This document shows positions 1 to 64,000 of a DNA stretch of 64,000 nt, in pieces. The stretch lies in contig JAYVZS010000054.1 of the NCBI GenBank assembly GCA_043783155.1, positions 85,667 to 149,666 of the forward strand. The letters run 5' to 3'. This DNA is from Bacteroidota bacterium (GTDB lineage: Bacteria > Bacteroidota > Bacteroidia > AKYH767-A > 2013-40CM-41-45). Under the pieces are notes generated by a model. It had not been told where the DNA came from. It saw only the letters and a program-made list of their open reading frames with translations, and ran no database searches. The first letter of the stretch is position 1. Each line of letters opens with the position of its first letter. Made by a program: the position numbers and the translations under genes.

Positions 1-405
1 TCCCGATACGTGCATTACTTTTTTTTCATTCTCATAGAGCGACAACGCCTTATTCATATATACTAAAAAACCGGGAGACGTTACCAAATCATCTTCCAGC
101 ACAATTATTTTTCCGGCAGTAGTGATCGTTTCAGTAATCCCTTTGATGATTGATTCTGCCAGCCCGTAGTTTTTTTTACGCAGAACAATCTCGACTTTCG
201 AACACCATGATTTTTCGCGGATTAATTTTCTTACTTCTTCGATTCTTTGACGTTGTAATTCAGTTGCATTTTCTGACGGACCGTCAGCATAGATAATTAA
301 CCTGCTTTTGTCAGCTAAGATGTTTTTTGACAATGCCTCCAGTGTTTGTCTTGTGTGCAGGGGACGATTGTAAACAAAAAGTACGATTGGAACCGGTTCA
401 GACAT
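1..405 (-). CDS. Glycosyltransferase (GT-A/GT2-like), 3'-partial
   Basis: Not in ORF track (runs off window). ATG at 405 reads MSEPVPIVLFVYNRPLHTRQTLEAL...IYADGP...KNYGLAESII...IIVLEDDLVTSPGF; overlaps the asnB stop by 8 bp. Confidence 0.85.
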   Translation of the reverse strand, partial: MSEPVPIVLFVYNRPLHTRQTLEALSKNILADKSRLIIYADGPSENATELQRQRIEEVRKLIREKSWCSKVEIVLRKKNYGLAESIIKGITETITTAGKIIVLEDDLVTSPGFLVYMNKALSLYENEKKVMHVSG

Positions 406-2218
406 GTTGATTAATCTTTAACCCTTTTTCCCAAATGTACGGAATTATTTTTTCAAACAATTGCCCTCCGCTTAACGGATTTTCTTCCCGCTGTTCAATT
501 AATTTAGTGATGGCATTTTTTGTCTCTGAAGGATTAATTGTAGATGAATTTCGGAAATCTGCAGTTTCCATTTCATCCATCAGCCATTCTTTGAACTCCT
601 TTTTTTTTACCCATACGTCAATAGGAGAGTTGAACCCGATTTTACTTTTACGTGTACGAACTTTTTCGGGGATAATTCCTTTCAGCGCCTCGCGGACGAT
701 TGCTTTCGTATATCCTCCTCTCACTTTTGACGTGTAAGGAATTGAAAATGCAAATTGTAAAATCCGGTAATCCAAAAAAGGCATTCGTATTTCCACTCCG
801 TTTATCATCGAATACCTGTCGTAATTTCGCAAAAGAGTTGGAAGAATGTTGAGATAAGTCGATTCATATAAACGCGAATTCAGAAAATCAAAATCAGCAT
901 ATTTTTTTTGCAAGGCAGGTTCTTTCGCGAGCTTTCTGATAAATGAATATTTGTTTACTAATGCAAACTTCAAATTATTGAAATAGTTATTTTGCGGTTG
1001 TACATAACAATTTGAAATAGTGCCTGCAATTTGACTGAACTCGAAAACGTTTGGGAGCGAGTCGATAAGGGCTGTGGTTAAATCAAATGCATAACCGCCA
1101 AATAATTCATCGGCGCCATGTCCATCGATACTCACTTTAACATTTTTATTTTTCATCTGACGATACAATTGAACAAACGGAATGGTAGGTGCAGAGTATA
1201 ATTCCTCAAACATGTATGACTGATAAAACAATTCATTCAGTTCCCGGATGGGATCGATCTCAACAAAGTCGGCTTTTATATCGATCAGGTCAGTGACTGA
1301 TTTTGCATATTCGGTTTCATCCATGACGGTCCCCGGAAATGTAGCAACGAAGGCATGCTGCCAGTCAACATCTACTGAATTCGTTTTTGAAATGTGGTTC
1401 ATCGCGCAAATCACCGCGCTTGAGTCAATACCACCGCTCAATGCAGTCCCGACAGTAACATCAGATCTCATTCTTATTTTGCATGCGTCAAAAAAAAGTT
1501 CTCTGAACATTTCCACCTGGTCTCGGTAATTTTTGGGAACAGCGATTCTTTCCTCCAGAGGATTCCAGAATTTTTCGATGACCAGTTTTCCATCCTTATA
1601 AATGCCAAAGCTTCCTGCAGGAAAACGAGAAATATTTTTTACCAGGCATCGGTCGGTTATTTCATAAGAAAAATTATTTCTCTTTGCCTCATCAAGTAAA
1701 TCGAAATTGATATCTGTTCCGTTCAGGAAAGGATAAAGCGCTTTCATTTCTGATGCAAATGCAAATCCGTTTCTTACATAAGAATAGAATAAAGGTTTCT
1801 TTCCGATGCGGTCGCGCGATAAGAAAAGTGTTTTCTCTTTTTTGTCCCAGATACCAAAAGCCCACATTCCGTTAACCTTTTTCAGAAACGCTTTTCCCCA
1901 ATGAGCAAAGGAATACAGAAGTACTTCAGTATCCGATTTGCTTTTAAAAACATAGCCGAGCAATTCGAGTTCGGTTCTCAACTCTTTGTAATTGTAAATT
2001 TCGCCGTTGAATGAAATGACAAACCTGTCTAAAATCTCCATCGGTTGTTTGCCGGTTTCAGACAAATCGATAATGGCCAAACGCCGGTGACCGAGAAAAA
2101 TATTTTCTTCTTTCCAAATTCCCCATCCGTCAGGACCACGATGCGACAGTCGATTCAGCGAGTGCATGAAGCTGCCTTCGTCCATTCCTTCTCCAACATA
2201 TCCTGATATACCGCACAT
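398..2218 (-). CDS. asnB: Asparagine synthase (glutamine-hydrolyzing) family amidotransferase, probably glycan-modifying
   Basis: MCGI Ntn start, HRGPD, GHRRLAIIDLS, FNGEIYNY, LSGGIDSS, GHGADELFGGY, RMPFLD; located in a glycan locus. Confidence 0.92.
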   Translation of the reverse strand: MCGISGYVGEGMDEGSFMHSLNRLSHRGPDGWGIWKEENIFLGHRRLAIIDLSETGKQPMEILDRFVISFNGEIYNYKELRTELELLGYVFKSKSDTEVLLYSFAHWGKAFLKKVNGMWAFGIWDKKEKTLFLSRDRIGKKPLFYSYVRNGFAFASEMKALYPFLNGTDINFDLLDEAKRNNFSYEITDRCLVKNISRFPAGSFGIYKDGKLVIEKFWNPLEERIAVPKNYRDQVEMFRELFFDACKIRMRSDVTVGTALSGGIDSSAVICAMNHISKTNSVDVDWQHAFVATFPGTVMDETEYAKSVTDLIDIKADFVEIDPIRELNELFYQSYMFEELYSAPTIPFVQLYRQMKNKNVKVSIDGHGADELFGGYAFDLTTALIDSLPNVFEFSQIAGTISNCYVQPQNNYFNNLKFALVNKYSFIRKLAKEPALQKKYADFDFLNSRLYESTYLNILPTLLRNYDRYSMINGVEIRMPFLDYRILQFAFSIPYTSKVRGGYTKAIVREALKGIIPEKVRTRKSKIGFNSPIDVWVKKKEFKEWLMDEMETADFRNSSTINPSETKNAITKLIEQREENPLSGGQLFEKIIPYIWEKGLKINQHV

Positions 2219-2348
2219 AATTTAAAGCATCATGATTAAATACCCTTGAATTTATTCTTTACCTGGTTCACTGCCTGTCATTTTTTTAACGGGATTAAAT
2301 TAAAGGCAACTTATTATCGATAATTTGAAATCCTGAAAAAATAAAAAG

Positions 2349-3290
2349 TCAGGCAATGTCTTTGCCAAAACGATCCCGGTATTCTTTGTAAGTTGCCGCA
2401 ATTCCTTCTCTTAAATTAATTTTTGGTTTCCATCCCAGCTGGTGAATGCGTGTTGAGTCCATCAGTTTTTTAGGCGTGCCATCAGGCCGGCTGGCGTTGA
2501 AAATAATTTTTCCGGAAAATCCAACCGCTTCTTTTACAATCTCAGCAAGCTCTCTGATGGTTACATCATCACCAAACCCGATGTTAAGAAAGGACGATTC
2601 ATTGTAATTTAACATCAACAGATAACATGCTTCCGCGAGATCATCCACATGTAAAAATTCGCGAAATGGTTTTCCGCTGCCCCAGACTTCTACTTCCGTC
2701 ACCATCTTTATTTTTGCTTCATGAAATTTTCTGATCAATGCAGGAAGCACATGAGAGTTTTCAAGATCGTAATTGTCATTCGGCCCGTATAGGTTGGTTG
2801 GCATCGCAGAAATGAAATTGCATCCGTATTGGCTTCGGTATGATTCGCATAATTTTATGCCGGCGATTTTTGCGATGGCATACGGCTCATTCGTACTTTC
2901 AAGATATCCTGAAAGAAGGTATTCTTCTTTCAATGGCTGTGGTGCAAGTTTTGGATAGATGCAGGAAGAACCGAGAAACAAAAGTTTTTTCACTTTGCTT
3001 TCGTATGCCGAATGAATCACATTTAACTCGATGTAAAGGTTGTCGCGCAGAAACTCAGCCCTGTAAATATTGTTTGCATTGATGCCTCCAACTTTTGCAG
3101 CAGCGATAAAAACATACTCCGGTTTTTCTGCTTTGAAAAAATCAGAAACGGCTTGCTGGTTTCTTAAGTCAAGTTCTGCCGATGTACGCATTACAAGGTT
3201 CTCAAAACCCTGTCGTTTCAATTGTCGAACAATGGCAGAGCCAACCATTCCGCGATGACCGGCAATATATATTTTGGAATCTTTGTGCAT
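2349..3290 (-). CDS. fcl: GDP-L-fucose synthase
   Basis: [42 protein letters not shown]; adjacent to gmd. Confidence 0.96.
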
Positions 3291-3337
3291 GAGATGGAAA
3301 CTAAATGCTGGAAATTGTAAGATGGAAATTGGGAAAT

Positions 3338-4450
3338 TTATTCGTGGTAATTAAAAACTTTATGTCCTCCCTCTTTCAAATACTTATCACGTTTAAATAA
3401 ATCAATATCTGCTTCCATCATCTCTTTCACAAGCGCTTTTACGTCATACTTGGGTATCCATCCTAATTTTGTATTTGCTTTTGTCGCATCGCCAAGTAAT
3501 AATTCTACTTCTGTCGGACGGAAATACCGGGTATCCACACTCATCACATTTTTTCCGACCGGCAACTGGTAGTTCGGATTGCTGCATGACTTTACAAATG
3601 CTTTTTCTTCCACGCCTTTTCCTTTGAACTCTACTTCAACTCCCGCTTCAGCAAAAGCCATTTTCAAAAAGTCGCGAACAGGAGTAGTCTTGCCGGTAGC
3701 GATCACGAAATCTTCCGGCTTGTCGTGCTGCAACATCAGCCACATCGCTTCGATGTAATCTTTTGCATGTCCCCAGTCGCGCTTGGCATCCAGGTTTCCA
3801 AGATATACCTGGTCCTGCAATCCCAGTACAATGCGTGCGACACCACGGGTAATTTTTCTGGAGACAAATGTTTCTCCGCGCAATGGAGATTCGTGGTTGA
3901 AAAGAATTCCGTTTACAGCAAACATGTTGTATGCTTCGCGGTAATTCACCGTTATCCAGTAGCCATACATTTTTGCAACTGCATAAGGAGATCGTGGATA
4001 GAAAGGAGTTTTTTCTGATTGAGGAATTTCCTGAACGAGACCATACAGTTCAGATGTGGAGGCCTGGTAAATTCTTGTCTTTTTTATCATGCCGAGTAAA
4101 CGTACCGCTTCAAGCACTCGCAAGATACCGAGGCCGTCGGTATTGGCAGTGTACTCAGGAGTTTCAAAACTTACTTTTACGTGACTCATTGCGCCGAGGT
4201 TGTAAATTTCATCGGGTTGAACTTCCTGTATAATGCGGATGATATTGGTGGAATCGGTGAGATCACCATAATGCATTTTAAATTTCACATTGGTCTCGTG
4301 CGGATCTTTATAAAGATGATCCACACGCTCGGTATTGAAGAGCGAACTTCTTCTTTTGATGCCGTGAACTTCATAACCCTTCTTAAGGAGGAACTCCGCG
4401 AGGTAAGCTCCGTCTTGTCCTGTGATACCCGTAATTAAAGCAACTTTCAT
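3338..4450 (-). CDS. gmd: GDP-mannose 4,6-dehydratase
   Basis: [45 protein letters not shown]. Confidence 0.97.
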
Positions 4451-4492
4451 AGCTATAGAACGATGATTTTATTGGTTGAACGATTTAAAATC

Positions 4493-4500
4493 CAAAAGTA
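4493..4500 (-). promoter_or_regulatory. Bacteroidota housekeeping -7 box (TACTTTTG) upstream of gmd
   Basis: Matches TAnnTTTG about 43 nt upstream of the gmd ATG. Confidence 0.55.
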
Positions 4501-4665
4501 CAAAATAAATTCAGCAAGAGTTTTTTAATAGTGGATTCGAAGGAAAGTACAATTTATTAGCTATTCGTAATTTAGGTTGCCTGTCTCGATTCTTTCTGGA
4601 ATGTTCGGTGACTTTGCCTGCACGCTTTATTTTCTCCCAACTCCGAACTAATTACTCCCGCTTGA

Positions 4666-4673
4666 TATATTTG
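4666..4673 (+). promoter_or_regulatory. Bacteroidota housekeeping -7 box (TATATTTG) upstream of rdgB
   Basis: Matches TAnnTTTG 23 nt upstream of ATG 4697. Confidence 0.55.
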
Positions 4674-4696
4674 CATTTTATTAACTGAATACAACC

Positions 4697-5311
4697 ATGG
4701 CAGGCGACAAATTAAAACTGGTTTTTGCGACCAATAATCAACATAAACTGAAGGAAATTAAAGCGATGCTGAAGGATTCGATTACGATTCTAAGTCTCCG
4801 GGACATTGGTTGTGATGATGAACTTCCGGAAACATCTGCAACTCTCACGGGTAATGCATTGCAAAAGGCAAACTATGTTTTTGAAAAATATGGAATGGCT
4901 TGCTTTGCTGATGATACGGGTTTGGAAATTGACGCACTTGGAGGAAGGCCGGGAGTTTATTCCGCCCGCTTTGCCGGACTCAATGCGAGTTACCAGGAGA
5001 ACGTAGAGAAAGTACTTACTGAAATGAAAGGTGTTGAAAACCGGAATGCGAGATTCAAAACCGTTATCGCACTCATCACTGAAAATGAACAGAAATGTTT
5101 TGATGGAGTTATTGAAGGAGAAATCACCATGGAAACGAAAGGCAAGGGAGGTTTCGGATACGATCCCGTTTTTCTTCCCATAGGAACCGGTAAAACATTT
5201 GCGGAGATGACTGAAGATGAAAAAAATAAAATAAGCCATCGCGGAAGGGCGTTAATCGGATTGATTGATTACCTCGGCAAAGCGGATGTAATTCGTGATC
5301 ATTCAAACTGA
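4697..5311 (+). CDS. rdgB: Non-canonical purine NTP pyrophosphatase (RdgB/HAM1)
   Basis: FATNNQHK, ADDTGLEIDALGGRPGVYSARFAG, GFGYDPVF, KNKISHRGRA. Confidence 0.95.
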   Translation: MAGDKLKLVFATNNQHKLKEIKAMLKDSITILSLRDIGCDDELPETSATLTGNALQKANYVFEKYGMACFADDTGLEIDALGGRPGVYSARFAGLNASYQENVEKVLTEMKGVENRNARFKTVIALITENEQKCFDGVIEGEITMETKGKGGFGYDPVFLPIGTGKTFAEMTEDEKNKISHRGRALIGLIDYLGKADVIRDHSN

Positions 5312-5392
5312 TTCTGTTTTGCTTCCATCGTGAACGTAGTATCCTGAATAAAATAATTCCGACATTTACCTCATTCTGAAATCTGTTTCTGT

Positions 5393-5926
5393 ATGGACAT
5401 CTCCAAAAACTTAGCTGGTACGTTACTTTACTTTGTACCGGCACTGCTGGTGTTCTTTGCCATGTTTATGCTGGTGAAAAAATTTCTTGATAGAGGTTAT
5501 AAACGCCAGATCATAGAAGTAAAACGTTCCATGCAAAAAGAATCGCTCCCGTTAAAGTTACAGGCATTCGAGCGGCTGGTTTTATTTCTCGAACGCATTT
5601 CTCCGAATAGTTTGCTTGTCAGAACGCATCGCGCCGGTGTTTCCGCGACGCAGCTTCACAGCGATTTGCTTGCAACCATCCGCGCCGAATTTGAACACAA
5701 TCTTTCACAACAGATTTACATTTCCGGTTCCGCATGGGAAGTGGTGAAAAATTCAAAAGAAGATACTTTGAGGATGATCAACAATGCCTATAGTCAGGTA
5801 GGTCAACATGCAAACGGCATTCAGCTCAGTTCAGAAATATTTGAACAGATGATGAAAGAAGAAGGTATTCCGACTCAGAAAGCAATTGACTTTTTAAAAT
5901 CTGAAGCGAAGCAATTACTCGGATGA
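5393..5926 (+). CDS. Membrane-anchored hypothetical protein (one N-terminal TM helix)
   Basis: 177-aa ORF co-oriented with neighbours; hydrophobic N-terminus; LQAFERLVLFLERISP...EFEHNLSQQIY segment typical of a conserved Bacteroidota family. Confidence 0.75.
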   Translation: MDISKNLAGTLLYFVPALLVFFAMFMLVKKFLDRGYKRQIIEVKRSMQKESLPLKLQAFERLVLFLERISPNSLLVRTHRAGVSATQLHSDLLATIRAEFEHNLSQQIYISGSAWEVVKNSKEDTLRMINNAYSQVGQHANGIQLSSEIFEQMMKEEGIPTQKAIDFLKSEAKQLLG

Positions 5927-5987
5927 TTTGATGATTAACTGATTATAAAAGTATACCAGGATTTCTAACACAGTAAATATTTTAAAA

Positions 5988-7541
5988 ATGTCGGACGAGA
6001 AAAGGATTTTTACGGAAAGCGGAATAGAAATTAAATCGGTTTATTTTTCTCATGAGTCGCTGAAAGAAATTCCGGGTGAGTTTCCATTCACGCGCGGTAT
6101 TCAGCCCGACATGTATCGAAGTAAGCAATGGACCATGCGCCAGTATGCAGGTTTTTCGACGGCTGAAGAATCAAACAAACGCTATCATTATTTATTGGAA
6201 CAAGGACAAACCGGTTTGTCGGTAGCATTTGATCTTCCTACACAAATCGGTTACGATTCTGATCATGCACTTTCTGAAGGAGAAGTGGGGAAAGCCGGAG
6301 TTGCTATTGATTCATTGAACGATGTAGAAGTTTTGTTTGACGGAATTCAATTAGAGAATATTACTACATCGATGACGATCAATTCCACCGCTTCTGTTTT
6401 ACTTGCATTTTATATTGCGCTCGCGAAGAAACAAGGCGCTGATCTGAAAAAAATTTCAGGAACCATTCAAAATGATTTGTTGAAAGAATACGCAGCACGC
6501 GGAACATATATTTATCCGCCTAAACCTTCTATGCGGATCATCACCGATATTTTTGAATTCTGCACGAAGGAAGTTCCGAAGTGGAACACGATTTCAATTT
6601 CAGGGTATCATATTCGTGAAGCCGGCTCAACAGCCGTCCAGGAACTGGCTTTCACTTTATCCAATGGCAAAGCGTATGTGAAAGCAGCGATTGAAAAAGG
6701 TCTCGACATCAATGTATTTGGAAAACGACTTTCGTTTTTCTTTAACGCGCACAACAATTTATTCCAGGAAGCAGCCAAGTTTCGCGCAGCGCGGAGGATG
6801 TGGGCGAATATCATGAAGGAGCTCGGTGCTACCGATCAACGCGCGATGATGCTGAGGTTTCATACGCAAACCGGTGGATCAACACTCACTGCGCAGCAGC
6901 CAATGAATAATGTAACGCGTGTAACCTTGCAGGCGTTGTCAGCTGTGCTTGGCGGAACACAATCGCTTCACACGAACGGGTACGACGAAGCCATGAGTTT
7001 GCCGACGGAAGAAGCGGCTCGCATCGCGCTTCGTACGCAGCAGATCATCGCTCATGAAAGTGGAGTAGTGGATACCGTTGATCCGCTTGCAGGATCTTAT
7101 TTTGTTGAAACACTTACCGATGAACTGGAAGCGAAGGCGTGGGAATACATTCAGCGAATTGATGCCATGGGCGGAGCGGTGAACGCGATTGAATCAGGTT
7201 ATATGCAAAATGAAATTGCGCGGGCTTCGTATGATTATCAGCAATCCATTGAAAAGAATGAAAGGATCATCGTCGGCGTGAATAAATTTACGATGGAAGA
7301 AAGACCGTTCGATAAATATTTTGTAATTGATGATTCAATCCGTTTGTTGCAGATTGATAAACTGAAAAAACTCAAAGCGGAACGCGATCAATCAAGAGTT
7401 ACTTCTTCACTATTAAAAATTGAAACCGCAGCAAAAGAAAATACGAACCTGATGCCTTGTATCATTGAAGCCGTAGAAAATTATGCAACCCTGGGAGAAA
7501 TTTCTGACGTGATGAGGAAGGTCTTCGGGGAATACAGGTAA
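5988..7541 (+). CDS. Methylmalonyl-CoA mutase family, substrate-binding (large) subunit only
   Basis: [49 protein letters not shown]; no DxHxxG cobalamin-binding domain. Confidence 0.92.
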
Positions 7542-7560
7542 TTGGAGAGTGCGATGCAAA

Positions 7561-7890
7561 TTACTTCTTTGCTGTGTTCTCCTGAACAATTACATACACA
7601 TCTTCATTGTCGCGTTTCATCCTGTATTTTTCTCGCGCGTACCTCTCCATGTTTTTCTGATTCGTGAGAAGATCTGTTACTTCCGCTTTGTTCTTCACGA
7701 TTTCTTCTATGTAGTAATCACGCTCCTTCTGAAGAGAATGAAGTTTACTTCTGTAAGCATGCTGAGTGATGAAATCGTTCCGGTCAAAAAATGAAAGCCA
7801 TATCAAAAAAGAAAATGCTGTGATGAAGTATTTATTCTTCAGCAGATTTCGATACGGCTCTGGAATGCTTTTCAGGAAATTATTTTTCAT
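7561..7890 (-). CDS. Septum formation initiator (FtsB/DivIC family)
   Basis: One TM helix, coiled coil, ERYAREKYRMKRDNEDVY motif; TACATTTG box at 7896-7903. Confidence 0.85.
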   Translation of the reverse strand: MKNNFLKSIPEPYRNLLKNKYFITAFSFLIWLSFFDRNDFITQHAYRSKLHSLQKERDYYIEEIVKNKAEVTDLLTNQKNMERYAREKYRMKRDNEDVYVIVQENTAKK

Positions 7891-7996
7891 TTGCTCAAAT
7901 GTACCACTGTTTACGTGAGTAACGGAAAATGAACCGGACTAATTTTGTAACAGACGGTTGTTCATAATAACCAAATGCTTTCAGAATGCTGCTGCG

Positions 7997-9394
7997 CTAC
8001 ACTTTCACTTTCTTCCAGTTGCCTTTTCGGAAATAGTACCAGGCAACCAAAGCGATCAGGGTTTCCGCGGCGGGTATGGAAATAAAAGCTCCTGTAGATT
8101 TCATATCGAGACCTTTTGCCAGTAAATACGCGAGCGGAACCTGGAACATCCAGAAACAAACAAAGTTGATGATGGTCGGAGTTCTTGTATCTCCTGCGCC
8201 ATTCAGCGACTGCGTCATCACCATCGCAATGCCGTAGAAAATATATCCGACTCCGATAATTCGCAAGGCCCTGGCGCCATAGCTGACAACCGCTTCATCA
8301 TTTGTAAAAATCCGGATGATCGGGTCCGCGAAAAAAACGAACAGCACGGTGACGAATCCCATAAAGATGGCATTGTATTTTGCCGTGAGGAAAACACTTT
8401 TCTCAGCCCGCTCTATTTCCTTTGCTCCGAGATTTTGTCCCACCAATGTTGCTGCTGCATTGCTCAATCCCCACGCGGGCAGAATAAAGAATATGACATT
8501 GCGAATCGCTATCTGATAACCTGCTGACGCAGTTGTTCCGCCTGTTTCGGCTACTAAACGCGCCAGTATGATCCAACTTCCGCTGGCAATGATAAACTGC
8601 AAAGCGGCTGGCCATGCAATTTTAATGAGAGATTGAATGACTTCCGCATCGAACCTGAAATGCTGGGAATGAAATTTTAAAATACCACTTCCCTTAAAAA
8701 GATGATAGCATTGGTAAAACACTCCCGTGCTTCTTCCGATGACAGTTGCGATTGCGGCACCTTTTAATCCGAAGAAGTGAATGAAAATCGGGCAGAGGAT
8801 AATGTTGATGATGCTGGCAATCCATAAACTTTTCATTGCCATCGCTGCGTCACCGGCTCCGCGAAATATTCCGTTGATGAGAAATAATAAAAAAATTCCG
8901 GCGCTTCCACCCATCATAATGCGTGTGAAAATGGTTCCTTCAGAAACTACATCTTTGCTCGCGCCCATCAACGATAATATATCTCCTGCGAACACCATTC
9001 CGGCAATGCTTAAAACAAGTGTTGCCAATATAGCTATCATCAGTGATTGCGCTCCCGCATGCGCTGCCGCTTCCGGATTTTTTTCGCCCGTTCTTCTTGC
9101 CACCACAGCTGTAGCTGCTGTGCTTAAACCAATCGCGATCGAATAAATAATGGTCAATACCGATTCTGTTAAGCCAACAGTTGCAATCGCATTCTTTCCC
9201 AGTTTGCTTACAAAAAACATATCGACCACTGCGAATACACTTTCTAAACTTAGCTCGAGGATCATCGGGATCGCCAGCAGGATCACTGCTCTCCGGATGC
9301 TTCCCTGTGTATAATCCATCTGCTCGCCATTGAGTGATTGCCTGATGACGGAAAATACATTACCGATGGTACTTGCTTTATTTCGAGTTGACAT
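7997..9394 (-). CDS. MATE family efflux transporter
   Basis: About 12 TM segments; LAIPMILE, VDMFFVSKLG, FRGAGD, TLVGQNLGA, NGAGDT. Confidence 0.92.
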   Translation of the reverse strand: MSTRNKASTIGNVFSVIRQSLNGEQMDYTQGSIRRAVILLAIPMILELSLESVFAVVDMFFVSKLGKNAIATVGLTESVLTIIYSIAIGLSTAATAVVARRTGEKNPEAAAHAGAQSLMIAILATLVLSIAGMVFAGDILSLMGASKDVVSEGTIFTRIMMGGSAGIFLLFLINGIFRGAGDAAMAMKSLWIASIINIILCPIFIHFFGLKGAAIATVIGRSTGVFYQCYHLFKGSGILKFHSQHFRFDAEVIQSLIKIAWPAALQFIIASGSWIILARLVAETGGTTASAGYQIAIRNVIFFILPAWGLSNAAATLVGQNLGAKEIERAEKSVFLTAKYNAIFMGFVTVLFVFFADPIIRIFTNDEAVVSYGARALRIIGVGYIFYGIAMVMTQSLNGAGDTRTPTIINFVCFWMFQVPLAYLLAKGLDMKSTGAFISIPAAETLIALVAWYYFRKGNWKKVKV

Positions 9395-9595
9395 ATTTAA
9401 TCAGGAAAACGTTTTGGAAAATGATCTTGAAAAAATAATTAGAGTAAAATAATTTCACCTGTTCATTCAAAATAAATATTCAACAAGAAGTTCATCTTAC
9501 CGATATTGAATAAAGTGTCGAAGTAAAGCAGGATAATTTTTCCATTTCTCTCATTGGCGCGGCAGATAAAAGATTAATTAAATGATGAATCTATT

Positions 9596-10138
9596 TTAAT
9601 CTTCTTTTATCAGGTAGAGTTTATTGTCCTCAACGAGGTAAAGCATCGGCGCAATTTTGATGTTCGGATAACGAAGTCGCAGTCGTTTTGTTTCGCTCAG
9701 AATGAAATCTGTTTCACTTCCTATTTCATACATCGGAGCGAAGTGAAGAAAATGATCTTCCGCCTGGTCTCTGTCCCAGCCCGCAACGTCAACCAGTCCT
9801 TTGATGAACTGATCTTTTCTCGAAATCAGGTTGACCATGCCGCAGTGGTTGTGTCCGATCAGTGCGATGTGTCTGACTCCGCCAACAGAAACAGCAAACG
9901 AAACTTTAAATTCACTGTACCTTAAATTGGCACCACCTGTCCGGATGATGAAAGAAAAATTATCAGGCATGTGCAAATGCTTCCGGTTGTCCATGCACAT
10001 TCCGACAAGCAATTTTGCATTTTGATACTCGTCAAACGGTTTGTTTAAATTATGGTATTCCAGAAGCAATCCAATAGGAGTGTCGCGGTATTCCGGAAGA
10101 ATGTCGTCTTTGGATTGAATAGAAAGAAGTTGGCTCAT
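9596..10138 (-). CDS. Beta-class carbonic anhydrase family protein
   Basis: Zinc ligand motifs CMDNR and HNHCG; IIRTGGAN. Confidence 0.85.
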   Translation of the reverse strand: MSQLLSIQSKDDILPEYRDTPIGLLLEYHNLNKPFDEYQNAKLLVGMCMDNRKHLHMPDNFSFIIRTGGANLRYSEFKVSFAVSVGGVRHIALIGHNHCGMVNLISRKDQFIKGLVDVAGWDRDQAEDHFLHFAPMYEIGSETDFILSETKRLRLRYPNIKIAPMLYLVEDNKLYLIKED

Positions 10139-10306
10139 CAGTTAGTTTTCTCTTGGAAATTCAGTTAAAATAAAATCGAACAGTAACAAATGTAAAGTAT
10201 TTTAAACAAACCAAAAACGTTTCATGTCTGAGCGGAGTATTTCTGGTGATCACAAACCTGTTGCTCAAAAAACAATCGAGATGAAATAAATTTCCGAAAC
10301 GATCAA

Positions 10307-12247
10307 TCACTTTATCAAAGCAGCTTTTTCAAGAAATGACTTCGCCTTTACGCTATCGCCCGTTAATTGGTAACTGAGACCGATAAATTTATAGTTCTCA
10401 CTGTCCGTTGAATCAAGTTCAAGACACTTGCTGAAATTTTCAATGGCTTTTGCATATTGATGCAGGTAAACATAACAACGTCCTATATTTTTATACACGG
10501 CAGTATCTTGCGGACTCAGGTCAATTGCTTTTTGAAAAACAGGAATAGCTTGCGAATAATTTTCCAAACCCAATAACGCACATCCTTTGTTATTGAAAAC
10601 GTCCGCTTCAGTTTGGTTAGATTTTGTATACAAGTCAAGTTGAGTAATTGATTTTTCAAACTCTCCGTTTTTTAAATAGAGAAAGCCCAAACTTTTATGT
10701 GCATCCTGGTAGGAGGGGAGAATTGTTAATGCAGTTTCCAGTTCATGAATGGATTGAAGCAAAATTTCTTTTTTTGCTTCGCTGTTTTTCTCCAGGTAAT
10801 ATGCATCGTGCAGCAAAGCGACTCCGAGATTGTAATGCATCCTCGCACTGTTCTCCACAATTTTTACATCGTGACTATATAAAGAGAGGTTGCTTTTCCA
10901 GTCCTGACTTCGCGCAAAAGTTCGGATAGAATAAACTCCTGTCAGTAAAAAAGCTATAAGTAAAACGGATGAATTCAGAGAATAGAATTGTTTTATCCCG
11001 TTGTATTCCTGGTTGATGTTTTTCGTTTTTGAGTATTTTAGAAGCAAGAAAGAGATGGCTATGCAAAAGCCCAGCGACGGCATGTACATAAATCTTTCGG
11101 CCATCGTAGATCCGATTAAAAGAAATAAATTGGAAACAGGCGAAAGCGTAATCAAATAGAACAGGATGGCAAACGATAAGATATTTTTTTTTCTGAGAGT
11201 GAGAATAGCATAAAATCCAAGCGCGCTGTAAATGAACAGGGCGAAAATAGCAGCAGGACTGCTGAATGTCTGGATCGCTATTTGTGAAAAAGAATAGTCG
11301 GATGACAAAGGGTGAGGTACAATTAAAAGAAGAAGGTATTTTAATAAAATATAAAATGCTGTTGCCACCCGGCTGAAATAATTTTCTGCACCCACCATCG
11401 TGTTATCGAGTAATGGAACCTGGTAGACCACAGGAATCGATTCGAGAATTTTGTAACGAATGAATAAATAGATAGCCGCTGCCCCGGCTAACACCAATGT
11501 TATACCTCCGATTTTTTTATAGTTAGTGTCTTTGAAAAAGAAGAGTAGCAGGGGAATGACGACAAGGAATGTTATTCCGGTTTCTTTGGATGTGAGCGAA
11601 AAGAACAAAAATAATCCTGCCAATACGAGATAGAGGATCGAGTTTTTTGAATAATATTTTAAGACAAACAAGGATGAAACAATGCCGAAAAGAAAACATA
11701 GGATTTCATCGCGGCTTTTAATGTTATCGACAACTTCGGTGTGAATGGGATGAGCTGCGTATAGAAGTGCGCAGACAAAAGCGAAAATTAATTTTTGATT
11801 TTTAAATAGGTTATAAAGTAAAATAAACAGGAGGGAACAGGTAATCGCATACAGCAATACATTCATGAAATGGCTGACGTGCGGATTGCCGGGAAAGAAA
11901 TTCCATTCGATGGCAAACATGATGAGGGAAGCTGGCCTGTACTGCGGCACTCGTATATTTCCGGAATATCCAAACCAGTAGTCTGATTTGAGCAGGTCAG
12001 CGATTCCTGAGAATCCCCTGTTGACTATTTTATTTTGGGCAACAGAGGCAGTATCATCAAGTGTATAGTCAAAGGAAATACTTTGAAAATAGAGAGCGAA
12101 AGCAAACAGGCCAATTACGATCGCCAGTGTGATCTTTAGTTTTCCGGGAGCAATTGCAACGCTTGAAATATTTACTTTTCCAACATGTTTCAATTGCAGG
12201 TCTCCCTTCGCAAATGGTTTTTGTTGTTTCTTTTTCTGTTCTGACAT
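10307..12247 (-). CDS. TMTC-like GT-C membrane glycosyltransferase with C-terminal TPR repeats
   Basis: LDD loop, YRP, HPIHTEVV..I.SR, SKETG, AERFMYMPSLGF, followed by TPR-like repeats. Confidence 0.8.
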   Translation of the reverse strand: MSEQKKKQQKPFAKGDLQLKHVGKVNISSVAIAPGKLKITLAIVIGLFAFALYFQSISFDYTLDDTASVAQNKIVNRGFSGIADLLKSDYWFGYSGNIRVPQYRPASLIMFAIEWNFFPGNPHVSHFMNVLLYAITCSLLFILLYNLFKNQKLIFAFVCALLYAAHPIHTEVVDNIKSRDEILCFLFGIVSSLFVLKYYSKNSILYLVLAGLFLFFSLTSKETGITFLVVIPLLLFFFKDTNYKKIGGITLVLAGAAAIYLFIRYKILESIPVVYQVPLLDNTMVGAENYFSRVATAFYILLKYLLLLIVPHPLSSDYSFSQIAIQTFSSPAAIFALFIYSALGFYAILTLRKKNILSFAILFYLITLSPVSNLFLLIGSTMAERFMYMPSLGFCIAISFLLLKYSKTKNINQEYNGIKQFYSLNSSVLLIAFLLTGVYSIRTFARSQDWKSNLSLYSHDVKIVENSARMHYNLGVALLHDAYYLEKNSEAKKEILLQSIHELETALTILPSYQDAHKSLGFLYLKNGEFEKSITQLDLYTKSNQTEADVFNNKGCALLGLENYSQAIPVFQKAIDLSPQDTAVYKNIGRCYVYLHQYAKAIENFSKCLELDSTDSENYKFIGLSYQLTGDSVKAKSFLEKAALIK

Positions 12248-12481
12248 ATTTTGATACGAACCGATACTCCCATCAATTTGACGACTAAGTAATATAAAAG
12301 AATGAGACCATATTCAGGAATGGAGCAGATTTATTTAACAGCTTTGCTCATCTAGTTTTCCAGGGTGAAAAAAAACATGCTGTTAAAAACGTTGGTTTGA
12401 GGGTGGCTTGTAGCGGTTTTTAAGAGTATGTTTTTTGTGGGTGGGCTTTTGTTTTCTTCCGTCTTTATGATGAAGAAATTC

Positions 12482-13054
12482 TTATCCGGCAAAAAATATT
12501 CTCACAACTGTCCAATACAATGCAATGCAACCGATGACGCTTGATAGCGGAAATACAATTCTTTCTTTATACCAAATTTTTTTGCTAAACCATTTACTTA
12601 TTAAAAAGTATGCTAAAAGAATGATGGTAATTTGTCCGAACTCAACACCAAAGTTGAAGGAAAGCAATGCGCTTAAAAAATGAGTGGACGGTATTCCAAT
12701 TTCTTTTAGAGCAGAAGCAAAGCCCATTCCGTGTATTAAGCCGAAAAGAAAAATGATTACTAAACGATACGTGTTTATTTTATCGTGAACAATGTTTTCA
12801 ATGGAAGTAAATAGAATAGATACTGCAATGAGAGGTTCTATTATTTGTGATGACGGTATGAAGTATTCCGCTGCGGTTAGCCCTAACGATAAGCTGTGTG
12901 CAACTGTGAATACAGAACATTGAATGATTACTGATTTTACATCAGAGTTAAGAAAAAAAATACTTAAAATAAAAAGAATGTGGTCAAATCCCAATGGTAT
13001 TACGTGCGTAAATCCTAATTGCAGATATTGCTTTATGATTTCAAATAAGCTCAT
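12482..13054 (-). CDS. HupE/UreJ family membrane protein (putative Ni/Co/metal transporter)
   Basis: GFTHVIPLGFDHILF, FTVAHSLSL, FGLIHGMGFA, FNFGVEFGQ. Confidence 0.88.
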   Translation of the reverse strand: MSLFEIIKQYLQLGFTHVIPLGFDHILFILSIFFLNSDVKSVIIQCSVFTVAHSLSLGLTAAEYFIPSSQIIEPLIAVSILFTSIENIVHDKINTYRLVIIFLFGLIHGMGFASALKEIGIPSTHFLSALLSFNFGVEFGQITIILLAYFLISKWFSKKIWYKERIVFPLSSVIGCIALYWTVVRIFFAG

Positions 13055-13064
13055 TGAAAAATAT

Positions 13065-14246
13065 TTACTCTTTTAAAAGTTTGATTACAGAATTTGTTTT
13101 GTCAAATACTTTTAAAAAGTAAATTCCATTCGTGAGAAAGAAAAAGTTTTGTTGTTCAATATTTGTTCCGGAATAAATTATTTGTCCGACACAATTTGTG
13201 AGTTCAAATATTTCATCGCCATCTTTATTTTTTAAACTAATGGTTGAAGCAAATGGATTCGGATAAATTATCGTACCCGATATTTTAATTTCGCTTACTC
13301 CGGTAGTAGTTAGATTTCCACTTACACAAATTAAATTGTGTTTGAGTGTTTTAAAATCATACGTTGTAATTCCAAATTGTGTATCCAAATACCATGCTTT
13401 GGTTGTTTGATTCGGTAAGGTTGTAGATGACCAGTATTTGTTTGCGCTCATTACACCAAAGAAATTTGTGTTCAATGATGGACTGATCATCGTCTCATCA
13501 GTGATGGATTGCAACTCTTTAATGTTGGGCAAACGCCAGTTTCGTATGCCTGTTAGTGAAAGTGTATCAGCGTATGTGAGCGATTGTTCCCATGTCAGTG
13601 TATCTGCATAAGGAATTTGCTGCCAAATTAAATTCGTGAGATTATCTGTAATTGTTCCGTCACCATTGTTTGTAAAATGATTTGGAATTACCGATGGAGT
13701 TGTAATGTCTCTCACCACTCTTACATGAAATCTTTTTATTCCGCCTGCACTAATGGTTTCTGTTTTAGGATGATTGCCGATCCCTCCTCCCGCATTTGTA
13801 ACCCAAACTTTGTTGCTGTCGTTTGCCTGTCGGTCGCTTGTCCACCAATATTCGGCAAGTGTTGCTGTAAATACTGAAACATCTAAAGCAGGATTGCTGT
13901 GTTGATGATTGAGAATACTAAATGATTCGTGTGCGTTAGGCAATCGCCAATCTGTGTAACCTCCAAGCGTAAGTGTATCACAATATAAGATTGCATTTTC
14001 AATTGTCATTTCTCCTCCGTCAGTTTGTTGCCACATCAATCCAGTGATGGTGTCGGTTACTGTTCCGTTTCCATTCAGCATAAAAAATGGAGCATTGATT
14101 GTATAGTCATTGTCTTCTCCAAATGTTGTTGTGTAACTTGTTGTTTCACCTGTGTCGGGTAATCGCAACATTGTTTTGTTGGTGTTTTGTGCAAAGGTTA
14201 TTATGGCAATCAGGCAAAAGTGAGCAACGAGAAGTATTATTTTCAT
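13065..14246 (-). CDS. Double DUF1566 (Lcl-C)-domain protein with T9SS type A CTD
   Basis: Signal peptide ...TFA|Q; two copies of GTVTD..TGLMWQQ...WRLPN..E; C-terminal YPNPF...GIYFLKV. Confidence 0.85.
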   Translation of the reverse strand: MKIILLVAHFCLIAIITFAQNTNKTMLRLPDTGETTSYTTTFGEDNDYTINAPFFMLNGNGTVTDTITGLMWQQTDGGEMTIENAILYCDTLTLGGYTDWRLPNAHESFSILNHQHSNPALDVSVFTATLAEYWWTSDRQANDSNKVWVTNAGGGIGNHPKTETISAGGIKRFHVRVVRDITTPSVIPNHFTNNGDGTITDNLTNLIWQQIPYADTLTWEQSLTYADTLSLTGIRNWRLPNIKELQSITDETMISPSLNTNFFGVMSANKYWSSTTLPNQTTKAWYLDTQFGITTYDFKTLKHNLICVSGNLTTTGVSEIKISGTIIYPNPFASTISLKNKDGDEIFELTNCVGQIIYSGTNIEQQNFFFLTNGIYFLKVFDKTNSVIKLLKE

Positions 14247-15479
14247 TTATTGAATAATTAATTTTTGATTAAATTGATAATCGCCTACCGTGATTTTAAC
14301 GACATAAACTCCGCAAGGAATATTATCCAGGAAGACTTTTCCTGAATAGTTAGCGGTCTCAAAAATTTTCTCTCCGGAAGAATTAAAAATGCTGATATTT
14401 ATTATTTGGTTATTTTTAATTGTGCTGTCAAAAGTAATTTGAAATTCTTTTTTTGCAGGGTTGGGGAAAATGTGAATTGCTTTATTCATGTTTCCATTTT
14501 GCATTATACCAGTGATGGAAGAAACAGTATGCCGCACAATAACTTCATTATCTAAAATAAGATTGGTGCTCCAAATAAATTGCGCATCATCGGAAGGGTC
14601 GTCAAAAATGTTTGTGAAATTGGTGTAGGCAGGTTTGTTGTTTACGCCAACAGTTGCGTTAGAATAAATTGTTGCAGTTGGAAATATTGAATCATTAAAA
14701 GATGCGTCCATCCAATTTGATGGTCTGCTCCAATGCAAACCGTAATAACTTGTTCCATTGTTTGAATCTTGTGTGCTGCAATTATTTGAAAGACGCTGTG
14801 AACCATTTTCAGCCGGACAAGTTAAATCAATGATTGGGGACGTATAAAAAGTTTGCGCTTTCCAATCACTTCCTGTTGTTGCGATAATATTGTTTAACGA
14901 ATCTTTAAAAACCGCCACCATTCCTCCATCTCCCATGTGATATAGAAAACCATTATTGTTTTCGCAACCAACTCCCAAGTGTTCTTCCCAATCAACTAAC
15001 AGCATTGCAATCGTAAAAGGTCTGTTAACCCTGAAGCGGATAATGTTTGAATTGAATTGCGTGTAAGGAACATTGTCTTTGCCGACAGCAATTCCATTGA
15101 TGTACATTTCAAAATAATTGTCGGCAAAAATGAAAGCGGTAATTAATTCCCCGTTTGCGTCAATGTTAATAATATCAGAACCATTTAATGCAGCCAATGC
15201 TAAAGCAGATGTTGCATACGTTGCGCCCGTGCAAGGATTGTAAAGGTTGGATGCAAACGGAAAAGAGGTGTTTGTAAAATTAACGACAGCAGGCACCGTC
15301 CAAACGGTAGCATCAGTAGCGGTAATAGAACCGATGTCGGTGATTCTTCCATTGGTGCACGAATAAAGATTAGCAGATGTAGTTATTGCTAATCCTTGAG
15401 TGACGGAAGCAGTTCCCATATATTGAGCGTTCGCAAAAAAAGGGAAGTAGAATAAGAATAAATAAATTGATTGTTTCAT
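14247..15479 (-). CDS. Secreted protein of unknown function (lectin/beta-sandwich-like) with T9SS type A CTD
   Basis: Signal peptide ...ANA|Q; ADNYFEMYING, TGSDWKA, W.DASFNDS; C-terminal IFPNPA...GVYVVKI...QKLIIQ. Confidence 0.8.
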   Translation of the reverse strand: MKQSIYLFLFYFPFFANAQYMGTASVTQGLAITTSANLYSCTNGRITDIGSITATDATVWTVPAVVNFTNTSFPFASNLYNPCTGATYATSALALAALNGSDIINIDANGELITAFIFADNYFEMYINGIAVGKDNVPYTQFNSNIIRFRVNRPFTIAMLLVDWEEHLGVGCENNNGFLYHMGDGGMVAVFKDSLNNIIATTGSDWKAQTFYTSPIIDLTCPAENGSQRLSNNCSTQDSNNGTSYYGLHWSRPSNWMDASFNDSIFPTATIYSNATVGVNNKPAYTNFTNIFDDPSDDAQFIWSTNLILDNEVIVRHTVSSITGIMQNGNMNKAIHIFPNPAKKEFQITFDSTIKNNQIINISIFNSSGEKIFETANYSGKVFLDNIPCGVYVVKITVGDYQFNQKLIIQ

Positions 15480-15510
15480 TAATTTTTACTTAATTGTTTT
15501 TATTTATTCG

Positions 15511-17130
15511 TTATTGAACAACTAACTTTTTAGTCAATTGATTTTTTGGAAACTGAATTTTCACAACATAAACGCCCTTTGCTAAATTTTTAATTGCAGT
15601 GGTTTGCTGATAATGTTGCGTCTTATAAATCAATTCACCTTTCAAATTATAAATAGAAATTTCCTGAACATCTTTTTCCTGAACAGCATTACTTAATCGC
15701 AAAGAAAAACTTTCATGAGTTGGATTCGGATAAATCATCACATCATTATTTGCAGCAACAATTTCATTTACCGATGTTGGAACAACACAGGGAACAAAAC
15801 CATTGTAAGTGGAAGTAGTAGTACCCGTTTGAGTGTAAAAATTAAAAACATATTGACCGCCAGTTGTCCAATTGTAAACCATTGAATCAGTGTTGCCGCT
15901 TAATGTATATGTCAACGTGTAACCGTTGTTAGTTGCATTGGGTTGGCAATTTGTAATCACTGCACCGGGCAATGGATTTTGTCCCGGACGAATAGGATTT
16001 GCATGTGGCTGCGGAATAATTTGATGCGTTGTGTCTTCAGTTACAACTCCAACCATGTAGCCAATCATGTAAGGTGCGGCAGCCACTCCGTGATAATGAT
16101 AAACTCCGTTTGTGCCGAAGTGCCCGTTGTTTGTATCAAGCGGAGCCATTGCAGAACCATCCGGTTCTAAATTTCCATACACTGCAAAACCATCTAATGC
16201 ATAAGCGATGGGCAAAGTTGGTGAAGTGAAATTATACAAACTCATGGGTGCGATGTGATAATGATAATCATCTGCACGTCCGCAATGTCCGCCCCAATTA
16301 TCTAATTGCCCTGTGAGAAATGCATCAGCACCTGTATTTGTATAAGGATTAAAAATAGCAATACCATTTACTGCAACTGCAATTGCACCTCTTGTAAAAT
16401 GCGCAGGACTTACGGGAACAGGCGTCGCTGCAAGAACCGGACTTAATGGAATGCTCCAGGCATTGTTGCCGACATAACATTGCGGAATGGGAACTTGCTG
16501 TTGCCAGTTTGTAATACCGGTCATCATTGGATGAGTAGCAGGTATGCCGTTTGATTCTACATAAAAATAATTAGCATCCCAGTGGGTATAAACATTGGGT
16601 TTGAATGGTGTGAAAGCTGAATCAACAAAAAGAGGATCTGTTATGCTTTGCATGGATTGAAAAACTTTAGTTGTGAAACTGAACAGTGTCATAACTACAC
16701 CAACTGATAAAATAGGAATTAAATATTTTAGTTTCGCTCTGTCTGCAACTTTATAAAAATAGAAGCCAAGTACGATGAGAATTAGTACCACAATTAAAAT
16801 TTTTAAATAAATTGGAGATTGCCTTTCAACTTGCTTTGAATTTTGAACAAACGGTTTGTAATTTAATTCTTTTACCCATTCCGCTTTTTTTAGTGCAAAC
16901 GCCTGGTCTTCTTTAGAAAAATAGGCCATTGGATAATTTACAATTTTATTATTCGCATCTTCTATAAAAATATTTTCATTTTTATACATGTAAAAAGAAC
17001 CGTCAACAGATTTGTTTTCCCTTTCAACAATCCAATGCCTTAAAATTACTTTATCATAATTAATGGTATGTGCAGAAAGGAAGTTGCTCAAGAGAAAAAG
17101 GAGTATGACTAAAATGTTTTTGATTTTCAT
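15511..17130 (-). CDS. YHYH-domain protein with N-terminal SHD1-like domain, two hydrophobic segments and T9SS type A CTD
   Basis: GGHCGRADDYHYH and NGHFGTNGVYHYH, AIAVAVNGIAIF, AYALDGFAVYG; C-terminal IYPNPT...GVYVVKI...KKLVVQ. Confidence 0.88.
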   Translation of the reverse strand: MKIKNILVILLFLLSNFLSAHTINYDKVILRHWIVERENKSVDGSFYMYKNENIFIEDANNKIVNYPMAYFSKEDQAFALKKAEWVKELNYKPFVQNSKQVERQSPIYLKILIVVLILIVLGFYFYKVADRAKLKYLIPILSVGVVMTLFSFTTKVFQSMQSITDPLFVDSAFTPFKPNVYTHWDANYFYVESNGIPATHPMMTGITNWQQQVPIPQCYVGNNAWSIPLSPVLAATPVPVSPAHFTRGAIAVAVNGIAIFNPYTNTGADAFLTGQLDNWGGHCGRADDYHYHIAPMSLYNFTSPTLPIAYALDGFAVYGNLEPDGSAMAPLDTNNGHFGTNGVYHYHGVAAAPYMIGYMVGVVTEDTTHQIIPQPHANPIRPGQNPLPGAVITNCQPNATNNGYTLTYTLSGNTDSMVYNWTTGGQYVFNFYTQTGTTTSTYNGFVPCVVPTSVNEIVAANNDVMIYPNPTHESFSLRLSNAVQEKDVQEISIYNLKGELIYKTQHYQQTTAIKNLAKGVYVVKIQFPKNQLTKKLVVQ

Positions 17131-17146
17131 TTTTTATTAGGTTTTG

Positions 17147-17782
17147 TTATTTTCTAAAGTGTATCTGGCAGCCCAACGATTTTGATTCTTTTATTTCAAC
17201 TTCTTTTCCTTTCAGCAAAGCGTCAACAGCATTGGCGACATATTGATTTTTCACTTTCTCCGGCTCGGCACCATTGTCATCAATGGCTCCGTTGTATTTA
17301 ATTATGTATTCTCCTTTTTCTTTCCACACGACAAAGGCATGTGGGGTTTTTTGCGCCCCGAAATTTTTTGCCGCTGTTTGTGAGCCATCAAATAAATAAG
17401 GGAAGTTAAATTTCTCCTGCTTTGCTTTCGCAATCATTTTAGAGTAAGTATCCTCTTCATACGCAACTGTATCTGTTGAGCTGATTGCAATTAAAGGCAC
17501 GCCTGATGATTTGTACTTCGTGTTCAACTTGCTCATTCTATCCGGATACAATTTTGCAAACGGGCAGTGATTACAAGTGAAAACAATAATGAATCCTTTT
17601 GCATTTTTATAATCAGACAATGAAATGGTTTTTCCGTCAATATTTTTTAATCTGAAATCATTAATGGAGTTACCAATAATTGATTTTGTTTCATAACGGA
17701 AACTTTGGAATATAAAAATAACTAAGATTAGCGCAGCTGTAGTTGCGAATACAGAACAAGTTTTGATTATTTTATTTTTCAT
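17147..17782 (-). CDS. Exported thioredoxin-fold redoxin (AhpC/TSA-like)
   Basis: N-terminal anchor; FTCNHCPF, FPYLFD, GAQKTP, YNGAIDDN, SLGCQI. Confidence 0.88.
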   Translation of the reverse strand: MKNKIIKTCSVFATTAALILVIFIFQSFRYETKSIIGNSINDFRLKNIDGKTISLSDYKNAKGFIIVFTCNHCPFAKLYPDRMSKLNTKYKSSGVPLIAISSTDTVAYEEDTYSKMIAKAKQEKFNFPYLFDGSQTAAKNFGAQKTPHAFVVWKEKGEYIIKYNGAIDDNGAEPEKVKNQYVANAVDALLKGKEVEIKESKSLGCQIHFRK

Positions 17783-19431
17783 TCTTTAATAATTTTTTCA
17801 GTGACAGTGATTTTGTTTTTAGTGGTTGTGATCTGTAAAAAATAGATTCCATTTGATAAGTATGAAAAATCTTGTGTTTCGATTTGCTGACCACTATAAA
17901 TAATTTGCCCTAAGCAATTCTTTAATTCAAATAGTTTATCCTCATTTTTTGATTGGAAATTAATATGTGTTTTAAAAGGATTAGGATAGGCTTGCGAAAT
18001 TATATCAGAAACATTATTAGGTTCATTCAATCCTGTTACCATTGTACAATTGTATGGCAATGGATTCAATTCAATTGGATTTCCTGGTGTCAATGTTTGT
18101 CCGATGAAACCATTGTAATGGGTAGGATAAAAAACACATCTGAATGTTTCATTCGCGTGAGTCGTGGTGCCTTGAGAAATAGGACCTGTGCTATCAACGG
18201 GATTTTTATAATCCCATACTATATTACTTAAAGAATCTATTTCAAAGAAATGTCCTTTTGTAGCTTCGCAAATTAAAGTGTTCCCGTTTATGAGCCTTTG
18301 AGCACCACCCATTACAGGTGTGTAGAAACTTGTCGGCACAGCAGCCATATAAGTCCAATCTGTAATAATAGGACCATATGGCTGACCGGCAGCTAAAGTG
18401 TAATCACCAAAGGCATCAACGGGTTGCGAAATAATATCAACGGAAGCAGCATTGCCACCCGGTCTGTTAACACCATTGTTAAAAATCATAATTTTATTTT
18501 CACCCGGATATGTTTGAGGAATCCATGTAGGATTATGTTGTTGAAATAATTTCCGGTCTGCAACAGTACCTCTGTTATATGCCTGCGGATTTCCCCACCG
18601 GTATAAAAAGTCACCTCCTATATTATGATTTCCTCCGCTGTGGGTAGCTGCTTGCGCAGTAGTAGTGCTATGGTCAATTATATATATTTCACTTAAATTA
18701 TGAGAACTAAATAGTACCTGGTCAAGAGTTGGATTGTAGGTAACCGAATTCAAATGTATCCAGTCAACCTGTGTGGCGGTGTTAGTACCATTAAAATTAA
18801 TATTAAGAAGTTCAGGATGGTCTGTAACCACACCGTAATTTGTTTTTGTTGAATCATAATCCTGAACAAGATGGTCAAAAAGATTCCACTGCCACACAAT
18901 GTTTCCACCTGTAGCGCCTACCGGTTGTATCTCTTCTAATTTTGCACTCCACAAAGAATTACCAACAATTGTTGGATTTCTACCAGCTGCTATTGCTTGT
19001 GCAGCAGTGTAACTTGTCCATATTGCTACAATAATATTTCCATTTGGCAACGGACAAATGTCATGGTTTTGAATTTCAGTAGCGGTTGAAATAGTATAAG
19101 ACCATGTTAGATTATTATTCCAGTCATATTTTTCAATCATTCCACCTGCAGAACCCTGACCGTTGAAGGCTGCATTCTGAATCTTTTCACTTCGTAATAA
19201 ACTTCCATCAGGAAGTAAATAAACTGACATGCCGGGATTGTGGGGACTTGCCCACTGATGAATTTTTTTGCCACATTTATCAATAAGATAAGTGGTATCC
19301 GAGCGAATAGGAGCAAACAAAACATAGCCATCTAACGAACCTGCGTTTTGTGTAAACAATCCTACTGTTTGCTGTGCTTTTGCAGATAATACAACTACAA
19401 ATAATAGATATGCAATTATTATTTTTTTCAT
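17779..19431 (-). CDS. Aryl-sulfate sulfotransferase family beta-propeller protein with T9SS type A CTD
   Basis: NHDICPLPNGN, IVWQWNLFDH, DWIHLNSV, QQHNPTW, GGAQRLINGNTLI; C-terminal YPNPF...GIYFLQI. Confidence 0.82.
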   Translation of the reverse strand: MKKIIIAYLLFVVVLSAKAQQTVGLFTQNAGSLDGYVLFAPIRSDTTYLIDKCGKKIHQWASPHNPGMSVYLLPDGSLLRSEKIQNAAFNGQGSAGGMIEKYDWNNNLTWSYTISTATEIQNHDICPLPNGNIIVAIWTSYTAAQAIAAGRNPTIVGNSLWSAKLEEIQPVGATGGNIVWQWNLFDHLVQDYDSTKTNYGVVTDHPELLNINFNGTNTATQVDWIHLNSVTYNPTLDQVLFSSHNLSEIYIIDHSTTTAQAATHSGGNHNIGGDFLYRWGNPQAYNRGTVADRKLFQQHNPTWIPQTYPGENKIMIFNNGVNRPGGNAASVDIISQPVDAFGDYTLAAGQPYGPIITDWTYMAAVPTSFYTPVMGGAQRLINGNTLICEATKGHFFEIDSLSNIVWDYKNPVDSTGPISQGTTTHANETFRCVFYPTHYNGFIGQTLTPGNPIELNPLPYNCTMVTGLNEPNNVSDIISQAYPNPFKTHINFQSKNEDKLFELKNCLGQIIYSGQQIETQDFSYLSNGIYFLQITTTKNKITVTEKIIKE

Positions 19432-19437
19432 TTTTAT

Positions 19438-21162
19438 TTATTGTTTAATAAATTTTTTAGTTACAGTGATTTTTGTTTTTTCATCAGTCAATTGCAATAC
19501 ATAAATTCCTTTTGCCAACGTGCTGATGTCAATTCCATTTTGCAATTGCGGATGCGGAAGCATGTAAATAGTTCTTCCTAATATATTGTTTATTTTTATA
19601 TAATATGCCTGCATGGATGGGTCAGCAAACGACACGTATAATTTATCGTTAGCAGGATTTGGATAAAGAGAAAAATCTTTTGGCGCTTGTGTTGGCTCGT
19701 TAATACCGGTTGTATTTCCTGTAACAACAAATTGTCCCATCATGCCTTCGTCTTCGTGAAGTGAAATATGGCAGTGATACATAAACGGATGCAGACTGTC
19801 AGCATAATCTTCAAACTTTGCAATAAACTTTACAATGGATGGGTTACCGGGACTCAATCGGGCAGGAACAAAAACAACATCTTTCCAACCAGCCTGTGCA
19901 GGCACGGGAGCAACTCCGTTAACAGAAACAATATTGAATTGCACATCATGAATATGAAACGGGTGACCGAAAACAGATGAACTTGTAATTTGCCAAATCT
20001 CTGTATTACCAATAGGAACCTGGTACTCGTTGTAATTAATATTAAAAAGTTTATGATTGATGATGAAAGCATTTGGTCCCAGAATATTCGGAACACCTGT
20101 GCTATCGCTTATTGTTAGTTGCCTTGTAATAGTGGCATTCGCAGTGTTTAATAAAACATTAGTAGTTAAAGTTGTTGGAATTGTTGTGATTGGAGAACCT
20201 GTTTGCGCTGCAACATTTATATGCAGCATAGTAAAATCTAAATGACCAAGATAATTTCCAAATGGTCCTCCTGCAAAACTTTCGCCACCTGCAATATTAG
20301 GTGTAAGCGAAGCATTGTATGCTTTTAAATCAACTGCTGTACCGGATTGTCCGTTGAAGTCAACCAGAATTTCAATTCGTTCACCTGCATGTAATAAATA
20401 TCTGTTTACAGAAACAGGTGCATTGAGCAAACCACCGTCAGAACAAATCACGGAGAAATTTCTGTTATCGCTGAAGCCAATATTAAAGGAGCGTTCAATT
20501 GCTACATCTAAAATTCTAAAGCGAACTATTTGTGCAGGCACTGAATATTGCGGACGCAATGTTCCGTTCACCATCATGCTGTCACCATAAGGTACTTTTA
20601 CAAATTGATTTGATGCGTCAATATCTCTGTCAGTTAACACCAATGGAATATCATCTACTCCATACGTGCGTGGCAATGCCAATGCGGATTCTACAGGGTC
20701 TCTTACAATTATCAACCCGCCTAAACCTTTGATAATTTGGTCTTCAGTCATCGTGTGCAGATGCGGATGATACCAATAAGTGGCAGCATTGTTTGTTACT
20801 TTCCAGTAAGGTTGCCAGATGGTGCCGGGAGGAATTATCTGATGCGGACCGCCATCCATAACAGCGGGGAGATGAAAACCATGCCAGTGAATAGTTGTTG
20901 AATCATTCAAATAATTATGCACGTTCATGTGGACAGTATCACCTTTATTAAAAAACAAAGTGGGTCCCCAAAATTTTCCGTTAATACCTGCTGTGATAGT
21001 TTGATTGCCGGGAAGTATTTGTGAAAACGTGTCTTTAAGATTTAGGTTGAATGTGGTTCCCGATAGTGTGTCAGGTATCCAAAGTGTATTGTATGATTGC
21101 GCTGATGCATTTATTTTAAATAGAATTATTAATGCAAATAGAAGTGTGATTTTTTTTATCAT
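19438..21162 (-). CDS. Three-domain multicopper oxidase (CueO/bilirubin-oxidase-like) with T9SS type A CTD, copy B
   Basis: HWHG, WYHPH, HPFHIH, HCHISLHEDEGMM; Sec-type signal ...ASA|Q; LYPNPA...GIYVLQL...KKFIKQ. Confidence 0.93.
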   Translation of the reverse strand: MIKKITLLFALIILFKINASAQSYNTLWIPDTLSGTTFNLNLKDTFSQILPGNQTITAGINGKFWGPTLFFNKGDTVHMNVHNYLNDSTTIHWHGFHLPAVMDGGPHQIIPPGTIWQPYWKVTNNAATYWYHPHLHTMTEDQIIKGLGGLIIVRDPVESALALPRTYGVDDIPLVLTDRDIDASNQFVKVPYGDSMMVNGTLRPQYSVPAQIVRFRILDVAIERSFNIGFSDNRNFSVICSDGGLLNAPVSVNRYLLHAGERIEILVDFNGQSGTAVDLKAYNASLTPNIAGGESFAGGPFGNYLGHLDFTMLHINVAAQTGSPITTIPTTLTTNVLLNTANATITRQLTISDSTGVPNILGPNAFIINHKLFNINYNEYQVPIGNTEIWQITSSSVFGHPFHIHDVQFNIVSVNGVAPVPAQAGWKDVVFVPARLSPGNPSIVKFIAKFEDYADSLHPFMYHCHISLHEDEGMMGQFVVTGNTTGINEPTQAPKDFSLYPNPANDKLYVSFADPSMQAYYIKINNILGRTIYMLPHPQLQNGIDISTLAKGIYVLQLTDEKTKITVTKKFIKQ

Positions 21163-21193
21163 ACTGATTGTTGAAATATTTGAGATGTAGAAT

Positions 21194-21222
21194 TTAGATG
21201 CTCTTTGTTTATAAAACCTGCG
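21194..21222 (-). promoter_or_regulatory. Putative ECF-type promoter CGCAGG-N16-CATCTAA
   Basis: Same motif, same spacer and same 31-nt distance to ATG as 23018-23046. Confidence 0.55.
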
Positions 21223-21264
21223 GTTGGTTTAACGTGGCTTAAAAATTCTTTTCTCATCGTTAAA

Positions 21265-22986
21265 TTATTCCTTTATAAATTTTTTAGTTACAGTGACTTT
21301 TGTTTTTTCATCAGTCAATTGCAATACATAAATTCCTTTTGCCAACGTGCTGATGTCAATTCCATTTTGCAATTGCGGACGCGGGAGCATGTAAATAGTT
21401 TTGCCTGCTGTGTTATTAATTTTTATGTAATACGCCTGCATAGTAGGGTCATCAAAAGAGATGTATAATTTATTGTTTGCAGGATTTGGATAAAGCGAAA
21501 AATCTTTTGGCGATTGTGTTGGCTCGTTAATGCCTGTTGTATTTCCTGTAACAACAAATTGTCCCATCATGCCGCCATCTTCATGATTTGAAAAATGACA
21601 GTGATACATAAACGGGTGAATGGAATCAGAATAATCTTCAAACTTAGCTACAAACGAAACGGATTCTCCTCTCGGTAAATACACATCATCTTTCCAACCT
21701 GATTCGTAATTTCCGACTGCAGATGCATTGCCATTCCTTGCAACAATTTTAAATTGCACATCATGAATGTGAAAAGCGTGACTGAAAATATTGCTATTTA
21801 CAATGGTCCATTCTTCAATTGTATTTACGTTTACTGTTTTATTAATTGTGTTTAAAACAAAAGCGGCATTATCAAAAGCAAATTCTGCAAGACCTATTCC
21901 GGTACCCGGAGTAACATTTACTGTGCGGTTTACTGTTGCATTTGCAGCCGTCCAATAAATATTATTTGCAAGTGTTGCAGGCATTGTTATAACAGGAGTT
22001 GCCGTTGTTGCGGCAACATTGAGATGCAAAACGGTAAAGTCATGATTGTTTAATAAACTTCCGTTTATTCCGCTTTGCTGTGGCTCTGCACCGGGGAAAC
22101 CAAATACTTGTCCAGTATTAAATGCTTTTAAATCTAAACTTGAACCAACAGCATCAGCACTAAAGTCAACTAATATTTCAATGCGTTCTCCAACCATCAG
22201 TTTCACTCTCGTAACAGCAACAGGTGCGTTTAATAATCCACCGTCATTGGCAATAATGTAAAAAGTTCTGTTGTCGCTGAATCCTAAATTATATCCTCTT
22301 TCAATTTCAGCATTCAAAATTCGCAAGCGCACATATTGTTTGGGCAAACTTACCTGCGCGTTCGGAGTGCCGTTGGTTAACATGTAATCTCCGTACTCAC
22401 TTATATTTACACCATTTGTTACGGTAAATTGATTAGTTGCATCATAACCTCTGCTTGTTAACACGATTGGAAAATCATCAACACCATAAGTTCGCGGCAA
22501 TGTCAATGCAGCTTCTATTGGGTCCCGCACAATAATAAATCCGCCAAGTCCTTTGGTAAGATGCTCCATTGTCATGTTATGCAAATGCGGATGATACCAA
22601 TAAGTAGCAGCGTTGTTGGTTACTTTCCAGTAAGGTTGCCAAATTGTGCCGGGCGGAATTATCTGATGAGGTCCGCCATCCATCACAGCAGGCAGGTGCA
22701 TTCCGTGCCAGTGAACAGTTGTTGAATCATTCAAATTATTTTGCACATTCATGTGTACAGTATCACCCTGATTAAAAATTAAAGTGGGTCCCCAAAACCG
22801 ACTGCCGTTAATTCCTGCTGTTATTGTTTGATTGCCGGGTCGCAATTGTGCGAACGTGTCATTAAGTGTCAAATTAAAATTTGTTCCTGATATAGTGTCG
22901 GGAATCCAAAGCGAATTGTATTGAGCTGATAAATTTTTTGTAAAAAGAAAAATTATCAGGCAGAGTACGGTGTGTTTTTTGTTCAT
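21265..22986 (-). CDS. Three-domain multicopper oxidase with T9SS type A CTD, copy A
   Basis: HWHG, WYHPH, HAFHIH, HCHFSNHEDGGMM; Sec-type signal ...LSA|Q; CTD nearly identical to copy B. Confidence 0.93.
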   Translation of the reverse strand: MNKKHTVLCLIIFLFTKNLSAQYNSLWIPDTISGTNFNLTLNDTFAQLRPGNQTITAGINGSRFWGPTLIFNQGDTVHMNVQNNLNDSTTVHWHGMHLPAVMDGGPHQIIPPGTIWQPYWKVTNNAATYWYHPHLHNMTMEHLTKGLGGFIIVRDPIEAALTLPRTYGVDDFPIVLTSRGYDATNQFTVTNGVNISEYGDYMLTNGTPNAQVSLPKQYVRLRILNAEIERGYNLGFSDNRTFYIIANDGGLLNAPVAVTRVKLMVGERIEILVDFSADAVGSSLDLKAFNTGQVFGFPGAEPQQSGINGSLLNNHDFTVLHLNVAATTATPVITMPATLANNIYWTAANATVNRTVNVTPGTGIGLAEFAFDNAAFVLNTINKTVNVNTIEEWTIVNSNIFSHAFHIHDVQFKIVARNGNASAVGNYESGWKDDVYLPRGESVSFVAKFEDYSDSIHPFMYHCHFSNHEDGGMMGQFVVTGNTTGINEPTQSPKDFSLYPNPANNKLYISFDDPTMQAYYIKINNTAGKTIYMLPRPQLQNGIDISTLAKGIYVLQLTDEKTKVTVTKKFIKE

Positions 22987-23017
22987 GATGAATGTTGAGA
23001 TATGTATGTTTTAGCAG

Positions 23018-23046
23018 TTAGATGCGCTTTGATTAAATAACTTGCG
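23018..23046 (-). promoter_or_regulatory. Putative ECF-type promoter CGCAAG-N16-CATCTAA
   Basis: Repeat of the motif at 21194-21222, 31 nt upstream of the MCO ATG. Confidence 0.55.
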
Positions 23047-23069
23047 AATAGTTTAAACGGTTTACAAAT

Positions 23070-23186
23070 TTACTTGAAGAATATTAGTGCGGTTGGGCAA
23101 AATAAAATGTGAGGATGTGCATTTACATTGTTTGCTGATAGTGATAGAGAAATAATTATAACTAAACCTGGAATTTTATTTTTCAT
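23070..23186 (-). pseudogene. 38-aa ORF: signal peptide plus short tail (gene relic or micropeptide)
   Basis: MKNKIPGLVIIISLSLSANNVNA|HPHILFCPTALIFFK*; starts 47 nt downstream of a putative ECF promoter. Confidence 0.45.
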
Positions 23187-23233
23187 TTTATTTGTTTACC
23201 GCGTTTTTAGAATTGATGAATCACATTTATTAA

Positions 23234-23260
23234 GACGATACTATTTTTTATTTTCGGCAC
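23234..23260 (-). promoter_or_regulatory. Putative ECF promoter GTGCCG-N16-TCGTC
   Basis: Identical boxes and spacing to 24097-24123. Confidence 0.6.
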
Positions 23261-23270
23261 TATCATTAAA

Positions 23271-23768
23271 TTATTTTTTTTTCGGTTGATTATCTGGTCT
23301 GAAATAATCTCTGATTTCTAAAATTAAATTTTGAAACTTTTCTAACTGTTCGGGAGTGCAAATTGCTTTTAGTTGTTGTGCCTGTTCAATTCGCAATAGT
23401 TCCATTTGATACTCATTGTCGGCAACGCTTTTCGCTAAAGTTTTTACTTCTTCTTCGTTTGTAGTTTTATTAAACATTGTTTCATTCATGGAATCTCTTT
23501 CGTTACGAATGATTGTTGCCAATGATTTTTCTTTTTCAAAAATATCGGAACGAAGATTTTTTATTTGTTCAACTTGCCTATCAGTTAAGTTTAATTCCTT
23601 CTGCAAAACAGTTGACACATCACGATATTCATTCTGGTGTGGAAACAATTCGGGTTCATGGTGATGCGAAAAATCTTTCCATAAAAAAATACCGATTGAA
23701 AATAAATTCAATGCAGTAAGCAGAATTACCAAGCGAACTAATAATTTCTTTTGTGCAAAAATATCCAT
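23271..23768 (-). CDS. Periplasmic heavy-metal sensor / Spy-CpxP-ZraP-CnrX-like protein
   Basis: TM anchor, HHHEPELFPH, ELNLTDRQVEQI, helical body, ICTPEQ motif. Confidence 0.82.
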   Translation of the reverse strand: MDIFAQKKLLVRLVILLTALNLFSIGIFLWKDFSHHHEPELFPHQNEYRDVSTVLQKELNLTDRQVEQIKNLRSDIFEKEKSLATIIRNERDSMNETMFNKTTNEEEVKTLAKSVADNEYQMELLRIEQAQQLKAICTPEQLEKFQNLILEIRDYFRPDNQPKKK

Positions 23769-23771
23769 GCC

Positions 23772-24080
23772 TTAATTGTTTATTGAACTTGAATTACTCA
23801 ATAGTTCTTTTGAAATCACTTGTAATTCTTTCTCCCGACTTGGGGTTTGCTGTGATTCATTCATCGTTGTTTTAAAAATAAAACCAATGTTTGCAATAAC
23901 AACAAGTAACATTAATAAAGCATACTTTGACGAAGAAAATCTTGCTATTGAATTTGGTTTTGCGACAGATAATTTTTGCATCAATGAATCATTCCATTCT
24001 GATGACGGCTGAATGTTTTCCATTGATTCAAACTCCTGAAGTGTTTGAGAAACTCTGTTATTTAATTCCTGCTCTTGCAT
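23772..24080 (-). CDS. Putative single-pass anti-sigma factor
   Basis: 102 aa, PSSEWNDSLMQKL then one TM helix; lies between the ECF sigma and sensor genes. Confidence 0.7.
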   Translation of the reverse strand: MQEQELNNRVSQTLQEFESMENIQPSSEWNDSLMQKLSVAKPNSIARFSSSKYALLMLLVVIANIGFIFKTTMNESQQTPSREKELQVISKELLSNSSSINN

Positions 24081-24096
24081 TGTTGTTATTTAGTTT

Positions 24097-24123
24097 GACG
24101 ATTAATATTTTCTGTTCCGGCAC
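24097..24123 (-). promoter_or_regulatory. Putative ECF promoter GTGCCG-N16-TCGTC
   Basis: Fills the 53-bp gap between sigma stop and anti-sigma start; TCGTC resembles ECF -10 CGT cores; repeated at 23234-23260. Confidence 0.6.
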
Positions 24124-24133
24124 TTTTAGTAAA

Positions 24134-24697
24134 TTATTTTTTGAGGATAGATTCTAATTCTTCGCTTACTTTTTTTTTGGCACGATACACCAATGATTCG
24201 ACGGCAAGTGTCGTCGTATTCATAATCTCGGCAATTTCGGAATTGGTGTAGCCGTCAATTTTGCTCAATGTAAAAGCTACCCGTTGGCTGTCGGGCAAAG
24301 CGTTTAATGCCTGCATCACTTCTTTCATTTTTTCTTTTTCGTGCAATTGTTTGTCGGGCATTGTTCCACCACCAATCCAGTGTGCCACTTCATCCAGATG
24401 CAGTATTTTGCCAAGTGAAGTGATGCGTTTTTTACGATTGCGTTTTTTTATTTCGTCCAAACATTTTGTTACAGCAATTCTGTAAATCCATGTTGAAAGT
24501 TTTGCATCGCCACGAAATGATTTGATGGATTGAAATACCTCAATAAAAACTTCCTGCGAAATGTCTTCCGCATCTTCTTTGTCCAATAAAAAACGGTAGC
24601 AAGTGTTGATTACTCTTTTTCCATAGAGCATCACCAGTTCATTAAATGCAGCTTTATCACCTGCTATTAAATTGCGCAACAAAGCATCATCATCCAT
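24134..24697 (-). CDS. ECF-type RNA polymerase sigma-70 factor
   Basis: GDKAAFNELV, DAEDISQEVF, FRGDAKLSTWIYRIA, LPDSQRVAFTL...EIAEIM...VESLVYRAK. Confidence 0.95.
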   Translation of the reverse strand: MDDDALLRNLIAGDKAAFNELVMLYGKRVINTCYRFLLDKEDAEDISQEVFIEVFQSIKSFRGDAKLSTWIYRIAVTKCLDEIKKRNRKKRITSLGKILHLDEVAHWIGGGTMPDKQLHEKEKMKEVMQALNALPDSQRVAFTLSKIDGYTNSEIAEIMNTTTLAVESLVYRAKKKVSEELESILKK

Positions 24698-25355
24698 TAG
24701 TTACATAGGAGTAAACGGAAAGAGACTAAATAAGTATGCATAAGTTTAAGAACAGATTTTACTGCAAAGAACGGAATAAAGCGCGGGGGAAAGTCAATTC
24801 TACTCCATGATTTTGTTTTTGATTCAGTTTGCTTCGAAACTTACTATTAAAAACTGATGCGAGCAAAGTAAAATGTGAGGCAACAGATGGGGGGATTCTT
24901 GTACGATTGGGTTGCTTCTCTATTTGTTTTACAGAAGCGACAGCCGAAACGGCTTTGACGACCGGCTGAGAAGCTCATTTCTTGCACACAGTTTGAAGTT
25001 GCTTTAAGCCAAACGGCAAAAGTCTGTACTGCCTCGGCTTCAAGTGCCTTTGGATATTCATGTTGTTTCCGATGGCAGTAAGCCGGCATGAGCCATGAAT
25101 CACAATAAGCGCTATCTTAATTTATAGTTTTCTGAAAATTATTAATTGAGCGGTCGTATTGTTCGGTTTCTAATAATTCATTGCCTTTCATAAAAGACAT
25201 GTGGCAGAGTAGGTTTTGCTTTAAAACAAGTGTAAAGATTTAGAATTTGTTCTTTGTCAGAATTTGGCTGAGAATAAGATCTGCCACTTAATAAAATAAA
25301 AAATATGGTTACTTTCATAATTAAATTTTATCGCATAATATGTAAACTATAAAAC

Positions 25356-26297
25356 CTACTTCAAACCCTCTCCGTCCTCCAAACCTGCATATCCCGGCTT
25401 AAGAATTTTGATTGAATAACTTTTCCTGTCTTTGTTGGTGAGATAATTTTGTCGAAGCCATGGATTCAAAAGCTTCAGCGTTTTGTAATTGGTTTTATTC
25501 TGAATGGAGAAATCGGCGAGGTCGGCGATTGTGCTGTCGATCGTCAACGTATCGCACACAAATGGAGTGTATAGGTCCTGCATGCGGAAATAAAATCCAT
25601 ATTGAAGAGGATGATTCAGCACTTCTTTGATAGCAAGGATGCGGAAGACATACCTAAATGTTTCATCATTTAGTAACAGATCGTAATAGTTTTTTACTTT
25701 TTGTTTTTCAATCTGCTTCGCAAGTCCTGTTGTTCCCATGTTATAGGAAGCTGCCACCAGCGACCAGCTTCCGAATTGAGTATAAGCTTTATTGAAAAAT
25801 GCACAAGCCGCTTCCGTAGATCGTTCAACACTATAACGTTCGTCCACTTCATCGGTGATTAGCAATCCGTTCATTTTTCCCGTGGCTTCAATAAACTGCC
25901 AAAAGCCGACTGCGTTAGAAGGTGAAACAACATTCGTGAGCCCGCTTTCAGCGACGGCGAGGTATTTGAAATCATCCGGAATATTATTTTTTTTGAGAAT
26001 CGGTTCGATCACAGGAAGCCAGCGGTGGGCGCGCTTGATCAGCAACAGTGTTTGCGATTGCCAATACACATTCACCAGCATCTCGCGATCGAGGCGTTCC
26101 TTTACATCAAAAATTTTCAAGGGAACTTTTTCATCAGCAAAACTTAATTCTTTCAGTATGTTTAGTGAATAGGTATGATGATTTTCCCGGAAGAGTTTTG
26201 CAAACTCATCATCAGGATTGCCGATCGAGAAAATAAAAACTTTTAAAAAAGTGACGGCAAGCAGTAAGAAGCATCCATAGACAAGGAATTTTTTCAT
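25356..26297 (-). CDS. Lytic transglycosylase (SLT domain, MltD-like)
   Basis: YLAVAESGL, AVGFWQF, VDERY, AASYNMG, LNPWL. Confidence 0.9.
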   Translation of the reverse strand: MKKFLVYGCFLLLAVTFLKVFIFSIGNPDDEFAKLFRENHHTYSLNILKELSFADEKVPLKIFDVKERLDREMLVNVYWQSQTLLLIKRAHRWLPVIEPILKKNNIPDDFKYLAVAESGLTNVVSPSNAVGFWQFIEATGKMNGLLITDEVDERYSVERSTEAACAFFNKAYTQFGSWSLVAASYNMGTTGLAKQIEKQKVKNYYDLLLNDETFRYVFRILAIKEVLNHPLQYGFYFRMQDLYTPFVCDTLTIDSTIADLADFSIQNKTNYKTLKLLNPWLRQNYLTNKDRKSYSIKILKPGYAGLEDGEGLK

Positions 26298-26344
26298 GGA
26301 AACAGTTGTTGAGCCGATAAAGATAATGGTAAAGAAGGTTCAGG

Positions 26345-27421
26345 TTACTTTGTCCTTTTAATTCTCGCTGCATAGAAAAACACCCCAAACATGAGCATGA
26401 AGTAGGCGGAGAAAAGAACCGTGTATACATGATTCCATTCGAGGAGAAATTTTTCTGCGACCACCACAATAATCAGTGAGATGAGTGTGATCAGCCAGAA
26501 CACCAATGCAACCTGCCGGTCGCTCAATCCGAGATAAGCAAGCGCATGTGTCGTATGATCTTTTCCACCGATAAAAGGAGATTGTCCCTTTGCGATCCTG
26601 TTGATCACAACGGTGGTGGTATCAATAACCGGCATAATAAAGACGATCAGCGGAAGCAATAGATTCCGGGCGCTGATAAACTCACCGCTTGGCGGCTCAG
26701 CATTCCACAGGTATTTGATTCCGATGGCAGCGAGAAAAACGCCGAGAAACTGACTTCCCGTATCACCCATATACATTTTTGAAGGATGCCAGTTGTAATA
26801 GAGGAAACCGATGATTCCTGCCATTACACCAATCATGATGATAAAATAAATGCTTTGAACATCGTTGTGAAGAATCATCACGGCGAGAGCGGATAAAATG
26901 ATGGAGATGGAAACAGTGGAAGATATGGCGTCCATGTTATCAAGCATGTTCAGCGCATTCATGATTCCAACCACCCAGAATATCGTAATGAAATAATTGA
27001 TTGGCTGGATGTAGGAAATCGAAATGTATGTGCCGGTTAAAACAAGGATGATTCCGCAGGAAACCTGTGTAAAAAATTTGAACCACGGTCGCGTGTTGTA
27101 GGCATCATCTGTAAGGCCAAGAAGAAAACCCAGCATTGTAGCAAGGAGGAAGCCGATAAATTCTTTGTTGAGAAATACTTTGTTGGTGTCGATGAAAATG
27201 GAGTAGGTGATAACCGACAACAGGCAAAGGATGTAAAATGAAAAACCGCCAACGGCAGGTTTCGCCTGCGAACTCCAGCGTATAACGGGTTCTGACTGGT
27301 TCCTGATACCAAGTGTCTGCACAAACTTTAGAAATAATTTATTGATCAACACCGAAAATAAAATGGAGACAATAAAAAAAGCGCCGTAAACTAAATAAGG
27401 GTGCTGGCTTAAATCGGTCAT
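26345..27421 (-). CDS. MraY/WecA family polyprenyl-phosphate sugar-1-phosphate transferase
   Basis: GLTDD, NALNMLDNMD, YNWHPSKMYMGDTGS, GKDHTTH; TACTTTTG box at 27458-27465. Confidence 0.9.
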   Translation of the reverse strand: MTDLSQHPYLVYGAFFIVSILFSVLINKLFLKFVQTLGIRNQSEPVIRWSSQAKPAVGGFSFYILCLLSVITYSIFIDTNKVFLNKEFIGFLLATMLGFLLGLTDDAYNTRPWFKFFTQVSCGIILVLTGTYISISYIQPINYFITIFWVVGIMNALNMLDNMDAISSTVSISIILSALAVMILHNDVQSIYFIIMIGVMAGIIGFLYYNWHPSKMYMGDTGSQFLGVFLAAIGIKYLWNAEPPSGEFISARNLLLPLIVFIMPVIDTTTVVINRIAKGQSPFIGGKDHTTHALAYLGLSDRQVALVFWLITLISLIIVVVAEKFLLEWNHVYTVLFSAYFMLMFGVFFYAARIKRTK

Positions 27422-27478
27422 GTATAGATACGATTGGTAAGTATTTTTTCAGGATTGCAAAAGTAAAAATTAACACAT

Positions 27479-28021
27479 TTAAACCAAACTGATAAGCTCT
27501 TTTAATAACGGAAGTTGCAAATCTTTTTCCGATAATACAGGATTTTTTTCACCCCATTCGATGTTTATTTCAGGATCATCGTAGCGAATTCCCCGCTCAG
27601 AATCTTTGCTGTACAGAGTGGTGCATTTATAAAGAAAGAGGGTGTTGTCTTCCAGCGTCAGAAATCCGTGAGCGAAGCCGGCAGGAATCCAGAGCATCTG
27701 CTGGTTTCTTTCATTCAACTCAATGGAAAAATATTTTCCGAATGTGGAAGATGATTTACGGATGTCAACGCAAACATCGAGCACTCCACCATTCACGACC
27801 CTGATTAGTTTTCCCTGCTCGTAAGGACGAAGCTGAAAATGCAATCCTCTTAATACACCTTTGTTACTGAATGATTGATTGTCCTGCACAAACTCAACAG
27901 GAATTCCGTTTTTAATAAATTCCGCTTTGTTATAGGATTCAAAAAAATATCCGCGATGATCACGAAAAATTTTCGGTTCAATAATGATTAATCCTTCGAA
28001 TGGAGTAGTAATAAAATTCAT
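27479..28021 (-). CDS. rfbC: dTDP-4-dehydrorhamnose 3,5-epimerase
   Basis: DHRGYFFESY, FVQDNQS, GVLRGLHFQ, GFAHGF. Confidence 0.95.
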   Translation of the reverse strand: MNFITTPFEGLIIIEPKIFRDHRGYFFESYNKAEFIKNGIPVEFVQDNQSFSNKGVLRGLHFQLRPYEQGKLIRVVNGGVLDVCVDIRKSSSTFGKYFSIELNERNQQMLWIPAGFAHGFLTLEDNTLFLYKCTTLYSKDSERGIRYDDPEINIEWGEKNPVLSEKDLQLPLLKELISLV

Positions 28022-28058
28022 GTCCGATTGCCTTAAAAAAATCCGGTTGGTATAGTGA

Positions 28059-28205
28059 GAGACTGTTTAAATTATATTTCAAAAAGTTGTTATCGCACAC
28101 ACTTCGGCTCGGGATGATATCGTGCTCAGGTTAATGCTGAGCCAAGCAGAAGTCGAAGGGTTCGCTTGCGATATAATTTTTTCGGATAGAAACTTAAACA
28201 GCCAC
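28059..28205. mobile_element. MITE family A (GAGAC(C/T)GTTTAAATT ends, internal REP-like motif)
   Basis: Left end GAGACTGTTTAAATTATA; right end (rc) GTGGCTGTTTAAGTTTCTA; internal GCTGAGCC...AGTCGAAGGG; related to 50045-50188. Confidence 0.6.
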
Positions 28206-30616
28206 TAAGAACTTTTGAAAATTGACAAAATCCTTTGCCAGCGTGTCATTTTAATTTTCGCCTCTTCATCATAATAACCGTAACCATAACCATATCCGTA
28301 TCCATAGCCATAGCCGTAACCGTAGCCGTATTTGAAACGCGACATTTCCACTCCGTTTAGAACGACCGATAATTTTTTCATTTTATTTTCGTCAATCAGC
28401 TTGTTCAGATTCTGAATGAACATTCGTTTTGAATATAGCGCACGCAAGATATAAACAGGATAATCGGCGCTCTGAATAATCTTCACACCATCAGTTACAA
28501 TTCCTACCGGCGGAGTATCAATAATGATAATGTCGTACAGGTTTTTCAGGTAGTCGATGAGTTCATTCATCTTCGGACTTAAAATTAACTCAGAAGGGTT
28601 CGGCGGAATAGGTCCGGCAGTGATGAAGTCAAGATTTTTCAAATTGCTTTTGTTGATGCAGGCATCAGGATGATCTTTACCAATGAGAATAGTACTCATT
28701 CCTCTGATATTTTCGACACTGAATCCAAGGTGAATTTTCGGTTTTCGCATGTCAAGGTCAATGATGACGACACGTTTATCTGAAAAAGCAATAACACCGG
28801 CCAGATTAATGGCAACAAATGTTTTTCCTTCACCGGAAATTGTAGAGGTGATACCGATTACTTTTGACCCGGGATCATTCGAAATAAATTGGAGGTTGGT
28901 ACGGATCGAACGGAACGATTCTGAAATGGCTGACTTCGGATTTTTATCCACCAGCAACTGTGAAACCGGAATCGGACTTTTATATTTCGGAACAATACCA
29001 AGCAGCGCTGCATCCGTGTACTGATTAATTTCTTCGAGCGAAGTAATTTCATTGTACATCAGGTATTTCAGGAAGATGATAACTAAGCTGATGAAGAAGG
29101 CGATGGCAAGACTTCCGGCAAAAATCAGTTTTCGAACCGGTGAAATGGGGGTGAGGTTCGGATAGGCTTTCTCAAGGATAATATTATTAGGAACTACACC
29201 GGCTTTGCTGATCGCGAATTCTACTTTCTTTTCCAGCAGCAGGGCGTAAAATTTTTGGTTGATATCAAACACACGCTGAAGGCGATTTAACTGCGCTTCT
29301 TTACTGGGAAGTTCGCTGAACCTGGTTTCCAAATCTGAAATTCGCAGGTCAATATTGCTAATTTTATTTTGCAACGCAAGCCGGGCATTGTTGATGCTTT
29401 GCAAAAGCAATTCACGCTGGCCCCTGATCTGGTTCTGGAGCGCCTTCACTCCCTGGTTTTCATCAGTTGCCTGCAATTTCAGTTTCTGTTTTTCACTCTC
29501 AAGGTTTTGAATGCTGCTGATCACCGCTAAGATGGCAGGATCAGTATACGTGCCTGCCAACACAGCAATCAGACTGGTGTATTCAGTATTCAGTTTTAAT
29601 TCTTTTTCAAGGTGATCCATAACAGCTTCTTCAAGCTGAACCAGCGAACGCTGATTGATATAATCGTGGATCCGAGCAAGGTCTTCACTTGCATTGAGTG
29701 TCGGATTCAGGATTTTATTATCCTTCTTAAATGCTTCTAATGAAAATTCGGAATTCCGAAGTCCTGAATCTATTTTTGTGAGTGTTTCATCAATGAACTC
29801 AAGCGATTTGGTTTCTCGCTCCGACTTTCTCTCCTGGTCGTATGCGTTGAACTCGGTTACGATGGCATTTACAAGGTCTGCCGATTTGTAGGTGTTATTG
29901 TCATTGTAAACGACCTGGATTGTTTGCGCTTGTTGATTTAAGAGAAAAACTTTGATGAGGCGTATGTACTGGTTCAGATTTGTTTCCGGATTATTGATTA
30001 CAAAAAAGTAGGCCTGTTTCTTTATTGCATTTTGGTGCTCTACAATATTCTTGTAATTGAGGGTGGTCAACTTTAAACTGAATTCAGGAAGTTGAATCAA
30101 TTCATTTGCCTTGAATACCCCGTGATTATTTTTTCCATTAAAAAAATAGGAGAGACCAATTCTGTTTTCAGATTCAAAATCAATGTAAATCGGAATATCC
30201 ATTGCCGAAGTATCTTTCACATTCACATCAACGATAAACGGACTGCCTGTATAAAGTTCATTAATTAAAACTGTTCCTTTGGAATAGTAGCTGATCTGTA
30301 ACGGAAGTTTTGAAAGTGCCCGTGTGAGAATGACGCGCGAACGAATCAATTCAATATCTCCGGCAAGAGAGCTTGCAGACCCTGATTCAATCGCGCTGTT
30401 GCTGATATTCAGAATCGCCGTCGCATTGTTTACCACATCAATTTTGATGACCGACTGGCTCTGGTAAATATTGGGAGTATAGCGCAGGTAGAGATATGAA
30501 AAGGTGAGACCAAGCGCCATTAAAATAACCACGTAATAAAAATTATTTTTGGCGATGATGATAAAGAGTTTCAGGTCGAACTCTTCATTAAAATTGGTTA
30601 TCTTTTTTTTTGGCAT
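28205..30616 (-). CDS. wzc: Polysaccharide co-polymerase / BY-kinase (Wzc-like)
   Basis: Two TM helices, coiled coils, ESFRSIRTNL, Walker STISGEGKT, DLDMRKP, IIIDTPP, (YG)9YY tail. Confidence 0.92.
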   Translation of the reverse strand: MPKKKITNFNEEFDLKLFIIIAKNNFYYVVILMALGLTFSYLYLRYTPNIYQSQSVIKIDVVNNATAILNISNSAIESGSASSLAGDIELIRSRVILTRALSKLPLQISYYSKGTVLINELYTGSPFIVDVNVKDTSAMDIPIYIDFESENRIGLSYFFNGKNNHGVFKANELIQLPEFSLKLTTLNYKNIVEHQNAIKKQAYFFVINNPETNLNQYIRLIKVFLLNQQAQTIQVVYNDNNTYKSADLVNAIVTEFNAYDQERKSERETKSLEFIDETLTKIDSGLRNSEFSLEAFKKDNKILNPTLNASEDLARIHDYINQRSLVQLEEAVMDHLEKELKLNTEYTSLIAVLAGTYTDPAILAVISSIQNLESEKQKLKLQATDENQGVKALQNQIRGQRELLLQSINNARLALQNKISNIDLRISDLETRFSELPSKEAQLNRLQRVFDINQKFYALLLEKKVEFAISKAGVVPNNIILEKAYPNLTPISPVRKLIFAGSLAIAFFISLVIIFLKYLMYNEITSLEEINQYTDAALLGIVPKYKSPIPVSQLLVDKNPKSAISESFRSIRTNLQFISNDPGSKVIGITSTISGEGKTFVAINLAGVIAFSDKRVVIIDLDMRKPKIHLGFSVENIRGMSTILIGKDHPDACINKSNLKNLDFITAGPIPPNPSELILSPKMNELIDYLKNLYDIIIIDTPPVGIVTDGVKIIQSADYPVYILRALYSKRMFIQNLNKLIDENKMKKLSVVLNGVEMSRFKYGYGYGYGYGYGYGYGYGYYDEEAKIKMTRWQRILSIFKSS

Positions 30617-30622
30617 AATTTA

Positions 30623-31360
30623 TTATTTCTTTAATAAACTAATAACCAATAAAGCGGTGGTAAGGATTCCAACATAAGGCGTAATCTGAGCCAGCACTTT
30701 TGAAGAATAGTCAGGCGATGGTTCCACGTAAATAATATCTTTCGATTGAACGGCAAGGGTCGATTTTTTAATTCCTTCCATGGTAGAGAGATCAATAGCA
30801 AAAATTTGCGGATTTTTTAAATCGCCGCGTATTAGTTTTATTTTATAAGCTTTTCCCCTTGCATGAACTCCACCGGCAAGTGTAAGTGCTTCAAGCAATG
30901 TCGTGTTTTCATTTTGAAGATTGACGACTGTTCCGGTTCCGCCATCTCCTTGAAAAACTAATACCTGGCGATTTAGGACACGGAGTACGACAAATGGTGA
31001 AATGTAGTACAGGGAATATCGTTGCTCCAGCATTTTTTCAATATCATGGATAGTCATTCCCGCTACTTTCACTCTTCCGATAAGAGGTAATTTTGTATAA
31101 CCGTCAAATTCTACAAGGAAGTAGTTGATTTGAGAAATATTGGAAACGCTTTGATTAAGATCGACGAGCTTAAAGGCATCATTGGTAAAAATTCTCATGT
31201 CAAGGTGATCGAATGGAGCGATCAGGTATTCAGTTGCCTGGTTACTAACGGAATCAGTTGCAAATACGTAACTGTTACCTGTTTTAAACATCAGGCTTGG
31301 ATTAATGGTTCGGCAGGAAAAAAACGGAATAATAAAAAACAGAAGAAACAGTTTTCGCAT
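30623..31360 (-). CDS. wza: Polysaccharide export lipoprotein (Wza-like)
   Basis: Start reassigned to ATG 31360 (MRKLFLLFFIIPFFSC lipobox); DGYTKLPLIG, TLLEALTLAGG, DIIYVEP; upstream of wzc. Confidence 0.85.
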   Translation of the reverse strand: MRKLFLLFFIIPFFSCRTINPSLMFKTGNSYVFATDSVSNQATEYLIAPFDHLDMRIFTNDAFKLVDLNQSVSNISQINYFLVEFDGYTKLPLIGRVKVAGMTIHDIEKMLEQRYSLYYISPFVVLRVLNRQVLVFQGDGGTGTVVNLQNENTTLLEALTLAGGVHARGKAYKIKLIRGDLKNPQIFAIDLSTMEGIKKSTLAVQSKDIIYVEPSPDYSSKVLAQITPYVGILTTALLVISLLKK

Positions 31361-31495
31361 ATTTTCTTTTAGCAAGGCGAACAAAAATAAAACAATAATA
31401 CGAAGGAAAATAATATATTTTCGGTGAAATAAGAAGAAAAAAGGAAAATTACCTGATTTGTACAGACGCAATATATTTCGTCTCAACTATCCCGA

Positions 31496-32161
31496 TCACA
31501 ATTTTATTTTCACAAACCAATCCCGTTCGCAATCCTGAATCTCAAACTGCTTAAAACCGGCTTGCTTCATTAAACCTGTCACATCATTTTTAGAATATAA
31601 ATAAAGCGGGCAATGCCTTAGTTTGTATCTCACTTTACGTTGCATGGCTAAAAGGCCGCCGCTTTTGGGAAAGCTGGCGTAAATTTCTTTGCTGATTTCT
31701 TTCTTTAGCTTTAAGAGAATATCTACGGGGTTTTTGATGTAATCGAAAAAACCCATCAGACAGGCAGCATCAAATTTATTTTCAAAAGGATGGGCTAAGT
31801 AATCCGCTTTAATAAAATTTTTCTCCCCTTTTACCTGGAGCGTGTTGATGTTTCGTTGAGCAATCTTCAACATCTCTTCCGATAAATCGAGGCCAGTTAC
31901 TTTTTTATGTTGCCGGAGAAACTCCAAACAGTAATGTCCTGGCCCACAACCGATGTCGATGATGGAAACAATGGATGGCTCTGCAGTGTATTTCAGTGTT
32001 TTCTGAAACCGCATGAACATGGTGCGTCTGAAAAGATTGTCGACTAATTTTTGGAATCCGCTTCTCTTTTCAGAATGACCGTAAATGCTATCGAAGCCGC
32101 TTGCATATCCCTCAAAAAAAGTTGCGACCTGGTTAGTTTCGGTATGATTGTGTTGGCTCAT
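31496..32161 (-). CDS. Class I SAM-dependent methyltransferase
   Basis: IIDIGCGPG, GLDLSEEML; start moved to ATG 32161 to remove overlap. Confidence 0.85.
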   Translation of the reverse strand: MSQHNHTETNQVATFFEGYASGFDSIYGHSEKRSGFQKLVDNLFRRTMFMRFQKTLKYTAEPSIVSIIDIGCGPGHYCLEFLRQHKKVTGLDLSEEMLKIAQRNINTLQVKGEKNFIKADYLAHPFENKFDAACLMGFFDYIKNPVDILLKLKKEISKEIYASFPKSGGLLAMQRKVRYKLRHCPLYLYSKNDVTGLMKQAGFKQFEIQDCERDWFVKIKL

Positions 32162-32172
32162 TAAATTGAAAT

Positions 32173-32973
32173 TTATTTTTTGTTGATTAAATCGATCAGC
32201 GGACAAAATTGAAAATCCTGAAGCAACAAATCAAGTTTTTGTTCTGTTTTATTCAGGTTCCAATAATGAGGAATTTTTCTTCGCGAAGATAAGAAAGAGA
32301 GGTAAGGGTGATGCTCATCCAGTTCCCACGGATGAATGTAAAATATTCCCGGGCTGTTTTTATTGATAGTTTTCAGTTTGGCTGAAAATAATTTGTATGG
32401 CAGGATACGAAAGTAAGCTCCCCCAAGTCCAATATCGAAATTCAACAACTTGAACGTTGAGACCGGCGCTTCCCATAAACCTGAATCCATTTTGTGAATG
32501 TCTTTCCGGTAGCCAACAACGCCCGTTCGTTTGCTATCGCCGGGATAAATACTGGCATCGTAAAGGAAATTATTGTTTTTCAAAATATCCAATGCCCACC
32601 ACGATCTTTTATCAATGGAAAAATAAGGCGCCCGGAATCCGGAATAATTTTTTCCAAATGGTGTCAACAAGCCAATACAATCATGGATTTCTTTTTCAAA
32701 ATTTTTTTCATTGAGATAAAATAATTCAGTGTGAGAGTAGGAGTGACAGCCAATTTCATGTCCTTCTTCAATTAGTTCTTTGATGATGTCCGGGAATTCT
32801 TCAATCACTTTTCCCAACACAAAAAAAGTAGCTTTCACATTATACTTTCGGAGCAGACTCATAATACGCGTGTAACCGATCATCAATCGTTTTTCATATT
32901 GATTCCATTCGGCGACCGGGATTCCGACTCCGTGGTACCAATCTTCCAGGTCAACTGTGAATGCATTCATCAT
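32173..32973 (-). CDS. Polysaccharide deacetylase (DUF3473-type)
   Basis: FTVDLEDWY, ATFFVLG, GHEIGCHSYSH, GFRAPYFS, GGAYFR, YIHPWELD. Confidence 0.9.
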   Translation of the reverse strand: MMNAFTVDLEDWYHGVGIPVAEWNQYEKRLMIGYTRIMSLLRKYNVKATFFVLGKVIEEFPDIIKELIEEGHEIGCHSYSHTELFYLNEKNFEKEIHDCIGLLTPFGKNYSGFRAPYFSIDKRSWWALDILKNNNFLYDASIYPGDSKRTGVVGYRKDIHKMDSGLWEAPVSTFKLLNFDIGLGGAYFRILPYKLFSAKLKTINKNSPGIFYIHPWELDEHHPYLSFLSSRRKIPHYWNLNKTEQKLDLLLQDFQFCPLIDLINKK

Positions 32974-32976
32974 AGG

Positions 32977-34143
32977 TTAGAATGAATCAGAAGTTGATTG
33001 GTTATACACATCTCTCAATTGCTGAATCATAAGTTTTGAATCCCAGTCTTTTTTAACATGTTCGAATGCCCGTTCTCCGAATAGTTTTCTTTTTTCTTTG
33101 TAACGGATCAGGTCATTGATTTTCTCTGTCAATGCGTGTACATCATTTGGTGGAACAAGATACCCGCTTTCGTTGTTCGTAATCACTTCTCCGATTCCTT
33201 CCACAGTAAAAGCAACGGTAGGAACTTTCATCAGCGATGCTTCCACGGCAACTCTTGGCAAACCTTCGCGCAGAGAGGTAAGCACATGAATGTCTGCGAT
33301 CGATAAAAGTGTTCCGATCCGGTCACTGAATCCATAGAAGATAACATCATCCACCATCTTTAAATCTTTCACCAATCGTTTGCATTCGTCTGTCAATTCA
33401 CCTTCTCCAACTAAAATTAATTTCAAATGTGAATTCGTTTTCTTTAATGCAGCGAAACTTTGTATCGTAAACCGCTGTGCTTTTGAAAAGGAAAAACGTC
33501 CGATGTTAATCAGTATGATATCCTCCTGATGAATGTTTAAAGAAGCTTTCAGTGTTTCTTTCCCTGATTCTGCTGATTGATCTTCTTTCATAAATTTATC
33601 AATGTCAATCCCGCTGTGGATGACTTTGAAAGGAATTTTCAAACCGATGTTTTGCCGGTGGTAATGGCTGATCACATCTTTACTTACGCCTATGATGAGA
33701 TCACTTACACCCACCGTCCATCGTTCAGTGAGAATGTAAAATTTTCGTTTCAGATAACTCATCGGATCGTTGAAGGTGACGCCATGCAAACCATAAATGA
33801 TGTACCTGCATCCTGCTATGTAGGCGGCAAGACGCGATAGTAAACTTGCTTTCGCTTCATGCGTGTGCACAATGTCATATTTCTCTTTCCTGATAAGGCG
33901 GATGAAAAAAAATAATGCCTTCAGGTCGTTGAAAAAATTGAGCGGCCTAACAAGATATTTACACTCGATAAATTTTAGTCCTTCAATTTCAACAAAGGGG
34001 TTGTGATAGACTTCATTTCCAACAGCAAGGTGAAACTCGAATTCATCTTTCAATCCATCAATGGTGAGAAAGACGTTGTTGTCGACGCCTCCGCCTTTGG
34101 CAAGCCATGTCATGGTGTGTAAGATTTTCGGTTTCTTATTCAT
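32977..34143 (-). CDS. Glycosyltransferase family 4
   Basis: DIVHTH, IHSGID, IGRFS..K, SLREGLPRVAVEA. Confidence 0.9.
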   Translation of the reverse strand: MNKKPKILHTMTWLAKGGGVDNNVFLTIDGLKDEFEFHLAVGNEVYHNPFVEIEGLKFIECKYLVRPLNFFNDLKALFFFIRLIRKEKYDIVHTHEAKASLLSRLAAYIAGCRYIIYGLHGVTFNDPMSYLKRKFYILTERWTVGVSDLIIGVSKDVISHYHRQNIGLKIPFKVIHSGIDIDKFMKEDQSAESGKETLKASLNIHQEDIILINIGRFSFSKAQRFTIQSFAALKKTNSHLKLILVGEGELTDECKRLVKDLKMVDDVIFYGFSDRIGTLLSIADIHVLTSLREGLPRVAVEASLMKVPTVAFTVEGIGEVITNNESGYLVPPNDVHALTEKINDLIRYKEKRKLFGERAFEHVKKDWDSKLMIQQLRDVYNQSTSDSF

Positions 34144-34173
34144 CGAAAGGGAAGATGTAAAAATAGAGAAAAA

Positions 34174-34292
34174 AAGTGTTTAAGTATTGAAGTGTTTGAG
34201 TGTTTATGTGATTAAGTATTTATGAATTGAAATGTTGAAGGAAGAAAAAAGATGTACCGGCATTTACCCATCTGCACATTTTCAAATTTTCA
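34174..34292. repeat. Two degenerate 8-bp tandem tracts
   Basis: Eight units of AAGTGTTT-like sequence at 34174-34237; CATTTACC-CATCTGCA-CATTTTCA-AATTTTCA at 34261-34292, containing the asnB stop. Confidence 0.6.
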
Positions 34293-36258
34293 AATTGCGT
34301 TTCCACCAATATTGAAAAACAAGCAAAGCCCATACCTGCTCAACTGCTTCGCCGGGACTGCCGCTGAAAAGTTTTTTCTTCAACAGACGAATGGCTTCAG
34401 GGTCGAAAATGTTTTGTTCACGGATTATTTTTTCAGAAAGGAGATCATCCGCAATCAATGATTTCAATTCATGGTTGAACCAGTTTAAAAGCGGCACATC
34501 AAATCCTTGTTTTCTTCGTGTGTAAAGTTCTTCCGGCAGAAGTTTCCGAAAGGCATCACGCACAATTTTTTTTCTTCCATCATCATCAATTTTTGAACTG
34601 ACCGGCAACGAAAAAGCGAAGTTGACAACTTCATAGTCAAGAAAAGGTGTTCTTACTTCCAGCGAATTTGCCATCGACATCAGGTCTACTTTCGGCAGCA
34701 TCGCATAAGGGAGAGGAAGATGCATATCAGAATAGAGAACATCATTCATGTCTCCGTCCTCCTTGATGTATTTCAAAATATTTTCTTTTCTTCGCAAATA
34801 TTCAGCAAGACTTTGCGTCTGCGCGGTAACTTTCTTCAGTAAGAGATTTTCAACTTCTGATTCGCCTTCAAAGCCGGCCCATCGCCAGTATCTTTCTTTC
34901 GCAGACATGTTCATTCCGTCAGAAAATTTATTGAGTTGACGGAACTTATTTCCGACTTTCGAATCGCGCGATTGCGGAAGGATTTTCCAAAGGGGGCCGA
35001 GTAACCTTACCGCTTTTGCTGCCGCATCTTTTTTCCGGATCTTCCATTCAGCTGCATGTTTGTTATAGCCGCCGAACAACTCATCAGCACCATCTCCTGA
35101 AAGTGCGACGGTTACATGTTTACGCGTGTGCATACTGAGTATGTAAACAGCCAGCGAGGAGGAATCAGCGAACGGCTCGTCAATGTAATCAAGCACTTTA
35201 TACAGGTTGTCGAACAGATCATCGTTGGTAAGACTAAAAATCGTGTGGTTGGTTTTGCATTTTTCAGCGACTAAATTTGCATAGCGTGTTTCATCAAACA
35301 TCGGTTCATCGCGAAAGCCAATCGAAAATGTATGGAGGTGTTGAGTATGATGTGAAGCCAAAGCAACAATCACGGATGAATCAATTCCACCGCTGAGAAA
35401 AGCACCAAGCGGTACATCAGAAATCAATCTTCGCTGAACCGAATTGTCGAGCAACCTAAATAATTCCTTTTGCTGCTCATCATAACTGAGACTTGATTTC
35501 GAAACCGATAATGGAATCTCGTAATATTTTTTTCTTTGAACCCGCGATTGCCAACTGCCAGCTGCGAACTGCGAACTGCTGACGGCGATCTGCCGACTGT
35601 CCACTGCAGACTGCCGACCTTTCACATCGACCTTTAAGTAACTCCCCGGCTCAACTTTTCTCACTCCTTTAAAAACTGTTTCCGGTCCTGGAATATAATT
35701 GAGTTGTAGATAGGTGAACAACGATACAACATCTAACTCTTTTGGAATACCCATGGCCATGAGTGCTTTCATCTCCGAAGCGAACATGAACGAATCATCG
35801 TCGGAATAAACGAGAAGCGGTTTAACACCAAATCTGTCGCGTGCGATAAAAAGTGTTTCTTCTTCATTGTCATAAATAGCAAATGAAAAGAAACCGTTTA
35901 CACGTTTCAGGCATTCTTCTTTTTCAAGGATGTATAAATAAAGAAGTACTTCCGTGTCGCTTTCGGATTTCAAATGAATTCCATTCTGTTCAAGAAAAGG
36001 TTTGTGTTCTTTGAAATTGAAGAATTCGCCGTTGAAAATAATCGTGTAGCGTGCGCTGATGTCCGTCATCGGCTGCGATGCTGCAGAAGATGTATCAATG
36101 ATGGAGAGTCTTGTGTGTGCCAGCACAACGTTGCCATCTATAAAAGTTCCGTTTGAATCGGGACCTCTTTTATCAAGACACTTCACGGCATTCCCGATTT
36201 TTGAGAACGCTGTTTTTCCTTTTTCATTGAATGCAACAATACCGGCAATTCCGCACAT
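34282..36258 (-). CDS. asnB: Asparagine synthase family amidotransferase (second copy) with repeat-derived insert
   Basis: MCGI, RGPD, HTRLSIID, DRFGVKPL, FLSGGIDSS, SGDGADELFGGY, SLEVRTPFLD. Confidence 0.92.
   Translation of the reverse strand: MCGIAGIVAFNEKGKTAFSKIGNAVKCLDKRGPDSNGTFIDGNVVLAHTRLSIIDTSSAASQPMTDISARYTIIFNGEFFNFKEHKPFLEQNGIHLKSESDTEVLLYLYILEKEECLKRVNGFFSFAIYDNEEETLFIARDRFGVKPLLVYSDDDSFMFASEMKALMAMGIPKELDVVSLFTYLQLNYIPGPETVFKGVRKVEPGSYLKVDVKGRQSAVDSRQIAVSSSQFAAGSWQSRVQRKKYYEIPLSVSKSSLSYDEQQKELFRLLDNSVQRRLISDVPLGAFLSGGIDSSVIVALASHHTQHLHTFSIGFRDEPMFDETRYANLVAEKCKTNHTIFSLTNDDLFDNLYKVLDYIDEPFADSSSLAVYILSMHTRKHVTVALSGDGADELFGGYNKHAAEWKIRKKDAAAKAVRLLGPLWKILPQSRDSKVGNKFRQLNKFSDGMNMSAKERYWRWAGFEGESEVENLLLKKVTAQTQSLAEYLRRKENILKYIKEDGDMNDVLYSDMHLPLPYAMLPKVDLMSMANSLEVRTPFLDYEVVNFAFSLPVSSKIDDDGRKKIVRDAFRKLLPEELYTRRKQGFDVPLLNWFNHELKSLIADDLLSEKIIREQNIFDPEAIRLLKKKLFSGSPGEAVEQVWALLVFQYWWKRNLKI
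35539..35615. repeat. Degenerate 7-bp tandem repeat (about 11 units, (A/G)ACTGCC-like) inside asnB
   Basis: AACCCGC GATTGCC AACTGCC AGCTGCG AACTGCG AACTGCT GACGGCG ATCTGCC GACTGTC CACTGCA GACTGCC. Confidence 0.8.
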
Positions 36259-36336
36259 GTCTGGCTGTCTTCTTTTTAGACGCAGGCAAATGTCAGAAAA
36301 TTAAAAGTGATCACCATGTACTTTTTTTGTGCTCGT

Positions 36337-36495
36337 ATAAACTGCTTTAATTTATATCAATAAAAACACAATTGCTTACGCGCATTTCGGCTTCGCTCTG
36401 TGCTTCGGCTCAGTTCGACATCATGCGCGGGGTCATGCTGAACGGAGTCGAAGCATGTTCGATATCAAATATTTGAAATGAAAATTAAACGTCTC
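36337..36495. mobile_element. MITE family A, degenerate copy
   Basis: Right end (rc) GAGACGTTTAATTTT; weak left end AAACTGCTTTAATTTATA; internal GTCATGCTGAACGGAGTCGAAGCA. Confidence 0.45.
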
Positions 36496-36504
36496 ATACT
36501 TTTT

Positions 36505-36665
36505 CACTATTGTCCGGGGAATATTTTTTGTCGCTTTGAATATGTCGTCACCATTGGTTTCTGCCTTATTGACCTCACCTCAACCCCTCTCCTAGGGAGA
36601 GGGGTTAATCCCTGCTATCGATAGATATTTCAAGAGGAGAGTATCTTTTTTGTCGGACAGTAGTG
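36505..36665. mobile_element. MITE family B, 161 bp, with 9-bp target-site duplication
   Basis: Ends CACTATTGTCCG / CGGACAGTAGTG; flanked by perfect ATACTTTTT at 36496-36504 and 36666-36674; internal CCCCTCTCC-TAG-GGAGAGGGG hairpin. Confidence 0.85.
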
Positions 36666-36756
36666 ATACTTTTTAGAATAATTTTTCTTTAAAAAGTTTT
36701 TTTATATTGCGTGATTATTCTATCAATTAATTCATTAACACTAAAAACAAACTACT

Positions 36757-37173
36757 ATGGGATTTACTAAAGAATTTAAAGACTTCGTTTCAAAAGGTAA
36801 CGTGGTTGATTTAGCTGTCGGTGTTGTTATCGGAGCTGCGTTCGGAAAAATTGTAACTTCACTGGTTGAAGATATTATCATGCCACCGATTGGTTATTTA
36901 ATTGGCGGCGTCGATTTTACCAATTTGAAATTTATTATCCATGCGGCCAGCACAGATGCGGCCGGGAAAGTAGTGCCTGCTGTAAGTATTAATTATGGTA
37001 ATTTTATCCAGGTAGTTTTCAGCTTTATTATTGTCGCCCTTGCAATTTTTGTATTTGTTGTGAAACCTATAAATGCGATGAAGAAGAAAGAAGAAGCCGC
37101 ACCTTCTGCACCACCGGCACCTTCTAACCAGGAAGTTTTACTTACGCAGATCCGCGACCTGTTGAAGAAATAA
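36757..37173 (+). CDS. mscL: Large-conductance mechanosensitive channel
   Basis: [45 protein letters not shown]. Confidence 0.97.
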
Positions 37174-37193
37174 TCTTTCATTTAGATAAAATA

Positions 37194-37234
37194 AAAAGTC
37201 CTTCAGTGATTTACTGAAGGACTTTTCTTTTTTT
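37194..37234. terminator. Bidirectional intrinsic terminator between mscL and lpdA
   Basis: AAAAGTCCTTCAGT-GATTT-ACTGAAGGACTTTT stem flanked by A/T runs. Confidence 0.85.
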
Positions 37235-37251
37235 GAACCCGGAACTCCGAA

Positions 37252-38640
37252 CTAAATATGAATCACCTCCCCATACGCATCAGCCACAGCTTCCATCACA
37301 GCTTCGCTCATAGTAGGGTGCGGATGCATCGATTTAATAATTTCATGACCGGTTGTTTCGAGGTTACGTGCCACCACTACTTCGGCAATCAGTTCGGTCA
37401 CGTTCGCCCCAATCATGTGTGCGCCTAACCACTCACCGTATTTGGCATCGAAAATTACTTTTACAAAACCTTCACTTGCACCCGCTGCTTTTGCTTTACC
37501 GGAAGCCGTGAATGGAAATTTTCCAACCTTGATTTCATAGCCAGCTTCTTTCGCAGCTTTTTCAGTGTAACCGACAGAAGCAATTTCCGGCTGACAATAC
37601 GTGCATCCGGGAACATTATTATAATTAATCGGATCAGGATTTAATCCCGCGATTTTCTCCACGCACGTAATCGCTTCATGCGATGCAACGTGTGCGAGCG
37701 CAGGGCCGCGAACAATGTCACCGATCGCATAGTATCCCGGCATGTTGGTCTGGTAATAATCATTCACCAAAATTTTTCCTTTGTCGGTTGCAATGCCCGT
37801 CTCTTCAAGTCCGATGCCTTCGATGTTGGGTGTAATACCAACAGCGGAAAGTACCACATCACATTCTAATATTTCATCTCCTTTTTTTGTTTTCACTTTT
37901 ACCTTACAGCCCTTACCGGATGTATCAACAGACTCAACGGTTGACTCAAGCATGATTTCAATTCCCGATTTCTTAAATGAGCGTGCAAGCTGTTTGGAAA
38001 TATCTTCGTCTTCAACAGGAACAACATTCGGCATGAATTCAACAATGGTAACTTTTGTTCCAAGTGTATGATAGAAATATGCAAACTCAACACCGATGGC
38101 TCCGGACCCGACTACGACCATTGATTTCGGCTGGCTGTCGAGCGCCATCGCTTCGCGGTACCCGATTATTTTTTTTCCATCCTGTTTCAGATTCGGAAGT
38201 TCGCGCGAACGCGCTCCTGTTGCGAGGATGATGTGCTTTGCTTCGTATAGAGTTGTTTTTCCTTCCGCATCTATCACCTCCACTTTTTTACCCGGTTTTA
38301 CCAGCGCGAATCCGGCAATGACGTCGATCTTATTTTTTTTCATCAGAAATTGAACGCCTTTGCTCATGGCATCAGCAACACCACGGCTGCGTTTTACAAC
38401 GGACGGAAAATCAACTTCAACTCCTGACGCTTTCATTCCGTAATCCTGTGCATGCAACAGGTATTCATATACCTGCGCGCTTTTTAATAATGCTTTAGTT
38501 GGTATGCAACCCCAGTTCAGGCAGATGCCGCCTAACTCCGCTTTTTCAATGACAGCTGTTTTCATTCCGAGTTGTGAAGCGCGAATGGCTGCTACATATC
38601 CTCCTGGTCCGCTTCCGATAACGATTAAATCGTAATTCAT
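37252..38640 (-). CDS. lpdA: Dihydrolipoamide dehydrogenase
   Basis: GSGPGGYVAAIRA, GGICLNWGCIPTKALL, GSGAIGVEFA, HPHPTMSE. Confidence 0.97.
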   Translation of the reverse strand: MNYDLIVIGSGPGGYVAAIRASQLGMKTAVIEKAELGGICLNWGCIPTKALLKSAQVYEYLLHAQDYGMKASGVEVDFPSVVKRSRGVADAMSKGVQFLMKKNKIDVIAGFALVKPGKKVEVIDAEGKTTLYEAKHIILATGARSRELPNLKQDGKKIIGYREAMALDSQPKSMVVVGSGAIGVEFAYFYHTLGTKVTIVEFMPNVVPVEDEDISKQLARSFKKSGIEIMLESTVESVDTSGKGCKVKVKTKKGDEILECDVVLSAVGITPNIEGIGLEETGIATDKGKILVNDYYQTNMPGYYAIGDIVRGPALAHVASHEAITCVEKIAGLNPDPINYNNVPGCTYCQPEIASVGYTEKAAKEAGYEIKVGKFPFTASGKAKAAGASEGFVKVIFDAKYGEWLGAHMIGANVTELIAEVVVARNLETTGHEIIKSMHPHPTMSEAVMEAVADAYGEVIHI

Positions 38641-38747
38641 AGTGTGTATTGATTACAAATATTTCTAACTAAATGATGCCGTTAAAATGGGAGTGCGAAG
38701 ATAAATATTGTTTGTTGATTTTTGGTATGACTATTCTTCGCTTCGGG

Positions 38748-38873
38748 GATGTACGACAAATCGCACCATTGTATTAATTCGGTTTTAAAATTGCTTTAAT
38801 AAATCTCAAATGCGCTCAAATATTGACTGTACTAACATCGGGATTGTCTGGCTAATGCAATTTGTCGTATACC
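38748..38873. repeat. 126-bp element with 18-bp imperfect terminal inverted repeats (putative MITE)
   Basis: GATGTACGACAAATCGCA vs rc of TGCAATTTGTCGTATACC, 15/18 match; no obvious TSD. Confidence 0.45.
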
Positions 38874-38984
38874 ATAATCTACCTCAGCTTTACTTTTCTA
38901 ATCGATGTAAATGGATAAATTATTATCAACAAGATTAAACTTTTCAATTATTGAGTAGTCGAGGTTACTTAAATTCATTCAACC

Positions 38985-39767
38985 ATGAGAAAAATTAATA
39001 TTATTACTGCAACTTTCATTTTGGGTTGCAGTCTGATTGGTTTACAAAGCTGCACCAAAGAGGGTGCTCAGGGACCTACCGGCAATCAGGGGCCTATCGG
39101 TGCTGCCGGACCCGCGCTAAAAGGAACTCTTGCGGGCTATGTCTTGTTGTTCGATCAATACGGAAGCCGACTGCTGACTTCCATGGCCAATGTAATGGTT
39201 ACTATTGACAATATTCACGATACCACCTATACGGATTCCACTGGCAAATACGAGTTTCAGAATCTTTCCACGGGCCTATACAATCTTACCTATCAGAAAA
39301 CCGGATTCGGAACCAACTCTGTTTTCAGCCAACAATTCACTGGAGGAGGATTGTATTTCCGCAATGATATTCGCATCAGTTCCATTCCTAATTTTAACGT
39401 CCTTGGTGTACGTGATTCTCTTACGGCTACTGATGCTTTCATTTTGGATAGTGTCGCGCCTAATTCAAAGCAGAGATCCCAGATTGTATTCATAGGTGCC
39501 ACACCTTCAGTCTCAGCAAATCCGACCACCTATCTTGATTACATGACCAAAAACATTAATGTAAATGTATCGAAATCAGTCATTGATATTCCCTTCAGCG
39601 ATATAATTAATCTTGGTTTTGTTTCAGGACAAACCGTTTATATTGCCTCATACGGAATTTGCACGAACTTTAGTAATTCATCTGTTTATGAAGATTATTT
39701 GACCGGTCGTTTAATTTTTTCAAGCATCAGTTCCGTTCCGGCCACTACCAGTTTCGTTTTGCCTTAA
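38985..39767 (+). CDS. Lipoprotein with short collagen-like stretch and prealbumin/carboxypeptidase-regulatory-like domain
   Basis: LQSC lipobox; six Gly-X-Y triplets; TDSTGKYEFQNLSTGLYNL. Confidence 0.8.
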   Translation: MRKINIITATFILGCSLIGLQSCTKEGAQGPTGNQGPIGAAGPALKGTLAGYVLLFDQYGSRLLTSMANVMVTIDNIHDTTYTDSTGKYEFQNLSTGLYNLTYQKTGFGTNSVFSQQFTGGGLYFRNDIRISSIPNFNVLGVRDSLTATDAFILDSVAPNSKQRSQIVFIGATPSVSANPTTYLDYMTKNINVNVSKSVIDIPFSDIINLGFVSGQTVYIASYGICTNFSNSSVYEDYLTGRLIFSSISSVPATTSFVLP

Positions 39768-39922
39768 TAAAAACACGGTCGATGCAAGGGAAAGTAAAAC
39801 TGATTACTGTTTCATGAGATTAATTTATCAGAAATAATCTTGAGAAGGTTTTCATTTGATCTGCCTCGCTGGTAATTGGTAAAAGTTTTTGTTTAACTCG
39901 TAAAACGATCTTAATTTTTTAT

Positions 39923-40046
39923 CACTACTGTCCTGGTAATATTTTTTGTCACTTTGAATGTGCCGTCACCATTGGTTTCTGTCTTATTGGCCTCACCTCA
40001 ACCCCTCTGCGAGGGAGAGGGGCTAATCCCTACTTTCGAAGAGACA
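39923..40046. mobile_element. MITE family B, truncated second copy
   Basis: Colinear with 36505-36628 from the left TIR (CACTACTGTCC) onward; right TIR missing; abuts the ABC gene stop. Confidence 0.8.
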
Positions 40047-43000
40047 TTATTTCTTGAACCTCAATGAAAACTTCTCTGACAGCCCGATCAGTTTTTTCAG
40101 CCAGTCGAAATACAAGGCGATGGCGGCGAAGATCGTCATGAACCAGATCACGAGGATATTCACGTAATACGTTTCTAAATAATTTCCAAAAACGTTTTTT
40201 CGTGACGCGAAGAAAGGCGCTCTGATAAATGATTCGGGCTTACCTTCCATAAACACCGGCTGGAAGCGCTGTATCAAATGATTGTCGGCTTCTTCAATCT
40301 GTACTAATTCAGTCTGGTTCTTCAGCAATTCTTCAAGACTTTCATTCTGGTAGTCGTCTTTTAATTTCAGCAACGTTTCGTCACTACCGGATGTTTTTTG
40401 AAAATGATCAATCCGTTTTTCCTTGTGATCACTGGCTTTGTTGTATTGTTCAATATAACTTGTCTGAAGATTGTTTAAATATTTTTTTGTTTCGTTGCCC
40501 GCCGATTCATTGAAGGAAGCAACCGTCAGGGAATGAACGTTTGAAAATGCGTGAGTCGGATATTCTCCCATCTCCGTATTGATTTCATTTGAAAGCAGCC
40601 GCAGGTTGGAAGCAAGCATGTGTTTTTTTTCCGGCTGTGTCAGAGAGAAAATAGAATAGTCGGTGCGTTTGATGAGTTCTGGAATCAGAAAATCTTTTTT
40701 GAAAGTTGCACGACTCATTGATTTGTCGTATTCGAAAAAGTTCTCCTCGTATTTATTACTTCTGAATTGATTGACGGCAAGTGCCTCGAAAGCCCAACGC
40801 GAAGCCATGATCTCGCCAAAGAAAGGAACCGTTTCATGCGTGCTGATGGTCGGATTCAGTTTTTCAAACTTCACAATGATGCCACTCAAAAGAATCTGTG
40901 GAATAATGAGAATCGGAATGAGAATGTAAATAGTAACTGCGGAATTAAATGCGGATGAAATATTCAACCCGGTCATGTTTGCGAAACAGGCGGTCGAGAA
41001 TAAAACCAGCCAGTAATCGGTGTACATGTCTTTGATGCCGAGAATGCTGTTGCCGATGGCCACAAATAAAACTGTCTGCAAAGCGGAGAGCATGAACATC
41101 ACAGCGATTTTTGAAAGCAGGTAACTCAACCTGCTCAGGTTCAGAAAAGATTCACGCTTTAGAATTTTCCGGTCCCGGAAAATTTCTTCCGCACTCACCG
41201 ACAATCCGAGAAAAATTGAAACAATCACACTCATGAAAAGAAACGCCGGAATGTTTTGGTTTTCCCGGAAGATATATGTCTTTCCTTCCTGGTGATAACG
41301 GATCAGATAAGCCAGTACAAAAGCAAGCAGCGGAGCTTCCAGGAAGTTGATGAGCAGGTATTGTTTGTTGCTCAGTTTAGAGAGAACGTCGCGGGTGATG
41401 AACACTCCAAACTGCCTGATGCGTGAAGGTTTTTTAGACGTGTTGATGATTTCTCCTTCTTTTGTTTTTCTTTCTTCAGTGTTGCCGCCTGCATTTTTTT
41501 TATAAAAATTATTCCATTCCGCCGGAGAAATTTTCCTCGTGTTCACAGGATTCCCGAATTCATCAAGCACTTTCGCTTCAATGATGGAGAACAATTGTTC
41601 GGGATTGATGTTTCCGCAGGTTACACATTCGCTTTCATCGGCGTTTACATGATCCACCACTTTCTTAACATAGATCAGTGAATCAACAGGGTTCCCGTAG
41701 TAAATCGGGTAACCGCCGTTGTCGAGTAAAAATAATTTGTCGAACAGTTTAAAAATGTCGGATGATGGCTGATGAATAACAACAAAAATTAATTTTCCGG
41801 AGATAGAAAGTTGCTTCAGCAGGTCCATTACGTTTTCAGAATCACGGGACGATAATCCGGAAGTAGGTTCATCGACAAAAAGAACCGACGGCTCGCGCAC
41901 CAGTTCCAGCGCGATGTTCAGGCGCTTACGTTGTCCGCCGCTGATTGTTTTGTCAAGTGAATTCCCGACTTTCAGATCTTTCGTTTCCGTTAAGCCGAGA
42001 CTTTCAAGCAGGTCGAGAACTTTTTTTGTAACGGCTTCTTCGCCGAGGTCACCGTAACAAAGTTTCGTGTTGTAATACACATTCTGAAAAACGGTAAGAT
42101 CGTCCATCAGCAAATCATCCTGCGGGATATAACCGATCACGCCTTCCAATTCTTTTCCGGCAGTATGAAGATTTAATCCGTTGATCAACACCTCGCCTTC
42201 CGAAGGAATCATGTTTCCATTCAAAACATTCAGCAGTGTTGATTTTCCCGCGCCGCTTCCTCCCATGATGCCGATCAGTTCGCCCGATTTCGCCGAGAAA
42301 TTAATAGGATGTAATCCGATCTTTCCGTTTTTAAATTTGAATTCTACTTTTCCAACATCAAATTTTATTTTCGATTGACCTGTGATTTGCAGGAAACGAT
42401 GAATGACATCGCTGTAATAAACCGGTTCAAGTTTAGTTCCGCGTATCACCGAGCCTTGCGTAAATACCTGTACGAAATCGTTGCTCATCGCTTGTCCGTT
42501 CAACGTGAGCTGGCCTTCACCCGAATATTTTATAAATGAAATGCCGACACTTTTAATAAACAGGATCAGAATTTTTCCCTGCACATTTACATTGTATTCG
42601 TGTCGGGTTTTCTGAAATGCGTTTGACTTGTTGTGGTCGATCAGCAGAAATGAATCTGAATCCGGAATAGCAGCTTTGCCGGCAAGCGCAAGACAATCTT
42701 TGTAATCACTGTCTGGAATATTAAAAATACTGGAAACGGTGGATACGAATTCCCATTCCTGTTCGGCAATCGCTTCGTCAGAAGAGTGGATGAATTCGAG
42801 GAGACGAATCAGCACAATGTATTTCTGTCGCTGGTTGAGTTCCTGGTTGATGTCGGTACAAATCTTCAGCACCTTCACCGAATTAACAGAAGTACGCTTC
42901 CTTATTTTTTCAGCGTCTACTTTGCCTTGTTGAGCTCCGATAAATTCATCAAACACCTGGAGGTATTTTTCAACTAAGTTCTGATTTAGCTGCTGCTTCA

Positions 43001-43100
43001 GGAAAGTTTCAACGATGTTCCGGCTTTGCGCGGTCAGGCGTTCCGCATTCGCCACAATGGCAAACAACTGCATCAAAGCCCTTAGAATTTTTTCGCTCAT
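40047..43100 (-). CDS. Fused ABC transporter (TerB-like N-terminus, ABCG-type ATPase, ABC2 permease)
   Basis: GGSGAGKST, ISGGQRKR, LFVDEPTSGL, IHQPS; C-terminal TM helices with a large extracytoplasmic loop. Confidence 0.88.
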   Translation of the reverse strand: MSEKILRALMQLFAIVANAERLTAQSRNIVETFLKQQLNQNLVEKYLQVFDEFIGAQQGKVDAEKIRKRTSVNSVKVLKICTDINQELNQRQKYIVLIRLLEFIHSSDEAIAEQEWEFVSTVSSIFNIPDSDYKDCLALAGKAAIPDSDSFLLIDHNKSNAFQKTRHEYNVNVQGKILILFIKSVGISFIKYSGEGQLTLNGQAMSNDFVQVFTQGSVIRGTKLEPVYYSDVIHRFLQITGQSKIKFDVGKVEFKFKNGKIGLHPINFSAKSGELIGIMGGSGAGKSTLLNVLNGNMIPSEGEVLINGLNLHTAGKELEGVIGYIPQDDLLMDDLTVFQNVYYNTKLCYGDLGEEAVTKKVLDLLESLGLTETKDLKVGNSLDKTISGGQRKRLNIALELVREPSVLFVDEPTSGLSSRDSENVMDLLKQLSISGKLIFVVIHQPSSDIFKLFDKLFLLDNGGYPIYYGNPVDSLIYVKKVVDHVNADESECVTCGNINPEQLFSIIEAKVLDEFGNPVNTRKISPAEWNNFYKKNAGGNTEERKTKEGEIINTSKKPSRIRQFGVFITRDVLSKLSNKQYLLINFLEAPLLAFVLAYLIRYHQEGKTYIFRENQNIPAFLFMSVIVSIFLGLSVSAEEIFRDRKILKRESFLNLSRLSYLLSKIAVMFMLSALQTVLFVAIGNSILGIKDMYTDYWLVLFSTACFANMTGLNISSAFNSAVTIYILIPILIIPQILLSGIIVKFEKLNPTISTHETVPFFGEIMASRWAFEALAVNQFRSNKYEENFFEYDKSMSRATFKKDFLIPELIKRTDYSIFSLTQPEKKHMLASNLRLLSNEINTEMGEYPTHAFSNVHSLTVASFNESAGNETKKYLNNLQTSYIEQYNKASDHKEKRIDHFQKTSGSDETLLKLKDDYQNESLEELLKNQTELVQIEEADNHLIQRFQPVFMEGKPESFIRAPFFASRKNVFGNYLETYYVNILVIWFMTIFAAIALYFDWLKKLIGLSEKFSLRFKK

Positions 43101-43317
43101 AAAATCAGATGACTGGGAAAATTAAAATTACCAATAACCAATTACCATTGATCAAATGAATGAATAAATTTTTTAAAATGGTTGCTTAAAAGACGGGTCG
43201 GATAATAAATTATAAATTAAATATTGTTTGAAAATTGGACATTGGTTAATTCAAAACAATTCACAAACGTTCAACACCGATAACCTCTGACGGAATTCAT
43301 CAGGTTATGACCGTTAT

Positions 43318-44169
43318 TTACTTCGTCGCCCTGTTTCTCGCCAAAGCAACAGTAGAAGATATTTTCTGGAGACTTTCCTTGTTGATCTGAGAAGGATCTT
43401 TCAGCTCGTCGTAGACTTTTTTGATGTTCTGAAGATCAGTTTCCAGTTCCATTGATTCTTTGTCTTTAAATTCTTTGAATAGGTCAGCGAGGTTATTGAG
43501 GACTAATTTCTGTTCGTAAATTTTATTAAAGGTATCGTTGAACTTCGCATTTTTTTCCTGGTTTTTCATCAGCGAAGAACTGATGTGAAGACTTTCCATA
43601 AACGCTCCGGCGATGATGTATGAAGCGGTGAGCAAGCGGTCGTTGGTGCGCAGGTATTTATCCGTTTCAGCATACGCCTGGTCAACAATTACCATCACGG
43701 AATCTTTGTTATCGGAATTTTCTTTAAAGCGATCAGAGAATTTCTCAAATGTTTTTTCCATACCTAATGTTCCGGCTAATTTTTTCGCGGTGGAATAATA
43801 ATCATACAGATCCTGTTTGTTGCCGTAGTAAGCAATGTAAGCCATGTCTACTCCGTAAATACCGTAATTGATGGCGCGTTTGTAAGCGCTTACATATTTT
43901 TCGCTGTTATCAGTCGGGTTCAGCAGTGTGTTGTCGAACGGAACCTGGGTACTGTACACCGTGTTGATAACATCAAGAGGCGAGGGGAGGTTGGCGATGG
44001 TAAAAGAGAGCTTGAAGTCCGCCTTTGTATTGTAAGGAGTAGTATCGGCTTTCATGGCGGCAGAATCGGAAGCCATTTCGGATTCAGCACTATTTTTTTT
44101 CCCGGTACAGGAAAAGAATGCAATGGATACGAGGGAAAGGAAAGCGATACTGCGGATCATGTTTTTCAT
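43318..44169 (-). CDS. Helical lipoprotein of unknown function
   Basis: FFSC lipobox; LPSP, RAINYGIYGVDMAY; TAGGTTTG box at 44189-44196. Confidence 0.8.
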   Translation of the reverse strand: MKNMIRSIAFLSLVSIAFFSCTGKKNSAESEMASDSAAMKADTTPYNTKADFKLSFTIANLPSPLDVINTVYSTQVPFDNTLLNPTDNSEKYVSAYKRAINYGIYGVDMAYIAYYGNKQDLYDYYSTAKKLAGTLGMEKTFEKFSDRFKENSDNKDSVMVIVDQAYAETDKYLRTNDRLLTASYIIAGAFMESLHISSSLMKNQEKNAKFNDTFNKIYEQKLVLNNLADLFKEFKDKESMELETDLQNIKKVYDELKDPSQINKESLQKISSTVALARNRATK

Positions 44170-44255
44170 AAGGATGGATTGTTTGACGCAAACCTACGTG
44201 ATTCTTATTAATTATACAAAGGAAAAAAACGAATATTATTGCCAGGGAAAGGAAC

Positions 44256-45707
44256 TCAATTGTAGAAGTGAGTGATGATGTAAATCTGGTAAACCAAAAA
44301 CTTTTCGCTGTGTTTGTATTTTTTTGTAAAATAGTTGTAGATTAAATTCTTCGGATCATTGAATTCGCTGCCAGCCTGAAGATAGATTACATCGTCATTT
44401 CTGTTTTCCAAAATATGTTCTGCGTCATCCTTTGTTCCAATCGGATAGATATTTTCCTTGTTTAAAAATCTTCTCGTGTTGGTGTAATCTTTAAAATAAA
44501 CAATGTTGTAATAATAAGCGAAACCTAAGTCAGCAAAATCAGGTGCAATAAAAACGATCGTGTTTTCATTTTTCATTTTTTTTATTTTATCAGCTACCTC
44601 TTTTGATCGTCTGTAATTATCCGGATTTAATTCGACAGTAAAAATTAAACTTCCCGTAAAGAAGACGATGGCAATATTTTTATAGTTTTCTTTTTCGAAA
44701 AGATAATTGATGAGCGAAGCGATAAGCAGGTAAAATGGAATGGAGGTGTAAAGAATATACCTGTCAATGAATACAGGGAATTTAAAAGAGATGAGGAACA
44801 TGGTGAAATAGGGGACAAGGAACCACGTCAAAATAATTTTAAATGAAATGTTTTCAGAGAATAGTTTGATTTTTTCTGATATTTTTTTTTGACGCATCAA
44901 TATAATTCCGCTAACCAGGAGAATTAAAATCAATACGAGCATATTGTATCGGTTGTTGATGAATAGATTCAGAAATCCATAGCCCTGCGTTAATTTTGGC
45001 GGTGCCACCCACGTTCCGTTTCTTGTTGTAACAAGAAAACGGTTGATGAAAACAATTGTGTTAGGGATATAACAGATGAGAAGAGTTACAAGAATAATCA
45101 GCATTTTTTTTAATGCCCCGAAGTTCCGGTAAATGAACAGCAAGGAAAATAATTGGATGGCAATAACGAAAAAGCCAAAGTAGTGAGAGTAAATAAGCAG
45201 CAGGTTTGAAAAGAAAAGAAAGAAGTAATTGTTCTTCGCTTTCGGGTTTTTAGCGATCTCCAAAAAGAAAAATAATGAAAGTGCTGTCAGGAGAGAAAAT
45301 AAAGAATAGACTCTTGCCTCATGAGAAAAAAAGATATGCATGGTCGAAAACGTAAATATCAAAGCTGCCGTGATTCCTGTTTTTAGGTTGAAGAATTTTT
45401 CGCCGATTTTTAAAATCACGACACTTGTCAAAGAACTAAATAAAAGCGAAGGAAATCTTACTGAAAAGGCTGAGATGCCGAATAATTTTATCCAATAATG
45501 GAGAAAGAAAAAATGAAATGCCGGATTGTTCTCCGTCTTTAACATTTCTATAATTCCACCCAGATTTTTTTGGGCATAAAAAATACTGAATGGCTCGTCC
45601 ATTGCGATATCCCTGTTGTCGAGAAAAATAATTTTTAGAATTAAATTCAACAGGAAAAATAATAGTGGAAGAATTAGATTAGAAAATTTATTTTTAGAAA
45701 AGATCAT
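44256..45707 (-). CDS. GT-C membrane glycosyltransferase (GT39/ArnT-like)
   Basis: MDE, NNPAFHFFFLHYW, VRFPS, SHEARVYS, YSHY; polytopic. Confidence 0.85.
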   Translation of the reverse strand: MIFSKNKFSNLILPLLFFLLNLILKIIFLDNRDIAMDEPFSIFYAQKNLGGIIEMLKTENNPAFHFFFLHYWIKLFGISAFSVRFPSLLFSSLTSVVILKIGEKFFNLKTGITAALIFTFSTMHIFFSHEARVYSLFSLLTALSLFFFLEIAKNPKAKNNYFFLFFSNLLLIYSHYFGFFVIAIQLFSLLFIYRNFGALKKMLIILVTLLICYIPNTIVFINRFLVTTRNGTWVAPPKLTQGYGFLNLFINNRYNMLVLILILLVSGIILMRQKKISEKIKLFSENISFKIILTWFLVPYFTMFLISFKFPVFIDRYILYTSIPFYLLIASLINYLFEKENYKNIAIVFFTGSLIFTVELNPDNYRRSKEVADKIKKMKNENTIVFIAPDFADLGFAYYYNIVYFKDYTNTRRFLNKENIYPIGTKDDAEHILENRNDDVIYLQAGSEFNDPKNLIYNYFTKKYKHSEKFLVYQIYIITHFYN

Positions 45708-45716
45708 GAAATCGAA

Positions 45717-47165
45717 TTATTGAATAATAATTTTCCCGACACCGATTATAGTTTCACTTGAAAGGATTTTGTAAGTATAAACCCCGGCAGGCAAATCTTC
45801 TCTTGAAAGTTGAAAAGTTGTTTCTCCATTCTTGATTATTTTACTTCTGACCTCAACGCCGAACACATTGTACAATTCAAAAGAAGCCGATTCATTCTGG
45901 TTGATTTCCGGGTGAATGATAATAGTCGTGAATCTGCTAAACGGATTTGGGAAAACCTCGATGTGATTTTTGTTATTGGCAAGATCGTTTACTGAATTAT
46001 ATGTCCCTGATGAACCGGTGCTATCCATCTTAACCAGGAAAACATTTAAAAGGCCAGTCCCGAAACTTTTTGTGTTTCCAACAATAATATACCCCCCGTC
46101 AGTAGTTTTTTGAATGCAATAACCAATGTCTTCATTGAGGCCTCCGGGTGAACCAGAGCCAATCCAGTCGCCAGTTGTGTCTGTCCTCCAAAACAGAATA
46201 TCCGGATTGCCTTGGCCCGTAGTTGATCCAACAAGCACATATCCGCCATCTAATCTTTGAACAAGAAATGTTACTCTTTTATTGTCAGGTGACCCCACTG
46301 ATCTGGTCCATGTGGTATCACCACTTGAGTTTGTCTTAACTAAATAGATGTCATCGTAACCTGCCAGACCAAAGCTGGCTGTATAACCACCCACAATGTA
46401 GCCACTATCCAAAGTTTGTTTCACGCAATTACCTTCTTCGTCATTCATTCCACCAAATACTTTTGTCCAGAGTGAATCACCGAGTGAGTTAGTCTTAATC
46501 AGGTAAACATCTTTTTCTCCTGCTCCCATGCTTTTTGTGTAACCTGTAAGAATGTACCCCCCGTCAAAAGTTTGCTGAACAGAATAAGCTACTTCACTAC
46601 TATCGCCACCGAAAGTAGTCGTCCACAAAGTGTCACCTAAAGAATTTGTTTTGATGAGATACATATCGTTTTGCCCGTTTCCAAAACTAAAGGTTTCTCC
46701 CGCCAGAATAAATCCACTGTCTGAAGTTTGTTGAATCGAATATAAGAAGTCCCAATCAGTACCTCCGTATGTTTTCGTCCAGAGGGTGTCTCCGTTTTTA
46801 TCAGTGCGAACAAGGTATCCGTCGTACCCGCCATTTCCCAGACTATTAGTATATCCGCAAATGGCATATCCGCTGTCATTCAGTTGAACTACATCATATC
46901 CGCGATCAATGTCGACGCCTCCAAAAGTTTTCGCGAAAACCCCATTGCCTAAACCGTCCGTCTTTATTAATAACATGTCAGTAGCTCCAAAGCCAAAGCT
47001 AGAAGTTGAGCCCGCGATAATATATCCACCATCAAAAGTTTGTTTGACGCTTCTGCCTTCATTAAACATGGCTCCGCCATAGGAACGCTGAAATTTTATC
47101 TGCGCGGTTGCACACACTCCGCCAGTCAGAAAAAACACGACGAATAAAAATCCTTTCCAGTTCAT
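45717..47165 (-). CDS. Beta-propeller repeat protein with T9SS type A CTD
   Basis: About seven ~50-aa repeats WTKT(Y/F)GG...QT.DGGYI..G.T.S.G.G..D.YLIKT; VFPNPF...GVYTYKI. Confidence 0.88.
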   Translation of the reverse strand: MNWKGFLFVVFFLTGGVCATAQIKFQRSYGGAMFNEGRSVKQTFDGGYIIAGSTSSFGFGATDMLLIKTDGLGNGVFAKTFGGVDIDRGYDVVQLNDSGYAICGYTNSLGNGGYDGYLVRTDKNGDTLWTKTYGGTDWDFLYSIQQTSDSGFILAGETFSFGNGQNDMYLIKTNSLGDTLWTTTFGGDSSEVAYSVQQTFDGGYILTGYTKSMGAGEKDVYLIKTNSLGDSLWTKVFGGMNDEEGNCVKQTLDSGYIVGGYTASFGLAGYDDIYLVKTNSSGDTTWTRSVGSPDNKRVTFLVQRLDGGYVLVGSTTGQGNPDILFWRTDTTGDWIGSGSPGGLNEDIGYCIQKTTDGGYIIVGNTKSFGTGLLNVFLVKMDSTGSSGTYNSVNDLANNKNHIEVFPNPFSRFTTIIIHPEINQNESASFELYNVFGVEVRSKIIKNGETTFQLSREDLPAGVYTYKILSSETIIGVGKIIIQ

Positions 47166-47174
47166 GATGCGAAG

Positions 47175-48449
47175 TTAAAAGTTTCCGGTGATGGTAACGC
47201 GTGCGCTTTCTGAAACGCCTTTGTCAGGGTTAAACAATGCATTGATGTAGTTGCTTCCAAAAGAAATGTTGTAACGGGCCCCGAAATAATGTTTGTAATA
47301 AATAGCTGTTCCAAATGTCGTGTAGCCACCATACGACAGCCTCAGTGTGATCCTGTTGTTTTTCCAGCTGTAATCTCCCTTTAGATAAACTTCCGGAAAA
47401 TAGTCCGCATTTAACATGTAGCTCGCCCCGATGCCGGCTCTTATTTTATTGTCTCTGATCGTGCGCATGTACAGCACTTCTATTTTAGCGGGAAGAAACA
47501 ATGTAGTTGAATTGTATTTTCTTTTTGAAAGAAATGGTTGCCTTAATGTGCTGTCGACGTTGATCGTACTTTTAATGGTATCCGCAAAGTTTAATACCTG
47601 CGTCACGTCAATTCCATTGAACCGGAAACTGCTGTCAGCATTCAGTTCCGTTGATTGATTGTTCCATTTGATAAATCCAAGGTTGCTGATGCTGAGAGAA
47701 AAATAGTGTTTTTTTTTCAGATCGGCTGCAAAATATAAATCCGTTGAGAATCCAAACCCGTTAAACGATCCCAATTTTTTATGCAATGAATCGCTGTTGT
47801 GAATTTCCACTTTAGCATTTACATCGAGGTATTCGCCAATGTCGGCGGTATATACATCTGCCTTCGGAGAATGGATACGAACTAATTGCTGTCCCATGTT
47901 AAAACCCAATGCTGCGCGAAAGTCAAAAACCGCTGAGTCTTTCTTTAGTGTTTTCCCGAGACCAAATTGCAGTTGTTGATATTTCAGTGAGAGTAAATTA
48001 AATTCTCCTAACGTTGCATCTTTCCCGATGTAATTTTTATTTCCCCTGAAATACACTTCGAACAAGTCTCGTGTAAATTCTGAGTTGATGTGATTGATGT
48101 TTTTTACACCAACAAACCACAGCATGTTCGTACATCCGAACATGGAATCGGGTTTGTTAGTGAAGTAAAGTTCGGTCGTGAAGTCGCCTCCTAATCTGTT
48201 CTTGTCGTTCAGATGTTTGCTGACACCATCTTTCATTTCGTCGGTAATAAAACCATTTAAGAAATAAGTTTTCGCAAGTTCGTTGGTGATTGCATTACTT
48301 GCAAAATAAAAATCAGAAGCGACGATGATAGAATTTTTTATTTTCCTGATTACGTAACGATCATTGTTTCGGACGGTCGTATCTACTGTCTGAGCTCGCG
48401 CTGACAGGAATAAAGAAAGAATGACGAGAGAAGTTAAAATGTGTTTCAC
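47175..48449 (-). CDS. Putative outer-membrane beta-barrel protein (DUF5723-like)
   Basis: Signal ...ARA|Q; amphipathic strands; SISNLGFIKW; terminal Phe. Confidence 0.65.
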   Translation of the reverse strand: MKHILTSLVILSLFLSARAQTVDTTVRNNDRYVIRKIKNSIIVASDFYFASNAITNELAKTYFLNGFITDEMKDGVSKHLNDKNRLGGDFTTELYFTNKPDSMFGCTNMLWFVGVKNINHINSEFTRDLFEVYFRGNKNYIGKDATLGEFNLLSLKYQQLQFGLGKTLKKDSAVFDFRAALGFNMGQQLVRIHSPKADVYTADIGEYLDVNAKVEIHNSDSLHKKLGSFNGFGFSTDLYFAADLKKKHYFSLSISNLGFIKWNNQSTELNADSSFRFNGIDVTQVLNFADTIKSTINVDSTLRQPFLSKRKYNSTTLFLPAKIEVLYMRTIRDNKIRAGIGASYMLNADYFPEVYLKGDYSWKNNRITLRLSYGGYTTFGTAIYYKHYFGARYNISFGSNYINALFNPDKGVSESARVTITGNF

Positions 48450-48452
48450 AAA

Positions 48453-50192
48453 TCAATGGATTAAATAGGGAGCATCACCCACTAATTTCAGATCAAGCTT
48501 GTAATAGGAGTAAATCTGCACGGACTGCGGATAAGCCGGAGTGGTAAAACTTGCATACACCGAAAGGTTTCCGCCATTATAAATCCGTTGTCTTCTTGCT
48601 GCATCCACATACACCGGAATCAATGTTCTCTTGGGGGTAATCACTTTATAGTTCGCGTCAACAGATGCAGCCGCAATGGTCGTTGAAATGGGAATCGAAT
48701 CCACAAAATGATTATTTCCGTCAAGCAGGAAGAGCCGCACGGCCGCTTCGAAAGGGAAACCATTGTCCGCGATTAATGTGAGTGTTCCGTCACCAACAGC
48801 ATCGTAGTCGGTCTCATGTTTAACACTAAACGAAGACGTGTCAGCAAATGAAAGATGATCGGCCGCGAAAGAAAGCGGCATGTCAATCCTGATTTTTGCA
48901 TTCACAAGATAATCCGTATAAATAAAATCGTTGCTTCCAGAAATATTTCCAAGGGGATTTATATTCAACTTGAGTGCATAGTCGATGCGGTCGGGCTGGT
49001 TTTCAAGAAACGTTCTCAGGTTGGAATTTGAATTGTTTAGTACAACAACATAATCCGTTGGGTTCACTGGATACAATGGGTTTCCGGTTTCAGAAGCGCG
49101 GTTGATATTGAGGATATGATTGATCAGCAATGGTGCGTTGAGATGAACAGATGTGTTTGAAATCGTGTTAAATGATTTCATCAAGTTGATTGTTGCCTGG
49201 GCGTCAACGCCGATATTATTTTGAATGCTAATTTTCATGGTTACATCTTGCAGACGGAAACTCCCGCTTTGAATCGGAGAAAAAAGATGCGTGTACCTTG
49301 AGAAAGGGCCTTCATCAAGTTCCTTCTGACCGAGGTACCCCTTCGCGTAATAGGGAACTATATTTTGCAGTCCTGCCGAAATATTTACAAGCGTATCGCC
49401 GGCGTTTATAGTCCTGGCAACTCCGCCCGTATCAGTTTGCGCAGCTATGTTATAGGTGAGTGTGTTCACACTGTTACCCGTTGGGCCCGTCAGGTCCAGT
49501 TTGTAACCCGACAGATCGTACATCCCGACAAAGTCAGTGGATCCTCCCGGTGGAGCAGCGTTCATCGTCGTTGTAAAATGAAAAGGGATTCCATTCAGTT
49601 TCGCTTTAGGAATGGTGAATGTATAGATCACGCGCATGGGTATTCTGTTATGTGTTTCAATGCGGATAAATCCTGATTTGATTGTCGCCTGTCGCAATTC
49701 CACTCCCGAAATGCCAAGTACAGTATTGTTGCTGGATGAATAGAATGGTGTGTTCGGTTGCAATAGAAATGAAAAAGGAAGAGTGAGCACAGTTGGGATG
49801 ATGGTATCCGGAATCTGTAAAAGTGAATCGGGCGACGTGTTGTAAAAAGTATCTTCATAAACAATGCTCACCGCATGCGAACTGTCGTACTGCAGAAGTG
49901 AGTCTGCAATAAAATTCTCAACACCTAAGGAAGCATGAAGCAAAGGTCCCACAAGGTTTACTTGCCATTGCGGTCGCTCATGTTCTTTTTTGCAACCGAA
50001 AAAGATGGAGACAGCGATCAGCGTAAAAAATATTTTCTGTATTGGAGACCGTTTAAATTTTAATGTGAGAAGTAGGAAGGACGCGCGCACCCTTCGACTA
50101 CGCTCAGGGTGACAGCTTGCGGCGGTCCTGCTGAGCAGAGTTGAAGCAGGTCTGGAATATAGTATCGAAATAAAATTTAAACGGTTTCTCAA
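48453..50192 (-). CDS. Beta-rich lipoprotein with MITE-extended N-terminus
   Basis: Lipobox IFFGC at residue 67; TTG start; residues 2-50 derive from element 50045-50188. Confidence 0.75.
   Translation of the reverse strand: MRNRLNFISILYSRPASTLLSRTAASCHPERSRRVRASFLLLTLKFKRSPIQKIFFTLIAVSIFFGCKKEHERPQWQVNLVGPLLHASLGVENFIADSLLQYDSSHAVSIVYEDTFYNTSPDSLLQIPDTIIPTVLTLPFSFLLQPNTPFYSSSNNTVLGISGVELRQATIKSGFIRIETHNRIPMRVIYTFTIPKAKLNGIPFHFTTTMNAAPPGGSTDFVGMYDLSGYKLDLTGPTGNSVNTLTYNIAAQTDTGGVARTINAGDTLVNISAGLQNIVPYYAKGYLGQKELDEGPFSRYTHLFSPIQSGSFRLQDVTMKISIQNNIGVDAQATINLMKSFNTISNTSVHLNAPLLINHILNINRASETGNPLYPVNPTDYVVVLNNSNSNLRTFLENQPDRIDYALKLNINPLGNISGSNDFIYTDYLVNAKIRIDMPLSFAADHLSFADTSSFSVKHETDYDAVGDGTLTLIADNGFPFEAAVRLFLLDGNNHFVDSIPISTTIAAASVDANYKVITPKRTLIPVYVDAARRQRIYNGGNLSVYASFTTPAYPQSVQIYSYYKLDLKLVGDAPYLIH
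50045..50188. mobile_element. MITE family A, 144 bp, in frame within a gene
   Basis: TIRs GAGACCGTTTAAATTTTA / rc GAAACCGTTTAAATTTTA (17/18); internal CCCTTCGACTACGCTCAGGGTGAC and inverted GCTGAGCAGAGTTGAAGCA. Confidence 0.8.
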
Positions 50193-50250
50193 TTCCTGTA
50201 ATTGTTTCTACAAAGATGCAAGTTTCTGAATACATGACGAAACGATTGTT

Positions 50251-50754
50251 TCATTGGCTGCTTACTGATTTTCTTTTCCTGAGAGAAAGCAATGCCCATA
50301 CAAGACCAAATGAAAGCAGGTAAGCGAGCCACTTCAATTTACCCGCCCGGCTTTTCAATGCAACGTTTGAAATCGCAAGTGCGTCTACCTGTTTGGTGAG
50401 TGTATCGGTAGCACGCTGCAGGTTGGTGAGCCGTTCGTCACTTTCAAATTTATTATATGTGGTATTTACTTTTTCGAAATTTCTGAAGTCAATTACGTGG
50501 TTGAGAGAACTGATAATCCGGTTGTCGGTTTCAACAATTTCGGAGAGTACGTCCGTACTGTGCTGGATATCTTTCTTCGTTTTGTTTCCGAAGAAACCAC
50601 TTTTCTTTTCAAGAGAATTTGAATATGCTTCAAATTTTTTTCGCCGTGTTTCAAGTAAGTCATACAGGTCTTTTCGGTCTGTAGATGAACCTTGGGCAAG
50701 AGCATTGTAAGAAAGAAGATCGGAGAGGATCAGGATCAGAATTATTTTTTTCAT
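50251..50754 (-). CDS. Exported coiled-coil protein with C-terminal TM helix
   Basis: Signal ...ALA|Q; KKSGFFGNKTKKD; terminal hydrophobic helix followed by RKRK. Confidence 0.75.
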   Translation of the reverse strand: MKKIILILILSDLLSYNALAQGSSTDRKDLYDLLETRRKKFEAYSNSLEKKSGFFGNKTKKDIQHSTDVLSEIVETDNRIISSLNHVIDFRNFEKVNTTYNKFESDERLTNLQRATDTLTKQVDALAISNVALKSRAGKLKWLAYLLSFGLVWALLSLRKRKSVSSQ

Positions 50755-50963
50755 GCGATGTTTGAGTGATGTTCAAGGAGTAAAGTACGACATAATCTCC
50801 CATTATTCTGATGTGAATAAGATGTGAACAAGTTAAGAAGAAAACGAGCTGTAGTGAAAGCGCCGAGCGTAAACAAAACAAGTATCTTTACGACCTTCCG
50901 GTTAACTTTAATTTTTGATCGAAGCGGGAGAATTTAGTTTTTTATAATTTCTGTTTATACAAT

Positions 50964-52202
50964 ATGATTCAATTCAATAAGACAACATTATCAAACGGTT
51001 TAACGGTGATTGTTCACGAAGATCAATCCACACCATTAGCGACGGTAAATATTATGTATAAAGTTGGAGCTCGGGATGAAGATCCTGCGAAAACCGGTTT
51101 TGCTCATTTGTTTGAACACCTCATGTTCGGCGGCTCTGTCAACATTCCCGATTATGACGGCCCGCTTCAGTTGGCCGGCGGCGACAACAATGCGTTTACG
51201 AACAACGACATCACCAATTATTACCTCACGCTTCCTGCTCAAAATCTTGAAACCGCTTTTTGGTTAGAGAGCGACAGGATGCTTAGTCTGGCGTTTTCAA
51301 AAAAGAGTCTCGATGTTCAGCGCAACGTCGTGATTGAGGAATTCAAACAACGTTATCTCAACCAGCCCTATGGCGATGTGTGGCTGTTGCTTCGTCCGCT
51401 TGCCTACAAAGTTCATCCGTATCAATGGGCTACGATCGGAAAAGAAATTTCGCATATTGAAAATGCGACACTGGATGATGTGAAATATTTTTTCCGCCAA
51501 TATTACTGTCCTGACAATGCCATCATGGTTGTTGCAGGAAATGTGAAAACGGACGACATTTATAAGATGGCAGAAAACTGGTTCGGGGAAATAAAAAAGG
51601 GAACACAGGAGCGACGGAAATATCTTCCGGAACCCAGGCAAACTGAAAGAAGAGAACTCACGGTTGAGCGAAAGATTCCGTACGACTCCATCTATAAAGC
51701 ATACCACAGCTGTTCGCGGCTCGATAAAGAATTTTATGCTGTTGATTTGCTCACCGATGTTTTATCGCGTGGAAAATCATCACGGATGTATTATGAGCTG
51801 GTGAAAAAACAAAAATTGTTTTCTGAAATCAGCGTGTATGCCACCGCCGATTTTGACAAGAGCCTGGTGGTTGTGGAAGGGAAGCTGGTGAAGGGTGTTT
51901 CGATGAAAGATGCTGAAAAATCATTGGACGAAGAACTGTCGAAAGTGAAACAGGAACTTGTAAATGCCGAAGAGCTGTCGAAAATTAAAAACAAAGTGGA
52001 GTCAACAATGGTGTTTTCGGAAATTGATCTTGCCGGCCGCGCACTTAATCTTGCCATTGCCGAATACCAGGGCGATGTAAATCTGATCAATACAGAAATT
52101 GAAAAATACAGAGCGGTAACTCCTGAAAATATCCTGCAGCAGGCACAGGAAATATTCATGGACACAAACTGTTCAACACTTTATTACCTCGCGAAAAAAT
52201 AA
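50964..52202 (+). CDS. M16 (pitrilysin-family) zinc peptidase, catalytic subunit
   Basis: TGFAHLFEHLMF (HxxEH), NAFT, WLESDRM. Confidence 0.93.
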   Translation: MIQFNKTTLSNGLTVIVHEDQSTPLATVNIMYKVGARDEDPAKTGFAHLFEHLMFGGSVNIPDYDGPLQLAGGDNNAFTNNDITNYYLTLPAQNLETAFWLESDRMLSLAFSKKSLDVQRNVVIEEFKQRYLNQPYGDVWLLLRPLAYKVHPYQWATIGKEISHIENATLDDVKYFFRQYYCPDNAIMVVAGNVKTDDIYKMAENWFGEIKKGTQERRKYLPEPRQTERRELTVERKIPYDSIYKAYHSCSRLDKEFYAVDLLTDVLSRGKSSRMYYELVKKQKLFSEISVYATADFDKSLVVVEGKLVKGVSMKDAEKSLDEELSKVKQELVNAEELSKIKNKVESTMVFSEIDLAGRALNLAIAEYQGDVNLINTEIEKYRAVTPENILQQAQEIFMDTNCSTLYYLAKK

Positions 52203-53501
52203 ATGGAAAGTATGATTGAGACGATTGACAGAAAAAAAATTCCGGCCCTGAATGACATCGGGAAAATTAAAATTCAGGAAGCGGAAATATCAACCCTTGA
52301 TAATGGAATTCCGGTATATACCATCAGCGCAGGTTTTCAGGATTTGGTGAAAATTGAACTCCTGTTTACGGACGCTTCATTTGATCCGGCTCAACCGATT
52401 ATCAGTTCGGCGGCAAACAGAATGCTGAGCGAAGGGAGTTCAACACATTCATCTCAGCAGCTTGCCGAGATGATTGACGCGTATGGGGCGTTTTATGAAA
52501 CAGAAGAATCATCCGACTATTGTTCGGTGGTACTTTTTACATTGAACAAATACCTCGACGAAACGTTACCGGTACTGCGCGAAATAATCACCGATGCTGT
52601 ATTTCCGGAGAATGATCTTTCTACGTTCATCCAGAATAACAGGCAGCGACTGATCGTGGAAAGTGAAAAGGTAAATTCAGTGTCCCGTAAAAAATTCAGT
52701 GAGGTACTGTTCGGAGCTAATCATTCCTATGGTCATTATGTAACCCCCGCTGATTATGAGAGTTTAAACATGGACGTATTGCAACAATATCATCAGAAAA
52801 ATTATCAAAGCGGAAATTGCTGCATCCTGGTTGCGGGAAAAGTGAAACCGGGAACAGCGGCATCTCTCAATAAATTTTTCGGGAAAGACGATTGGAAAAA
52901 AAGCAAAAGTGTTTCGCGCGCTTCTGCAGCCATTCAGTCGGCTAAAGAAAAAATACACATAATCGAAAAGAAGGGAGCTGTTCAGTCAGCCATTCGTATT
53001 GGCAAAGTTTTATTCAATAAAACGCACCCTGATTTTGTTGGTATGACGGTGTTGAACACAGCGCTGGGCGGCTATTTTGGTTCACGGCTGATGAGTAACA
53101 TCAGAGAAGATAAAGGGTATACATACGGTATCGGGTCTGCATTGATGTCCATGAAAGATGCCGGATGTTTTTTTATTTCGACAGAAGTGGGAGCAAATGT
53201 GACAGGCAAAGCGATTGATGAAATCTACAAAGAGATAGCACGTTTGAGCACAGAACCGGTGGAAGGAAATGAACTGGAGATGGTGAAGAACTTTATGACC
53301 GGAAGTTTTTTAAAGGGTATTGATGGAGCGTTTCAATTGGCAGATCGCTGGAAAGGCCTGTGGCTGCATGGTTTGGGATATGATTATTTTGAGCGGTACC
53401 TTACAAAAGTCCGGGATATTCAATCGGAAGAGTTAGTGATTTTGGCAGAAAAATATCTGAATTCGGGTGATTTTTATGAGGTAGTAGTTGGTAAAAAATA
53501 A
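52203..53501 (+). CDS. M16 peptidase family, non-catalytic subunit
   Basis: No HxxEH; LGGYFGSRLMSNIREDKGYTYG; abuts the catalytic subunit. Confidence 0.9.
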   Translation: MESMIETIDRKKIPALNDIGKIKIQEAEISTLDNGIPVYTISAGFQDLVKIELLFTDASFDPAQPIISSAANRMLSEGSSTHSSQQLAEMIDAYGAFYETEESSDYCSVVLFTLNKYLDETLPVLREIITDAVFPENDLSTFIQNNRQRLIVESEKVNSVSRKKFSEVLFGANHSYGHYVTPADYESLNMDVLQQYHQKNYQSGNCCILVAGKVKPGTAASLNKFFGKDDWKKSKSVSRASAAIQSAKEKIHIIEKKGAVQSAIRIGKVLFNKTHPDFVGMTVLNTALGGYFGSRLMSNIREDKGYTYGIGSALMSMKDAGCFFISTEVGANVTGKAIDEIYKEIARLSTEPVEGNELEMVKNFMTGSFLKGIDGAFQLADRWKGLWLHGLGYDYFERYLTKVRDIQSEELVILAEKYLNSGDFYEVVVGKK

Positions 53502-53532
53502 TTGCTTTCAGGATCAAAAAAGGTTAGCTTTG
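53502..53532 (+). promoter_or_regulatory. Bacteroidota housekeeping promoter TTG-N20-TAGCTTTG
   Basis: Both boxes with canonical spacing upstream of 53569. Confidence 0.6.
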
Positions 53533-53568
53533 AACTCTCATTATTAATGATTTAATAAATAATAGACC

Positions 53569-56500
53569 GTGAGCAAAAAAATTATTCTATTATTCGTTGT
53601 TCTGTTCTCACTTTTTGGCGGGAAAATATGTGCGACTCACCTGATGGGAGGAGAGATTACATGGATATGCAAGTCAAATGGTCTGTATGTTTTTCACATG
53701 AAAATATACCGCGACTGTAACACGACAACAACACTGCCGCCTGCACCACTCATTCTGGAAACTGATGTGCCAGGTCTTTCTTCAGGTATTTCACTTAATC
53801 TTGATTCAGCAACTGATAACTCACCTCATTGCAAACCAGGTGGTAATCAGATTACATGCACACAAGCCCTGTATAATTACCAGCACGGTTTATCACCCAT
53901 TCCGGGAGCTGTTGAAGAATTTGTTTATACATCGGCACCTATTCAATTTCCAAACCTAACTCCTCCTGCAGCTGGTTGGGCATTTTGGTGGACGAGTCAG
54001 GCCCGCAATATTGCGATTGTGAATCTGAGCCAATCTCAGGCGGGTTTTACATTACGGGCAAAAATGTATGCCTACCAAAACAGGTTTGCAAATCCTTGTT
54101 ATGACAGTTCACCTCGTTTTTATGAAATTCCACGGACCGTTATTTGTACCGGTTATCCTTTTGTATTCAATCACAATGCTGTGGACGATGAACTTGATTC
54201 ATTGGTATATGACTGGGATTTTCCTTTGAATAGTAATACGATTGCAAGTGTTTTTAATGCTCCACAAATTCAATTTCAATCGCCTTATACTTTTGATCAT
54301 CCTTTACCGGGCCCTTCCCAAAACGCTAGTAATGTTGGCGTTGTTCTGGATCATAACAGTGGTGAAGTAAGTTATACTTCCTATACTTCGGGCACATTCG
54401 TTTTTGTCATTAAAGTTTCTGCATATAAATGCGGTGAAAAAATAGCAGAAATATTCAGGGATATTCAAGTCGTATTAGGAACGTGTCCTGATGTGCAGGT
54501 AGGTTATCATAATAATCCACCGATACTGACGCCTCCTTTTATCGACCATACAACCGGATTGCATTCATTTTACAATGACACAGTATATGCCGGGCAGTCT
54601 GTGCAATTTATTTTTAACGGAAGGGATCTTGATGCGGATCAGAATTTTGTTTTTCAACAATTAAGCCTTTCCGCGTCCGGTCTTGAATTTGATCCGACTT
54701 ATTCGAATGCGAACGGACCTTGTCTTCATCCACCATGTGCCACCTTGTCGCCGAGTCCGCTTTCCTATTTTCCTTTTGTTAATTATGCTGATACATTTAG
54801 ATGGCAAACGTCCTGTAGTCAGCTTGGGTTCAATCAGAATTGCAGAACGTTTTCAAACGTCTATCATTTTGTATTTAAGTTTACTGATGATTATTGTCCG
54901 ATTCCGGGAATCTCAACCGCCACAGTTACAATTGTAATTCTTCCGCCTCCTCTTGCTGCTCCGCCTCACATCAGGTGCGTTTCAGTTTTGCCAAGCGGAG
55001 ATGTAACATTAAACTGGGTTCCGGGCGTAGATACTGCAGGAAGTTTCAGATCGTACTACATTTATTATTCAACCAATCAGAACGGTCCGTTTACTTACTT
55101 AGACAGTATCGGAAATATTTCCACGACCAGTTATACGCATGTTGGAGCGAATGCAGACAATCAGCCAGCCTATTATCGGATTACAGTTAAATCAGGGTGT
55201 GATAATTACAATAGTGCTGATAATTTGAGTGACACAGTTCAGACGATGCGACTTTCAGCGACGAATACGGGAACAGGTTTTGCGCATCTTACATGGAACT
55301 CAATTCATGATCCTTTAATTCCAACAAATCATCCTTACTATTATATCTATAGAGAATATCCGCCGACTATCTGGTCACTAATTGATTCCGTTGGTTTGCA
55401 ACCGGGAACACTTACGTATGAAGATCCGATAACAATCTGTAACGACACGGTAAGATACCGGGTAGAAGTTCAGGATTCGTCGGGATGCAGATCTGTATCA
55501 AGTATCGGGGCTGACCTCTTCCAGGATCGCATTCCGCCATTCACTCCTGAACTTGATTCCGTTTCGATGGACGCTAACTCATTTGCTACTGTCGCCTGGA
55601 AAGCAGATACTTCATTAGATACGTATGCCTATGTGATCCTTACGCTTGTTTCAAACGCATGGACTCCAATTGATACTGTATATGGCATCAACAACACATT
55701 TTATTCATCAAACCTGGATGCTTCTCTTCAATCGGTTCCCTTCAGAATATTGGCGATAGACAGTTGCCAAAATCCAAGCGCGCCTTGTATTCCTCAAAAT
55801 ACTGTTTTTCTATCCGGCTTACTTGATGTGTGTTCATCTTCGATTACGCTCAGTTGGAACGCTTACAGGAACTGGCCGGACACTGTCTCGTACGATATTT
55901 ACGCGAGCGAAAACGGAGGTCCGGTTTTATTAATTGACCACACGAATCAAACAACTTACCTACATACCCATCTTACGCAGAATGCGAATTATTGCTATTT
56001 CGTCAGGGCGAATGATGCAACATCTCTTACAAGAACGTCAACGTCAAACCAGGTTTGCATAAAAGCGCATATCCTGATAGAACCTAATTTCTCTTACATT
56101 CATACAGCTACAATAACCGGTGACAATCAGGTTACCATCAGGGCGTATGTGGATACGGCGGCAGATATCATGCGTTACAAGATACTTCGTGCTGAAACAA
56201 GAGGAGGATTTTCTGTGATTGCTTCTGTACCGGCAAATCCATTAAGTCCTAATTTCAGTTACACGGACTTTACAGCTAAGACAAGTGAAAGAAGTTACTT
56301 CTATAAAGTAATTGCTGTTGATAGTTGCAACCAGGATGCATTTACCTCTGAAGTGGCGCGTACTATTTATCTGACGGCAATTCCGAATGATGATATTTCA
56401 AACACGCTTGACTGGAATGATTATGAAGTATGGCTGGGCGGTGTCGATCATTACCTGCTTTACAGGAGTGTGGATGATGTCCCTGATGGAGTCATCAATG

Positions 56501-56934
56501 CAGTCGCGTTTGGTTCCGGTCATGTGATTGATAATGTGTCTGACAAAATTTATTCAAGAGGTACTTTCTGTTATTATGTAGAAGCCTTTGAAGGAAGTGG
56601 AGATATGTTTGGCTTCAGTGATACCAGCCGTTCTAACAAGGTATGTGTTGATCAGAAACCGATTGTATTTGTGCCGAATGCTTTCCGTCCCGGCTCTGGT
56701 GTCAATAACGAGTTCAATCCATTCAAATCATTTACAAAAGGTGAATCGTTTAACATGGATATTTACAACCGGTGGGGAGAAATTATTTTTCACAGCTCCG
56801 ATCCAAAGAAGGGATGGGATGGTACTTACAAAGGCAAACTTGCTCCTGATGGAGTTTACGTCTATTTCTTTAAGGTGACAGGAACAGACAATACCGACAT
56901 TGAAAGGAAAGGTACACTTACCCTGATCAGGTAG
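53569..56934 (+). CDS. Large secreted protein with FnIII-like repeats and T9SS type B (gliding-motility-associated) CTD
   Basis: ATHLMGGEITW...YRDC N-terminus; VPNAFRP...IYNRWGE...GWDGTYKG...GVYVY...KGTLTLIR. Confidence 0.9.
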   Translation: MSKKIILLFVVLFSLFGGKICATHLMGGEITWICKSNGLYVFHMKIYRDCNTTTTLPPAPLILETDVPGLSSGISLNLDSATDNSPHCKPGGNQITCTQALYNYQHGLSPIPGAVEEFVYTSAPIQFPNLTPPAAGWAFWWTSQARNIAIVNLSQSQAGFTLRAKMYAYQNRFANPCYDSSPRFYEIPRTVICTGYPFVFNHNAVDDELDSLVYDWDFPLNSNTIASVFNAPQIQFQSPYTFDHPLPGPSQNASNVGVVLDHNSGEVSYTSYTSGTFVFVIKVSAYKCGEKIAEIFRDIQVVLGTCPDVQVGYHNNPPILTPPFIDHTTGLHSFYNDTVYAGQSVQFIFNGRDLDADQNFVFQQLSLSASGLEFDPTYSNANGPCLHPPCATLSPSPLSYFPFVNYADTFRWQTSCSQLGFNQNCRTFSNVYHFVFKFTDDYCPIPGISTATVTIVILPPPLAAPPHIRCVSVLPSGDVTLNWVPGVDTAGSFRSYYIYYSTNQNGPFTYLDSIGNISTTSYTHVGANADNQPAYYRITVKSGCDNYNSADNLSDTVQTMRLSATNTGTGFAHLTWNSIHDPLIPTNHPYYYIYREYPPTIWSLIDSVGLQPGTLTYEDPITICNDTVRYRVEVQDSSGCRSVSSIGADLFQDRIPPFTPELDSVSMDANSFATVAWKADTSLDTYAYVILTLVSNAWTPIDTVYGINNTFYSSNLDASLQSVPFRILAIDSCQNPSAPCIPQNTVFLSGLLDVCSSSITLSWNAYRNWPDTVSYDIYASENGGPVLLIDHTNQTTYLHTHLTQNANYCYFVRANDATSLTRTSTSNQVCIKAHILIEPNFSYIHTATITGDNQVTIRAYVDTAADIMRYKILRAETRGGFSVIASVPANPLSPNFSYTDFTAKTSERSYFYKVIAVDSCNQDAFTSEVARTIYLTAIPNDDISNTLDWNDYEVWLGGVDHYLLYRSVDDVPDGVINAVAFGSGHVIDNVSDKIYSRGTFCYYVEAFEGSGDMFGFSDTSRSNKVCVDQKPIVFVPNAFRPGSGVNNEFNPFKSFTKGESFNMDIYNRWGEIIFHSSDPKKGWDGTYKGKLAPDGVYVYFFKVTGTDNTDIERKGTLTLIR

Positions 56935-57037
56935 TGAACATTCAAATTATTTAGTAATAAGCAGGGCATAATATAATTCGGAGTTCGGAAAAAACACCAC
57001 CCGGTAAAGTCTCCGAACACCAACTAAATTACTGATA

Positions 57038-57079
57038 AGAAAAAACTCCCCGCATGAATTCATCCGGGGAGTTTTTTCT
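57038..57079 (+). terminator. Intrinsic terminator
   Basis: AGAAAAAACTCCCCG...CGGGGAGTTTTTTCT perfect 15-bp stem. Confidence 0.8.
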
Positions 57080-57261
57080 GTGATCCACCAATCTGTGATT
57101 CACCAAGAGGAATAGCTTTACATCACTACTATTCAAAAAAATCTTGGCTTCAGAAGCATCTATCGATATGACAGAGAAGTATCCTTCTTTAGAAAGAGGT
57201 TGGCATCGCCTTCGTCGACCGGAGGGGTGAAGCCAAATAATGTTACGTGATTATTTTCCTG

Positions 57262-58793
<1,532 letters not shown>

Positions 58794-58974
58794 TTGCTCG
58801 ATGTGATTTATTATCTGATTGTTCTGAATTCAGGGACAGTTGTTTCCATTGCATTAACCCGGTATTTTTTTCAACAAGCGAATAATGTGTTGAGTTTACA
58901 AGTACATTTGAGACACAAAAAAAGATTAAGAAAATGAATCCTTAATCTATGTCTAACAATAAAATTTATACATC

Positions 58975-59511
58975 ATGACAAACCAGGAATTCTTTATTAA
59001 CTCGTGGCAGCACGACAGCGCTGTAACGGCAAAAGCATTTCGTTCATTACCGAACGACATCAGCAAAATCAGCATGCATCATCACCCTAAATTCCGTTCA
59101 CCATGGGAAATTGTGAACCACATAGGTCCGCATGCGAGAGAACTTTCCCAGGCATTACGGGAGGGAAAATCGGATCTTATCAACGAAGGGAAATTTGATT
59201 TGAACAGTCCGACTATTTACAAATCAGTTGAAGCAGCAGCAAAAGACATTGAAGAAAGCAGTGTTAAGCTGATTGAACTTGTAAAAAGTTGCAGCGAAAA
59301 TGACTGGATGAATAAAAAGGTTGCCGCCTATTGGGGATCGATGAAAATCATGGAAGTTCCTTTGATGCAGTTTTGCTGGATGATGTTTTTCGATACCATT
59401 CATCATCGTGGTCAGCTTAGTTCTTACTACCGTGTGTTGGGAGCCGTTCAACCTGAACTTTACGGACCAACTGCTGAAGTTGAAGAAGCTATGATGGCGA
59501 AAGCGAATTAA
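58975..59511 (+). CDS. DinB family protein
   Basis: EIVNHI and IHHRGQLSSYYR...PELYGP. Confidence 0.85.
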   Translation: MTNQEFFINSWQHDSAVTAKAFRSLPNDISKISMHHHPKFRSPWEIVNHIGPHARELSQALREGKSDLINEGKFDLNSPTIYKSVEAAAKDIEESSVKLIELVKSCSENDWMNKKVAAYWGSMKIMEVPLMQFCWMMFFDTIHHRGQLSSYYRVLGAVQPELYGPTAEVEEAMMAKAN

Positions 59512-59534
59512 TATTCACCGACTAAAATAATCAG

Positions 59535-59567
59535 AACAGTCCCGCCGAGAGGAGGGACTGTTTTTTT
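59535..59567 (+). terminator. Intrinsic terminator
   Basis: AACAGTCCC...GGGACTGTT followed by a T run. Confidence 0.8.
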
Positions 59568-59594
59568 ATTTTTATCACACTCAGATAAAAAAAA

Positions 59595-59690
59595 TTACTA
59601 CTGCTTACCGCCAACTACCTACTGCTACTGCCAGCCCACACTCTCTCTTCATTGCATACTGCTACTGCTTACCTCTACTGCCAACTTCCT
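59595..59690. repeat. Degenerate 6/7-bp ACTGC(T/C) tandem tract
   Basis: TACTACTGCTTACCGCCAACTACCTACTGCTACTGCC...ACTGCTACTGCTTACCTCTACTGCCAACT. Confidence 0.55.
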
Positions 59691-59829
59691 CCCTTCACGA
59701 ATCATTCAGAAAAAAAATAGTACTTGCGCCCAAAATCATTTTTGAACCACAACGATCAGGTATTCATTTTCTCCATTCTGTTTCTTTTGTTTTATGCTGA
59801 AAATAAGGAGCTTACATGTATCCGGTAGT

Positions 59830-59860
59830 TTTGTGTTTCAAGATGAATCATGTAAGTTTG
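59830..59860 (+). promoter_or_regulatory. Bacteroidota housekeeping promoter TTTG-N19-TAAGTTTG
   Basis: Exact consensus boxes upstream of ATG 59888. Confidence 0.7.
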
Positions 59861-59887
59861 CGCCTCCTAAAAAATTAATCAGTTACT

Positions 59888-61840
59888 ATGAACAAGAAAT
59901 CATTTATATCATTCACACTGACCATGGCTCTTTGTGCAAATCTGTTTGCACAGGAAAAAAAGGATCAGACTATTCTTACCATAGCGGGAGAAAACATCAG
60001 CAAAGGTGAATTTGAACGTGTGTTCAAGAAAAATAACACCAAAGAAACATCGTACGATAAAAAATCTGTCAACGATTACCTGAACCTGTACATCAACTAT
60101 AAGTTGAAAGTAAAAGAAGCGATGGAGTTGGGGATGGACACAGCCAAATCGTTTGTAGATGAACTGAGCGGCTATCGCAAACAACTTGCGCAACCGTACC
60201 TGGTTGACAAAGACGTTACCGAGAACCTGTTAAAGGAAGCATACAGCCGGTTGAAAACAGACATCCGCGCCAGCCACATCCTCGTGAAACTTGCTCCTGA
60301 TGCCTTACCGAAGGATACTCTTGAAAGTTACAACAAAGCGATCCGTATTCGCCAGGAGGTATTGAAAGGTGCGGATTTCGCAACTGCTGCAAAACAAAAA
60401 TCGGATGATCCTTCCGCAAAAGATAACGGTGGAGATTTAGGTTACTTCACAGTACTTCAAATGGTTTATCCTTTTGAGACGGCTGCTTACAACATGAAAC
60501 CAGGAGAAGTTTCAATGCCGGTAAGGACCCGTTTTGGATATCACATTATTAAAGTGACTGAGACAAGAGAAGCGCAGGGTGAAGTGAAAATTGCACACAT
60601 CATGGTGAAAGCTGCTAATGGAATTAAGGCAGAGGATTCGGTTGCTGCCGTTCAGAAGATTAATGAGATTTACGGGAAGCTGAAAACCGGAGAAGTTTTT
60701 GAAGACCTCGCTAAGAAATTTTCGGACGACCAGGGATCAGCAAAGAACGGAGGAGCCCTGCCGATGTTTGGTACAGGTAAAATGGTTCCGGAGTTTGAAA
60801 AAGCGGCTTTTGATTTGAAAAAAATCGGCGACTTTTCTTCTCCAATCAAAACGTCTTACGGCTGGCACATTCTCAAACTATTGGAGAAAAAACCTTTGGG
60901 AACATACGATGAGCTTTTAGCCGATCTGAAATCGAAAGTGGGTAAAGATTCGCGCGCTGAACTAAGCAAGTCATCCATGATTAACAGGATCAAACTAAAA
61001 TATAATTTCAGAGAAATGCCAAAAGCAAAAGATGAGTTTATGAAAATTGTTGACACTACTCTTACACAGGGAAAGTGGACTGGAGAAACTGCATCGAAAC
61101 TGAAAAATGTAATGTTCACGCTCGCGAATTCAAATTACACACAACAGGATTTTTCAAAATACCTCGAAGATCATCAGTCACGTAAGTCAAACTCAACTCC
61201 TCTTGTAACTGCGAATACCGGTTACAACGATTGGGTGAACGAAAGTTGTATTGCTTACGAAGAAAGTCATCTCGATTCCATCTATCCTGATTTTAGAAAT
61301 CTGATGCAGGAATACCGCGATGGTATCTTGTTGTTCGAACTTACCGATAAAAAAGTATGGTCGAAAGCAGTGAAAGACACCACCGGACTGAAAGAATATT
61401 ATGAGAAAAATAAAAACAATTACAAATGGGGCGATCGACTCGATGCAATTATTTATACGTGCGCTACAATTGATATTGCAAAAGAGGTGAGGAAGCAAAT
61501 GAAAAAGATTGACGATGTGGATACATTGCTTGCCCGCATTAACAAAAATTCACAATTGAATTTGCAGATAAGGACCGGAAAGTTTTCAAAAGGCGATAAT
61601 GAAATCATCGATTCTATTCCATGGGTTGACGGAATAACAAAGGATATGAAGAAAAATAACCAGATTATTTTTGTAGATGTAAAGAAGGTGCTCCCTTCTC
61701 AGCCGAAAACGCTTGAAGAAGCAAAGGGAATTGTAACAGCTGATTATCAAACCTATCTTGAAAAAGACTGGATCGTCTCTTTACGCGGGAAATATCCTGT
61801 TAAGGTTTTCCAGGAAGTGGTTGATACGGTAACGAAATAA
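59888..61840 (+). CDS. Periplasmic parvulin-type peptidyl-prolyl isomerase (two rotamase domains)
   Basis: RASHILV...SDDPSAKDNGGDLG...FGYHIIK; IAHIMV...GGALP...YGWHILK. Confidence 0.92.
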   Translation: MNKKSFISFTLTMALCANLFAQEKKDQTILTIAGENISKGEFERVFKKNNTKETSYDKKSVNDYLNLYINYKLKVKEAMELGMDTAKSFVDELSGYRKQLAQPYLVDKDVTENLLKEAYSRLKTDIRASHILVKLAPDALPKDTLESYNKAIRIRQEVLKGADFATAAKQKSDDPSAKDNGGDLGYFTVLQMVYPFETAAYNMKPGEVSMPVRTRFGYHIIKVTETREAQGEVKIAHIMVKAANGIKAEDSVAAVQKINEIYGKLKTGEVFEDLAKKFSDDQGSAKNGGALPMFGTGKMVPEFEKAAFDLKKIGDFSSPIKTSYGWHILKLLEKKPLGTYDELLADLKSKVGKDSRAELSKSSMINRIKLKYNFREMPKAKDEFMKIVDTTLTQGKWTGETASKLKNVMFTLANSNYTQQDFSKYLEDHQSRKSNSTPLVTANTGYNDWVNESCIAYEESHLDSIYPDFRNLMQEYRDGILLFELTDKKVWSKAVKDTTGLKEYYEKNKNNYKWGDRLDAIIYTCATIDIAKEVRKQMKKIDDVDTLLARINKNSQLNLQIRTGKFSKGDNEIIDSIPWVDGITKDMKKNNQIIFVDVKKVLPSQPKTLEEAKGIVTADYQTYLEKDWIVSLRGKYPVKVFQEVVDTVTK

Positions 61841-61942
61841 AGTTCAATAAAAAATTGTTAATGGCGTTCATTCAGATACCTGGGGGAACGCCATTTTAGT
61901 TTTGGTAATTGGTTTTAAAAGCAAAATCCGGAGCGGATATTC

Positions 61943-62797
61943 ATGAAGAAGGCGTACCCGATGTTTCTTTTGTTGGCTTTGCTATCGGTATCTTCATGCA
62001 GATTTTTCAGGAAAAGTGCTGATAAGAAAAATGCTATAGCCCGCGTGTATGACCTATATCTCTATCCGGAAGATATGACCGGAATTGTCCCACCCGGTTC
62101 TTCAAAACAAGATAGTATTTCGGTAACAAAGAATTTTATTCAGAACTGGATCAGGCAAAAAGTTGTTTTGCATAAAGCAGAAAATAACCTCGATAACGAA
62201 AAGAAAGATGTTGAAAAACAACTGGAAGAATACCGCAATTCGCTCATTACGTACGCGTATGAAAAAGCGCTGATCGGACAGAAACTTGACACTATTATTT
62301 CTCAAAACGAGATAGAAGAATTCTACAATAACAATCAGAATAATTTTGAACTAAAAGATAATATAATAAAGGTTATCTATCTGAAACTGAATAATAAATC
62401 ACCTAAGATCGAAAAAGTGAAACAATGGTATAAATCGGATAATAAAAAAGACAGAGCGTTGCTTACAGAGTATTGTCATCAGTATGCTTTAAACTATTAC
62501 CTCGATGAAAATGTATGGCTTTTGTTCGATGATCTGTTAAAAGAAATTCCCATTAAGACATACGATAAAGAACAGTTTCTTCAAAACAACAGGAACATTG
62601 AGATTGAAGATTCGACAAATGTTTTCCTGGTGAGTATAAAAGGATTTAGAATAAAAAACAGTGTATCCCCGTTGGGCTTTGAAGAAACCAACATCCGGAC
62701 GATGATCATCAACCAGCGAAAACTGAAACTGATTGAACAAATGGAACAACAGGCATTTGAAAACGCTAAAAAAAATGGCGACTTCGAAGTGTATTAA
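61943..62797 (+). CDS. Lipoprotein, PPIase/chaperone-associated
   Basis: VSSC lipobox; IARVYDLYLY, YRNSL..Y.YE; lies between two PPIase genes. Confidence 0.8.
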   Translation: MKKAYPMFLLLALLSVSSCRFFRKSADKKNAIARVYDLYLYPEDMTGIVPPGSSKQDSISVTKNFIQNWIRQKVVLHKAENNLDNEKKDVEKQLEEYRNSLITYAYEKALIGQKLDTIISQNEIEEFYNNNQNNFELKDNIIKVIYLKLNNKSPKIEKVKQWYKSDNKKDRALLTEYCHQYALNYYLDENVWLLFDDLLKEIPIKTYDKEQFLQNNRNIEIEDSTNVFLVSIKGFRIKNSVSPLGFEETNIRTMIINQRKLKLIEQMEQQAFENAKKNGDFEVY

Positions 62798-62818
62798 AAA
62801 ATTAACTTTGCATCCGCT

Positions 62819-64000
62819 ATGAAAATTTTTAAGAAGTTTCTATTGTCAGTAATACAATTGATGTATGCCAATCGAAGGTCGGGATTAAATCCGCAATCCC
62901 TGCCTGTCCGGCGGGCAGGTAGAATCCGCAATCCGCATTTCTTAACTTTTTGCCTGTTGACGATCACGTCATCCACTTCTTTTTCTCAGCAATCTAAAGT
63001 AATCGACCAGGTGGTAGGAGTAGTTGGAAGTAAGATTATTCTTCAATCGGATATTGAGAAACAGTACAATCAATACATCGCACAGGGGGGTGAGCGAAAT
63101 GAAAACGGACGGTGCCTTATTTTTGATCAACTGATCCTTTCGAAACTTTTGATTAACCAGGCAGACCTCGACAGCGTTACGGTATCGGAGACGCAGGTTG
63201 ACAATGAACTCGACAAACGAATGCGTTTCTACATCAAACAAATCGGTTCAGAAGAGAAACTGGAAGACTACTTTCATACGACGATTATTCAGTTGAAGTC
63301 TGAACTTCGTGATTTGATCAAAGAACAAATTACCGTTCAAACCATGCAGGGAAAAATTACACATGATGTGACCGCTTCTCCTAATGATGTGCGTGAATAT
63401 TTTGAAAGTATTCCCGCCGACAGCGTTCCTTACATGGATGCGGAACTTGAAGTGGCGCAGATTGTTCGCAAACCACCGGTAAATGGTGAAGAAAAGAAAA
63501 GAGTAAAAGAACAGATTGAAGAATACAGACAGAAGATATTATCGGGAGCTGCAGATTTTGCAGTGTATGCTGCGTTGTATTCTACGGATGCTACTTCAGC
63601 TAAGAAAGGCGGAGAGCTTGGTTTTTTTGAAAGAGGGCAGATGGTTCCGGAGTTTGAAGCCGCCGCATTCAATTTAAAACCCGGAGAAATTTCTCCGATT
63701 ATTGAAACCAAATTCGGGTATCATATTCTTCAACTCATCGAACGAAGAGGTGACCAGATCAATGTTCGTCATATCCTTCTTCAACCGAAAGTGTCTGATG
63801 ATGACCTCATCAAAGCAGTGAATTTTCTTGATAGTCTCAGGAAAAAGATTGAAGGCGGTTCCATTAGTTTCGAGGAGGCATCTGAAAAATTTTCGGATGA
63901 TGAAGATACACGCAACAACGGAGGTTTAATGATTAATCCGGAGACAGGAACAACTCATCTTTCTCCCGATAAAATGGATCGTTTGCTTTTCTTTCATGTG
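62819..64000 (+). CDS. surA: SurA-like chaperone/PPIase, 3'-partial
   Basis: Not in ORF track. ATG 62819 just after TAACTTTG; VIDQVVGVVGSKIILQSDIE, GGELGFFERGQMVPEFEAAAF, FGYHILQL, VRHILL. Confidence 0.85.
   Translation, partial: MKIFKKFLLSVIQLMYANRRSGLNPQSLPVRRAGRIRNPHFLTFCLLTITSSTSFSQQSKVIDQVVGVVGSKIILQSDIEKQYNQYIAQGGERNENGRCLIFDQLILSKLLINQADLDSVTVSETQVDNELDKRMRFYIKQIGSEEKLEDYFHTTIIQLKSELRDLIKEQITVQTMQGKITHDVTASPNDVREYFESIPADSVPYMDAELEVAQIVRKPPVNGEEKKRVKEQIEEYRQKILSGAADFAVYAALYSTDATSAKKGGELGFFERGQMVPEFEAAAFNLKPGEISPIIETKFGYHILQLIERRGDQINVRHILLQPKVSDDDLIKAVNFLDSLRKKIEGGSISFEEASEKFSDDEDTRNNGGLMINPETGTTHLSPDKMDRLLFFHV

Follow-up and report, generated by a model that had tools for sequence, protein, structure and literature searches.

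Eleven genes of a sediment Bacteroidota genome appear, from their sequence, to form an operon-like accessory cluster, and on balance we lean towards the reading that a dedicated ECF sigma factor drives type IX-secreted, metal-dependent surface enzymes together with their helpers. The cluster and its six T9SS type A CTDs are confirmed. Comparison with related loci points to a lineage-specific assembly of interchangeable modules rather than a fixed system. These modules recur in many freshwater relatives, yet our literature search found no published description of the cluster or of its module combination, in line with the initial annotation of this DNA, which had proposed it as undescribed.

Gene layout and genomic setting

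In the window, i.e., the whole 64-kb stretch of DNA analysed, the ORF listing places the 11 genes at 12482-24697, all on the - strand. The genes and the associated features, beginning with the sigma factor, are:

24134..24697, - strand: ECF sigma factor, 187 aa (Pfam Sigma70_r2, r4_2, Sigma70_ECF)
24094..24121, - strand: promoter-like motif P1, GCCGGA-N14-TCGTCAAA, between the sigma stop and the anti-sigma start
23772..24080, - strand: short single-pass anti-sigma factor, 102 aa, hydrophobic segment at about aa 54-70
23271..23768, - strand: membrane-anchored Spy/CpxP/ZraP-family (LTXXQ) protein, candidate periplasmic sensor, 165 aa (Pfam)
23231..23258, - strand: promoter-like motif P2, GCCGAA-N14-TCGTCTTA, 13 nt past the LTXXQ stop, upstream of MCO-A
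23070..23186, - strand: 38-codon remnant of an ancestral MCO gene, from its 5' part (signal peptide; match to the L019 MCO)
21265..22986, - strand: MCO-A, CueO-like three-domain multicopper oxidase with T9SS CTD, 573 aa (Pfam Cu-oxidase_3/_2, Por_Secre_tail)
19438..21162, - strand: MCO-B, second CueO-like MCO with T9SS CTD, 574 aa (Pfam)
17779..19431, - strand: ASST-family beta-propeller protein with T9SS CTD, 550 aa (Pfam Arylsulfotrans 66.1 bits, Arylsulfotran_2 41.4 bits)
17147..17782, - strand: membrane-anchored thioredoxin-fold CxxC protein (redoxin), 211 aa (Pfam AhpC-TSA/Redoxin)
15511..17130, - strand: long-form YHYH protein, 539 aa (Pfam YHYH 53.5 bits, Por_Secre_tail)
14247..15479, - strand: jelly-roll-like protein with CTD, 410 aa (CTD by Pfam)
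13065..14246, - strand: double Lcl_C (DUF1566) protein with CTD, 393 aa (Pfam Lcl_C 172 bits, two stretches)
12482..13054, - strand: HupE_UreJ_2 membrane protein, candidate metal permease, 190 aa (Pfam 139.3 bits)

By ORF coordinates, the seven distal genes are separated by 6, -4, 16, 31, 0 and 10 bp, and the remaining intergenic gaps are 53, 3, 284 and 102 bp. The 284-bp and 102-bp gaps leave room for separate transcription units, which counts against a single operon. Six products carry T9SS type A CTDs (Pfam Por_Secre_tail, E 9.8e-7 to 5.6e-14), and GldM is encoded in the window's genome. ORF coordinates and Pfam thus bear out the gene number, orientation, gaps, order, domains and six CTDs of the initial annotation. 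The neighbours on both sides share the orientation of the 11 genes, and because this co-orientation runs past both ends, the cluster boundaries were taken from a comparison with locus L019 rather than from strand. The GC content of the cluster (0.35-0.376) is below that of most of the window, and synteny with the same-genus genomes G001 and G002 stops exactly at the SLT gene adjoining it. The cluster's gene order is found again in other genomes and is thus more than chance. Gene content, modularity, promoter motif and CTDs are documented by sequence and comparison.

Regulator trio and promoter motif

The LTXXQ protein scores 32.2 bits for Pfam LTXXQ and 29.4 bits for Metal_resist, against a cut-off of 29.2. 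Its nearest PDB match is Spy (E 0.0036), followed by ZraP (E 0.13), and even a threshold of E<=10 brings up no CnrX. The initial annotation derived a metal sensor from the His cluster at aa 35-37, which 16 orthologues do not conserve, so that this assignment loses support; M94, M98 and C137 are invariant or near-invariant in the same set. A metal signal is thus a candidate only: conserved His ligands are missing from the LTXXQ protein, which is no closer to CnrX than to the chaperone Spy. The anti-sigma factor has no Pfam family, and across 18 orthologues it keeps an N-terminal FE..I.PS..W motif and a C-terminal IS.ELL motif. In a complex model, its C-terminal residues 83-97 contact an LTXXQ dimer, with an ipSAE of 0.66 versus 0.00 for the best control, a mark attained by 58 of 80 solved complexes and by 2 of 110 mismatched pairs. 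Three runs have at least 68% of contacts in common, with a partner pLDDT of at least 62, and the LTXXQ side of the modelled interface includes the invariant L55, E58, R73, N95, E123, Q129, E151 and Y155. The model supports a contact between the two proteins, and a CnrYXH-like three-part switch is plausible.

The ECF-type promoter-like motif of these clusters, GCCAGA-N14-TCGTCTAA, occurs twice in the window, as P1 and P2. When the motif is widened to take in the window's own variant, P2 is the sole window match to GCMRRA-N14-TCGTCT (0.05 expected); it is also the sole match in the 3.3-Mb genome, where the reversed-pattern control likewise gives 1. P1 and P2 are the only two window matches at <=3 mismatches, for which 4.06 are expected by chance, so that their positions are informative and their number is not. 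The strict motif has 16 matches in 1.28 Mb of fetched loci (11 of them independent of the motif derivation); the reversed pattern gives 0, and 30 shuffles average 0.3 (maximum 2). Five matches precede a sigma gene, six lie between sigma and anti-sigma, i.e., in the P1-type placement in six other loci, and one follows the LTXXQ gene of L019, at the same place as P2; two more precede cargo genes with no trio in between, and the last two lie elsewhere. A promoter scan for sigma-70-type sites and terminators performed at chance level. With an ECF-type motif directly upstream of MCO-A, the sigma dependence of the cargo genes, an expectation of the initial annotation, is supported at the sequence level.

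Multicopper oxidases, redoxin and ASST-family propeller

Both MCOs, each of three domains, contain all four copper motifs (HWHG, HPH, HIH and HCH...H...M) and have CueO-family matches in the PDB (E 4e-75 for MCO-A; 6evg CueO, E 6e-81 for MCO-B). They are identical at 373 of 584 aligned columns, with 75-98% DNA identity over the CTD region. MCO-A shares 78% identity with the MCOs of L015 and L029, and MCO-B likewise 78% with those of L014 and L057. The remnant upstream of MCO-A translates as MKNKIPGLVIIISLSLSANN..., corresponding to MSKKNILGLVVIISLSLSANN... at the N-terminus of the L019 MCO. The MCO region has been rearranged and contains this 5' remnant along with MCOs of two lineages. The Met-rich insert of CueO is missing from both MCOs, the segment being unaligned in the MCO-A alignment.

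The redoxin has weak ResA-like matches (NCBIfam), and all 16 orthologues compared share its FTCNxCP motif and its third Cys (C205). It adjoins an MCO in 10 of 11 MCO-bearing loci. Since it goes with the MCO whether the ASST gene is present or not, the DsbL/AssT analogy is weak, and with it any disulfide-formation link of the redoxin to the ASST-family protein. The latter has more than 7919 homologues.

The YHYH core

The long YHYH protein comprises a signal peptide, a small N-domain, two hydrophobic helices, the YHYH domain, a beta-sandwich and the CTD. The two predicted membrane helices between signal peptide and CTD are hard to reconcile with T9SS export. Its AF2 model (pLDDT 87.7) has no solved structural analogue except for the CTD. 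H21, D277, H282, H290, H292, D313, H337, H345 and H347 are invariant or near-invariant in 73 sequences. The jelly-roll-like protein (AF2 pLDDT 84.5) has no Pfam family beyond its CTD; Foldseek links it weakly to a Pleurotus lectin and to GH2 N-terminal domains (E 1.5e-4 to 8e-4, TM <0.2). The CTDs of these two models match the NucA CTD, with target-normalised TM of 0.87 (YHYH) and 0.83 (jelly-roll). The abstract of PMC11661182 describes Lcl_C/DUF1566 as a ligand-binding, C-type-lectin-like domain.

HupE_UreJ_2 is present in a single copy in the genome. Its inclusion in the set by the initial annotation is at odds with its usual context in 16 other Bacteroidota, which is quite different: it lies beside M1 peptidase and DUF6702 genes in 7 of the 16 and deaminase and S41 peptidase genes in 4, and not beside the cluster's genes.

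Distribution and modularity

Full-length long YHYH orthologues occur in 6 of 40 related genomes, and at least 596 relatives were confirmed in a species-representative collection, the best 80 of which are almost all from freshwater Bacteroidota MAGs. Among long YHYH orthologues at >=45% identity, an Lcl_C gene lies downstream in 44 of 52 loci, the jelly-roll gene directly follows in 21 of 52, and HupE_UreJ_2 is downstream in 17 of 44. Upstream of the core (39 loci) stand a metallophosphoesterase pair in 20 and an MCO in 11 (10 with redoxin), both together in none, besides sigma (13), LTXXQ (13), MbnH (3), ASST (1) or none of these (5); the regulator trio lies directly upstream of cargo in 13. 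The alternative heads are secreted PhoD/purple-acid-like metallophosphoesterases. The same-genus G002 cluster contains sigma, anti-sigma, a 165-aa ORF, MCO, redoxin, ASST, two YHYH, MbnP and MbnH, and that of G003 contains MCO, redoxin, ASST, MbnP, MbnH and YHYH. At L017, a CTD-bearing sulfatase adjoins the cluster.

These neighbourhoods show four recurrent modules, i.e., the regulator trio, the CueO-like MCO with the CxxC redoxin, the ASST-family propeller, and a YHYH core of long YHYH and double Lcl_C proteins with the jelly-roll and HupE_UreJ_2 proteins as optional members. Co-occurrence of the families in other genomes, a check proposed with the initial annotation, is thus found. Its notion of one system holds for the recurring modules, but not for the 11-gene set: the same layout is seen only in L019, a close relative with one MCO and an 87% identical YHYH, and the metallophosphoesterase pair replaces the MCO in 20 of 39 loci. 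With metallophosphoesterases and MCOs replacing each other at the head, no single substrate suggests itself for the core.

Proposed mechanism and alternative readings

In the reading that we favour, the anti-sigma factor would hold the sigma factor at the inner membrane while binding, through its conserved tail (...ISKELL...) in the periplasm, a dimer of the Spy/CpxP/ZraP-like protein. Some signal in the periplasm, probably either a metal ion or the condition of the envelope, would alter this contact and free the sigma factor, which would then fire the two GCCAGA-type promoters before the anti-sigma gene and before MCO-A. The products would exit the cytoplasm via Sec; folding and the acquisition of metal and thiol status would follow in the periplasm, the redoxin's place of action. 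The six CTD-bearing proteins would be handed to the T9SS, and the YHYH/HupE core would supply metal binding and transport. Since the head comprises two laccase-like (CueO-family, Met-rich-less) oxidases and an ASST-family propeller, the cluster would most likely serve to oxidise or modify phenolics or metals at the cell surface. We infer the signal, substrates and metal of the cluster, as well as the surface 'consortium' function suggested initially.

A tentative alternative is a copper-centred system, in which periplasmic copper is sensed and either Cu(I) is detoxified by the MCOs as cuprous oxidases or copper is captured at the surface. The capture would draw on YHYH and on MbnP/MbnH encoded elsewhere in the genome, with a TlpA/Sco-like redoxin and with HupE as the membrane route. 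MbnP binds copper and MbnH matures it, according to PMC11951088. MCO-redoxin(-ASST) is contiguous with MbnP-MbnH-YHYH in G002, G003 and G024, contig C16 of the window's own genome has MbnP-MbnH-YHYH(CTD), and YHYH lies <=3 kb from MbnP in 7 of the 18 genomes having both (301-genome phylum sample). The CueO-family matches of the MCOs and the invariant redoxin cysteines also fit. However, both MCOs lack the Met-rich insert and show N-I-F-S-H opposite CueO's D-M-M-L-H, in 20 of 39 loci a metallophosphoesterase pair forms the head and an MCO is absent, no CopA/Cus/CopC-type gene is found among the annotated genes around the cluster, the links of HupE/UreJ relatives are to Ni/Co rather than Cu, and the LTXXQ protein has no conserved His, though M94, M98 and C137 are kept.

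Equally tentative is the reading of the cluster as a cassette of exoenzymes acting on organic matter, dissolved or humic, with the MCOs as secreted phenol oxidases beside an aryl-sulfate transferase, phosphoesterases replacing or a sulfatase joining these enzymes elsewhere, the lectin-like jelly-roll and Lcl_C proteins holding a polymeric substrate, and metals serving as cofactors only. Loss of the Met-rich lid opens CueO to organic substrates, and the lid is absent here. The ASST-family propeller retains the His residues that pair with AssT H356 and H436, the secreted metallophosphoesterase heads and the L017 sulfatase fit, as do the ligand-binding Lcl_C domain and the weak likeness of the jelly-roll protein to carbohydrate-binding domains, and the carriers are mostly freshwater/sediment MAGs by record titles (best 80 of at least 596). 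However, the AssT alignment is weak, the cluster lacks genes for the transport or catabolism of aromatic products, and HupE_UreJ_2, the membrane-anchored YHYH, the MbnP/MbnH linkage and the Spy/ZraP-like sensor are left unexplained.

That independent T9SS cargo genes merely gathered in a variable region, with the trio controlling itself or something else, is improbable: the L019-only layout, the synteny break at the SLT gene, the low GC content and the rearranged MCO region would fit, but sub-modules recur in the same order and orientation, a few bases apart, in dozens of species-level genomes, the trio directly precedes cargo in 13 of 39 loci, and one promoter motif precedes both sigma and cargo genes.

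Comparison with known systems

Returning to the sigma-driven surface-enzyme reading, we note its relation to three characterised systems. First, the modelled anti-sigma tail on the LTXXQ dimer resembles the CnrY/CnrX arrangement, and the CnrH/CnrY/CnrX parallel drawn initially stands for the short single-pass anti-sigma factor and the placement of its C-terminus, whereas the sigma factor matches CnrH more weakly (E 2.9e-13) than its nearest solved relatives, which are RpoE/AlgU/SigW-like (E 3e-25 to 8e-23). Second, the CueO residues D-M-M-L-H, which have a role in that enzyme, correspond to N-I-F-S-H in the alignment of the window's MCOs. Third, E. coli AssT (3elq) matches the ASST-family profile at E 0.007 only, and in this alignment its H356 and H436 pair with the invariant H226 and H299 of the ASST-family protein.

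Gene content and secreted cargo

The 11 genes at 12482-24697 (minus strand) form a real operon of type IX secretion system (T9SS) cargo, probably under the control of a sigma factor, and the cluster is modular rather than a fixed system. An ORF listing recovered all 11 co-oriented genes of the initial annotation at their coordinates on the minus strand, with the same distal gaps of 6, −4, 16, 31, 0 and 10 bp, and its domain calls were borne out by Pfam and NCBIfam for the ECF sigma factor, the multicopper oxidases (MCOs), the arylsulfotransferase (ASST)-family protein, YHYH, the double Lcl_C (DUF1566) protein and HupE_UreJ_2. By the same profiles, the two MCOs are CueO-like three-domain proteins and the redoxin is an AhpC/TlpA-like CxxC protein, while the LTXXQ protein also matches the Pfam family Metal_resist at 29.4 bits against a cut-off of 29.2. 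No Pfam or NCBIfam family was found for the 102-aa anti-sigma protein, in which one hydrophobic segment is present, or for the jelly-roll-like 410-aa protein (14247..15479) outside its C-terminal domain (CTD).

The six type A T9SS CTDs were confirmed as well, i.e., six proteins score over the curated cut-offs for the Por_Secre_tail/TIGR04183 sorting domain (Pfam, NCBIfam), and in the structural models, the CTD of the YHYH protein and that of the 410-aa protein align with the NucA CTD (8glk_D) at target-normalised TM scores of 0.87 and 0.83, respectively. The T9SS core component GldM (TIGR03517) is encoded on contig C141 of the same genome (336.9 bits, over cut-off). An N-terminal signal peptide is the sole hydrophobic feature of five cargo proteins; the long YHYH protein alone, with its two hydrophobic helices, does not have the form of a soluble periplasmic intermediate. 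The locus turns up in six DNA datasets from two studies (two of the datasets possibly being the source sample) and in no RNA dataset. In scans for sigma-70 promoters (61 vs. 48.7 ± 6 expected) and terminators (10 vs. 9.9 expected), the counts were at chance level.

On the downstream side, HupE is followed after 234 bp, on the same strand, by the gene of a 646-aa protein (10307-12247, minus strand) in which TPR repeats are combined with a TMTC/DUF1736-like segment; a counterpart was seen in none of the other loci examined. On the upstream side lies a capsule/EPS block (25356-30616, minus strand) encoding an SLT transglycosylase, a GT4-family transferase, an RmlC-like epimerase and a Wzz/tyrosine-kinase-like protein, which is syntenic with same-genus genomes as far as the SLT gene.

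Distribution and modularity

The proposal that the cluster is one conserved system did not hold. A scan of one genome per species returned at least 596 long YHYH relatives, the best 80 of which are nearly all from freshwater Bacteroidota MAGs, and among these best 80 of at least 596 loci the window's layout is repeated in L019 alone, a locus with a YHYH protein 87% identical to that of the window and a single MCO. Full-length YHYH orthologues occur in 6 of 40 related genomes, a tally in which the unpublished genome G038 counts as one without an orthologue, and in none of three same-genus genomes.

What recurs are parts of the cluster. When all window proteins were mapped onto the best 80 loci (counts referring to YHYH orthologues at ≥45% identity), the core order proved to be long YHYH, the 410-aa jelly-roll protein, the Lcl_C protein and HupE_UreJ_2, the second and fourth being optional. 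Downstream of YHYH, the Lcl_C gene is found in 44/52 loci, the 410-aa jelly-roll gene in 21/52 and the HupE gene in 17/44. Upstream, where 39 loci had enough flank, the head is a pair of CTD-bearing PhoD/purple-acid-like metallophosphoesterases in 20 and an MCO in 11, ten of the latter with the redoxin, and the two heads never occur together (0/39). The sigma and LTXXQ genes precede the core in 13 of the 39, MbnH in 3 and ASST in 1, and none of the scored genes does so in 5.

Same-genus genomes lack the core but have related clusters. One cluster, in G002, consists of sigma, anti-sigma, a 165-aa ORF, MCO, redoxin, ASST, two successive YHYH genes, MbnP and MbnH; the cluster of G003 has MCO, redoxin, ASST, MbnP, MbnH and YHYH; and that of G024 comprises the regulatory trio (sigma, anti-sigma, LTXXQ), MbnP, MbnH, two YHYH genes, MCO, redoxin, ASST and the core. 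From the neighbourhood counts and these related clusters, we therefore conclude that the window cluster is one lineage-specific concatenation of recurrent modules. In another locus (L017:14478-16351, genome G030), the HupE end of the core faces, in convergent orientation, genes for a sulfatase with a CTD and for a redoxin homologue.

A probable variable region and a rebuilt oxidase pair

Three features suggest that the cluster sits in a variable region. First, synteny with genomes G001 and G002 stops at the SLT gene adjoining the cluster. Second, GC over the cluster (window 12000-24000) is 0.35-0.376 vs. about 0.40-0.43 for most of the window. Third, the MCO stretch has been rebuilt, a 284-bp gap retaining the following ORF:

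23070-23186, minus strand: 38-codon ORF, what remains of the 5′ end, coding for the signal peptide, of an MCO gene of the L019 type

The ancestral L019-type MCO has been replaced by the present MCO-A (21265..22986) and MCO-B (19438..21162), each with ~80 nt of similar upstream sequence. A CutF-like leader peptide was also considered for the 38-aa ORF and rejected, the ORF being the remnant of the older MCO signal peptide.

MCO-A and MCO-B are of different lineages, each ~78% identical to MCOs elsewhere, and the two proteins are 64% identical overall. Their last ~360 nt, i.e., the CTD and linker (19438-19800 and 21265-21630, minus strand), show 75-98% DNA identity in 60-nt windows, with five of six 60-nt windows over the CTD ends at ≥92%. 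Such near-identical ends suggest that gene conversion may have taken place between two different MCO lineages. A recent tandem duplication was rejected, as 78%-identical orthologues of each MCO exist elsewhere and only the ends are homogenised.

The enzymes of the head

Both MCOs possess all four copper motifs (HWHG, HPH, HIH and HCHxxxHxxxxM) and three cupredoxin domains, and their best PDB matches are of the CueO family. Full-length CueO is matched in two separate stretches, between which the Met-rich insert is passed over; of the matches in a single stretch, the best is to a construct that lacks the insert. The CueO residues D-M-M-L-H, which together with the Met-rich insert we take to be the labile-copper ligands and the cover over the T1 site, are aligned to N-I-F-S-H, the pattern across MCO-A and MCO-B being N/S-x-F-x-H. 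Neither MCO has the insert and labile-copper ligands of a CueO-type cuprous oxidase. Judged from the missing insert and the changed ligand positions, the MCOs are predicted to be laccase-like rather than dedicated cuprous oxidases.

The ASST protein matches Arylsulfotrans at 66.1 bits (cut-off 24.2) and a second Pfam profile at 41.4 bits (cut-off 27), and belongs to a CTD-bearing family of great size (more than 7919 homologues). A profile of 27 sequences matches E. coli AssT (3elq) weakly (E 0.007); in this weak alignment, AssT H356 and H436 fall on H226 and H299, which are invariant in the 27 sequences, and R374 falls on H244. In AssT, His436 is the catalytic residue and His356 its partner. 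In the redoxin, the FTCNxCP motif and a third Cys are invariant. A role of the redoxin as an ASST-specific disulfide partner is not favoured, since it accompanies the MCO (10/11 MCO loci). PDB phmmer searches with the ASST, Lcl_C and metallophosphoesterase proteins returned nothing useful.

The proposed sigma/anti-sigma/LTXXQ switch

The regulatory genes had been likened to CnrH/CnrY/CnrX. By E-value, the sigma factor is nearer to RpoE/AlgU/SigW-type proteins (3e-25 to 8e-23) than to CnrH (4cxf, 2.9e-13), which places it outside the CnrH group. The nearest solved relative of the LTXXQ protein is Spy (E 0.0036), followed by ZraP (E 0.13), and a 16-sequence LTXXQ profile matched no CnrX chain in the PDB at E ≤ 10. 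The His cluster (HHH) taken earlier as a mark of a sensor is not conserved, and no His is invariant among orthologues; the invariant residues are L55, E58, R73, N95, E119, E123, Q129, C137, E151 and Y155. The CnrX ligands are His42/His46/Glu63/His119/Met123 (PMC6851896). With a Metal_resist score of 29.4 bits, no CnrX match and no invariant His, the LTXXQ protein falls outside CnrX both as a family member and by its ligands.

The contact between anti-sigma and LTXXQ proteins was modelled as a 2:1 LTXXQ:anti-sigma complex, in three runs and with three controls. The ipSAE of the complex was 0.66 vs. 0.00 for the best of the three controls, the ipSAE mark being one reached by 58/80 solved complexes and 2/110 mismatched pairs. 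The three runs have at least 68% of contacts in common, with a partner pLDDT of at least 62. In the modelled interface, anti-sigma residues 83-97 lie against many of the invariant LTXXQ residues, and a C-terminal IS.ELL motif is common to the anti-sigma orthologues. The model thus supports binding of the anti-sigma C-terminus to an LTXXQ dimer, i.e., a short single-pass anti-sigma predicted to contact a sensor dimer by its periplasmic end. Published work on CnrX likewise has CnrY docking on the CnrX dimer (PMC6851896).

A candidate promoter motif, GCCAGA-N14-TCGTCTAA, was noticed upstream of several sigma genes; its −10 element is of the CGTC type that ECF promoters typically have. The strict motif has 16 matches in 1.28 Mb of fetched loci, compared with none for the reversed pattern and a mean of 0.3 (maximum 2) for 30 shuffles, and 11 of the 16 played no part in defining it. 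Five matches are located before the sigma gene, six between the sigma and anti-sigma genes and one after the LTXXQ gene (L019); two precede cargo with no trio between, namely YHYH in L025 and a divergent phosphoesterase pair in L031, and two lie elsewhere. The window has two sites:

24094-24121, minus strand: P1, motif match found at ≤3 mismatches, between the sigma and anti-sigma genes
23233-23258, minus strand: P2, match to GCMRRA-N14-TCGTCT, 13 nt past the LTXXQ stop and upstream of MCO-A

The pattern GCMRRA-N14-TCGTCT occurs once in the window vs. 0.05 expected, and P2 is its sole match in the 3.3-Mb genome, for which the reversed control also gives one. Allowing ≤3 mismatches gives no excess of motif matches in the window (2 vs. 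4.06 expected). Such counts are unremarkable, and it is the positions that are informative. In other loci, the gene after LTXXQ usually starts 10-70 nt downstream. At the level of sequence, the motif supports, but does not prove, that the cargo may be expressed in a sigma-dependent manner.

The YHYH and 410-aa proteins

The YHYH match (PF14240, 53.5 bits) covers only profile positions 2-110 of 193. In 73 sequences, five residues of the conserved His/Asp set (H282, H290, H292, D277, D313) are invariant and three more (H337, H345, H347) nearly so. In the AF2 model of the long protein (pLDDT 87.7), the signal peptide is followed by a small beta domain and a pair of long hydrophobic helices, after which come the YHYH domain, a beta-sandwich and the CTD. 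The helices, at about aa 107-151, keep their hydrophobicity across orthologues. Foldseek found no analogue of the YHYH domain; the CTD was the sole part with a solved analogue, the other matches being generic Ig-like ones. H21, the first residue past the predicted signal-peptide cleavage (...A|H), is nearly invariant in the 73 sequences. We note that the predicted cleavage is A|H here vs. A|Q in the other five cargo proteins, and that two conserved hydrophobic helices between the signal peptide and the T9SS CTD of one protein make for a topological puzzle.

The more distant homologues of the long YHYH protein, at 39-43% identity and from Cytophagales and Chitinophagales records, lack the CTD. 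In loci L089-L098 (e.g., Arsenicibacter rosenii, L097), these homologues stop at about residue 440; a metallophosphoesterase pair precedes them in 5/8 loci, and no Lcl_C or HupE gene was seen downstream. A. rosenii SM-1, in which the CTD-less YHYH accompanies the phosphoesterase pair, is the single fetched record that does not bear a MAG label. The 410-aa protein (model pLDDT 84.5) gave weak jelly-roll/lectin-like matches, and its ESM Atlas matches, with scores ≤0.84, are leads only.

In the literature, YHYH in jumbo phages is a predicted Zn-dependent tail hydrolase (PMC7824862), a preprint predicts a three-His zinc site in YHYH, which its authors call uncharacterised (bioRxiv 10.64898/2026.10.18.759936), and YHYH also figures in a diatom Pfam list.

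Copper and metal-transport neighbours

The strongest functional hint for YHYH is the MbnP/MbnH neighbourhood. MbnP binds copper, and its kynurenine ligand is a product of MbnH (PMC11951088). Contig C16 of the window's own genome (1-3035, L101) encodes, one after another, MbnP, which is truncated at the end of the contig, MbnH and a canonical CTD-bearing YHYH protein. In a phylum sample of 301 genomes, 69 have MbnP, 33 have YHYH and 18 have both; when coordinates were compared by hand, MbnP was within 3 kb of YHYH in 7 of these 18 (G000, i.e., the window's own genome, G067, G085, G133, G143, G147 and G313). Methanobactin genes and a TonB-dependent transporter were not seen beside MbnP/MbnH in the loci read. 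However, the commonest partner of long YHYH is the phosphoesterase pair, not a copper enzyme.

HupE_UreJ_2 (139.3 bits, Pfam) has His/Asp-bearing transmembrane motifs (GFxH...GxDH); it is single-copy in the window's genome and present in 76/301 of the sampled phylum genomes. Among 16 other Bacteroidota HupE_UreJ_2 loci (L110-L125), the neighbours are an M1 peptidase and DUF6702 in 7, and in 4 a cytidine-deaminase-like gene and one for an S41 peptidase come after HupE_UreJ_2, Pfam having been run on one representative per neighbour group. The other cluster proteins of the window have no match in these 16 loci. We note that the M1-family peptidase is ~790 aa long, that the DUF6702 gene is divergent and that several such neighbours are zinc enzymes.

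Physiological role and meaning

The physiological role may be copper handling, organic-matter processing or metal loading by the YHYH/HupE core. In the last reading, which taken as a whole we regard as rather unlikely, YHYH and HupE_UreJ_2 would form a hitherto unknown periplasmic metal-insertion station that loads T9SS metalloenzymes prior to export. The long YHYH protein would be anchored in the inner membrane by its helical hairpin, with the nearly invariant His at its predicted mature N-terminus; the clients would be the MCO pair or the metallophosphoesterase pair; and the trio would sense metal or unloaded clients. If so, YHYH would represent a new class of metallochaperone or metalloenzyme, used with MbnP/MbnH as well.

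No description of this combination was known at the outset, and none was found in the open full-text literature. Searches for HupE with multicopper oxidase and T9SS, for HupE_UreJ_2/PF13795 with DUF1566 and PF14240, and for type IX secretion with copper, ECF sigma and multicopper oxidase yielded no description of the cluster, and arylsulfotransferase with multicopper oxidase and Bacteroidetes yielded nothing. To our knowledge, tested functions are lacking for YHYH, for Lcl_C/DUF1566 outside Legionella, for HupE_UreJ_2 and for T9SS-linked ASST propellers. The cluster and its relatives set these widespread families in one regulated context and link YHYH with genes for copper proteins (MbnP/MbnH, MCO). 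As handles for experiment, they offer the candidate promoter motif, the predicted interface between anti-sigma and sensor, and two enzymatic heads that replace one another. Since the carriers are Bacteroidota common in freshwater and sediment, the enzymes may matter for metal cycling or for the turnover of phenolic compounds and of organic compounds of phosphorus or sulfur; another thing they may show is how metalloenzymes among the T9SS cargo acquire their metals.

Comparison with known systems

The MCOs differ from CueO in three further respects. First, they carry a T9SS CTD instead of being purely periplasmic. Second, they have a Sec signal peptide ending in A|Q. Third, the window has two diverged copies with homogenised CTDs.

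AssT-DsbL-DsbI is the aryl-sulfate sulfotransferase locus of uropathogenic E. coli, and in the window, too, an ASST-family propeller is encoded beside a thiol-disulfide oxidoreductase. However, the redoxin of the window is AhpC/TlpA-like rather than DsbA-like and tracks the MCO rather than ASST, which stands on either side of it in different genomes, and the ASST protein of the window carries a T9SS CTD.

HupE/UreJ proteins are nickel/cobalt permeases. The window protein matches the Pfam HupE_UreJ_2 profile and is a candidate metal permease. It belongs to the _2 subfamily, of which we know of no tested member, and has no hydrogenase or urease genes beside it. The MbnP/MbnH pair (copper-binding protein and di-haem maturase) is contiguous with MCO-redoxin-ASST and YHYH genes in relatives, but lies outside the window cluster itself.

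The closest comparison for the switch is CnrYXH of Cupriavidus metallidurans, which responds to nickel/cobalt. Both have three parts, namely an ECF sigma factor, a short single-pass anti-sigma, of which about 45-50 aa are cytoplasmic here, and a helical periplasmic protein anchored in the membrane, here of the LTXXQ/Metal_resist superfamily. The order here is sigma, anti-sigma, sensor, not cnrYXH, and the regulated genes encode T9SS cargo, whereas there they encode an RND efflux pump. The earlier parallel with CnrH/CnrY/CnrX thus stands for the modelled anti-sigma/sensor-dimer contact and falls for the sigma group and the sensor family. The predicted docking matches the published CnrY/CnrX arrangement (PMC6851896), and, together with the failed family tests, this points to a regulatory logic that resembles that of CnrYXH while lying outside its family.
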